64,000 nucleotides of DNA from Macrostomum lignano (Eukaryota), in the NCBI GenBank assembly GCA_002269645.1, contig NIVC01000038.1:682001-746000 (forward strand). The letters are read 5' to 3'. A program made the translations under genes and the position numbers. Shown here piece after piece: positions 1-64,000 of the stretch. Below the pieces are notes generated by a model. That model ran no database searches and had not been told where the DNA came from. It worked only from the letters and a program-made list of their open reading frames with translations. Position 1 is the stretch's first letter; each line of letters opens with the position of its first letter.

Positions 1-200
1 TAGGGCCGCGCTGTACACTCCTGTGAGTGTGCGCCTATGCGTATGACTGCGTACGATCCGCGCTTTTGTTTTCCTGCTTAAGGAAGTGGGCGAAATGGGC
101 CGGCAGTAATGCCTCTCGCCGGTTGAAGGACAATTTCGCTGAAAGTGCACCAGGGTGCAGACAGCACCCTGACTTCAACTATATTACTAACTGGTGGAGT
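1..200. mobile_element. Possible LTR-family fragment
   Basis: The motif gggccgcgctgtacactcctgtgagtg (3-29) resembles gggccgctgtgcactcctgtgtgagtg inside the LTR-like element at 37346-37795. No other support. Confidence 0.25.
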
Positions 201-629
201 CTTGTGGAGTCTAATGAAGTTTGATGAAGTCATGGGCGCCTAGGGGAGCCTGGGGGAGTTTGAGAGTCCAGATAAAATCCGAGAGAGTCTGAGAGAGTGC
301 CTGAGGGAATTAGAGAGAGTCTGTGGCTCAAACAACAGACCCAGTTGCTCCTAGCAGAGCCCGATAAGTACGAAGTCACTGCGCAGTAATCTGAGTTGGC
401 CCCGTGAGTCTGGGAATTGCACAGGTGCCCACTTGCTTGGAGAGTATTCTCTTTGAGGAGAAACGGATCTTGAAGAAGATGGCTGTTAATTACAGGAAAC
501 TAATTTGTTCGCTTTTAGCGGAAGCTGAGGGAAATCTCTTGATGTATTTTTCCTAGAGTTGTGACTCCCATTTTTCATGCATTAATTCAAGTATTTTTAT
601 TTTCGATGATATAGCAAGCCAGATCAAAG

Positions 630-644
630 CAGACAAAGACAGAA

Positions 645-680
<36 letters not shown>

Positions 681-736
681 TGACTGACTGACTGACTGAC
701 TGACTGACTGACAGACAGACAGACAGACAGACAGAC

Positions 737-773
<37 letters not shown>

Positions 774-774
774 C

Positions 775-829
<55 letters not shown>

Positions 830-830
830 C

Positions 831-912
<82 letters not shown>

Positions 913-980
913 TAATAGACTGACTGACTGACAGACAGACAGACAGACAGACAGTCAGACAGACAGACAGACAGACAGGC

Positions 981-1041
<61 letters not shown>

Positions 1042-1124
1042 GGCAGACAGACAGATAGACAGACAGACAGACAGACACTCTCACACAGACAGACAGACAG
1101 ACAGACAGACAGATAGACAGACAC

Positions 1125-1183
<59 letters not shown>

Positions 1184-1202
1184 GTCAGACAGACAGATAC
1201 TA

Positions 1203-1255
<53 letters not shown>

Positions 1256-1258
1256 GGC

Positions 1259-1299
<41 letters not shown>

Positions 1300-1300
1300 G
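630..1300. repeat. (AGAC)n/(GACT)n microsatellite in the intron upstream of the GPCR exon
   Basis: Direct reading; source of the VCLS-type artefact ORFs. Confidence 0.97.
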
Positions 1301-1412
1301 GGTGTGGGGTATGGGGAACAGGGTGTGGGGTATGGGGAACAGGGTGTGGGGTTGGGTGAGTAATCACGTTTGTTTCTAACGCCACGGATATCAAATTGGA
1401 TTTACAACTCAG

Positions 1413-4066
1413 GTGTACACAATCCCGGAGATGGAATGCGACCCCGAGTACAAGGAGAGCTTCCCGCTCAAGGTGGTCACTGGGATTTTTAACTTCTTTA
1501 TCCCATTATTCGTCATGTACTTTCTGTACGGCCGGATTTTTCTGGAGATCAGAAAGAGGTCTGATTTGGAGAAATTTCAAAGCATGCGTCGGAATGGGGG
1601 CCGCCACACTGGCGGCGGGTCGCGATGCTGCCGGGACGAGCTGGAATCCACGACCATCGCCAATGGAGGCGGCAGTGGGAGCCCTAGAAACGTGAGTTGA
1701 CAGCATAGTTTATGATTTTTACGAGCCTATGCGTTCATGAGTTTATAAGCCCATTATAATTTGAGTTTATAATTTCATGAGTTTATTGGTTCATGAGTTT
1801 ACGTGTTCATGAGTTTATGAGTTTATGAGCTTATGAGTTCATGAGTTTATGTGTTCATGAGTTTATAAGCCCATTATAATTTGAGTTTATGATTTCATGA
1901 GTTTATGAGTTTATGAGTTTATGTGTTTATGAGTTTATGATTTCATGAGTTTATGAGTTTATGTGTTTATGAGTTTATGATTTCATGAGTTTATGAGTTT
2001 ATGTGTTTATGATTTTATGTTTTTATGAGTTTATGAGTTCATGAGTTTATGTGTTTATGAGTTTATGAGTTTATGATTTCATGAGTTTATGAGCTTACGT
2101 GTTCATGAGTTTATGTGTTCATGATTTTATGTGTTCATGATTTTATGTGTTCATAATTTTATGTGTTCATGAGTTTATGTGTTCATGATTTTATGTGTTC
2201 ATGATTTTATGTGTTCATGATTTTATGTGTTCATGATTTTATGTGTTCATAATTTTATGTGTTCAGGAGTTTATGATTTCATGAGTTTATGAGTTTATTA
2301 TTTCACGAGTTTGCGATCTTATGAGTTTAGGATTTCATGAGTTCATGAGTTCATGAGTTTATGAGTTCATGAGTTTATGATTTCATGAGTTTATGAGTTT
2401 ATGTGTTTATGAGTTTATGTGTTTATGAGTTTATGATTTCATGAGTTTATGAGTTTATGAGTTTATGTGTTTATGAGTTTATGTTTTTATGAGTTTATGA
2501 GTTCATGAGTTTATGTGTTTATGAGTTTATGAGTTTATGATTTCATGAGTTTATGAGTTTATGTGTTTATGAGTTTATGTGTTTATGAGTTTATGATTTC
2601 ATGAGTTTATGAGTTTATGAGTTTATGTGTTTATGAGTTTATGTTTTTATGAGTTTATGAGTTCATGAGTTTATGTTTTTATTAGTTTATGAATTTATGA
2701 GTTTATGAGTTCATGAGTTTATGAATTTATGAGTTTTTGAGTTCATGAGTTTGAGTTCATTAGCTCATGAAGTTACTTAGCTTATGGGTTTTTAAGCTTA
2801 TGAGTTCATGAACTTACGAGTTTATGAGTCAGTGAGCGAATTAGCCTTTTAGATTCGTAGCTTTTAGTGTCGATTTTCCACTCAGGAAGAAACACAAAAT
2901 TGCCTAAGGTGCAGCGACTGCAGTGTCGCGCATCTGCAATAATTGCAAATGCACACACGTCATCGAAGTTCGATAGCACGGATTAGATTAAATGGATCTC
3001 AGGCTGCTCATGGATTACCTCGGGGGGCGGGAGTCAAGTATAATCCCCTATCTAGTGCTGATTAAGCAATGATGCTATGGTGCTCCTTCTATAATGATGG
3101 TAATTGTTCGAAAGTGCTGGTGTGCTGGTGCTCAGTAGTCTTTCCGTGATACGAGCTTAGCTATCCTGCCCACGCATTTCGTGATGAAAATTAGCCCTAG
3201 TCTAATTAGCAATGCGCTTCATCTGAAATCGCTTTCGTGATCATCATGATCAATACTCGAATAATTCCTTTAGATAAGATAGGAAATTCCTTTTCTTGAA
3301 TTTTTGATTAACTGTTGTCGACCCTTGCAACATTCCACAGTCTCCTGTGGTCACCCAGGACCTGCCGGCTGCGGCTCTGGAATGCAGCGACTCCACCGCT
3401 GCGGCTGCATCCTCAACAGTCCTTGAGCCGCTGCTCCCAGCCTCATCAGCTGCTCGAAGCGAAGCTGGCGAGCCATCAGCCGCTGGCCAGCTAGCCGATG
3501 GTCACGCCCAGTACATCTATGACGAGATGATTGTTGACCGCACAACCGAGCGAGTTCAACTGCTGCTGCTGAGGGAGCCGTGCAACCGGATCAGGGGCTC
3601 CGAGTCCTGCTCCAGGTGTATGGACTCCATCGATCAGGCCGGAGCTTCAATTGGAGTCGCCGCCACGGTGCCGGTGGAAGCCGCGCCAGCCTCGGGGACC
3701 CAGCAACGGCGAATTCAGTTCACCCTTGAAGCAGCCGTCAGTGAGCCGTCAAAGCAGACGAAGCCAAATGAAAACCGGAGCAGCAAGTCCAGGTTTAAGC
3801 TGAGCAACTCGTTGAAGAAGGAGATTAAAGCGGCCAAGCAGCTGGGCGTCATCATGGGAGCTTTCACAGCCTGCTTCATGCCCTACTTTGTCATCTTCGT
3901 GGTGGTGGCGTTCTGTCCTGACTGCGTCAGCAGCGAGCTGATGTTGGCCCTCACCTGGGTTGGCTACGCTAACTCTGCCCTTAACCCCATCCTGTACCCG
4001 CTATGTAACCACGCGTTCCGGAGGAAGTTCCGTCACATGCTGAGCTGCCTGCTGAGATCTGACTGA
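1413..4066 (+). CDS. HRH1-like: Class A aminergic GPCR, histamine H1-like; 3' half (ECL2-TM5-ICL3-TM6-TM7). The 5' exons lie outside the window or were not found.
   Basis: Exons 1413-1691 (ag|GTG...AAC|gt, phase 0) and 3341-4066 (cag|TCT...TGA). TM5 KVVTGIFNFFIP, TM6 KAAKQLGVIMGAFTACFMPYF and TM7 WVGYANSALNPILYPLCN match H1 receptor motifs (KVMTAIINFYLP; KAAKQLGFIMAAFILCWIPYF; WLGYINSTLNPLIYPLCN). Confidence 0.88.
1712..2830. repeat. ~8-bp ATGAGTTT-type degenerate tandem repeat in the GPCR intron
   Basis: Direct reading. Confidence 0.95.
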
Positions 4067-4277
4067 CTGACTGACTGATTGACTGACTGACTGACTGACT
4101 GACTGACTGACTGACTGACTGACTGACTGACTGACTGACTGACTGACTGACTGACTGACTGACTGACTGACTGACTTGAGTGAGTGGGTGACTGACTGAC
4201 TGACTGACTGACTGACTGACTGACTGACTGACTGACTGACTGACTGACTTGAGTGAGTGGGTGACTGACTGACTGAC
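4059..4277. repeat. (GACT)n microsatellite overlapping the GPCR stop codon
   Basis: ...AGA TCT GAC TGA ctgactgact... Confidence 0.95.
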
Positions 4278-4893
4278 AAATGTAGCCAGCTATGAATATT
4301 TGAAGGAGTACAACTATGGCTTAAAATGAATAAACTATGATATATAGAACGTTGTACTTGCATGCATAAGCAATGAAATGTGATACTTCACAGCACTAAG
4401 TAATTGTACTGTTGTTGATCTGTTGTTCCTGCTCCAGACACACTACTGAGAGACGTAATTAATGTAAAATGCAACTATTTTAATCGCAACCAGAAATTAA
4501 CTCAAAACATTCATAGCACTCGTTATCTTACACAGTTTAGAAATTTCAATAATATTACACGCACAGATTTATAATTTTATCATTTTGTCAAGTAGGCTTC
4601 TAGTAGATTTTGATAGAATTCATGTGAACTCTGAAAAAACTGTTTAAATTGATTGCTGCTCTTGCACTTTTTTTCCCATGAAGTCGCAGTCAGTTTTAAC
4701 AGGCACCATCAGGAACAGCTGTTGCTGCAGATGCTGTGCAGAGAACCATTTGCATTATTTCGATTGTTTCTGCTCACGTCATCGCTATTTATCAATCAAT
4801 TGTCAGGCCGCTCTATGAATTAAACGTCAAATATAATGGGGGAGTTTAATGCGATAATGAGCGGTGACTTCTGCTTTAACAGAATGGACTGGA

Positions 4894-5695
<802 letters not shown>

Positions 5696-6013
5696 TGACA
5701 GATGTGAAACCAGCCTCACAGTGCAGCAGTGCACTGTCACACACGCATGCAAGCAGACGGTACACTCAAAGGGCAGAGTGGCAATGTCTTCACAAAGGCC
5801 ACAGTGCCTCCAGCGCTGCAATAATTGTTCTACAGGTAGATTTCGAGTGTTAGAGAGCAGAGCAATGGCTCTCTAATAGAGTGCGCCTTGGCGGTGTTTT
5901 CCGCAGATCTTGATGCAGCAAAAAAACAGCAATTCTGCAAAGCAGCCCCTGAGTAGACTGCTCAGCCTGGGTTCCTCCACCGTTGTCGAGATTTTTCTCA
6001 GCACAAGCGTCTG

Positions 6014-6051
<38 letters not shown>

Positions 6052-6525
6052 CTAGTCTAACCTAACTATTCATTTATTTAATGCCGTCAGTTGCGAGCAA
6101 GTAGCTCGAGGCCCTTATCTCTCCCTCACTCCCTCACTCACTCTATTCTCCACTCGAGCTCCGTTTATTTTTTGTCAGAATTGAAAAATATGCTTTCGCG
6201 TCGCCTAGAAAAATGGTTGCCACTTATTTTCTGTTTGTGCTTTTTTTCGGATGGAGATTTCTGGCCTGCCTTCACCCCTCGCCTCACCCCACCCTGTCTC
6301 CCCTGTGTTTTAGTGTGAATTCTGATTGGCTGATTAATCTGATGCAGAGTGTAACCCTCTGTCAGACCGTCTGCCTGACTATGCAACTCACACAGCATAT
6401 TTAGTACTCAGGCAGTCACTAATATATTTCTCTCTCAGGAGAAGAGATCTCCATTAAAGCTTTTCAAATTATCCTACTTTTCTTAATCGTCCGTCCAGGC
6501 CAGCTTCCTTGATAGGACCTCTCGC

Positions 6526-6539
6526 ATCGCCATAGCAAC
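6526..6539 (+). promoter_or_regulatory. RFX X-box-like motif with an adjacent ETS-like core (acttccg)
   Basis: ATCGCCATAGCAAC fits the X-box consensus RYYNYYATRRNRAC and lies ~250 bp upstream of the ATG at 6788. Confidence 0.5.
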
Positions 6540-6787
6540 CACTTCCGTTTCTATAGCGCAGCTTGCATTGCTCAAAAAGTAAAGAGAGCCGAGAGAGAGC
6601 AGAGGAGGAGAGAAGCAAAGAACGCAAAGAGAGCAAGCAGCACTCAGTGCGCGCGTGCCTTCCTGCGTGTTTGTCCACCGCTGCTGGGCTTCCGTCTGCC
6701 CTTTTTTTACTGAGCTCAGGCAAGTCCTCTGGGGGCTCAGGCCTGCTTATCCCAACTGCTGTATAAACTCTGCACTCACCGGAGTTC

Positions 6788-25754
<18,967 letters not shown>

Positions 25755-25994
25755 ATGCACTTTGGATTTTCCCTTCCAGTTGAACAGACTTGGAGCTTCT
25801 TGTATTGTTTTTGCTCATATTTCTATGCCTTACAAACATGTTTTGTTTAACCAAATCAAATGATTTAAACAAATATTTTGTGACATTTTCTCAGAAAAGT
25901 GTTTAGCTTAACAACGGCTGTAAATAGATTATAAAATAAAGAAAAAATTAATGCAACATGTTTACTCAAAAGACACCCCTTGACTCCTAAATAA

Positions 25995-26480
25995 TTCAGA
26001 CACCCAATACCTCCTTCAGATACCCAATACCTCCTTCAGACACCCAGTACCTCCTTCAGACACCCAATACCTCCCCTAGACACCCAATACCTCCTTCAGA
26101 TACCCAATACCTCCTTCAGACACCCAATACCTCCTTCAGATACCCAATACCTCCCCTAGACACCCAATACCTCCCCTAGACACCCAATACCTCCCCTAGA
26201 CACCCAATACCTCCCCTAGAAACCCAATACCTCCCCTAGACACCCAATACCTCCTCAGACACCCAATACCTCTTTCAGACACCCAATACCTCTTTCAGAC
26301 ACCCAATACCTCCTTCAGACACCTAATGCCTCCTTCAGACACCCACCCAATACCTCCTTCAGACACCCAATACCTCCTTCAGTCACCAAATATCTCCCCT
26401 AGACACCCAATACCTCCTCGAGACACCCAATACCTCCTATAGAAATCCAATACCTCCCCTAGACATCCACGTCCCTCAGA
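25995..26480. repeat. 20-bp minisatellite (gacacccaatacctccttca)
   Basis: Direct reading. Confidence 0.93.
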
Positions 26481-27627
26481 TACACGAAGAACAATAAAAA
26501 AATCTTAAACTTAACTTTAAAGATTGATATATAATCGAGAATCAATGAATCAAAGTGCATATTGATATATTTATTTACTGTATAAACCAATGCTTTCATG
26601 TATTTCTACAACTTTCACAATCACTACTAATATTAGCATGTATGTACAATACTGGCAAATTGTTCTTAGTGTCTGTCTGTCTGTCTGTCTGTATAATTTA
26701 AAAAAAATAGCGCCTAAAAGGTACATTATAATCGCTCATTAACTGTTTAAGTGTATCAAATTAAAATTAGCTATTGGATTAATTACATTTTATATAATTA
26801 ATAAAATTGAGCCAAAGGATAATGAAGTAAACAGGCACATACATATCTTCCGTTAATTGATATTTGAAAATCTGCCTTTTTTGTTTTAGTTGTTTCGTTT
26901 TTCCGAATCAGACGTGTTTTTGGCTTGAAGCAATTTTACAATCGCTGCATTTGAAAAGGACGGTCTCGAAGGGTCGCGAGACTCAGAAGCGTTCTCTAAT
27001 GAGCTGCTCTGTCACCCAAGGTTATGAAATGAAAAAGTCTAGTTAAATACCTCTAAGGATCCTCTTTGATCCTCTTTGATCCTCCGCGACTGCTTTTAAG
27101 TACATTTTAAGCAAGTTTCGAGTTTACATATGATAAATTAAGTTTAAATTCAGCTTATGAAACGCCCCTTAACCATTTTAGGGCCAGAGTCTGAACAGCT
27201 CAATACTATATGAGTACTTGCTGACTAAAGTAATTACTTTTTCATTATTAATTTTTTTAAATTTAGCATTTTCAGCACCAAATCATAAAATTAAGCTTTT
27301 GTTATAATGCACTGTCTCGAAATAGCTCTCTGGTATGGCCTCTGGTACTACGTGTGGGAATACATGTAAGAGTGAAGTCGCAAAGTTGACGGTAGAATAT
27401 TATTGCAAATGAGATTAGTAATCGTTTTATATGCAAAGCATTTTAGTTTAACAAACATCAAGCTATCATCGATAAGCGGAGATAAAAGACAGCAAAATTT
27501 TAAGTTACTTTTGCAAGAAGTTTGAGACTACTTTGAGCGAGAATTTCTATTCTGTTTTCGTGCACAATGATAGAAGGCTATGTAGCTACATTTGCGACTT
27601 CGACTTCGACTTCGATTTTTGCATGCA

Positions 27628-27880
27628 TCCAGGCGCGTCGCCACCAGGGGGGGAACGGGGGGGACATGTCCCCCCCCCAGTAAAAGATCTGGGGGGACAT
27701 GCCAATGCTTTGTCCCCCCATTCCAACTTGTGACCCGTTGTGGTAATTAATATATTTTTCTTCAGGGCGCAAAAACATAGCGCCTTCGGCGCCAAAATGA
27801 GAGTCTGCGGTGCCAAAAGGAGTGCCTGCGGCGCCAAAAGGAGTGCCTGCGGCGCAAAAGAGTGCCTGCAGCGCCAAATC
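27628..27880. mobile_element. Probable non-autonomous DNA-element end (G/C-run head caggcgcgtcgccaccaggggggg...ccccccc) followed by 21-bp ggcgccaaaaggagtgcctgc repeats
   Basis: GC-run hairpin-like head; truncates the LINE fragment. A similar-style head occurs at ~63416. Confidence 0.35.
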
Positions 27881-27884
27881 ACCG

Positions 27885-28405
27885 CGCTCACCAGCGCAGC
27901 AGATACCCCATTTTGAGATAGAAGCCACGCGATCGCAGGCCTGGACACCGAGTCAAACGCCTTGCGAAAGTCGACGAAGATGATTGACACGGAGCGCTGG
28001 CGGGTCTTACAGGCCTCCGAGCACTGAGGACCATGCGAGCTGATGCCGCCGCTGGGATGGACGCCATCCCTCCCAGGGTCCTGAAGCTGCCCGAGCTCAC
28101 CCCGATCATCACCAGCCTGTTGTACATGTACCAGCACTGCAGCCTTGGAGGCAACGAGACTGCCTCAGCTCCTCAGCAATGACGCACCTCCAAGACTGTC
28201 TCCATCTCTGAGAAAGCTACCCCACCAGCCTGGACAACCAGCGGGGCATCGCGCTGGAATGCACAACGCCGAAGCTGCTGAACGCGATTCTGCGCAACCG
28301 CCTCCTACCCGGCCTCAACCCGCTGCTGCTGAGCCTCCAAAGTGGCTTCCGCCCGGGCAGGTCCACTACCGAGCAAGTTGCCACCATCCGCTGTGTCATC
28401 GATCA
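27885..28405. mobile_element. Non-LTR retrotransposon (LINE) reverse-transcriptase (RT) fragment, internally inverted and frameshifted
   Basis: Plus strand ~28025-28402: AAGMDAIPPRVLK...NQRGIALECTTPKLLNAILRNRL...QSGFRPGRSTTEQVATIRCVI. Minus strand ~28020-27890: EACKTRQRSVSIIFVDFRKAFDSVSR. These are RT subdomains 0-3. Confidence 0.85.
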
Positions 28406-28439
28406 GCAGACTGGACGTCGCATTCTCGGTGCGTCCATT

Positions 28440-28585
28440 CACGAACACCCCTGCGGCTAAGTCAGGTAAGTCAATGATCCGCAATTGTCCAGCTCGATGA
28501 AGCGCTGAGCCCTGCGAGTTCTCTTCAGGTGCAGCACCCAGGTGTAGGACGCCGTGAAGTCCAGACCTGTGGGGGCGTCCTCAAA
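28440..28585 (-). pseudogene. Inverted fragment of a paralogue of the 28847-29845 gene
   Basis: Reverse complement of 28516-28579 matches 29366-29429 at 61/64 nt. It reads EDAPTGLDFTASYTWVLHLKRTRRAQRFIELDNC, then a stop. Confidence 0.75.
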
Positions 28586-28846
28586 CCTCAAATTTGCTTG
28601 CTTTTCTATGAACTAAAATGACCGTTGCCTCAAAGTCAGAACTCCGGGAACTCTCCACAGCAATTGTAGCGTCAAGGTAAACATGCCGTCAAAATTAACA
28701 AGCTGCTAAAAGCCAATGAGAAACTTAAGCCCATCAGGGCGCCTTCAGCCAAAAGCTCAAAACTGCGGTACGATCTGATGCCGAGGTTCTCAATACAGGC
28801 AGACTTCTCTTCTACTGACTCACAGAAGCTTGCAATACGTCACAAA

Positions 28847-29845
28847 ATGTCCAGCCTCCTACATCTCGCTGTTCTGTGCGCCTTTGACTGTGTGAACGGA
28901 GACAGAACTGCACAGCACAGAGTAGTCAACAACGACTGCCTGAACTTGTCGCTATCGGTGTGGCAAATGCCGCGACCCTCCGCCTCCCTGCTCAACTGTT
29001 TCATGTCGAGTCGGTCGTTCCGTCTCGGCAGCGTCGGCGTGGTGCAGCGGAACAAGCGAAACGCCTCGTGCGCGCTGTTCCGCTTCGGTGAGGTGTGCCG
29101 CCTGCTCAACTTGACCTCGATCAACTCGTCTACAACGACTGAGAGAGTGGCCGCTGAAAGCACCTGCGACACCGTGGTGGACTCGGAGTACGACGCGATC
29201 GCTGCGAACGAGCACTTCAGTGCTGTGTGGGTCGGAGACAGGGGACTGGCGCTGGAGAACCTGGTGTGCGGCTCCGAGGGACAGAGGAACCCCAGGAAGT
29301 CGCTCAATGTGACCTGGACGAGTGAGGGCGCTCGCATGGACGGAGTCTCGTCTCGGCTGTGGGTGGACGACCCCACAGGTCTGGACTTCACGGAGACCTA
29401 CACCTGGGTGCTGCACCTGAAGAGAACTCCAGGTGAAGTTGTCTTTCTGGAGCTGAGCAGCTGCATCGGATCCGGCAACATGCTCGACCACCTGCAGGAG
29501 TACTCATCGATGGTAGGAGTGAGTCACGCCCTCTACCTAAACCCGGGTTTCTTCGCCAGATTCCAGACCGGCTCGGTGCTGCCTGCGGACCCGAACGAGT
29601 TCTTCATCGCTGGCGTCTCATTCAGAAGGCAGCAGAACCTGACTCGCTTCTTCTATGGAGCAAAGTTTCTACCGACTGCCGGCGTCTTTGATCAGACGAA
29701 AAGCTTCAACCAAGCCGGAGCCTGCATCCATGTGGGCTTTCGGTACAACAACAAGTACATGCTTCAAGGTGTGGTCAGAGCCGTGGCCGTTTCTAATACG
29801 AATCTGCCAGAGGAAGCCATTAATAAAGTTTTCTTCGGAGTTTGA
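28847..29845 (+). CDS. Intronless, probably secreted protein (332 aa): signal peptide, Cys-containing N-terminal module (PAN/apple-like?), C-terminal ConA/laminin-G/pentraxin-like beta-sandwich
   Basis: ATG in aaaATG context; hydrophobic MSSLLHLAVLCAFDCVNG; many N-x-S/T sites; YTWVLHLK...FIAGVSF...HVGFRY...GVVRAVAV pattern. Domain calls are by eye. Confidence 0.65.
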   Translation: MSSLLHLAVLCAFDCVNGDRTAQHRVVNNDCLNLSLSVWQMPRPSASLLNCFMSSRSFRLGSVGVVQRNKRNASCALFRFGEVCRLLNLTSINSSTTTERVAAESTCDTVVDSEYDAIAANEHFSAVWVGDRGLALENLVCGSEGQRNPRKSLNVTWTSEGARMDGVSSRLWVDDPTGLDFTETYTWVLHLKRTPGEVVFLELSSCIGSGNMLDHLQEYSSMVGVSHALYLNPGFFARFQTGSVLPADPNEFFIAGVSFRRQQNLTRFFYGAKFLPTAGVFDQTKSFNQAGACIHVGFRYNNKYMLQGVVRAVAVSNTNLPEEAINKVFFGV

Positions 29846-30689
29846 AACTCAGTACAGCTTCAAAAGTTAGCACAGAAAAGTTTGCCAACAACATTACTTG
29901 GAAAAACTGTCAATTTAAACGACCAACTATTCAAACATTGTTATTCTGATGTTATTCGAATGAATATGTTACAACTCTTCGATTTTTTCAGTACTTGACG
30001 CCTGTTTCTGCTAGATTGAACTTTCGTAGGTAAATCCCGTAGTGACGCTTCATTATTAATCTCTTTGAACGATTAAAAATCAAACAAGCTACTGACAGCA
30101 ACCGGGAAGGTGTGCACCTTTGACGTTAATTAATCGGAACCTGCAGCCAGCATATCCGTTGTGATTCCTAAATTATGTACATAAAAATTTGTTGAAACCA
30201 CATAATCTTTTGTTGTATTGTCTTATCACTTGTTAAAACCATTTTCTAGTGCTTGGACTATGACTATATTAATGTTGTTGTCTGCAATGAGAATTTTCTG
30301 GATGCAGCACCAAATTTTGTGTGCTCATATACCCGCATAGTTTCTTTCTAAATGAATAACTACAGCTAAGTTGACAAAATTTGTGCCCACCTTCAAATAT
30401 ACTTATAACGCACAACTTTATCTTAACCATCCATCCCTGGTGTGCGTTAATGAAATCCTTATGAAATCCTCAAGGACTACTTGAGTAGAAGGACGGTAAA
30501 CAAGTTTTTTGGAAATGTTTAAGAGGCAAGAGTTTTACCGAAAAAATACACATTACGGAGAATGAACGGTTTCATTTTTTTCAGCACAAAAATCTATTGA
30601 TATTTATAAAGCCTTTCGTTTAGAAAATTAGAATTCTAAGGTATTTTTTTGAACGAATGTCAGTGTCGGAGTCGCATTCAGCGCTAAGC

Positions 30690-31800
30690 AGACAGCAGAT
30701 CTTTTATGAAGCTGAAAATTCTGCCATTCATCCAAAGCTTGGGCAGCTTTTTGAGATGCTTTTCAAACCCTGGCCTACCAGTCGAATCGGCTGTTTTGCT
30801 TGACTGGCAACTGACAAAGTTCTGATTTCCTGAAGCAATCCGTGCTCAACAGACTGAAACCAGCGCAGTAGTCTTAAGTCGCATTGTCGTTTCAGTTCAT
30901 TGTTGAGTGAGACAGAGAATGTCTGTAGCGCAGGTGTTCTCTTAACGATTTTGTCCATGAGACTGTAGTCCAATCTTGCATTTGTTTTTCTATGCCTTGT
31001 TTGGGGCGGCCTCCCCGGCAACCATGCAGTTCTGGCTGGTTATATAGGGGTGGGTGCTCCGGCCCTTTGTTTGAGCCCTCGCCCTCCCCCTACCCCCGCA
31101 GCCTGAGCCACTGAAAAAATCGATGACGATTCTATAACAAATTATCGCCATCGAATCGTTATAGAATGGCTCAAAGGATCTGTACAAATTCAATGATAGA
31201 TAATTGGCAGAAATTTCGATACGATATTATGTTGCTATATTACGAGTATATTAGCTATGGGAACTTAGAATATTGAAAGAACCTTTCAAAGAATATTACG
31301 TGCAGAGTTTTTAAGCAAAGAGAATGATTAAACGAGACATACATGTGTAGTACTGTAGGCCCTTGTACATTCATGTGAAAGTAGCTTATTTTTCATCATT
31401 TTGATTATACATAATTGCATTTGACCACAGCAGACATAGAAACTTTGAAACTGGAAGCATATGCCAGGGAACCCATCATATCCATATCGCTCACAGTCCG
31501 ATTGTTCGCCAGCCCTTCTGCTTCCTCCAAGAGGTCTTGCACCGCATCCAGCAGACTGGAGACCAGCTTAATCTCAGCTCTCGGGTGAGGACTCGGCCTT
31601 GCAGGAATCTTCAGTCCAATTCTTAATTCTGCACATTGGATTCACAAGCTGGCTGAAAGTCAAAGCTTCAGTGGGTCGCTGAAAATGCTTGCTTTTAGCG
31701 GCAGTCCGTTGGCTCCAAACGTAACGGAAAGGTCTTCGGCCAGGCAGATGTTGCAGGAAACACGGCACACTGGCTGTCTCTAGCATATACAACCTGGATA
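30690..31800 (-). pseudogene. Possible decayed or frameshifted coding segments of unknown identity
   Basis: Coding-like stretches LDYSLMDKIVKRTPALQTF...(frameshift)...ALDEWQNFQL (30980-30690) and ELRIGLKIPARP...LLDAVQDLLEE (31630-31480). No family recognised. Confidence 0.25.
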
Positions 31801-31949
31801 GCCGTCTGAAAACCAGCTAGTTTGACTGGGCGAGGCTTCCCTCTCTGTTACTCACCCCTTTTCTCGGCCCAAGCCGGTTTGGTGATACTAATGCGTCTCA
31901 CTATACCTAGAACAAGCTCATCTCACCGCTCTCGGCCCTTTTCATTGCT

Positions 31950-32765
31950 GCGGTTGTATTCCTGCATCTGGAGTTCTGCGCGAGCTGTCGGAACCAATTC
32001 GGCATGGCCCTGATGAAAAGTGTCGCCAGAGCTTTTGTTTGGGGGCCAGGAATAGATGCTGACATCGAGTTGGTTGTAGCAGCTGCCAAGACTGCCAATC
32101 CATTAAGCTGCATCCGGTGCTGGCTTCCACTGCACCCCTGGGTGTGGCCAGACCAGCCCTGGGACCGCATCCACGTTGACTTTGCTGGGCCGGTTAGACG
32201 CCGCCTGCAGTTTCTCCTCTTAGTGGAGGCGACTCAAATCGGCCGAGCTGGTCCGCAAGCTGCGAGCGTTGTTTGCACAATGGGGCCTCGTATCCAGAAC
32301 TCGTATCGGACAACGGTCCAGCATTCATCAACCAGGGGCTTAGCAATGTCTGCAAGGCAAATTGAATTCGCCATGCAAGAAGCAGCCCATATCACGCCAA
32401 GACCCACGGACTGGTGGAACGGCTGATGAAGTCGTTCAAGATGGCCATGGAGGCGCCACAGAGCAGTCAGCCTGACCTCAACATCCGCCTGTGCAGCTGG
32501 CTGCTGGGCTACCGAGCTAGCCCGCACCCAACGACCGGTCGGACACCAGCGGAGCTCTTCCTGAAGCGGCAGCTTCGGACTCGAATGGATCTGCTGCGGC
32601 CGTCAGCCCAGGATCGAGTACTGCGAGAGAAATCGGCCCAGAAACGACAGCACGACCGGCGGGCGCGAGAGCTGCCGGAGGAGCCGTGGTCGGAGGCCTG
32701 GGCCAGGGACTACCGGCCTAATGCGGCGGCCTGGCAGCCAGCTAAAGTTCTCGAGCAGACCGTTC
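31950..32765 (+). mobile_element. Degenerate Gypsy (Mag/K02A2.6-like) integrase fragment
   Basis: MKSVARAFVWGPGIDADIE (integrase Zn-binding region), WPDQPWDRIHVDFAGP, ERLMKSFK...YRASPHPTTGRTPAELFLKRQLRTRMDLLRP; deletions and frameshifts. Confidence 0.9.
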
Positions 32766-33429
32766 GATCAGAAATTTTTTTTGACGGTACACGTGTCTTG
32801 GCTAAGAAATTGCTCAATGCTAAAGGGATCGAATATTCGAAAAACATGCTTTTATGCAAAGGTCAAGCAGACTTTCCGATTTGAAATGTATTGTAAGAAT
32901 GCTAGATAAAAAACTGACTGGCTGAATTCCGGATTTGAATCTCAGTAGTGTAAAGTTTTTTATTTAAACCTTTTATTCAACGTCAAACATAAAAGTTGCG
33001 TCATGTAAAACATGTAAGAAGCCTCAAATTTTTATTAAATTTTTGGAACAATTTACACGAAAAAGGTGACTTCAAAACTGAAATATGCTCTTAAGAAAAT
33101 GAGCTTCTTATAAATAAGTTTATTCTCTTGCTTATTGGGCGCCCCAAAGGGGGGAACTAGATTGCTAGTCCTATATACTAGCAGCAGTTTTAGCCATATA
33201 AACTCGGTTTAAAGTTTTCGGCTGCAGCAGAAGCGGCTGTTTTTCCAGTAGTCTGGACATCCGTCGGTTATCATTGAAGGATTTTCGTCTTTTGCTTATT
33301 GGGCGCCCCCCGAAGGGGGCAGTAGATTGCTATCAAAGCATGAGAACAGCCATGAGAGTACTACGTCCCACAAACTGGCTTTCCAAGCAGGAATGGGCAG
33401 ACTTTTACCTCAAAGGCCAGAAAAGAATC

Positions 33430-35075
33430 CAGCTTATGGCTGAGGGGCAGTTGAGAGGCGAGAGAAGAAGGAATAGACTATTCGAAAAGAGAGGAGAGGT
33501 AATAAGGAGAGAAAAGATAATAGGAGAGATGAGGGAGTGAGGACGATGAGAGGAGAGAGTAGACAGTAGAGTAGCGAGTGGAGAGGAGAGAGTAGAGGAG
33601 CGAGTAGAGGAGAGAGTAGAGGAGCGAGTAGAGGAGCGAGTAGAGGAGAGAGTAGAGTAGCGAGTGGAGAGGAGAGAGCAGAGAGCTGCAGATGAGAGGA
33701 GAGCAGAGAGAAGAGCAGAGAGGAGTTAGTAAAGAGGAAAAAGGAGAGATGAGAAATGAGAGATGAGAGATAAAGGAGGAGAGTGGAGAGAGAAGAGACG
33801 AGACAAGAGAGGGAGAGAGTATATAGAAGAGGGAAGAGAAGAGGAGAAAGGAGAAAGGAAGGTGAGGAGACAAACAAGGTGAAAGAAAAGAGTACAGAGG
33901 ACAGAATGAGAGAACATATAAGACAGTAAAGATGACAGATGAAAGAGGGGGGATGAGCTGAGAGCAGAGACGAAAATGAACAGACGAGAGATAAGAGAGA
34001 AGAGATTACAGAGACGAAAGGAGAGACAAAAGGGAGAGAGAAGTGAGTGAGGCGAGAGGAGAGAAAAGAGGAGAATGGAGGGGAGAGAGTAGAGAGGAAA
34101 AGAAAGCATTTATAAGCATCTGGGGAAGCAGAGAGAGAGGGGGAAGCAGAGAGAGGGGGAAGCAGAGAGAGAGGGGGAAGCAGAGACAGGGGGAGCAGAG
34201 AGAGAGGGGGAAGCAGAGAGAGAGGGGGGAAGCAGAGAGAGAGGGGGAAGCAGAGAGAGGGGGAAGCAGAGAGAGGGGGGAGCAGAGAGAGAGGGGGAAG
34301 CAGAGAGAGAGAGAGGGGGAAGCAGAGAGAGAGAGGGGAGCAGAGAGAGAGGGGGGAAGCAGAGAGAGAGGGGGAAGCAGAGAGAGAGGGGGAAGCAGAG
34401 AGAGAGGGAGGAAGCAGAGAGAGAGAGGGGGAAGCAGAGAGAGAGGGGGAAGCAGAGAGAGAGGGGGGAAGCAGAGAGAGAGGGGAGCAGAGAGAGAGGG
34501 GGAAGCAGAGAGAGAGGGGGGAAGCAGAGAGAGGGGGGAAGCAGAGAGAGGGGGGGAAGCAGAGAGAGGGGGAAGCAGAGAGAGAGGGGGAAGCAGAGAG
34601 AGAGGGGGAAGCAGAGAGAGAGAGGGGGAAGCAGAGAGAGAGGGGGAAGCAGAGAGAGAGGGGGGGAAGCAGAGAGAGAGGGGGAAGCAGAGAGAGAGGG
34701 GGAAGCAGAGAGAGAGGGGGGGAAGCAGAGAGAGGGGGGAGCAGAGAGAGAGGGGGGAAGCAGAGAGAAATGAAAAGAGATAAAGGAGAAGAGAGAAAAG
34801 AGAAATGAGAGATCAGAGAGCAAATAAAGACGAGAGAGAGGAGAGGTGAAGGAAAAGACGACAGAAGAGTGGGAGGAGAGGAAAGAGAAAAGAAGATAAA
34901 AGAGATGAGATAAGAGAGATGAAAAAGAAGAGAAATGAGGGAAGATACGAGAGAAGAGAGGAGAGGAGAGAGAGCAGAGAGGAGAGACGAGGGACGAGAG
35001 AGAAGAGAGGAAACAGAAGAGAAGATAGAAATTTCAAAGAATCCAAGGGACGTAGGGAGAGTCAGAGGCAGAGGC
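33430..35075. repeat. Purine-rich low-complexity tract including a ~18-bp gggggaagcagagagaga minisatellite (34120-34770)
   Basis: Direct reading. Confidence 0.95.
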
Positions 35076-35486
35076 CAGAGTTTGCCGATACATGTTTTAG
35101 AGTCAGACAGACATTAACTGCCTATTTAAAGTAAAAAGCACCCCAGCCAACAATATCAATGCTTGCCTCAAATCCTCGAATGTTCTCCATTTTGTTTACC
35201 TCTATCCTACTAACTATAACAAGTTTTTGTTTCAGTATAAGCTCAGATTTCAGAATACATGCAAAAATAGTTCCGGGGATTGGAATTCCCCGGATTCAAA
35301 TTCCGCGGGTTTCAACAGCTTGTTAAATATATATAAAACCAAATAAATTTAAGTTGTAGAATCCTCTTTGACCAAGTTTGGTTATAAATGCTATTAAAAC
35401 CGTACAATACATGTATGTGAATATATTTAACTCGCATATTTAAGCGACTTGGGCTTGATTGACAAGTCATTATTTAACCAAGCAAC

Positions 35487-35754
35487 TCAGTCCGCTTCTT
35501 GCTGGATCGGCTCCGCTTCGGCAGCCAATCTGGCCAGGAGGTCGCGAGTTCGAGGCTCGGATTCGTCGTACAATATTCGCAAACACAGGGAGCAGGTCTG
35601 GCACTGTAGCAGTGGCAAGCGGGACAGCAGCTGGGCTGCGTGAATACCCACCTGTTCAATTGCGGGTGGCTGTTGTGAGTTGTCTGCCTTTCTGCCTGCC
35701 TGTCTGTCTGTCTGCCTTTCTGCCTTCCTGTCTGTCTGTCTGTCTGTCGTCTGT

Positions 35755-35799
<45 letters not shown>

Positions 35800-36131
35800 T
35801 GTCTGTCTGTCTGTCTCTCTGTCTGCATTTCTGCCTGCCTGTCTGACTGTCTGCCTTTCTGACTGTCTGTCTGTCTGTCTTTCTGCATGTCTGTCTGCCT
35901 GCCTGTCTGTCTGTCTGCCTTTCTGCCTGCCTGCCTGTCTGTCTGCCTTTCTGCCTGTCTGTCTGTCTGCCTTTCTGCCTGCCTGCCTGTCTGTCTGCCT
36001 TTCTGCCTGCCTGTCTGTCTGTCTGCCTTTCTGCCTGCCTGCCTGCCTGTCTGTCTGCCTGCCTGTCTGTCTGCCTGCCTGCCTGTCTGTCTGCCTGTCT
36101 GTCTGTCTGTCTGCCTGTCCGTCTGTCTGCC

Positions 36132-36179
<48 letters not shown>

Positions 36180-36762
36180 AGCAGACCCAATCCCCGAAAA
36201 CTCACCCGGTCCCCGCAGCGGCAGTCCCAAAAGCACTGAAAGCTGCTCAGCAGAGTCCCGTGAGCTGCATCCAGACAAGCGGCTGTGCAATCTTCTTCTA
36301 TCAGATTGTCCAGTAGTTCGGTCACCGTGAGCTCCTCTTGAACAGGGTGGTCCTGCCAGGGGTTGATGCAATTGTTTAAGACACCCCAATATTCCTCACA
36401 CAGACACCCCAGACACCCTTTGAAACCTGAATACCACCCAGCTTAGATAAATTGATTCACAGGCATTCAAAAGCAAACAGACTCAACACAACCTCGAGCT
36501 GCTCATTCACCTGTTCCCGCCTGCTCAGCATCAGTGCTGCATCGTACACTCGTCTCAAGCTGGCATCTCGCAGCACAGAATAGGCCATGTTAATCAGATG
36601 AAATCCCTCAGCATCTGGGTTTTTATCTGGGTGATACTTGAGACATGCAGTTTTCCATGCGGCTCTGATACTGGATTGATCGGCCTGCGATGAGACGCCC
36701 AACACGCGGTACCAGTCCCTGCTCACAGGTATTGACTCACCAAACTGCTTTGCCGAAGTCAT
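35487..36762 (-). CDS. DNAJC24: DnaJ homolog subfamily C member 24 / DPH4 (J domain + CSL zinc finger; diphthamide biosynthesis), ~190 aa
   Basis: Exons 36762-36511, 36352-36206 and 35669 (or 35651)-35487, all phase 0. J domain YRVLGV...KYHPDKN...AYSVL; CSL finger CRCGD...CQTCSL split by a microsatellite-filled intron. Confidence 0.9.
35685..36180. repeat. (CTGT/CTGC)n microsatellite in DNAJC24 intron 2
   Basis: Direct reading. Confidence 0.95.
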
Positions 36763-36839
36763 ATGTGAGTCACAAAAACAGCTGGAACAACTAGAATTTG
36801 CAATAAAGAGACATTTTAAACATAAATTATTTGAAAAAA

Positions 36840-37080
36840 TCTTACTGCAACCGACATAGCCATATCTGAAGGCAGCGTACGGCCGTCCAGTCCAAGGTCT
36901 GGGGGTCACCACACACACTAAATTACCCCAGCTAATGCTGGCACCCATTTTACAGCTGAGTGAACTGAAGCAATGCAGAGTCAAGTGTCTTGCTCAAGGA
37001 CACTAGTTGTTTCGGTGAGGTCGAGAATTGAACCCCCGACATTCAAGTCGTAAGTTCGAAGCTCTAACCACTAGGCTACA
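36840..37080 (-). mobile_element. tRNA-derived CORE-type SINE
   Basis: Minus strand has an A box (tagcctagtgg), a B box (ggttcaattc) and a CORE-like gtccttgagcaagacactt...ctgtaaaatggg. Confidence 0.75.
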
Positions 37081-37345
37081 ACCCCCCTTATTCTTTTAAT
37101 GCTACTGAAAGTAGAAATAAGAAAATAAGAAAATATAAACAACAAAAAGTTAACGAAACAATAAAACAGAATTTTATATTTACATAACATACAAGTATAA
37201 CATATAACAATATAACGGATTCTAAGAAATTTTATTTCAAACATAAGGGAGCCATTGTTAACTGATAGTTACAATTACAACAACATATGCTTCTTTTCAA
37301 CAAATCATAAAATTCTAAGAAATCAACTTTAAATCAATAAGGGTC

Positions 37346-37795
37346 TGTAACCACCGAGAAGGCAAGCAGTCGGAGGCCTTTTTCCTTAGGATGTTAAGCT
37401 TGGCTCTGCTCGTGCAATTAACACCCTTAAGGACCAAACCCCAAAAGCACAGTGAAGTGTACATGCCTTAAAGATAGATAAAGTTTGGGCCGCTGTGCAC
37501 TCCTGTGTGAGTGCCTGCTCAGAGAATGGGGAGTATTGCATCTTGCCGGTTGTGTGACAATGTTGCTTAATTAAAGTGGATCAATTCGGTCCATCCGGTG
37601 TTGAGAATGCGGAGAACCTTATCTGTGAACGTCCGCTACCTATAAATAAGGGCTACCGGGCGAGCGACCATCTAACCTCTTGGATAGTCATTGCGGGACA
37701 CCCCAGGACCAGACGTGTCTTGTTAATGAAGATTTACGCAACTGTAAGCTAGTCTTCAATTAAGAATATAATAAAAAGAAATCCGAAAATCAACA
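37346..37795 (+). mobile_element. Possible solo LTR (450 bp)
   Basis: TGT...ACA ends, TATAAATA at 37641, AATAAA at 37770. No TSD found. Confidence 0.45.
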
Positions 37796-37854
37796 TTTGG
37801 TTTTTTATGACGCGTTTCGCACACCAAGGTGCATCGTCATAAAGGTAAAATTAT

Positions 37855-38092
37855 GATCCAATACCACGACTGAAAGGTTGGGGCTACGATTCTCGACCCA
37901 CTAGGAACAATAATTTGTGTCCTTGAGCAAGACACTTAACTCATGCATTACTCAGTTCACCCTGTTGTAAAATGGGGTAATTATGCGTGTGTGGCGACCT
38001 ACCAGTCCTTGGACTGAATAGCCGTACGCAGCCTTCAGTTGCAAATTAGGACAGATGTAATAATAAATTATTATTATTATCATTATTTATAT
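37855..38092 (+). mobile_element. Second copy of the CORE-type SINE, inverted relative to the first
   Basis: gtccttgagcaagacacttaac...tgtaaaatgggg...ccttggactg...gccgtacgcagccttcag with an (ATT)n tail. Confidence 0.75.
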
Positions 38093-38122
38093 GAACCTAA
38101 ACTTGAAGAATTCATTTAGCTA

Positions 38123-38644
38123 CTACTGATTAGCAGCAGACTGAGTAGTAGTATTGCTAGCAAGATCATGCTCAGAGGCAGCCTGACTCAGGGGAGCCAG
38201 CTCGCCCACAGCCGCCACAGACGCGGCATAGTGCTCAGGATAAGCTCTCTCAGTCAGCCGTTTAATATTATTAATCCTTTTAAACACCAGCTCAAGATCT
38301 TTCCGCAACTCGTCCAGAGTCTGCTGGTGCTGCCGGAACTCCCCACTCAGCTGGCGAAATCGTCCCAGCGAGAGTTCATTGAAATTTGACAGCATATGAT
38401 TGGCCCGCTCGAATCTCTCAAGCATCTCAGTCTGAGACACTGTGATCACGTGCAGGGAGGGCCGGTCAATCATGGATAGAAATGAGCCAGTGAGAGCTTC
38501 CGGTCTCTGGGGATTCACTAATGTCTGCCGGCGCAGCTGCTGCTGTCTCTGCTGAGGAGACACCTGACCATCGCTGTCATCAGCTGCTGCTGCTGCTGCT
38601 GCTGTGGCACCATCATGGCTGCTGCTGCCGGAGTTCGATGTCAT
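38123..38644 (-). CDS. KXD1: KxDL motif-containing protein 1 (BORC subunit), single coding exon, 173 aa
   Basis: QTEMLERFERANHMLSNFNELS...LDELRKDLELVFKRINNIK...YPEHY matches the KxDL domain. Confidence 0.9.
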   Translation of the reverse strand: MTSNSGSSSHDGATAAAAAAADDSDGQVSPQQRQQQLRRQTLVNPQRPEALTGSFLSMIDRPSLHVITVSQTEMLERFERANHMLSNFNELSLGRFRQLSGEFRQHQQTLDELRKDLELVFKRINNIKRLTERAYPEHYAASVAAVGELAPLSQAASEHDLASNTTTQSAANQ

Positions 38645-38699
38645 TCAGTCAGAAGTGGATGTTGCACTGCAGTGATACCTAGTTCAACCGTACACCTGA

Positions 38700-38732
38700 G
38701 TGTCTGTCTGTCTGCCTGTCTCTCTGTTTGTA

Positions 38733-38770
<38 letters not shown>

Positions 38771-38838
38771 CGTTTTTATCTGTCTGTCTGTCTGTTTGTC
38801 TCTGTCTGTCTGTCTGTTTGTATCTATCTGTATGTCTT

Positions 38839-38877
<39 letters not shown>

Positions 38878-38898
38878 GAGTGTCTGTCTGTCTGTCTA

Positions 38899-38929
<31 letters not shown>

Positions 38930-38935
38930 GCCTGC

Positions 38936-38974
<39 letters not shown>

Positions 38975-38984
38975 CCTGCCTGCC

Positions 38985-39053
<69 letters not shown>

Positions 39054-39058
39054 TTCTG
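38700..39058. repeat. (CTGT)n microsatellite immediately upstream of the KXD1 acceptor
   Basis: Direct reading. Confidence 0.95.
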
Positions 39059-39431
39059 TCCCTATTTTCATAGTATACATTCTATTGAATTCCTTCAATT
39101 TCTTCAGTACATATTTATTCACTATACACCAAAATAGGATGTTGTGTACTGGAGTGCCTGCCCTAGCGTGTATACAACTATGTCTTGCCTAAATCTTTAA
39201 AAGAAAATAGCTAACATAAATTCATTACTATCAGAATGACGGAAGTAACACGGCTACTTCTAAAGATTAAGTAAAAATATTCAGAACCGAATTTTTTATT
39301 TAAAACACTAAGATTTTTCAAACAGACACAAATGACTTGTAGAAGTTATAAAATTTAATTCAACGGTTGAAAAGCGGGACATTGCAGCCCATGTAGCTCT
39401 GGGAAATGGTAGAATTTTGTGCTTTGTAGAT

Positions 39432-40340
39432 TGAGGCAGGGAGAGAGGCAGGGAGAGAGGCAGGGAGAGAGGCAGGGAGAGAGGCAGGGAGAGAGGCAGG
39501 GAGAGAGGCAGGGAGAGGCAAGGAGAGAGACAGGGAGAGAGGCAGAGAGAGGTAGGGGGAGAAGCAGAGAGAGACAGGGAGAGAGGCAGGGAGAGAGGCA
39601 GGGAGAGAGGCAGGGAGAGAGGCAGGGAGAGAGGCAGGGAGAGAGGCAGGGAGAGAGGCAGGGAGAGAGGCAGGGAGAGAGGCAGGGAGAGAAGGGAGAG
39701 AGGCAGAGAGAGACAGGGAGAGAGGCAGGGAGAGAGGCAGGGAGCGAGGCAGGGAGAGAGGCAGGGAGCGAGGCAGGGAGAGAAGGGAGAGAGACAGGGA
39801 GAGAGGCAGGGAGAGAGGCAGGGAGAGAGGCAGGGAGAGAAGGGAGAGAGGCAGAGAGAGACAGGGAGAGAGGCAGGGAGAGAGGCAGGGAGAGAGGCAG
39901 GGAGAGAGGCAGGGAGAGAGGCAGGGAGAGAGACAGGGAGAGAGGCAGGGAGAGAGGCAGGGAGAGAGGCAGGGAGAGAGGCAGGGAGAGAGGCAGGGAG
40001 AGAGGCAGGGAGAGAAGGGAGAGAGACAGGGAGAGAGGCAGGGAGAGAGGCAGGGAGAGAGGCAGGGAGAGAGGCAGGGAGAGAAGGAGAGAGGCAGGGA
40101 GAGAGGCAGGGAGAGAGACAGGGAGAGAGACAGGGAGAGAGGCAGGGAGAGAGGCAGGGAGAGAAGGGAGAGAGGCAGGGAGAGAGGCAGGGAGAGAAGG
40201 GAGAGGCACGGAGAGAGGCAGGGAGAGAGGCAGGGAGATGCAGGGAGAGATGCAGGGAGAGAGGCAGGGAGAGAGACAGGGAGAGAGGCAGGGAGAAAGA
40301 CAGGGAGAGAGGCAGGGAGAGAGGCAGGAAGAGAAGGGAG
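39432..40340. repeat. 12-bp purine minisatellite (gagaggcaggga)
   Basis: Direct reading. Confidence 0.96.
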
Positions 40341-40394
40341 AGAGGCAACTCAAAAAACAGCAGCAAAATAACAAGTAGGATGCAGCATCCGGCA

Positions 40395-42476
40395 TCAACT
40401 CCAAGCTCTCGCAGCACCGCCAGTCCTGGCAGCAGCAGCAGCAGCCGCAGGTGGCCGGTACAGCCACACGGAGTCCACCCCTTCAATAATCTGGTCGACA
40501 TGTCTCCAGTCGGGCAGTCGGTACCGACAAGCCACCACGCAGGCATCTGGATGCAACTCAGCCGCCAGCTTGGCTTGCAAGGGTTTCATTAAAGACTTCA
40601 CCCCGAATATCACCACAACATCGTATGTGGACAGCGAGTGGCGGAGCAGGTCGGTTCGTAGGAATTTCGGACGATGAATGCAGTTGAGACGGGAACAGGT
40701 GAGGCGACTGTACAGCACCAGGGGCCAGTTGAGCTCGACACCAGTAGCTTGGTACAGGCGGAGTGCCGCTTCGCGTACAATGCGACCGTCTCCGGAGCCA
40801 AGGTCTATCTGGTGTGAGGGAGTTAAGCGGTTCTTCATGGTGTGACTCTTCATGGTTTGATTCTTCATGGTGTGATTCTTTATGGGTTGATTCTTCATGG
40901 TGTGATTCTTCATGGTGTAATTCTTCATGGTGTGATTCTTCATGGTGTGATTCTTCATGGGTTGATTCTTCATGGTGTGATTCTTCATGGTGTAATTCTT
41001 CATGGTGTGATTCTTCATGGTGTGATTCTTCATGGTGTGATTCTTCATGATGTGATTCTTCATGGTGTGATTCTTCATGGTGTGATTCTTCATGGTGTGA
41101 TTCTTCATGGTGTGATTCTTCATTGTGATGCTTTATGGTGTGATTCTTCATGGTGTGATTCTTCATGGTGTGATTCCTTAAGGTGTGACTCTTCATGGTG
41201 TGATTCTTCATGGTGTGATTCTTCATGGTGTGATTCTTCATAGTGTGACTCTTTATGGTGTGATTCTTCATGGTGTGATTCTTCATGGTGTGACTCTTCA
41301 TGGTGTGATTCTTCATAGTGTGACTCTTTATGGTGTGATTCTTCATGGTGTGATTCTTCATGGTGTGACTCTTCATGGTGTGATTCTTCATGGTGTGATT
41401 CTTTATGGTGTGATTCTTTATGGTGTGATTCTTCATGGTGTGACTCTTTATGGTGTGATTCTTCATGGTGTGATTCTTCATGGTGTGACTCTTCATGGTG
41501 TGATTCTTCATGGTGTGATTCTTCATGGTGTGATTCTTCATGGTGTGACTCTTCATGGTGTGATTCTTCATGGTGTGACTCTTCATGGTGTGATTCTTCA
41601 TGGTGTGATTCTTTATGGTGTGATTCTTCATGGTGTGATTCTTCATAGTGTGACTCTTTATGGTGTGATTCTTCATGGTGTGATTCTTTATGGTGTGACT
41701 CTTCATGGTGTGACTCCTTATGGTGTGAATCTTCATAGTGTGATTCTTCATGGTGTGACTCTTTATGGTGTGATTCTTCATGGTGTGATTCTTCATGGTG
41801 TGACTCTTCATGGTGTGACTCTTCATGGTGTGATTCTTCATGGTGTGATCTTCATGGTGTGATTCTTCATAGTGTGATTCTTCATAGTGTGATTCTTCAT
41901 AGTGTGATTCTTCATAGTGTGATTCTTTATGGTGTGATTCTTTATGGTATGATTCTTCATGGTGTGATTCTTCATGGTGTGATTCTTCATAGTGTGATTC
42001 TTCATAGTGTGATTCTTCATAGTGAGACTCTTTATGGTGTGACACTTCATAGTGTTCATTTTTCATGATGTGATTCTAACAGTGATTTGAGAAGATGAAA
42101 AATCATTTTAGAAAGATTTTTAAGTGATATTTCAATGTGTCGACGGCCGCTCACTAACCAGTCTCACTGGCATGCTGGGCACCTTAGTAACTCTGTTATT
42201 CTTCTTGAGCAAGCTGAACACATTGGCCACCTGGCTGTCGGTGGCCGGTACAAACGGCAGCGCGTGGCGCCTCAGCGCCGGCGTCAGAAAGGGCGCCGCC
42301 GCGAACACCATGCCGAGGGCGCCGGCCGCGCAAGCGGCGCCAACCGCCAGACGGCGCAGGGGAGACGCGACTGCGGTCGGAGCTGACGGTGAAGATGATG
42401 AAGCGCCTGGGAGGCTGTAAATTGCAGCCTCATCACTGATGGCGCAGTTGGATTCCGAGTCTGGCTGGAGTATCAT
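40395..42476 (-). CDS. ATPSCKMT: FAM173-family mitochondrial protein-lysine methyltransferase (ATPSCKMT/ANTKMT-like), ~243 aa
   Basis: Exons 42476-42159 (CTG|gttagt) and 40808-40395 (ccag|ATA), phase 0. TM segment, then PALRRHALPFVPATDSQV; DLGSGDGRIV; GVELNWPLV; VVIFGV...ACRY...GVDSVWLY. Confidence 0.9.
40835..42070. repeat. 15-bp minisatellite (ggtgtgattcttcat) filling the FAM173 intron
   Basis: Direct reading; source of the MKNHT/EESHH/VILHG ORFs. Confidence 0.97.
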
Positions 42477-42599
42477 TTTTTGGCGAATGCTTTATGATTT
42501 CTGCTTTTGCAATCACTTTTCCAGGGGGTTATAAGGTCTTCAGGGTCATAGGATACATCTTAGGGTAAAAAATTGTTTACGTTCATGGAATGTTCTTTA

Positions 42600-42850
42600 G
42601 GGTCATGGGGTATAATGTAGACTCATAATGGAATATTCTTCATGGTCATTGGATATTTTTTGGCGTCTTGGGATACACTTTAGGGTCATGGAATATTCTT
42701 TAGGGTCATGGGATATTCTTTGGGGTCTTGGGATTACTTTAGGGTCATGGGACATTCTTTGGGGTCTTGGGATTACTTTAGGGTCATGGGATATTCTTTG
42801 GGGTCATGGGATATTCTTTAGGTCCTAGGATATTTTTAAGGTTCATGGGA
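42600..42850. repeat. Degenerate ~19/39-bp repeat (tagggtcatgggatattctt)
   Basis: Direct reading. Confidence 0.8.
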
Positions 42851-43022
42851 TCATACTAACGGTTATACAACACTTTTGGGGTCATACTATACGGTAGCCA
42901 CTATTATTATCACAAACTCGTAAATCTTTCAGCGCAAGACTATTGGCTATAATACCAACTATTTTCAAATAATATATTTGTAAACTTTTCAACTAGACTG
43001 TGAGCTAGCACAATGCACAAAC

Positions 43023-43778
43023 TCATTGCGATAGACTTCTAAAAGCAGCAACACAGGCAGATAAATCAACACCAACAGTGTTAGAAGCAGAAGTTCTTCG
43101 TTTCTTAGAGTCGGCAGCAGCGGCAATGCAGCTCAAAGCAGCAGACAAATCGAAAGCAACTCTCAAGCACAATTCACCAACAGTTTCTGCGCTGGCAGGA
43201 GGCACTCTCTTAAACACGTTAAAAGTTAAACAGTGATAAGCCAGTAGGCCAGCCTTTTGGTTGCCATGGTGACACAGGACAGTCAGTTGATTAGATTTTT
43301 CGTTGCTATCCGCTTCAAATGCCTTAGCAACGAAGTTGGCGGCTTCAATCAGCTGATTCCTAGTCAGACTGCCGCCAGGCAGTGCAGGGCAGCAGGCTAC
43401 TGCAGTTTGGTCCAGTCTCAAAGTGGCCTCACATCGACCAGCCAAGGTCAAAGCGGTGCTTGACAAATTTCTCAACTGATTGACAATTGACAGACACCTG
43501 GAGTGAGATCGAATCAGCCTGCTGATCTCAGCCTCATCCGGTGATTCTAAATTATTCGATAAAGACTCGTTTGAACTCGAACTCGAATAAGATTCATGAT
43601 CACTATCAGCTTCACTTGTGCTTTTATTCTCATCATTAGCTTTGGACAGAGCTAGTTTTAAATCTTGTCTCAGCTGACGAGTCGAAGAGCGCAGTCTGAC
43701 GCTTGTGGCGCGGTAGTCCAGCGCCAAGTCTACAAGTTGGCGCGAGTGACGTTGCCACAGTTGTGACACTTCGGGATC
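43023..43778 (-). CDS. ATG-less 251-codon ORF starting at a splice acceptor; helical protein with weak resemblance to CINP (unverified)
   Basis: ccctaatccctaatcttcgcgcAAG|GAT CCC GAA GTG...TGA; in-frame TAA just upstream (43793-43791); non-repetitive, coding-like composition; no Met anywhere in the frame. Confidence 0.7.
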   Translation of the reverse strand, partial: DPEVSQLWQRHSRQLVDLALDYRATSVRLRSSTRQLRQDLKLALSKANDENKSTSEADSDHESYSSSSSNESLSNNLESPDEAEISRLIRSHSRCLSIVNQLRNLSSTALTLAGRCEATLRLDQTAVACCPALPGGSLTRNQLIEAANFVAKAFEADSNEKSNQLTVLCHHGNQKAGLLAYHCLTFNVFKRVPPASAETVGELCLRVAFDLSAALSCIAAAADSKKRRTSASNTVGVDLSACVAAFRSLSQ

Positions 43779-43849
43779 CTTGCGCGAAGATTAGGGATTA
43801 GGGAATAAGTGTAGCTAAAAATCATATTGTCATGGCTATCTAGATTATC

Positions 43850-44350
43850 CAGAACTGATCCTTAGAGTCCCCAGTCTACTCAGAACTGATCCTCAGAGTC
43901 CCCAGTCTACTCAGAACTGATCCTTACAGTCCCCAGTCTACTCAGAACTGACCCTTAGAGTCCACAGTCTACTCAGAACTGATCCTTAGAGTCCACAGTC
44001 TACTCAGAACTGATCCTCAGAGTCCCCCAGTCTACTCAGAACTGATCCTTAGAGTCCCCAGTCTACTCAGAACTGATCCTTAGAGTCCCCAGTCTACTCA
44101 GAACTGATTCTTATAGTCCCCAGTCTACTCAGAACTGATCCTCAGAGTCCCCCAGTCTACTCAGAACTGATCCTTAGAGTCCCCAGTCTACTCAGAACTG
44201 GTCCTTAGAGTCCAGTCTACTCAGAACTGACCCTTAGAGTCCACAGTCTACTCAGAACTGATCCTTAGAGTCCACAGTCTACTCAGAACTGATCCTTAGA
44301 GTCCACAGTCTACTCAGAACTGATCCTTAGAGTCCACAGTCTACTCAGAA
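43850..44350. repeat. 31-bp minisatellite (cagaactgatccttagagtccccagtctact)
   Basis: Direct reading. Confidence 0.95.
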
Positions 44351-44540
44351 CTTATATATTACTTAGAAAATCAATTACTAACAAATAACCAAGCAAACAC
44401 AAAAAAATTCAAAGAAGCAATAAAGACCTAATGGTAGGTTAACAACAATTTACTTTGACACAATAATTGAACAAATAAAAACTTGCAATTAAGCTACTGA
44501 TAGTAATATAAACAAGAGAGCAACACTTAAAATTGCAGTC

Positions 44541-45854
44541 CTACACGGTAACCACATCTTTGCAAGCGACTCTGGTTACAAAACAGTAACTGAGCGAATC
44601 TCCAGATTCCTTTGACAGGGCCTGCTCCTCCGGTGTGACTTTGTACAGTTCAAATAGTTCGACAAGATCGCACTCGGGATTAGTGTCGGGCCACAGTGAA
44701 TGGCTAGATTCGCAATCTAGTTGACTGGTCAATTTGGATTCTAATCCGTCTAGGCTAGTGGACGGGTTATCAGCTGATTGGGGATGAAACAGCACAGCAA
44801 CTACACTGGCAGTGCTGGAGTTCATACCGAACTTGGCTAAAGATTGACTGATATTTTTTGTTGGCGATAGACAGTACAGCAGTTCCGTGTGAATTGATTT
44901 AGTTGCCATGCGAGACTCCGATTGATGAGCCAAAGCTTGATTGGCGGCTGTGAGCAGGTGCAAGCTGTCGTACACCTGAGATCAATGACAATTTTATGTC
45001 ATTTAGAAGGCCGCTAATACCCTATGGGTTATTTATTCATAAAAGGTCGCTAATACCCCTACAGGTCATTTAGAAGACCGCTAATACCCCATGGGTCATT
45101 TAGAAGGTCGCTAATACCGCTATGGGTCACTTAGAAGGTCAAAATATACCCCCAGGGGTCATTTAGAAGGTCGCTAATACCCCAGGGGTCATTTAGAAGG
45201 TCGCTAATACCCCAGGGGTCATTTAGAAGGTCGCTAATACCGCTATGGGTCACTTAGAAGGTCAAAATATACCCCCAGGGGTCATTTAGAAGGTCGCTAA
45301 TACCCCAGGGATCATTTAGAAGGTCGCTAATACCCCCAGGGGTCATTTAGAAGGTCGCTAATACCCCATGGGTCATTTGGAAGGTCACTAATACCCCCAG
45401 GGGTCATTTAGAAGGTCGCTAATACCCCATGGGTCATTTGGAAGGTCACTAATACCCCATGGGCCATTTAAAAGGTCACTAATACCCCATGGGCCATTTA
45501 GAAGGCTTCTAATACCCCCATGGGTCATTTAGAAGGTCAATAATACCCCCATGGGTCATTTAGAAGGTCAATAATACCCCCATGGGTCATTTAGAAGGTC
45601 ACTAATACTTCATGGGCCATTTAGAAGGTCGCTAATACCCTTGACTTCTTCAGAATCTCACTAATACAAGCACAGTTGCCGCAAAAGCTCACCAATTCAG
45701 TTGACACCAAAGCTCCAGCAAGGTGACCTTGAATAGCAGCAGTGTGCACCTCTGCAGGATTTTTCAATGCTTGAAACAGGCGCATTGAAATAGTCACATT
45801 AGGTACCGACATACTTGGATAGCGCATCCAACCAGTGCTTGAAGTTGTCATCAT
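44541..45854 (-). CDS. TPRKB: CGI-121/TPRKB, EKC/KEOPS complex subunit (t6A tRNA modification), 198 aa
   Basis: Exons 45854-45693 (TTG|gtgagc) and 44975-44541, phase 0. LFQALKNPAEV, HLLTAANQA, MATKSIHTELLYCLSPTKNISQSLAKFG are CGI-121 motifs. Confidence 0.9.
45000..45640. repeat. ~29-30-bp minisatellite (ggtcatttagaaggtcgctaatacccc) in the TPRKB intron
   Basis: Direct reading. Confidence 0.93.
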
Positions 45855-46699
45855 AGTAGCTGAATGTGTTTTTTTATATAATTTTTTTAGAATTAGGTCT
45901 AAAAATAATAATAAACCAAGAATGTCAAAAATATGAATATTGAATTAATAATTATACTATTTCATGACAAAAATCACTAGATAGAGATAATTTGACAATG
46001 ACCAAATTTTTATCAAAAGTTAAAATGCAAATGTTAAACACTAAAACAATAAATATTAAGCATGATCAAAGTTATTTGACAATCTCATAAAATTCATCTT
46101 AGATTAAAACTTCCAAATTGAATCAACCAAATATTTGCTTTAAAATGGAATAGGAAAGTTGACAATTGTCAATTGAAATACCAATTAGTCATTTTAATGT
46201 GACACAAAGATTTGGAACAAGTTGAGAGTTGAGTATGAATGTTGTAGCTTATAAATGAAGGGGGAGAATTAGGGATAATTGTGCTAGTATTAAATATTTA
46301 AAACAAAATACTAGCTACATAGCATTTACTCTAGTAGGTAAGTAGTAGGAATCAAATTCTTACAGTGGAAACAATAACAATAGTAATTAACTATAAAACC
46401 ATTTAATGCATACTGCACTTTGCACTATAATAGTACTTGAATTTTCTTTATTTAGTTTACCTTACATACAAATTAGATAAACCAAAATATTTCAATTAGT
46501 TTTACTTAAATCAAATTTAAAAAAAATATTTAGAAACAAATAGTAAATAGCAATCTCTACTAAATATTGACAAAATGCCTTATCTGCTATTGTGTAACAT
46601 TTGGAAATTAATATTTGTAGTGAAGCTGAATACTAGTTATAAAAATTCAATATGCATATATATAATATATAAAATATATATGTAGACTCTGCATATGAT

Positions 46700-47600
46700 T
46701 ATGATTCTATAAATTTAGACATTGCTTCTGTAGTGTTGCAAGAATTGGGGGTTGCTTGGATTTGGGTCTAGAGATCTTGGAATTGCACTGCTATTACCAG
46801 TGTAATGGTTTACTCTTTGGCTTTTGAGGTGGGATGGACTGCTGTTGTCCGGGTTAACCCTAGCAAACACTTTTATAGGGGCTGAGACTGGGGAGAATTC
46901 TAAAATCAAGGGAGTGCTACCACCAGCATGGGGACTATAGGATTGGTAATGAAGGGGTCTGATTAGGTTCCATGCAAATAAATAATGCTAGAACAACTAG
47001 TCTCAGAGATTTCAATGTCTAAATGACAGGACTCAATGGTAGCAAATGACCTAAGTGGCGCAGTCCTAGCACTGACAAATGTCTGTGCTTGAGCGTGTCT
47101 GAGTTTAGCTCTCAGAGGACCCTAACTCCTACTAACCTAATAGCTATGTCTCGCACAGATGGGCAGCAAGGAATAGGTCTATGCACCTATAGCAGCAACA
47201 GACTCACAACTGACTAAGTCTAATAGCTATTTCTTAGAATTGCGCACATGTGCTGCAACTGCAAAATCACTCTCACTCTTGTTATTCACACCTGTGTAGC
47301 AAATAGACAATCAGCAAAATGGTTTCAGCCAACTGATTTCCTGCCAATAAGGTAGGCTGGGAAATCAGAGCTATAGCACTAGCAATGCTCTACCAAGACC
47401 TGTTCAGGAGCATGCTTTCTGCTTGAGCACTGCAATGCTCTAACAAGACCTGCTTAGGAGCTTGCGTCTGCTTCTAGCAATGCTTTGCTCTACTAAGACC
47501 TGCTCAGGAGCTTTGCTTCGCTGTTAACTGGTGCTAGAGCACTAGACTTAGAGAAGGCTCTTGACAAGTCTTCACGAGGTGGTTCTAAGGAGAAAATCAG
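46700..47600 (-). pseudogene. Heavily mutated, CpG-poor coding-like remnant
   Basis: GC-balanced island in AT-rich DNA; one minus-strand frame reads protein-like between repeated TAG/TAA stops; family not recognised. Confidence 0.3.
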
Positions 47601-50133
47601 TCAAATGGCCTGCATGCATTGATATAGAACACGGAGGGTAGAGCGTTTGAGCATTCCATGGCTTGACCATGGATTGGCAACCTGAAGAATGTGGATAATG
47701 ATGCATAAAAAATATTGATTAAACATAGGGGGAGAGTAGCCGACAGTCGCCTCAAGCCATTAGTTAAACTAGCATGCCAAATTTGGGTTTATGCGCACAA
47801 GGCTGCACAAAGGGAGGGTTAAGCTCAGGACATGGGGTTCATGAAACCCTTAGTCTAAAAGAATGACATATGGGAAGAGGCTTAGATGGCAAAGGAATGA
47901 GAGAGCAAAAGGGGAGAAAGTCCAGCAAGTGCACAAGGAGAGGAATGCAGCTAACTAGATTTGCATACATTGAGCAATAATTGTATGTGGTAGGCTAGGC
48001 AACAATAGTACATGCAAGCGCCAAATTTGACGGCTTCCACTAACTAACCCTAGGCTAAAAAGCTTCCTAGTTTCCTATGTTAATGCCATAGTCAGGATCA
48101 TGTCATGGTATATGCCAGAATAAAAAGTCCCCTAAAAAAATCTACGCCACTTCTTACTGAAACATACGCCAAGGTCCTAGGAACTTATGCCAGGTTTTCT
48201 AGGCTTTGCGACAATAAATCAATAAATGACCTTTTTTGCGTGTTACACATTTCTTAACAATAAAAATTTAACAAATATGTGTTTTCATTTAAAGTACATT
48301 GGCTTACAGATAATGCCAACAAAAATCAATTTTTTGTTAAAGTTTTTTTTAGAAAATTAACACAATTAGTTTGCGTGGAATTTTAAATTTTTATAAATCA
48401 CGAATAGTTATGAGCTATCATCTTACAAGTTTTACGGTTTTTATGATTTTATAATAAGATTCTGAGGTTACGGCGTTATGCCAACAATTGTTAATATTAA
48501 CTTTGGCATGAAGGTTGGAGTTTACATATACTGCTTGGTGTATTTACGCCACGGCGTCACACCAAAAAGTATGCCAAATATATTTTGCCTCTTTTTTATG
48601 CCAATTATACACCAAAAAAAGTAAAATTTTCAATTGTACGCCAGGAATTTCTGGCGTCATGTACATCATCCTGACTATGGTGTTAATGAGCCTTAAGCCT
48701 CATTATGATGACTCAATTGTACCATATTATGCAACTTCTCAGTGCTAAGGAAGGCTGCTTAGAATGCATGGAGGCAATAGAATAGTTCTTATTCCAGATA
48801 CTAGCAGCGGATAGCAGTGCCTAAGATGTGAATATGGCCCTATGCTTATAGCAGAAGGCTGTGGCCACATCATTTCAAAAATGAAAATTAATGGGTTTGG
48901 CAATGTTTAAGTAGGAAGAAAACTATAAGCATTGTTACTAATCATTTATTTGAAACAAATAACATATTTGAAACATAATTTAATGAATATTATTAACAAC
49001 TCACTATTTTAATCCAATAATAACATCATAACATGTAGGGTAGGGCCTATTTGCTACTCCAGCCCTAATCCAATTAAAAATATATATAATTATTAATTTC
49101 TACAATAAATCAAAAGTAAAATATTACTTTAGATATATATACCAAAAAATATCAAAAAGATATTGCAATAATAAGTGGCAATAAAGGACCTGTTTTGCAT
49201 TGCAACAATATAGGACTATAGGATCATTTCTTGCATTACAACCTTTTTTATAGTCTTAGGCCTATATGATAAAATAATTATGCCATATGCCTGCTCTATG
49301 GCATAATTTTTCTAATGGATTGTTCCATACACAAGATACTTTGTGCCAACCATTTTTTCATGTCTGTTGTACACTGGAATTTTCCAGCATAAGACTTGGT
49401 TGGGAATATATTAGTAAAGACCAAAGAGCAACCCTACCAGAATACATTAGAATTGCTGTTAGAAATTTTATTACTTAACTAAGAATACACAACGACAACT
49501 TTGGTGGTATCAGTAGAATAATTTAAAAAGAGAAGTAAAACCCCAGGAAAATAATTTAGTTTTTAAATTCTTTTAGAGGTAGATTCAAAAGCCTTGTTAC
49601 AACGAAGTGACCAAGTGTTGGGGAGTGTTGACGAAGTGACCAAAAGTTCCATTATATGAATGATGTGTATCTGATACAACTTGAATCGTGCTTGATATTT
49701 ACCAGTGTAACATATTTTAAATCTACTATGCGTTGGGTCTTTACTTTTTACTTTAGCCTAAGATTTATAATTCGCTCCTTTTAAAAACAACAATGATCGC
49801 CGTTCTTTGAAACTTAAGGACTTAAAATGTTTAAAAAAGTAGGCCGCTATAACAACATTTACAGGTCATATATGTTACTGCTAAAATTAAAATGTTTTAT
49901 AATACATAAAAGTAACTTAAAACTTTTTAAAATTGTTTTTTAGCGTAACACTAAAAGACAAAATTATATATTGATTGATGTCAAGCGACTTATCCCAAAT
50001 TCAAAATTTCGCGTCTTGCAAGAAAGTTCAATCTGAACTGACTGAACACACACGAGGAGGCTTCAGACTTCAGGCGAATCACGCCTTCGTCATTAACTGT
50101 TTTTCTGTAACTTAAGGTGCTGGTTAATAGGTA

Positions 50134-50832
50134 ATGGAAATTGCTCCTGCGAGTATTGAGGTTTGTCTGAAACTTAACCGCTTTGTTTGTGGAGAAGCAG
50201 AGAACGATGTTGTTGCTCTTAGAGATTCCCATGTAAGAATACTTTCGTCACACGAGCTTGGAACCCTATTGACGGTACCCTTTTCCGAGGGCGATCCCGT
50301 ACCTCTTTCATTGCCGCCTTCAAGACCACTAACCCAGCGAGATTTGCCCAAGTCCAATTTATCGTCGCGATCTGGGACGAAGGAGCGCCCGAAAGAGAAA
50401 GAATTAGAACCTCAGCGACTTTCCGATCCAAATGCTGTCATCATTGATAGCACTACAGAAGAGAGGCCAAAGCGAAGCTCATCGAAATTTCTAAAAATGC
50501 TTAATGAAGAGCGCAAAAGCCGCTGGAATTGTGATCAAGCAGCGCTGCCTGTTGATGGAGTCGAATCACATGGAGCCGATAATTCAACTAGACTTAACAA
50601 AGGAATGCATTCTCCGCCAAAATTCGAGCCCAGTTCATCTTTAAATCCTCTTCGCCAGGAGCAAAAGGTTTCTCAACAGCTTCGAGACGAAATGTTCATG
50701 GATATCTTGGCACAACAGCGAAATCAAAACTTTGCTGACAACATGAGTCAAGTGTCTGGAATGTCTGCTAAGGAACGAATTCTCAAGACTGGTCATGCAA
50801 CTGGAATCCCAGACAATCTGCGGCAGTTGTAA
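50134..50832 (+). CDS. Hypothetical protein (232 aa or more); may have a short upstream exon from the ATG at ~49978
   Basis: Non-repetitive ORF preceded by taatag|GTA ATG. The upstream segment ~49978-50106 is open in the same frame (MSSDLSQIQNF...). No family recognised. Confidence 0.6.
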   Translation: MEIAPASIEVCLKLNRFVCGEAENDVVALRDSHVRILSSHELGTLLTVPFSEGDPVPLSLPPSRPLTQRDLPKSNLSSRSGTKERPKEKELEPQRLSDPNAVIIDSTTEERPKRSSSKFLKMLNEERKSRWNCDQAALPVDGVESHGADNSTRLNKGMHSPPKFEPSSSLNPLRQEQKVSQQLRDEMFMDILAQQRNQNFADNMSQVSGMSAKERILKTGHATGIPDNLRQL

Positions 50833-52088
50833 TACTTTATGATGAATATTAACTAATTTATGTCAAACGTTTCCTTTTGCTGTATTGTAAATTTTATCAA
50901 ATTTAAATAAGTATAATATGATACATTCAAGTTTGATTCTTTTTTGGCTAGGTCATTTTTGCACTTTATATGACCAGCAAGTTACTTGCATGAAATTAAT
51001 GTTTTTTTGGCTTATTATATATGCAACTTTTGGTTGACAACAGCAGTTTAGACAACAGCTGGCTGATTAGGTATTTTAGTAAGTAGCATATGTATTTTTT
51101 TCATTTTTACTAGAATATATAATATTGTTAGTAGTAATAATGAATATATTTGTATATTTTTATTATTAAGCATGTTCTAGATGCTGTATCTAATTTAGTT
51201 TTCAAATGTTGAAATATTTTAGGATTATATATGTAAAACTATATTTATATAACATATTTTGGCAAATTAAAAAAAATATTATTTTGAAACTATTGTTATA
51301 ATATGTTTGTAACCTTTGATTGGAAATCTTTTGTAGTCTCAAGATTTTTGTTTTATATAAATTTGCCTCATTTTTATACTAATGTTATATTGTAATATTG
51401 TACCTAATGACCTCTTCCATTGTTTGAAAAGTACTTTTTTAATTATTTAAGCAGATATTTTCTATGCTATGTTACTTGCATTATAATTTTTGGTTTGTAA
51501 TTTTGAATTGAAATTGTGACTTGTTTCTACCTTAGCCACATATATGTAATTTTTCTGTATTCGCTAACAACCCCATCTTATGCTTCTAACTTTTCTTTGT
51601 AGTGCCTCTATTATGGTGTGCTTTCAAAAACAAAATATAAAAAAATAATTTTTGATAAAATACTACTTGATCTACTTTTTTTTCTTTTTAAAAACTGTCA
51701 ATAATAATAAAGTTATACAAAAGTTAATTTTCCTGTTATCATTTTAGCTATGAATTATTTTTAAATAAATCAAGTTATAGCTAACAAACATTTTAATATC
51801 AAGGAAAGTTGCAGACTTCATTTTACTGTACTAGAATAGACACCCTGCATTCACTAAGACACCCTGCACTTACTAAGACACCTTGAACTCACTGAAAGAG
51901 ACAACATGTACTGTACTCACTCCGAGATTAATGTGAGCTAATGTAAAGTCACCAAGACAGCTGGCAGCATGCTAGAAGAAAGTTCTAAAGATCTTTAGAT
52001 TTAAGAGTCCCACTATGTTTTTCCAGTTTAAATAGGTACTTTTTCAAATTCTTAAATAACTCGCAATTTGCATTGCATGACCAAAAGC

Positions 52089-55000
52089 ATGTCCGGCAGT
52101 TCTAAGTCTATCTGGTTTTTTGGTTATGGTAGCAACATGAATGCAGACAATTTGGCAAACAAAAAGAATGTTGTTGTTAAACAGACCACACCTGCTATTC
52201 TCCGTGGCTATAAGATGACCTTTTCTGTTCCTGGATTCAGCTATGTGGAGCCTTGCTTTGCTAATTGTGAAAAAGCAGGTGGGTTCTGGTATATTTTATT
52301 ACTTTTTCGATGCTACTATACTATACTTTAGAAGTGTAGTCATGTCGCTCCTCTTAATGCACACTGACGAGTACTTAATGTCCCGAGCTAAAACCATCTG
52401 AGAAACTCGCTGCCACGGACACGATCGACAGCCCCGAAATATGCATAAAATTCATTGCAAGGCACAACTAAACCCGTCTCGAGACGTACACGAAGACCAA
52501 ACCCACTTCGGGATACACCCTATACCCTGCTCGGGAAGACACGCTGAACTCACCTCGAAAGACACACTGCAAACTCACCTCGAAAGACACGCTGAACTCA
52601 CCTCGAAAGACACACTGCAAACTCACCTCGAAAGACACGCTGAACTCACCTCGAAAGACACACTGCAAACTCACCTCGAAAGACACACTGAACTCACCTC
52701 GAAAGACACACTGATCCCACCTCGAAAGACACACTGAACTCACCTCGAAAGACACTGAACTCACCTCGAAAGACACTGATCCCACCTCGAAAGACACACT
52801 GAACTCACCTCGAAAGACACAACTAAACTCACATCGAAAGACACACTGAACTCACCTCGAAAGACACACTGAACTCATCTCGAAAGACACACTGAACTCA
52901 TCTCGAAAGACACACTGAACTCACCTCGAAAGACACACTGATCCCACCTCGAAAGACACACTGAACTCACCTCGAAAGACACAACTAAACTCACATCGAA
53001 AGACACACTGAACTCACCTCGAAAGACACACTGAACTCACCTCGAAAGACACTGAACTCACCCCGAGAGACACTGAACTCACCTCGAAAGACACACTGAT
53101 CCCACCTCGAAAGACACACTGAACTCACCTCGAAAGACACAACTAAACTCACATCGAAAGACACACTGAACTCACCTCGAAAGACACACTGAACTCATCT
53201 CGAAAGACACACTGAACTCACCTCGAAAGACACACTGAACTCACCTCGAAAGACACTGAACTCACCCCGAAAGACACTGAACTCACCTCGAAAGACACAC
53301 TGATCCCACCTCGAAAGACACACTGAACTCACCTCGAAAGACACACTGAACTCACCTCGAAAGACACACTGAACTCACCTCGAAAGACACTGAACTCACC
53401 CCGAAAGACACTGAACTCACCTCGAAAGACACACTGATCCCACCTCGAAAGACACACTGAACTCACCTCGAAAGACACACTGAACTCACCTCGAAAGACA
53501 CACTGAACTCACCTCGAAAGACACACTGAACTCATCTCGAAAGACACACTGAACTCACCTCGAAAGACACACTGAACTCACCTCGAAAGACACACTGAAC
53601 TCACCCCGAAAGACACTGAACTCACCCCGAAAGACACTGAACTCACCTCGAAAGACACACTGATCACACCTCGAAAGACACACTGAACTCACCTCGAAAG
53701 ACACACTGAACTCACCTCGAAAGACACACTGAACTCACCTCGAAAGACACACTGAACTCACCTCGAAAGACACACTGAACTCACCTCGAAAGACACACTG
53801 AACTCACCTCGAAAGACACACTGAACTCACCTCGAAAGACACACTGAACTCACATCGAAAGACACACTGAACTCACCTCGAAAGACACACTGAACACTGA
53901 ACTCACCTCGAAAGACACACTGAACTCACCTCGAAAGACACACTGAACTCACCTCGAAAGACACTGAACTCACCCCGAAAGACACTGAACTCACCTCGAA
54001 AGACACACTGATCCCACCTCGAAAGACACACTGAACTCACCTCGAAAGACACACTGAACTCACCTCGAAAGACACACTGAACTCACCTCGAAAGACACAC
54101 TGAACTCATCTCGAAAGACACACTGAACTCACCTCGAAAGACACACTGAACTCATCTCGAAAGACACAACTAAACTCACATCGAAAGACACACTGAACTC
54201 ACCTCGAAAGACACAACTAAACTCACATCGAAAGACACACTGAACTCACCTCGAAAGACACACTGAACTCATCTCGAAAGACACACTGAACTCACCTCGA
54301 AAGACACACTGAACTCATCTCGAAAGACACAACTAAACTCACATCGAAAGACACACTGAACTCACCTCGAAAGACACAACTAAACTCACATCGAAAGACA
54401 CACTGAACTCACCTCGAAAGACACACTGAACTCACCTCGAAAGACACACTGAACTCACATCGAAAGACACACTGAACACTGAACTCACCTCGAAAGACAC
54501 ACTGAACTCACCTCGAAAGACACACTGAACTCACCTCGAAAGACACTGAACTCACCCCGAAAGACACTGAACTCACCTCGAAAGACACACTGATCCCACC
54601 TCGAAAGACACACTGAACTCACCTCGAAAGACACACTGAACTCACCTCGAAAGACACACTGAACTCACCTCGAAAGACACACTGAACTCATCTCGAAAGA
54701 CACACTGAACTCACCTCGAAAGACACACTGAACTCACCTCGAAAGACACACTGAACTCACCCCGAAAGACACTGAACTCACACCGAAAGACACTGAACTC
54801 ACCTCGAAAGACACACTGATCCCACCTCGAAAGACACACTGAACTCACCTCGAAAGACACACTGAACTCACCTCGAAAGACACACTGAACTCACCTCGAA
54901 AGACACACTGAACTCACCTCGAAAGACACACTGAACTCACCTCGAAAGACACACTGAACTCACCTCGAAAGACACACTGAACTCACCTCGAAAGACACAC

Positions 55001-58000
55001 TGAACTCACATCGAAAGACACACTGAACACTGAACTCACCTCGAAAGACACACTGAACTCACCTCGAAAGACACACTGAACTCACCTCGAAAGACACTGA
55101 ACTCACCCCGAAAGACACTGAACTCACCTCGAAAGACACACTGATCCCACCTCGAAAGACACACTGAACTCACCTCGAAAGACACAACTAAACTCACATC
55201 GAAAGACACACTGAACTCACCTCGAAAGACACACTGAACTCATCTCGAAAGACACACTGAACTCACCTCGAAAGACACACTGAACTCACCTCGAAAGACA
55301 CACTGAACTCACCTCGAAAGACACACTGAACTCACCTCGAAAGACACACTGAACACTGAACTCACCTCGAAAGACACACTGAACTCACCTCGAAAGACAC
55401 ACTGAACTCACCTCGAAAGACACTGAACTCACCCCGAAAGACACTGAACTCACCTCGAAAGACACACTGATCCCACCTCGAAAGACACACTGAACTCACC
55501 TCGAAAGACACACTGAACTCACCTCGAAAGACACACTGAACTCACCTCGAAAGACACACTGAACTCATCTCGAAAGACACACTGAACTCACCTCGAAAGA
55601 CACACTGAACTCACCTCGAAAGACACACTGAACTCACCCCGAAAGACACTGAACTCACCCGAAAGACACTGAACTCACCTCGAAAGACACACTGATCCCA
55701 CCTCGAAAGACACACTGAACTCACCTCGAAAGACACACTGAACTCACCTCGAAAGACACACTGAACTCACCTCGAAAGACACACTGAACTCACCTCGAAA
55801 GACACACTGAACTCACCTCGAAAGACACACTGAACTCACCTCGAAAGACACACTGAACTCACCTCGAAAGACACACTGAACTCACATCGAAAGACACACT
55901 GAACTCACCTCGAAAGACACACTGAACACTGAACTCACCTCGAAAGACACACTGAACTCACCTCGAAAGACACACTGAACTCACCTCGAAAGACACTGAA
56001 CTCACCCCGAAAGACACTGAACTCACCTCGAAAGACACACTGATCCCACCTCGAAAGACACACTGAACTCACCTCGAAAGACACACTGAACTCACCTCGA
56101 AAGACACACTGAACTCACCTCGAAAGACACACTGAACTCATCTCGAAAGACACACTGAACTCACCTCGAAAGACACACTGAACTCATCTCGAAAGACACA
56201 ACTAAACTCACATCGAAAGACACACTGAACTCACCTCGAAAGACACAACTAAACTCACATCGAAAGACACACTGAACTCACCTCGAAAGACACACTGAAC
56301 TCATCTCGAAAGACACACTGAACTCACCTCGAAAGACACACTGAACTCATCTCGAAAGACACAACTAAACTCACATCGAAAGACACACTGAACTCACCTC
56401 GAAAGACACAACTAAACTCACATCGAAAGACACACTGAACTCACCTCGAAAGACACACTGAACTCACCTCGAAAGACACACTGAACTCACCTCGAAAGAC
56501 ACACTGAACTCACCTCGAAAGACACACTGAACTCACATCGAAAGACACACTGAACTCACCTCGAAAGACACACTGAACACTGAACTCACCTCGAAAGACA
56601 CACTGAACTCACCTCGAAAGACACACTGAACTCACCTCGAAAGACACTGAACTCACCCCGAAAGACACTGAACTCACCTCGAAAGACACACTGAACTCAC
56701 CTCGAAAGACACACTGAACTCACCTCGAAAGACACACTGAACTCACCTCGAAAGACACACTGAACTCACATCGAAAGACACACTGAACTCACCTCGAAAG
56801 ACACACTGAACACTGAACTCACCTCGAAAGACACACTGAACTCACCTCGAAAGACACACTGAACTCACCTCGAAAGACACTGATCCCACCTCGAAAGACA
56901 CACTGAACTCACCTCGAAAGACACAACTAAACTCACATCGAAAGACACACTGAACTCACCTCGAAAGACACACTGAACTCACCTCGAAAGACACACTGAA
57001 CTCACCTCGAAAGACACACTGAACTCACCTCTAAAGACACACTGAACTCACCTCGAAAGACACACTGAACTCATCTCGAAAGACACAACTAAACTCACAT
57101 CGAAAGACACACTGAACTCACCTCGAAAGACACAACTAAACTCACATCGAAAGACACACTGAACTCACCTCGAAAGACACACTGAACTCATCTCGAAAGA
57201 CACACTGAACTCACCTCGAAAGACACACTGAACTCATCTCGAAAGACACAACTAAACTCACATCGAAAGACACACTGAACTCACCTCGAAAGACACAACT
57301 AAACTCACATCGAAAGACACACTGAACTCACCTCGAAAGACACACTGAACTCATCTCGAAAGACACACTGAACTCACCTCGAAAGACACACTGAACTCAC
57401 CTCGAAAGACACACTGAACTCACATCGAAAGACACACTGAACTCACCTCGAAAGACACACTGAACACTGAACTCACCTCGAAAGACACACTGAACTCACC
57501 TCGAAAGACACACTGAACACTGAACTCACCTCGAAAGACACTGAACTCACCTCGAAAGACACACTGAACACTGAACTCACCTCGAAAGACACACTGATCC
57601 CACCTCGAAAGACACACTGAACTCACCTCGAAAGACACACTGAACTCACCTCGAAAGACACACTGAACTCACCTCGAAAGACACACTGAACTCATCTCGA
57701 AAGACACACTGAACTCACCTCGAAAGACACACTGAACTCACCTCGAAAGACACACTGAACTCACCCCGAAAGACACTGAACTCACCTCGAAAGACACACT
57801 GATCCCACCTCGAAAGACACACTGAACTCACCTCGAAAGACACACTGAACTCACCTCGAAAGACACACTGAACTCACCTCGAAAGACACACTGAACTCAC
57901 CTCGAAAGACACACTGAACTCACCTAGAAAGACACACTGAACTCACCTCGAAAGACACACTGAACTCACCTCGAAAGACACACTGAACTCACATCGAAAG

Positions 58001-59314
58001 ACACACTGAACTCACCTCGAAAGACACACTGAACTCTGAACTCACCTCGAAAGACACACTGAACTCACCTCCAAAGACACACTGAACTCACCTCGAAAGA
58101 CACTGAACTCACCCCGAAAGACACTGAACTCACCTCGAAAGACACACTGATCCCACCTCGAAAGACACACTGAACTCACCTCGAAAGACACACTGAACTC
58201 ACCTCGAAAGACACACTGAACTCACCTCGAAAGACACACTGAACTCATCTCGAAAGACACACTGAACTCACCTCGAAAGACACACTGAACTCACCTCGAA
58301 AGACACACTGAACTCACCCGAAAGACACTGAACTCACCCGAAAGACACTGAACTCACCTCGAAAGACACACTGATCCCACCTCGAAAGACACACTGAACT
58401 CACCTCGAAAGACACACTGAACTCACCTCGAAAGACACACTGAACTCACCTCGAAAGACACACTGAACTCACCTCGAAAGACACCGGAGTAGACACGCTA
58501 AATCGACGGCAAGACGCTAACAAGCGCACGTACGACCGTAAATTTAACAATTTTCAACCCCACCCCCATCCCGACAGCGCCCACTGATTGCGTTCACGGC
58601 GTAGCTTTCGAAACCGACCAAGATTCGATCGATCGCATGGACCGAGTGGAGATGATCTACGACAAAGCCTGGGTACCTCTAGAGAGCTATGACGGTCGCC
58701 AATTTGAAGGCTACGTGTACGTGAACAAGCCAGGCTTTAAAAGCACCACAGAAGGTACCCCATCGAAGCGCTATCTTCAGATGGTGATCGATGCGGCTAG
58801 ACGTGCCGGTCTCAACTCTGACTACATTGCCAAACTTGAATCCGTGAAAGCGTACAAACCATCAGCTGAAACCCTAGCAAAGAGGTCTGCAATACTGTCT
58901 GGAAACTATCCAGTCAAAGACATGACTCGCGAATCTCTAGGCGAAGATCCGTCAAACTTCACCAGCCTGTTTGGTTACATATTTCGTATTGGACCGCCGA
59001 AGCCGCCATTCACTATGCAGCACGGTCGCGATGTGACCAATCTAATGCTATTGCATTATCTCAATCTGCCAATGGATGTTGCTGCAGATCGACAAGATGC
59101 TGAAAATCTGCCTCGCATGAAATTGATAGAGAATCGACCAGATGCTTATGAATATCTGCTGACTTGGTTAGATAAATTTGCTGCCGCTAGCAATCAACAT
59201 GATGAAGTGTCGTTTCCAGTGATTGGCAGACACAGGCAGTTCATGGCTGCTCAGGTCTGCTCTGACTCTGGACTGCCTGTCAGTCAGTGGGTGTTTCCTG
59301 CTGCTGAAAATTGA
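52089..59314 (+). CDS. GGCT: Gamma-glutamylcyclotransferase (GGCT/AIG2-like) protein with C-terminal extension, copy 1 (308 aa)
   Basis: Exons 52089-52278 and 58578-59314 (phase 1). WFFGYGSNM, VHGVAF, MDRVE (catalytic-Glu position), PSKRYLQMVIDAARRAGLNSDYI. Confidence 0.88.
52540..58485. repeat. ~6-kb 23-bp minisatellite (gaaagacacactgaactcacctc) with variant units
   Basis: Direct reading; fills intron 1 of GGCT copy 1. Confidence 0.98.
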
Positions 59315-59869
59315 ATTCAGACGGTCACGGATGCCTGGCGTGGTAGGAACTTATTAGTAAAGTCGTAGTATTAGAATATTGACACCAAAGAGTTTTGTTT
59401 TATAATTTGTGGCTTTTGTGCTCGAAAAAATTGCACCAATGCACAGAGAGTGTACGTGCCTGACGATTAGAAAGTCCGCTGTAAAGGACCGCTTGCATTA
59501 TTGCATTATTTATAGGCGATTTTTTTGTTGTTAATTTAATTTTGGTTAACTTTCTTGCAAGTCTGTTAGATTAATCTCTTCTTCCACGAATTGTGATATT
59601 GCTGCAGATTTTTTCATCATTTTAGGCCAATTTTTGCTGGCTTCTCAATTGATATTTGTGATATCTTCTTTTGTAAAGAGAATATTCATTTCTATACAAT
59701 GAAAAGCCAATGCCTTTTATAGTTTTTGTGTTTGTACGAATCTTGCTAAATAAAAGAGTTATTAATTGTTTTTTGTTGATTACCTTTTATTCAGCGCTAT
59801 ATTTTTTATAAGTAGGTATGGAGTGCTTTCTATCCTATTCAAGGTGTCTTTCAATAGGTTCTTCTGCAA

Positions 59870-60145
59870 CTCTCAAGGTGTCCTTTAATGGCTGATTCTA
59901 CAAACCTCCGATTGTCCTTCAGGGGTTGCTTCTGCAAACCTCAGGTTGTCCTTCAGTGAGTGCTTCTGCAAACCTCAGGTTGTCCTTCAGTGAGTGCTTC
60001 TGCAAACCTCAGGTTGTCCTTCAGTGAGTGCTTCTGCAAACCTCAGGTTGTCCTTCAGTGAGTGCTTCTGCAAACCTCAGGTCGTCCTTCAGGGGATGCT
60101 TCTATAAACCTCGGGTTGTCCTCCAGTGAGTGCGTCTGCAAGTCT
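59870..60145. repeat. 34-bp minisatellite (ttctgcaaacctcaggttgtccttcagtgagtgc)
   Basis: Direct reading; lies between the GGCT copies. Confidence 0.9.
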
Positions 60146-60290
60146 ATAAAACGACAAGCAATCCATTAAGTAAACTTTTCAACTTTGACTGAATTTACAT
60201 CTTGAGTTTCAATGCAATAATTCATGATTGCAAAATTACCTTTGTTAGCAAGAACAATATTTTTATCATCTAACATTGAAGTGTTTAAAT

Positions 60291-61952
60291 ATGTCTGGTG
60301 CAAATAAATCAACTATTTGGTTTTTTGGCTACGGAAGCAACATGGACAGCGAGAATTTGTCCAAGAAGAAAGGCGTCGAAGTGCTGCAGAGCACACCGGC
60401 TGTGCTGAGAGGCTACAAGATGGCTTTCTCACTGGCTGCTATACCACTGGCTGAGCCCTTCTTTGCCAACTGCGAAAAAGGCTGTGAGTAAGGTTTGTGT
60501 GTCTGTATGACCTAAGAAACTTCTCATTGATTGACTGTTCATTGATCTTTGCTCATGTAAATCAACAATAATGAACAATTCTTTAACTATCCTGATCACC
60601 CAGCCGAGTCAGACAACATTCACGGCGTAGCGTTTGAAACTGACGCGGATTCGATCGCTAAAATGGACAAAGTTGAAATGGGCTACGACAAAGCGTCCGT
60701 TATCCTGGAGGCCTACGATGGTCGGAAACTTGATGGCTACGTTTATGTTAACAAACCGCAGCGAGAGGTTCGAGTGGGCAACCCGTCAGGTGTGTATTTG
60801 GGTATTTTGAGTTTAGAGGAGGGGATTAGAGACTGTGTATGCACATTTTTTAAATCAGAACGGTACACTGCATGCGCTTTACCGTGACAAGAATCGCTTA
60901 AAAAGTCGTTGCAAACAGCTCTCCAGTGACTCTAATGACTCAAACGCGTCTAGTGCGACGGAGAGGCGACTGTTGCGTGACAAAAACGTCATGTGTGAGA
61001 TGTAGAATCGTAAGAGTCGTCCAACAATCGCTGCGTTGGCGCTTAACTTTTGCTAGAGACATGGCTCTAATTCATCAAGCGACGGAAACGCGCTTCAAAC
61101 ACAACTTAGGGACTCTACCACGCCTCAATTACTTGTACGACCCCAGAGTCGTTTTAACGTCGCCCCAAAGTCGTTTCAGAGTCGCAAACCAATAAAACGC
61201 TTCAAATTGACTCTTAGGCGACTCTTTGACGACTCTTTGGCAACTTGTACCGTGACATCTCGTCATTTTAGAGTTGTTTTGAGTGACTTCTTTCCTATTT
61301 TATATACATGTATTTGTCATCCGCAAGGACTCTTTGGCGACCCAAGTGACTCTGGATGATTCCCTTAGCCTTTAGCCTACGCTCGTAGGTGCCGCTTTTA
61401 TCATAATCGTCCTCTATTACCCCTCGTCCAGGTCGTTACCTACGCCTGTTAATCAACGGTGCCAAAGCGGCAGGCCTGAACAAAGACTACATAGCCCGGC
61501 TGGAGGCCACGCCAGTGTACAAGCCTTCGGCCGAGACGTTGGCTAAACGCGCCGCTTTGACCTCGGCAACCTATCCAACCAAGGAGATGACCCAAGAAGC
61601 CCTGGGCAAGGACCTGTCACATTTCGTCAGCGTTTTTGGCTACATCATCGATGCTGGACCGTCCACAGGATTTTTCTCGTCCCACCGCGGCAAAGACATC
61701 ACCAATCGGATGCTGAGGCACTATTTGAATTTGCCACTTGACTCGGTTGAAGATCCTCAAGATGCCGAGCATTTGCCCAATTTGAAATTGTTGGAGTCTC
61801 GACCGGACGCTGTGGATTTCGTATGGACTTGGTTTGATCAGCACGCCAGTAGCGGCACAGTGGTTGCTAGGCACGCCGCGTTTCTAGCAGCTCAAGAGGT
61901 CGATTCGAGTACTGGGAAGCCTCGATCTCAGTGGACGATTCCAACGGCTTGA
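60291..61952 (+). CDS. GGCT: GGCT/AIG2-like protein with C-terminal extension, copy 2 (299 aa)
   Basis: Exons 60291-60483, 60604-60789 and 61432-61952 (phase 1/1). WFFGYGSNM, IHGVAF, MDKVE, PSGRYLRLLINGAKAAGLNKDYI. Confidence 0.88.
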
Positions 61953-63489
61953 GTGCAATTTGATTCAAGGTGTTATGGTTCGAGCCCATAACATATTTTT
62001 TAAATATGACGTTTTTGTTTTAGTTTTACCTATAATTCATTACGGAGTAGTGCTAAAATAGCTTTTCTATATATTGTTACTTTGAATCCGGAACTTATAG
62101 TCTAACATTAGGTTTTGTTATATCTATCTTTTTAGTACGTCAGATTTTTATAATTGGGCTTAGAAATTTAGGTAAATAATCGTCAAGTCATATACTATAG
62201 GCTCATTTTCTATTTTCGCATGGTTGGCTGAATCATGAATCAGCTGTCTGAAATCCGTCACTTGGTAGCTGCTTTCGAATTTTTGGTGCAAAATCTTCAA
62301 TTTCACGCGCCTTTGTAGGTTGTCTCTTTATTTAATTTTTAGGGTATAATAATTAGCCTTCTTTAATCGATAGAATTAATCTACTTCGTATAAGACTTGT
62401 AGCTACAGAAATGAAACCGTCGTTAAATATTATTGTTTGTTTAAATCTTCTTTGTAAATCCTTAATTATAGCTTTCTGTTGTTAAATAAATCTAATTTTA
62501 AATGAAACTAGACTTACATGTAGCTATAAGGCAGCATGTACTTTTAGGACGATTTATTCGAAATGATAACTAACGACGTAATTGAAAAACGAAGGGATTT
62601 AGAAGGGGTGTTTTTTCGAACCAGTGTGTGCTATCGTTTACTACTATGTGTAGTGTGCTCATAATTATTTGATTGTTTATCCTAAATGTATTTGTTTTTG
62701 TTTATCGTTGTAGTGGAGTATCTGAACTCCGCGATTTTTCGAGCTTATAACACTTCTTGCGGTGTATTTGCATCTATTTAGTCTCAGCTTCAATAATACT
62801 ATAATAGTACTAATTTAATATTACTTTTCCATGACCGACATTTTTCCGGAAATTTCCGGCATTATTTATTTTTAGCAGATCATGCCATTCAAGTTAGGTT
62901 GCTTAGCTATTCAAACATAATTTCTTATTAACAAATAGTATTTATCTCTAACTTTAAGATGGAATCTTAATATATAAGAAAATGTTTACTAAACTTATAA
63001 AAATCTTAATTTTAATAAACATCTAAAACTTTTCTTGTTGATGTTAAAAAGTAGCAATTGTTTAAGAAATGTTGTCAATCTTATTTATTTTTTCATTATT
63101 AAAAATAATTTTATAATTTAAATTATGTTCTATGTTTTTGTGAACTTTAAGCGCCTTTAATTGAGCCGCGATAGTGATTGATTTTGTGTTACGAGTATTT
63201 AATATCTTTAATATTGTACACGTAGTACCGTCTATAACAAATATATATTTCAGTCCTATTATTGCATCAATATTTAGATTTTTTATTATATATACAGTGT
63301 ATTTAGTGCCTTAGTTTTATTGCTCTATTTAACAGGAATGCGACTTTTCTTTTTCTATTTCTCGTTGCTTGGATTGATATGCAGCAGCTGTATACATGTA
63401 GCTAAGTGCAGCACACAGGGGTGTCGGAACCGGGGAGCCCGTGGGGCTGGAGCCCCCCCCCCACTTTTTAGCATGATCCTGCAATTGCC

Positions 63490-63730
63490 CTTTTTGAATT
63501 TCAAGCAGCTTCACGGTCTCGTCGAATCCCAGCGGTGTCTGTTCACCATCCGAACTCTGAGATAGCGGTGGCTGCATCGCTGCGAAGATCCGCTGTCCTT
63601 CAGCACCCAGGCAGTGCAGAAGCAGGGCTCGCTTTCTCGCGTCTTGTAAGAGTGTCGAATCCCGCCGCCATTTAGTAGTTGTTAACCCCGAGGATGCGGG
63701 TGGCCTGCTCTGCATGCAATACCTCATGGT
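63490..63730 (-). mobile_element. Gypsy-type gag fragment next to a GC-run DNA-element-like end (~63416-63480)
   Basis: DARKRALLLHCLGAEGQRIF...FDETVKLLE is typical of the N-terminal gag region of Mag/K02A2.6-like elements. Confidence 0.7.
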
Positions 63731-64000
63731 CTATGGCTTGCGAATCATTTCGATGCTCTTTCGAAAAACAAGTCTACATAACCGTTGCTTGCGGCTTTGG
63801 CCTGCTGAGCAGGCCATGACTATTTTCTATACAGAAAACATTTTGTAGATCACGGTCAACGAGTTTTTCTATCTGATGTAGTCATTTTTAATAAGAAACA
63901 TTAAAAATCAAGAACATAAATTGCTATAACGTATGAACAATGTTTAACAGCTAAACAGCAACAATAACATAACCTGTTTATAACCAGATGGCATATTGGG

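What the first reader, a model, noticed from the sequence alone, without database searches (positions are those of the whole stretch)
35487..45862. Five co-oriented housekeeping-type genes arranged like an SL trans-spliced operon
Seen: TPRKB, the ATG-less ORF, FAM173, KXD1 and DNAJC24 are all on the minus strand. Stop-to-start gaps are 0.55-1.75 kb, and the three longer gaps are largely repeat or TE insertions. Splice acceptors sit just before the ORFs: cattcAG 5 nt before the TPRKB ATG, gcAAG at the ORF start, ctgcAG 22 nt before KXD1, ttgttccAG 19 nt before DNAJC24, and a weaker aagcAG before FAM173. Known: flatworms, nematodes and tunicates resolve polycistronic pre-mRNAs by SL trans-splicing, and such operons are enriched for small housekeeping genes. 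Inference: a five-gene operon linking t6A (KEOPS), diphthamide (DPH4), mitochondrial lysine methylation and BORC. Three members act in tRNA or protein modification, and I do not recognise this combination as described.
Basis: partly seen in the sequence, partly recalled or inferred. Interest (0 to 1): 0.8.

Follow-up and report, generated by a model that had tools for sequence, protein, structure and literature searches.

The report
Ordinary five-gene flatworm operon
Five small same-strand genes in the flatworm Macrostomum lignano look like one of that species' many spliced-leader operons, which the public genome annotation already groups into shared transcription units, so the finding is real but ordinary.

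Summary
Five intact genes lie on the minus strand at 35487-45854: TPRKB/CGI-121, an ORF with no ATG, ATPSCKMT (FAM173B), KXD1 and DNAJC24/DPH4. The gaps between them are 762, 546, 1750 and 1360 bp and are mostly padded with satellites and SINE-like elements.

The window is Macrostomum lignano, Mlig_3_7 contig NIVC01000038.1. [quoted passage not shown]

Two paralogous copies keep the same five genes. GenBank names them Mlig008015g1-g3, Mlig025748g1/g2/g4/g5/g6 and Mlig022980g1/g3. The name prefix denotes an RNA-seq-assembled transcriptional unit that was cut into genes at SL and poly(A) signals. The operon reading is therefore supported, though only indirectly, and it is already implicit in the public annotation.

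- A bare AG upstream of an ATG is expected by chance (81%).
- The TPRKB acceptor AG exists only in this copy.
- Nothing indicates a functional link among the five genes.

The most interesting detail is the ORF with no ATG. It is a Macrostomum-only orphan under purifying selection, with no methionine codon. It begins exactly at an acceptor that is in frame with the AUG at the 3' end of the spliced leader. I could not reach any direct SL-read or long-read evidence.

The parts
45869..45880 (-). TATATAAAAAAA, a TATA-like string 15-26 nt upstream of the TPRKB ATG, lying in a 34% GC gene-free stretch (45855-50130)
   Evidence: Identical in the paralogous copy aligned here (L001). Its spacing to the ATG is short for a canonical TATA-to-TSS distance, so any promoter role is only a possibility.
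45860..45866 (-). Candidate acceptor cattcAG, 5 nt before the TPRKB ATG
   Evidence: Both paralogous copies have cattcTG. Even so, the annotated mRNA 5' end in copy L001 falls at this same position (-5 to -3). From this site the SL-AUG would read only a 3-codon uORF.
44541..45854 (-). TPRKB/CGI-121 (KEOPS subunit), 198 aa. Exons 45854-45693 and 44975-44541. The intron holds a 30-mer satellite at 44998-45640.
   Evidence: PF08617, E 9.5e-29.
43850..44352 (-). 31-mer satellite filling 503 of the 762 bp between TPRKB and the ORF. A possible poly(A) signal, AGTAAA, lies at 44449-44454.
   Evidence: Copy number differs between the paralogous copies.
43779..43785 (-). Acceptor gcgcaAG immediately before the ATG-less ORF
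   Evidence: The GenBank 'partial' proteins of both other copies start exactly here. From this site the SL-AUG reads in frame for 252 codons.
43023..43778 (-). Orphan ORF of 251 codons with no Met codon and no in-frame genomic ATG
   Evidence: Found only in M. lignano. pN/pS is 0.17 across the three copies, and the indel between copies is in frame. No Pfam or PDB match.
42572..42857 (-). 20/39-mer satellite in the ORF-to-ATPSCKMT gap (286 of 546 bp)
42465..42507 (-). Two candidate acceptors for ATPSCKMT. aaagcAG (42501-42507) lies 24 nt before the ATG. tactcCAG (42465-42472) lies 12 nt inside the CDS, matches [T/C]TNCAG and is in frame with the SL-AUG.
   Evidence: The GenBank protein of copy L001 is 'partial' and starts one codon after the in-CDS acceptor.
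40395..42476 (-). ATPSCKMT (FAM173B) orthologue, 243 aa. Exons 42476-42159 and 40808-40395. The intron holds a 15-mer satellite at 40831-42077.
   Evidence: E about 1e-41 to animal ATPSCKMT; PF27912 on the hits.
38701..40347 (-). ATPSCKMT-to-KXD1 gap. It holds a CT-rich 12-mer satellite (39433-40347), an AATAAA at 39295-39300 and a (GACA)n array (38701-39060).
   Evidence: The annotated CDS of this copy (40546-39308) runs through the satellite, so the annotated mRNA extends at least to 39308.
38667..38674 (-). Acceptor cactgCAG, 22 nt before the KXD1 ATG. It matches [T/C]TNCAG.
   Evidence: Conserved in all three copies.
38123..38644 (-). KXD1 (BORC subunit, KxDL domain), 173 aa, single exon
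36866..38038 (.). Inverted pair of tRNA-derived SINE-like elements in the KXD1-to-DNAJC24 gap: 36866-37085 on the minus strand and 37866-38038 on the plus strand
   Evidence: Rfam tRNA, 30.2 bits, at 37016-37085; 73% identity between the arms; ARAGORN found nothing.
36782..36790 (-). Acceptor ttgttcCAG, 19 nt before the DNAJC24 ATG. It matches [T/C]TNCAG.
   Evidence: The GenBank 'partial' DNAJC24 proteins of all three copies start within 0-2 nt after an AG here or 9 nt upstream.
35487..36762 (-). DNAJC24/DPH4 (DnaJ plus CSL zinc finger), 187 aa. Exons 36762-36511, 36352-36206 and 35651-35487. Intron 2 holds a (GACA)n array at 35681-36179.

Best explanation
The five genes are cistrons of one spliced-leader-resolved operon of Macrostomum lignano.

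Proposed mechanism:
- Transcription starts in the AT-rich, gene-free region upstream of TPRKB and runs about 10.4 kb through all five genes. This step is inferred.
- Each upstream cistron is cleaved and polyadenylated.
- Each downstream cistron receives the 35-nt SL (CGGTCTCTTACTGCGAAGACTCAATTTATTGCATG) at an AG acceptor just before, or just inside, its ORF.
- Satellites and SINE-like insertions have stretched intercistronic spacers that were originally short.
- For the second cistron, which has no ATG of its own, the AUG at the 3' end of the SL supplies the start codon in frame. The same may apply, as an alternative, to ATPSCKMT.
- For KXD1 and DNAJC24, the SL-AUG opens only a 4-6 codon uORF and the genomic ATG is used.

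Shown here: organism identity, gene identities and order, repeat content of the gaps, frame relations, and shared transcriptional-unit names in GenBank. Inferred: a single promoter, actual SL addition at each site, and translation from the SL-AUG.
For: - Organism. KXD1 is 99% identical to M. lignano BOX15_Mlig025748g5, and the window equals NIVC01000038.1 exactly.
- Biology of the species. [quoted passage not shown] Repeat-corrected intergenic distances peak near 100 bp, and the published operon threshold is 1 kb (PMC8629364).
- Gaps. Tandem-repeat-corrected stop-to-start gaps here are 259, 260 and 475 bp. The fourth is 1360 bp before removing about 400 bp of SINE-like sequence and the 3' UTR.
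- Shared transcriptional-unit names. Copy L001 carries Mlig008015g1 (TPRKB), g2 (ORF) and g3 (ATPSCKMT), then Mlig025748g5 (KXD1) and g6 (DNAJC24). Copy L002 carries Mlig025748g1 (TPRKB), g2 (ORF) and g4 (KXD1), then Mlig022980g1 (DNAJC24).
- Naming rule (PMC5730564). The prefix names an RNA-seq-assembled transcriptional unit, grouped with its 95% cd-hit cluster. Genes are cut from it at SL-read peaks and poly(A) sites.
- Annotated 5' ends. The 5'-partial CDS starts lie immediately after an AG for the ORF in two copies and for DNAJC24 in three copies.
- Acceptor motif. KXD1 and DNAJC24 carry [T/C]TNCAG, which has a 6% background.
- Isolation of the cluster. The upstream neighbour is a divergent AIG2/GGACT gene 7.7 kb away in copy B. 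No gene is annotated for about 9.7 kb downstream.
- Conservation. All three genomic copies keep the order and intact ORFs.
Against: - I could not examine any SL-containing read, poly(A) read, RAMPAGE signal or long read.
- Transcriptional units were assembled from short reads that multi-map among three 97-99% identical copies, so adjacent genes could have been joined by read-through or by assembly error.
- No single annotated unit visibly spans all five genes. The names give 3+2 in one copy and 4+1 in the other.
- Some annotated 5' ends are not at an AG: ATPSCKMT in L001 is 1-3 nt off, and the ORF and KXD1 in the window copy are 4-9 nt off.
- The raw KXD1-to-DNAJC24 gap (1360 bp) and ATPSCKMT-to-KXD1 gap (1750 bp) are long enough to hold promoters.
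- About 60% of SL trans-spliced genes in this species are not in operons.
- The three copies are too similar in non-coding DNA (97-98%) for conservation to test any signal.
Confidence: 0.62

Rival explanations
1. There are two or more shorter operons rather than one, for example TPRKB-ORF-ATPSCKMT plus KXD1-DNAJC24, or a four-gene unit plus DNAJC24. An internal promoter would sit in one of the long gaps.
For: The GenBank unit names split exactly this way: Mlig008015g1-g3 against Mlig025748g5-g6 in copy L001, and Mlig025748g1-g4 against Mlig022980g1 in copy L002. The two longest gaps (1750 and 1360 bp) lie at those break points.
Against: The break point differs between copies, falling after gene 3 in one and after gene 4 in the other. 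[quoted passage not shown] KXD1 is joined upstream in one copy and downstream in the other, which chains all five genes together.
Confidence: 0.22
2. The five genes are independent and merely co-oriented. Each has its own promoter, and some or all are SL trans-spliced as monocistronic transcripts. The shared unit names would then be read-through or assembly artefacts.
For: Most SL trans-spliced M. lignano genes (about 60%) are not in operons. Gaps of 0.5-1.75 kb could hold compact promoters, since regions up to 2 kb upstream suffice for reporter expression in this species. Five genes share a strand by chance 1 time in 16. Short-read assembly with heavy multi-mapping is error-prone.
Against: Unique sequence left in the first three gaps after removing satellites and likely 3' UTRs is only about 150-300 bp. 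The annotated mRNAs of gene 3 run through the satellite to within a few hundred bp of KXD1. The cluster is flanked by much larger gene-free stretches.
Confidence: 0.1
3. The ATG-less ORF is not a separate cistron. It would be an alternative 3' exon of TPRKB: the exon-1 donor and the ORF acceptor are both phase 0, which gives an in-frame TPRKB(1-54)-ORF fusion.
For: Joining 45854-45693 to 43778-43023 reads through in frame. Acceptor sites shared between cis- and trans-splicing are common in flatworms (PMC12582326). The ORF has no start codon of its own.
Against: Phase compatibility has a 1-in-3 chance. The annotation pipeline, which places 5' cuts at SL-read peaks, cut a separate gene starting exactly at this acceptor in two copies. 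The SL-AUG is also in frame. This reading does not exclude the operon.
Confidence: 0.06

Closest known systems
Macrostomum lignano SL trans-spliced operons (Wudarski et al. 2017, PMC5730564; Ustyantsev & Berezikov 2021, PMC8629364)
   Same: Same species and same assembly. The genes are co-oriented, adjacent, small and conserved. The intergenic spacers are inflated by satellites and TEs. [T/C]TNCAG acceptors sit close to the start codons. The genes were cut from shared RNA-seq transcriptional units.
   Different: Nothing differs in kind. Five genes is at the upper end of the size range: 75% of operons have two genes, 18% have three, and the maximum is nine. One spacer (KXD1 to DNAJC24) is near or above the published 1-kb repeat-adjusted threshold with the repeat annotation I could make.
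Flatworm SL 3'-terminal AUG used as initiator methionine (Cheng, Cohen, Ndegwa & Davis 2006, J Biol Chem 281:733; cited in PMC9851317 and PMC12582326)
   Same: The M. lignano SL also ends in AUG. The second cistron has no genomic ATG, and its acceptor puts the SL-AUG in frame.
   Different: The mechanism was shown experimentally in Schistosoma. Here it is inferred from sequence and annotation only. The recipient is a lineage-restricted orphan with no methionine codon at all.
Caenorhabditis elegans SL2-type operons
   Same: A polycistronic precursor is resolved by 3' end formation coupled to SL trans-splicing, and unrelated housekeeping genes are mixed together.
   Different: M. lignano has a single SL with no SL1/SL2 specialisation. 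The spacers here are 0.5-1.75 kb rather than about 100 bp, because of repeat insertions.

Membership tests
M. lignano SL trans-spliced operon (criteria of PMC8629364) | The organism uses SL trans-splicing and has operons | tested here: met
   The window is M. lignano contig NIVC01000038.1. The biology is documented.
M. lignano SL trans-spliced operon (criteria of PMC8629364) | Genes are immediately adjacent, on the same strand, and not interrupted by a gene on the opposite strand | tested here: met
   Gene models. The annotated gene lists of all three copies show only these five genes, all on one strand.
M. lignano SL trans-spliced operon (criteria of PMC8629364) | Repeat-adjusted intergenic distance below 1 kb | tested here: met
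   The first three gaps are 259, 260 and 475 bp after removing tandem repeats. The fourth is borderline: 1360 bp raw, or about 950 bp after removing the two SINE-like arms, and less once the KXD1 3' UTR is subtracted. No RepeatMasker library was available.
M. lignano SL trans-spliced operon (criteria of PMC8629364) | Downstream genes carry the SL (SL-containing reads map at the acceptor) | not testable with these tools
   No reads or transcripts could be reached. Indirect evidence only: the annotated 5'-partial CDSs begin right after an AG for the ORF (two copies) and DNAJC24 (three copies).
M. lignano SL trans-spliced operon (criteria of PMC8629364) | A precursor transcript spans the genes | tested here: inconclusive
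   GenBank names place TPRKB+ORF+ATPSCKMT, TPRKB+ORF+KXD1 and KXD1+DNAJC24 under shared transcriptional-unit prefixes (naming rule). No single unit visibly covers all five, and the units come from short-read assembly.
M. lignano SL trans-spliced operon (criteria of PMC8629364) | One promoter upstream of the first gene and none internal | not testable with these tools
   Only a TATA-like string at 45869-45880 and an AT-rich gene-free upstream region were seen.
SL-AUG-initiated ORF (Cheng et al. 2006 type) | The SL ends in AUG | tested here: met
   The SL sequence ends ...TTGCATG (PMC8629364).
SL-AUG-initiated ORF (Cheng et al. 2006 type) | The recipient ORF lacks its own in-frame ATG, and the acceptor puts the SL-AUG in frame | tested here: met
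   The 255-codon stop-to-stop frame has no ATG, and an in-frame stop lies upstream in all three copies. SL-AUG plus the exon reads 252 codons.
SL-AUG-initiated ORF (Cheng et al. 2006 type) | Translation actually starts at the SL-AUG | not testable with these tools
   This needs Ribo-seq, N-terminal proteomics or a reporter assay.
KEOPS subunit CGI-121/TPRKB | CGI-121 domain over the full length | tested here: met
   PF08617, 100.9 bits, profile positions 1-159 of 159.
ATPSCKMT (FAM173B) | Close similarity to named orthologues, including the N-terminal ATPSCKMT region and the DLGSGDGRIV SAM motif | tested here: met
   E 1e-41 to 1e-36 against animal proteins named ATPSCKMT or FAM173B, which carry PF27912. 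The motif is visible. I did not test separation from FAM173A/ANTKMT by phylogeny.
DNAJC24/DPH4 | J domain followed by a CSL zinc finger | tested here: met
   DnaJ scores 64.6 bits. Zn_ribbon_CSL scores 28.2 bits (E 1.6e-6), which is just under the 29.2-bit Pfam cut-off.
KXD1/BORCS4 | KxDL domain | tested here: met
   PF10241, 74.7 bits, profile positions 1-86 of 86.

The most novel reading that the evidence does not exclude
The second cistron is a Macrostomum-restricted protein-coding gene with no methionine codon. It can be translated only after trans-splicing, because its sole start codon is the AUG donated by the spliced leader. Its expression would then depend entirely on operon processing. 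ATPSCKMT may switch between a genomic-ATG form and an SL-AUG N-terminus through the CTCCAG acceptor inside its CDS.
Probability: 0.5. Interest if true: 0.35.

Novelty: new member of a known kind. Interest (0 to 1): 0.15.

Why it matters
It matters little beyond annotation. The finding is a clean example of a repeat-inflated five-gene operon in a species where operons are already catalogued, and the public annotation already groups these genes into shared transcriptional units.

Two practical points follow. First, in this copy the GenBank CDS of the third gene is a spurious ORF through a CT-rich satellite, and it hides the real ATPSCKMT coding sequence. Second, the ATG-less orphan is a convenient test case for SL-AUG-dependent translation in a flatworm that can be made transgenic.

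The proposed functional link among t6A, diphthamide, ATP-synthase methylation and BORC has no support.

Tried and rejected
- Transcript evidence. Exact-sequence look-ups of window proteins, with or without an added Met, found no RNA-derived contigs. The protein clusters hold only NCBI, UniRef and MetaClust members.
- Per-gene trans-splicing flags. Full-text and supplement searches for Mlig008015, Mlig025748 and Mlig022980 found nothing.
- Microsynteny outside Macrostomum. The KXD1 and ORF searches reached only M. lignano. The best ATPSCKMT relatives sit on unidentified ENA assemblies without CGI-121, KxDL or DnaJ neighbours. The conserved-operon supplements of PMC12582326 mention none of these genes. 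All of this is uninformative rather than negative.
- Identity of the ORF. phmmer against 1.84 billion representatives gave only a translated tandem repeat (P0003), which I rejected as spurious. There were no Pfam or PDB hits. The single-sequence AlphaFold model had pLDDT 49.6, so I ran no fold search.
- Acceptor conservation among the three copies. Non-coding identity is 97-98%, which is too high to test constraint.
- Meaning of the '.gN' suffix. I first read it as paralogue numbering. I rejected that when two unrelated adjacent genes turned out to share a prefix and the naming rule was found.
- TPRKB as a non-trans-spliced first gene. I first argued this from the missing AG in the paralogues. 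I weakened the argument because the annotated mRNA start in L001 lies at that same position, and multi-mapped SL reads from the window copy could explain that.
- SL sequence or SL RNA gene in the window. None was found. Rfam found only the tRNA-like SINE head.
- The promoter and terminator scanner is bacterial, so I did not use it.

Full report
**What is in the sequence**

On the minus strand between 45854 and 35487 I could build five clean gene models with canonical GT-AG introns and intact frames.
- TPRKB: 45854-45693 and 44975-44541, 198 aa.
- An ORF of 251 codons, 43778-43023, with no ATG in frame and no Met codon at all.
- A methyltransferase: 42476-42159 and 40808-40395, 243 aa.
- KXD1: 38644-38123, 173 aa.
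- DNAJC24: 36762-36511, 36352-36206 and 35651-35487, 187 aa.

Pfam gives CGI-121 (100.9 bits), KxDL (74.7 bits), and DnaJ (64.6 bits) plus a CSL zinc finger (28.2 bits, just under the cut-off). The methyltransferase hits animal proteins named ATP synthase subunit C lysine N-methyltransferase / FAM173B at about 1e-41.

Stop-to-start gaps are 762, 546, 1750 and 1360 bp. Tandem Repeats Finder places satellites in three of the gaps and in three introns. They fill 503/762, 286/546 and 1275/1750 bp of the first three gaps. The fourth gap has no tandem array. It does contain an inverted pair of tRNA-derived SINE-like elements (Rfam tRNA hit at 37016-37085; 73% identical arms).

**Are the 'acceptors' more than chance?**

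However, an AG within 25 nt upstream is found at 81% of all minus-strand ATGs in this window, so a bare AG means nothing.

The acceptor motif published for M. lignano trans-splice sites, [T/C]TNCAG, lies within 30 nt upstream of only about 6% of ATGs.
- KXD1 (CTGCAG) and DNAJC24 (TTCCAG) have it.
- The ORF (CGCAAG) and TPRKB (ATTCAG) do not match.

**Organism and copies**

KXD1 is 99% identical to M. lignano BOX15_Mlig025748g5. Fetching the encoding contigs showed three copies of the same five-gene cluster in assembly Mlig_3_7 (GCA_002269645.1):
- NIVC01001521.1 (L001);
- NIVC01000143.1 (L002 and L006);
- NIVC01000038.1 (L003).

L003 is base-for-base the reverse complement of window 25487-46780. 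The window is therefore this third copy, and window coordinate + 682,000 gives the contig coordinate.

All three copies keep the gene order and intact ORFs. Exons are 97-99.5% identical, and unique non-coding DNA is 97-98% identical. The copies are too similar for non-coding conservation to test any signal.

Coding constraint is visible. pN/pS summed over copy pairs is 0.17 for the ORF and 0.25-0.61 for the other four genes. The ORF's only indel between copies is 9 nt and in frame. The counts are small and the pairs are not independent. Together with a 255-codon open frame, they argue that the ORF is a real coding gene.

**What is known about this species**

M. lignano has a single 35-nt SL, CGGTCTCTTACTGCGAAGACTCAATTTATTGCATG. 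[quoted passage not shown]

The authors found that repeats inflate the intergenic distances of operons. After subtracting repeats, the distances peak near 100 bp, and they used 1 kb as the operon threshold (PMC8629364). The repeat-corrected gaps here are 259, 260 and 475 bp. The fourth is about 950 bp before subtracting 3' UTRs. All fit that definition, the fourth only marginally.

**Evidence for co-transcription from the public annotation**

The genome paper explains the naming (PMC5730564). RNA-seq-assembled transcripts, called transcriptional units, were named by a prefix shared within 95% cd-hit clusters. Because many units were multi-gene precursors, a pipeline (TBONE) cut them into genes at SL-read peaks and poly(A) sites. 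ORFs were then called with TransDecoder.

The GenBank names of the cluster genes are as follows.
- Copy L001: Mlig008015g1 (TPRKB), g2 (ORF) and g3 (ATPSCKMT), then Mlig025748g5 (KXD1) and g6 (DNAJC24).
- Copy L002: Mlig025748g1 (TPRKB), g2 (ORF) and g4 (KXD1), then Mlig022980g1 (DNAJC24).
- Window copy: Mlig022980g3 (DNAJC24). The tool hides the names of the other window-encoded proteins.

Unrelated adjacent genes that share a prefix must have been cut from the same assembled unit or cluster of units. KXD1 is linked upstream in one copy and downstream in the other, so the names chain all five genes together.

The GenBank proteins flagged 'partial' begin exactly after an AG for the ORF in two copies (caAG|GAT). 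For DNAJC24 they begin within 0-2 nt after an AG in all three copies. That is the expected footprint of SL-trimmed 5' ends.

The annotated CDS of the third gene is, in two copies, a long spurious ORF through the CT-rich satellite. This error still shows that the annotated mRNA runs through the satellite to within a few hundred bp of KXD1.

**Limits of that evidence**

- I could not see any read-level data.
- The units come from short reads that multi-map among three near-identical copies.
- No single unit visibly covers all five genes.
- Some annotated 5' ends are not at an AG. ATPSCKMT in L001 starts 1-3 nt after CTCCAG. The ORF and KXD1 in the window copy start 4-9 nt inside.
- The AG of the proposed TPRKB acceptor exists only in the window copy, and both other copies have TG. 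Even so, the L001 mRNA start lies at that same position. SL reads from the window copy multi-mapping to L001 could explain this, or it could be a transcription start about 20 nt downstream of the TATATAAAAAAA string at 45869-45880. I leave the status of the first gene open.

**Boundaries of the cluster**

In copy B the only annotated gene within 10 kb upstream of TPRKB is a divergently oriented AIG2/GGACT gene 7.7 kb away. The window shows the same family on the plus strand from 52056, and 45855-50130 is 34% GC.

No gene is annotated for about 9.7 kb downstream of DNAJC24. The cluster is thus compact relative to its surroundings.

**The ATG-less ORF**

It has no in-frame genomic ATG in any copy, and a stop lies a few codons upstream of the acceptor. 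No relative was found outside M. lignano, either in a word-seeded search of 5.8 billion proteins or in a full phmmer scan of 1.84 billion representatives. The only other hit there was a translated tandem repeat. There was no Pfam or PDB match, and the single-sequence structure model is unreliable (pLDDT 49.6).

Because the SL ends in ATG, joining it at caAG|GAT gives an in-frame 252-codon ORF beginning MDPEVSQ.... Use of the flatworm SL 3'-terminal AUG as initiator is a described mechanism (Cheng et al. 2006, cited in PMC9851317 and PMC12582326).

At the other candidate acceptors the SL-AUG opens only 3-6 codon uORFs. The exception is the CTCCAG acceptor inside the ATPSCKMT CDS, where it is in frame.

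One rival reading is that the ORF is an alternative last exon of TPRKB. The exon-1 donor and the ORF acceptor are both phase 0, and the fusion reads through. The separate gene cut at exactly this acceptor in the annotation argues against this reading as the main form.

**Verdict**

My confidence is about 0.6 for one five-gene unit and about 0.85 for operonic organisation of some kind.

It is an ordinary member of a well-described class in this species, and the 2017 annotation already captures it implicitly. No evidence supports a functional theme among the members. SL trans-spliced and operonic genes in M. lignano are generally enriched for conserved genes.

The one mildly interesting element is the orphan cistron that appears to depend on the SL for its start codon.

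Noticed in passing
window 39308-40546 (-); L002 7652-9634: In the window copy, the CDS called for the third gene is a 412-aa ORF that starts inside ATPSCKMT exon 2 in another frame and runs through the CT-rich 12-mer satellite. In copy L002 the equivalent call is a 477-aa ORF that starts at the ATPSCKMT stop codon. Both look like longest-ORF artefacts that hide the real ATPSCKMT coding sequence (42476-42159 and 40808-40395).
   Followed up: partly
window 44541-44909, 43023-43772 and 38123-38635 (-): In the window copy the annotated products are 5'-truncated compared with the other copies. TPRKB starts at an internal Met (122 aa), the ORF starts 2 codons after the acceptor (249 aa), and KXD1 starts 3 codons after its ATG (170 aa). 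None of these starts follows an AG, and I cannot explain them. They may be assembly or multi-mapping effects.
   Followed up: partly
window 36866-37085 (-) and 37866-38038 (+): An inverted pair of about 190-220 bp elements, 73% identical. One has a tRNA-like head (Rfam tRNA, 30.2 bits; ARAGORN found nothing). They are probably tRNA-derived SINE copies, and they flank about 800 bp of the KXD1-to-DNAJC24 spacer.
   Followed up: partly
window 35681-36179 and 38701-39060; also about 630-1300, 9131-10164, 11138-11846 and 18252-18554: The same (GACA)n/(TGTC)n microsatellite recurs in an intron of DNAJC24, in the ATPSCKMT-to-KXD1 spacer and at several distant places in the window. It generates long spurious ORFs on both strands.
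   Followed up: no
window 45693 (exon-1 donor of TPRKB) and 43778 (ORF acceptor): Both splice sites are phase 0, so a cis-splice between them would give an in-frame TPRKB(1-54)-ORF fusion protein.
   Followed up: partly
window 52056-59311 and 60249-61949 (+): Two tandem AIG2-like / gamma-glutamyl cyclotransferase-like genes (PF13772, PF06094) lie on the opposite strand, divergent from the cluster. One intron-like stretch between 52.4 and 58.5 kb has strongly skewed base composition.
   Followed up: partly
window 1380-1697 and 3308-4063 (+): Exons of a rhodopsin-family GPCR (PF00001, E 4e-14 for the C-terminal exon).
   Followed up: partly
window 27589-28164 (-), 28670-29842 (+) and 31911-32881 (+): Open frames with reverse-transcriptase-like (FVDFRKAFDSV) and integrase-like (HVDFAGP..., SPYHAKTHGLVERL) motifs but no Pfham hit at E 1e-3. 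They are probably decayed retroelement fragments, and they fill the gene-free stretch downstream of DNAJC24.
   Followed up: partly
window 12226-12639, 17223-17588, 19986-20417, 22012-22308 and up to 25754 (+): Several plus-strand open frames share an acidic Ser/Glu-rich, lysine-rich motif (for example [20 protein letters not shown]). A plus-strand gene annotated with a 1528-aa product ends at about 25754. The repeated frames may be its exons or paralogous units.
   Followed up: no
L002 11940-11992 compared with window 36762-36800: In copy L002 the annotated DNAJC24 mRNA starts after an upstream AG (ttctAG), 9 nt before the ttccAG used in the other two copies. L002 has ctagCTGTTCCAG where the window has ctagTTGTTCCAG. 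This may be a copy-specific shift of acceptor.
   Followed up: no

What the first reader, a model, noticed from the sequence alone, without database searches (positions are those of the whole stretch)
43023..43835. A 251-codon gene with no ATG that could take its start codon from the spliced leader
Seen: the frame contains no Met in 251 codons and is closed upstream by TAA (43793-43791). It opens in phase 0 exactly after an AG acceptor (43780-43779) preceded by CTAAT branch-point-like motifs. Between the TPRKB stop (44541) and this acceptor I find only two minus-strand ATGs (43833, 43825); both are out of frame and have no GT donor after them. Known: flatworm spliced leaders end in a conserved AUG, which has been shown to act as the initiator for some trans-spliced mRNAs. 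Inference: SL-AUG + GAT CCC GAA gives M-D-P-E-V-S-Q, making translation dependent on trans-splicing. Alternative: TPRKB exon 1 (phase-0 donor at 45693) could cis-splice in frame to this acceptor, giving a second protein that shares the TPRKB first exon. Either outcome is notable.
Basis: partly seen in the sequence, partly recalled or inferred. Interest (0 to 1): 0.85.

Follow-up and report, generated by a model that had tools for sequence, protein, structure and literature searches.

The report
Flatworm gene started by spliced leader
This Macrostomum lignano gene has no start codon of its own and almost certainly takes it from the AUG at the end of the trans-spliced leader, a mechanism already documented in flatworms, so it is a clean example rather than a new phenomenon.

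Summary
On the minus strand, a 251-codon frame (43778..43026, stop 43025..43023) has no in-frame ATG. It opens directly after an AG (43780-43779) and is closed upstream by TAA (43793-43791). The only two ATGs between it and the TPRKB stop are out of frame.

The window is Macrostomum lignano Mlig_3_7 (NIVC01000038.1). This species' 35-nt spliced leader ends in ...TTGCATG. GenBank annotates the gene at three paralogous loci as a 5'-partial "hypothetical protein ... g2", meaning the second gene of a transcriptional unit. In two of those loci the CDS begins exactly at the GAT after this AG, and the annotation pipeline cuts transcripts at mapped SL-read peaks. All three copies keep the acceptor, the phase and the Met-free frame. 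They differ mostly at synonymous sites (11 synonymous vs 6 non-synonymous, P=4e-4).

The most likely reading is an operon-internal gene downstream of TPRKB whose initiator Met comes from the SL AUG, giving M-D-P-E-V-S-Q.... I saw no SL-junction reads or translation data. The mechanism is established (Cheng et al. 2006, Schistosoma) and the Macrostomum SL ATG has already been flagged as a start codon.

The protein is a lineage-restricted, all-helical orphan, and the suggested CINP link has no support. Verdict: a new member of a known kind, of low to moderate interest.

The parts
43023..43778 (-). Single coding exon of the orphan gene (GenBank BOX15_Mlig008015g2 / Mlig025748g2 paralogue group). 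It has 251 sense codons plus TGA and no in-frame ATG. The predicted product with the SL Met is 252 aa, MDPEVSQLWQR...RSLSQ.
   Evidence: The window equals NIVC01000038.1. Paralogues are 97-98% identical. pN/pS is 0.09-0.42, with 11 synonymous vs 6 non-synonymous events, P=4e-4, and an in-frame 9-bp indel.
43779..43780 (-). AG 3' splice acceptor (context cgcgcaAG|GAT), the inferred SL trans-splice site. The SL ...GCATG joins GAT in phase 0.
   Evidence: Sequence. The annotated 5'-partial CDS begins at the base after this AG in L001 and L003. It is invariant in all three copies. It does not match the commonest [T/C]TNCAG SL-acceptor motif, which is present at 44% of sites.
43790..43801 (-). Two CTAAT branch-point-like motifs in a pyrimidine-rich tract, 12 and 19 nt upstream of the AG.
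   Evidence: The proximal one is CTTAT in copy L003. Their function is inferred only.
43791..43793 (-). In-frame TAA closing the frame 4 codons upstream of the acceptor.
   Evidence: It is lost in L003 (TTA), where an in-frame TGA 9 codons further upstream closes the frame instead (sequence).
43823..43833 (-). The only two ATGs in the TPRKB-to-acceptor interval (43833 and 43825). Both are out of frame, giving 3- and 31-codon ORFs.
   Evidence: with the same result in L001 and L003.
43850..44352 (.). 31-bp tandem repeat, 16.2 copies, filling two thirds of the intercistronic spacer (the outron of the orphan gene).
   Evidence: The spacer is 762 nt here, 977 nt in L001 and 854 nt in L003. The repeat-adjusted distance is about 259 nt, below the 1-kb operon criterion of PMC8629364.
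44541..44975 (-). TPRKB (CGI-121) exon 2 with stop codon. This is the upstream gene of the same transcriptional unit.
45693..45854 (-). TPRKB exon 1: 54 codons, own ATG at 45854, phase-0 GTGAGC donor after 45693.
   Evidence: The annotated 5' end in L001 is not preceded by an AG, which fits a non-trans-spliced first gene.
42462..42476 (-). Start of the next same-strand gene, a class I methyltransferase-like protein. Its own ATG is at 42476, followed four codons later by a consensus CTCCAG| acceptor that is in frame with an SL ATG.
38123..38644 (-). KxDL-domain gene, fourth same-strand gene of the cluster, with its own ATG.

Best explanation
The exon at 43778..43023 (minus strand) is a real, single-exon protein-coding gene of Macrostomum lignano. 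It is the second cistron of a polycistronic unit: TPRKB, this gene, probably a methyltransferase-like gene, then KxDL.

The proposed mechanism has four steps.
1. The pre-mRNA is resolved by SL trans-splicing at the AG at 43780-43779.
2. The 35-nt spliced leader ends in AUG, so the mature mRNA reads ...UUGCAUG|GAU CCC GAA GUG.
3. The SL's AUG is the first and only in-frame AUG on the message, and it initiates a 252-aa protein, M-D-P-E-V-S-Q....
4. Unspliced precursor contains no usable start for this frame, so translation is contingent on trans-splicing.

Shown here: the frame, the phase, the absence of any alternative ATG in three genomic copies, coding-type constraint, the species, and the coincidence of annotated transcript starts with the acceptor. 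Taken from the literature: the SL sequence. Inferred: that the SL is joined exactly here, and that ribosomes start at the SL AUG.

The protein itself is an all-helical orphan: a long N-terminal helix, a Ser/acidic-rich linker and a helical C-terminal half. It has no detectable relatives outside M. lignano.
For: - Species and locus: the only homologues are M. lignano PAA66901.1 and PAA89633.1, 'hypothetical protein BOX15_Mlig008015g2 / Mlig025748g2, partial'. The window is an exact match to NIVC01000038.1.
- Spliced leader: the M. lignano SL is CGGTCTCTTACTGCGAAGACTCAATTTATTGCATG, followed by GTAAG (PMC8629364).
- Annotation method: transcriptional units were cut at peaks of SL-containing reads after the SL was trimmed, and ORFs were then called with TransDecoder (PMC5730564). 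An SL-AUG-dependent ORF must therefore come out as '5' partial', starting at the first exon base.
- Annotated starts: that is exactly what L001 and L003 show, with the CDS starting at GAT right after AAG.
- Internal control: the DnaJ/CSL gene model in the same scaffold starts 1 nt after a consensus TTCCAG acceptor. This shows that these model starts track SL acceptors.
- No alternative start: there is no in-frame ATG in the ORF or in the spacer back to the TPRKB stop, in any of the three copies.
- Coding constraint: 11 synonymous vs 6 non-synonymous events (binomial P=4e-4), pN/pS 0.09-0.42, and a 9-bp in-frame indel.
- Operon context: four same-strand genes are syntenic in all three loci. The repeat-adjusted spacer is about 259 nt, against the <1 kb criterion.
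[quoted passage not shown] 2006, as summarised in PMC9851317). All flatworm SLs carry the 3' ATG (PMC12582326). Wiberg et al. 2023 label the Macrostomum SL's final ATG 'translation start codon'.
Against: - I inspected no SL-junction read, cDNA, ribosome footprint or peptide. A search for the SL-exon junction in the one accessible contig collection found nothing, but that collection is not expected to hold flatworm transcripts.
- The acceptor is AAG, not the commonest [T/C]TNCAG SL motif.
- On the window's own scaffold the annotated CDS starts 6 nt downstream of the acceptor (EVSQ...). The KxDL model on that scaffold is also clipped, by 9 nt. Model 5' ends are therefore not always exact.
- The -3 position of the SL AUG is U, a weak Kozak context (inference from the SL sequence), although +4 is G.
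- Flatworm SL acceptors are often shared with cis-splicing (PMC12582326).
Confidence: 0.78

Rival explanations
1. Cis-splicing: TPRKB exon 1 (54 codons, phase-0 donor after 45693) skips TPRKB exon 2 and joins the acceptor at 43779. This would give a 305-aa protein that shares the TPRKB N-terminus and uses the TPRKB ATG, as the main product or as a minor isoform.
For: The phases are compatible. Flatworm SL acceptors are often shared with cis-splicing (PMC12582326).
Against: - None of the three annotated loci carries such a fusion model. In L001 and L003, TPRKB is called as a complete 198/199-aa two-exon gene and this gene as a separate 5'-partial 'g2'.
- The donor would have to bypass a nearer consensus TCTCAG acceptor (44976) and the TPRKB 3' end.
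- The first 54 residues are part of the CGI-121 domain, which starts at residue 27. They would be an incomplete domain fragment in the fusion.
Confidence: 0.07
2. Non-AUG initiation: the protein starts at a near-cognate codon inside the exon (GTG codon 4, CTG codon 7, TTG codon 18), independently of the SL AUG.
For: Such in-frame codons exist. Near-cognate initiation is documented in trans-splicing taxa (PMC9851317).
Against: If the mRNA is trans-spliced, a cognate in-frame AUG lies 5' of all these codons and would be met first by scanning ribosomes. I examined nothing about the near-cognate codons, such as their sequence context, that would favour them.
Confidence: 0.05
3. An undetected ATG-bearing 5' cis exon, lying within or upstream of TPRKB, splices to this acceptor, so this exon is simply the last exon of a larger gene.
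For: The exon looks like any internal or terminal exon, with an AG in phase 0. Gene models on this scaffold are imperfect.
Against: There is no ATG with a following donor in the 762-nt spacer. The RNA-seq-derived models in three loci all stop at the acceptor and are flagged partial. The 'g2' naming marks it as a separate gene cut out of a transcriptional unit.
Confidence: 0.06
4. The frame is not a functional protein-coding gene. It is a fortuitous ORF in a 3' UTR or intergenic transcript, or a decaying pseudogene.
For: It has no homologues outside M. lignano among 1.84 billion representatives, no Pfam domain, and only a low-confidence structure model.
Against: A 255-codon open frame has chance probability about 9e-7. 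There is an excess of synonymous over non-synonymous differences among three copies (P=4e-4), and the only indel is in frame.
Confidence: 0.04

Closest known systems
Schistosoma mansoni trans-spliced mRNAs that use the SL 3'-terminal AUG as initiator Met (Cheng, Cohen, Ndegwa and Davis 2006, J Biol Chem 281:733; summarised in PMC9851317, PMC12582326, PMC5832876)
   Same: Both are flatworms with an SL ending in AUG. The acceptor places the AUG in frame with an ORF that has no upstream AUG of its own, so the protein's first codon is supplied in trans.
   Different: This is a different order (free-living Macrostomorpha rather than parasitic Trematoda). The ORF here has no Met codon at all over 251 codons, so no truncated product from a downstream AUG is possible. 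Translation from the SL AUG was tested experimentally in Schistosoma but has not been tested for this gene.
slORFs: ORFs created by SL addition in nematodes, Oikopleura and trypanosomes (slORFfinder, PMC9851317)
   Same: The start codon lies in the leader and the body of the ORF lies in the recipient mRNA.
   Different: Those mostly use near-cognate NUG codons inside the SL and often create alternative or overlapping ORFs. Here a cognate AUG at the very 3' end of the SL starts the gene's only ORF.
Downstream genes of M. lignano / C. elegans-type operons resolved by SL trans-splicing (Ustyantsev and Berezikov 2021, PMC8629364)
   Same: The gene cluster is same-strand. The spacer is short once repeats are subtracted, with tandem repeats filling it. 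The downstream gene begins at an acceptor with no upstream cis donor.
   Different: Typical operon genes carry their own ATG downstream of the acceptor, as KxDL and the DnaJ/CSL gene in this window do. M. lignano uses a single SL, not the SL1/SL2 division of C. elegans.

Membership tests
SL-AUG-initiated flatworm mRNA (class defined by Cheng et al. 2006) | The host's spliced leader ends in AUG immediately before its GU donor | tested here: met
   The species is identified as M. lignano. The published SL ends ...TTGCATG followed by GTAAG (PMC8629364). No SL RNA gene lies in the window itself.
SL-AUG-initiated flatworm mRNA (class defined by Cheng et al. 2006) | The SL is joined at an acceptor directly upstream of the ORF | tested here: inconclusive
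   The evidence is indirect. The RNA-seq/SL-peak-derived GenBank models start exactly after this AG in two paralogous loci and are flagged partial. The window's own model starts 6 nt later. I could not inspect junction reads, and the junction search in metagenome contigs was empty.
SL-AUG-initiated flatworm mRNA (class defined by Cheng et al. 2006) | The SL AUG is in frame with the long ORF | tested here: met
   ATG|GAT CCC GAA is phase 0. The next AG downstream (43770-43769) would be out of frame and would terminate after 13 codons (sequence).
SL-AUG-initiated flatworm mRNA (class defined by Cheng et al. 2006) | No in-frame genomic AUG is available to start the same protein | tested here: met
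   There are zero in-frame ATGs in the 251 codons and none in the spacer, in all three copies.
SL-AUG-initiated flatworm mRNA (class defined by Cheng et al. 2006) | Translation demonstrably starts at the SL AUG | not testable with these tools
   This needs Ribo-seq, N-terminal proteomics or a reporter assay.
M. lignano operon (Ustyantsev and Berezikov 2021 criteria) | Adjacent same-strand genes, repeat-adjusted intergenic distance under 1 kb, and a downstream gene that is SL trans-spliced | tested here: met
   The genes are on the same strand and syntenic in three loci. The spacer is 762 nt, and subtracting the 503-nt repeat leaves 259 nt. The 'g2' name marks the second gene of a transcriptional unit. 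The SL status of the downstream gene is indirect, as above.
   - No Pfam hit at E<=1.
- No non-Macrostomum homologue among 5.8 billion clustered or 1.84 billion representative proteins.
- No PDB sequence hit or fold hit.
- BLASTP against a human CINP sequence recalled from memory gave E=0.59. That sequence could not be verified, so this counts only as a lead, not a test.

The most novel reading that the evidence does not exclude
This gene may be one visible tip of a large, unquantified class in M. lignano. Many of the GenBank proteins labelled 'partial' could be complete proteins whose Met is supplied by the SL. That would make trans-splicing an obligatory translational licence for a sizeable set of genes, including lineage-restricted ones, in an animal where 85% of stem-cell genes are trans-spliced. 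Within this one cluster, a second gene (the methyltransferase-like one) may also switch to the SL AUG, because its acceptor removes its genomic ATG in frame.
Probability: 0.3. Interest if true: 0.5.

Novelty: new member of a known kind. Interest (0 to 1): 0.3.

Why it matters
For this gene, the GenBank entries are mislabelled as 'partial'. The protein is probably complete once the SL Met is added.

More generally, annotation pipelines that trim the whole SL, ATG included, will under-call complete ORFs in flatworms. The papers held here contain no genome-wide count of SL-AUG-dependent genes for Macrostomum. One paper only remarks on the ATG.

Because the ORF has no Met codon anywhere, it is an unusually clean test substrate. 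Any protein made from it must start at the SL AUG or at a non-AUG codon. M. lignano is transgenic-tractable, so this can be tested directly.

The mechanism itself has been textbook knowledge for flatworm trans-splicing since 2006.

Tried and rejected
- CINP or any other homology. Pfam gave nothing. The word-indexed search of 5.8 billion proteins found only M. lignano. The exhaustive HMMER search of 1.84 billion representatives found M. lignano plus P0004, which is a translated tandem repeat with 15 additive weak stretches and was rejected as spurious. The PDB sequence search gave E=9 only.
- Structure. The single-sequence AlphaFold2 model had pLDDT 59 and pTM 0.33, all helices. Foldseek against the PDB gave a best E of 1.4, which is meaningless. 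A deeper alignment is impossible because no relatives exist.
- Human CINP. I recalled the sequence from memory, but it could not be validated by Pfam (only a sub-threshold TRIM coiled-coil hit). BLASTP showed no similarity. I treat this as uninformative.
- Direct transcript evidence. Gene identifiers were absent from all paper texts and from the held supplements of two M. lignano papers. The SL-exon junction string was absent from metagenome contigs. The protein cluster has only three members, none starting with M, so no public gene call includes the SL Met.
- Papers not held. Cheng et al. 2006 and Wasik et al. 2015 are not in the library. Their content is cited second-hand through PMC9851317, PMC12582326, PMC5832876 and PMC8629364.
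- Assembly frameshift bringing ATG 43825 into frame. Rejected, because the three copies align without indels.
- Alternative acceptor at 43770-43769. Rejected, because the SL AUG would then read a 13-codon dead-end frame.

Full report
**1. What is in the sequence**

Read on the minus strand, the stretch 43780-43023 is cgcgcaAG|GAT CCC GAA GTG TCA CAA ... TCG CAA TGA.
- The frame that starts at 43778 runs for 251 sense codons to the TGA at 43025-43023.
- It contains no in-frame ATG. All seven ATGs inside it are in the other two frames.
- The frame is closed four codons upstream of the AG by TAA (43793-43791).
- Two CTAAT motifs lie 12 and 19 nt upstream of the AG, in a pyrimidine-rich tract.
- Between the upstream gene's stop codon (44543-44541) and the acceptor there are only two minus-strand ATGs, at 43833 and 43825. 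Both are out of frame and open 3- and 31-codon ORFs.

The upstream gene is TPRKB/CGI-121.
- It has two exons, 45854-45693 and 44975-44541. The intron is filled by a 30-bp tandem repeat.
- The spliced product matches Pfam PF08617 at E=9.5e-29.
- Exon 1 ends in phase 0.

By composition, a 255-codon open frame has probability about 9e-7, and a Met-free run of 251 sense codons about 0.01.

**2. Where the window comes from**

The protein has exactly one hit cluster among 5.8 billion clustered proteins: three Macrostomum lignano sequences. They are PAA66901.1 'hypothetical protein BOX15_Mlig008015g2, partial', PAA89633.1 'BOX15_Mlig025748g2, partial', and the window's own product.

The window is an exact match to scaffold NIVC01000038.1 of assembly GCA_002269645.1, Mlig_3_7. 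M. lignano is a hidden polyploid, and the three loci (window=L002/L004, L001, L003) are paralogous or homeologous copies with the same gene order: TPRKB, this gene, a methyltransferase-like gene, KxDL.

**3. The spliced leader and how the annotation was made**

The M. lignano SL is a single 35-nt sequence, CGGTCTCTTACTGCGAAGACTCAATTTATTGCATG, followed in the SL RNA gene by a GTAAG donor. About 30% of genes are trans-spliced and about 15% lie in operons (PMC8629364).

The GenBank annotation was derived from RNA-seq in these steps (PMC5730564):
- SL-containing reads were trimmed of the leader and mapped.
- The peaks were used by the TBONE pipeline to cut 'transcriptional units' into genes, hence names such as Mlig008015.g2 for the second gene of unit 008015.
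- TransDecoder then called ORFs.

Under that procedure, an ORF whose Met lies in the SL must come out as a 5'-partial CDS beginning at the first base after the acceptor. Two loci show exactly this. In L001 and L003 the CDS begins at the GAT immediately after cgcgcaAG.

As an internal control, the DnaJ/CSL gene model further down the same scaffold begins 1 nt after a consensus TTCCAG| acceptor (36783-36782). These model 5' ends therefore do track SL acceptors.

The window's own model starts 6 nt later (EVSQ...). On this scaffold the KxDL model is also clipped by 9 nt, and TPRKB is reduced to exon 2 from an internal Met. I read this as poorer model ends on this scaffold, not as a different acceptor. 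The next AG (43770-43769) would put the SL AUG into a 13-codon dead-end frame.

**4. Is it a real coding gene, and is the ATG-less state stable?**

All three copies keep the AAG|GAT acceptor, the phase and a Met-free ORF (251 or 254 codons). None has an in-frame ATG in the spacer. The 150 nt around the acceptor align without indels, which excludes a frameshift artefact.

Across the three copies I count 11 synonymous and 6 non-synonymous events, against a neutral expectation of 76% non-synonymous (binomial P=4e-4). Pairwise pN/pS is 0.09-0.42. The only length difference is an in-frame 9-bp Ser-codon indel. The frame is therefore under protein-level constraint.

**5. Operon context**

The spacer from the TPRKB stop to the acceptor is 762 nt here, 977 nt in L001 and 854 nt in L003. 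The difference is due to copy number of a 31-bp tandem repeat (43850-44352, 16.2 copies). Subtracting the repeat leaves about 259 nt.

Ustyantsev and Berezikov note that repeats inflate intercistronic distances in M. lignano operons, and they use a repeat-adjusted threshold of 1 kb. The TPRKB model's 5' end in L001 is not preceded by an AG, as expected for a non-trans-spliced first cistron.

**6. Most likely mechanism (confidence about 0.78)**

The polycistronic precursor is trans-spliced at 43779|43778. The mature mRNA begins with the capped SL and reads ...UUGCAUG GAU CCC GAA. The SL AUG, 32 nt from the cap, is the first AUG and the only one in this frame, and it starts a 252-aa protein, MDPEVSQLWQR.... 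Ribosomes that scan past it meet only out-of-frame AUGs, so this protein can be made in no other AUG-dependent way.

Inferred rather than shown: the junction itself, and initiation at the SL AUG.

Weak points:
- The acceptor is AAG rather than the commonest [T/C]TNCAG, which is found at 44% of SL sites.
- The SL AUG has U at -3, with G at +4.
- Flatworm SL acceptors can double as cis acceptors.

**7. Rivals**

- Cis-splicing of TPRKB exon 1 to this acceptor is phase-compatible. However, it is absent from all three annotated loci, and it would need to bypass a nearer consensus acceptor and the TPRKB 3' end (about 0.07, perhaps as a minor isoform).
- An unseen ATG-bearing 5' exon (about 0.06).
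- Near-cognate initiation at GTG codon 4 or CTG codon 7 (about 0.05).
- A non-functional ORF (about 0.04), which the substitution pattern contradicts.

**8. What the protein is**

There is no Pfam domain. There is no homologue outside M. lignano in an exhaustive HMMER scan of 1.84 billion representatives; the one extra hit, P0004, is a translated tandem repeat. The PDB sequence search found nothing.

A single-sequence AlphaFold2 model is all-helical: a 56-residue N-terminal helix, a low-confidence Ser/Asp/Glu-rich linker around residues 58-80, and helices through the C-terminal half. Confidence is low (pLDDT 59, pTM 0.33). It has no meaningful structural neighbour (best Foldseek E=1.4).

My attempt to compare against a remembered human CINP sequence is not a valid test, because that sequence could not be verified. 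The gene is best described as a lineage-restricted helical orphan of unknown function.

**9. Comparison with what is known**

Use of the flatworm SL's 3'-terminal AUG as the initiator Met was established by Cheng et al. 2006 for Schistosoma mansoni. [quoted passage not shown] All reported flatworm SLs keep this AUG. For Macrostomum, Wiberg et al. 2023 explicitly mark the SL's final ATG as a 'translation start codon' and handled it specially in annotation.

This gene meets every sequence-level criterion of that class. The two functional criteria, the junction and initiation, could not be tested here. Its particular features are the complete absence of Met codons, its orphan status, and its position as an internal operon gene in a free-living, transgenic-tractable flatworm.

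**10. Verdict**

It is a new member of a known kind.

Its practical value is twofold. It shows that 'partial' labels in the M. lignano GenBank annotation can hide complete SL-initiated proteins. It also offers a clean reporter-type test case. Interest: 0.3.

Noticed in passing
window 42462-42476 (minus strand); L001 7619-7640: The next gene downstream is a class I methyltransferase-like protein (weak Pfam Methyltransf_12/25 hits; it resembles FAM173/ATPSCKMT-type proteins from memory). It has its own ATG at 42476, but a consensus CTCCAG| acceptor lies four codons later (42465|42464) and is in frame with an SL ATG, giving M-P-D-S-E-S. The only good GenBank model (L001) is 5'-partial and begins 3 nt after that acceptor, downstream of the genomic ATG. 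This gene may therefore also use the SL AUG after its own ATG is removed with the outron. The 3-nt offset is unexplained.
   Followed up: partly
window 36760-36790 (minus strand); L004 16993: The DnaJ/CSL-zinc-ribbon gene (DPH4-like) model starts 1 nt after a consensus TTCCAG| acceptor (36783-36782). Here the SL AUG would be out of frame and would open a 4-codon uORF (M-L-F-L-stop) ending just before the gene's own ATG at 36762. This contrasts with the focal gene and shows both outcomes of SL addition within 7 kb.
   Followed up: partly
window 39308-40546 (minus strand); L004 13227-14465; L003 9301-11283: GenBank-derived gene calls of 412 aa and 477 aa with no Pfam hit lie on a 12-bp tandem repeat array (39433-40347, about 80 copies). 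They translate to Ser/Leu/Pro/Cys repeats and look like spurious ORFs inside the intron or flank of the methyltransferase-like gene, not genes.
   Followed up: partly
window 38701-39060, 39433-40347, 40831-42077, 42572-42857, 43850-44352, 44998-45640: Every intron and intercistronic spacer of this four-gene cluster is occupied by a different tandem-repeat array, with periods of 4, 12, 15, about 20, 31 and 30 bp. Copy number differs between the three paralogous loci. This agrees with the published remark that repeats inflate operon spacers in M. lignano.
   Followed up: partly
L004 (window scaffold NIVC01000038.1) 8864-9232, 10001-10750, 15138-15650: Gene models on the window's own scaffold are systematically shorter at the 5' end than those of the paralogous loci. 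TPRKB is 122 aa from an internal Met instead of 198/199 aa. The focal gene lacks its first 2 codons. KxDL lacks its ATG and 2 further codons.
   Followed up: yes
L003 5990-5995 (equivalent to window 43793-43791): In copy L003 the in-frame TAA upstream of the acceptor is mutated to TTA, which also changes the proximal CTAAT to CTTAT. The frame is then closed by a TGA nine codons further up, still without an in-frame ATG.
   Followed up: yes
protein P0004 (not in window): The exhaustive protein search returned a 1030-aa protein made of about 15 near-identical 60-70-aa repeats, scoring E=2e-12 only by summing weak repeat matches. This shows how repeat proteins produce false hits for low-complexity or helical queries.
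   Followed up: yes
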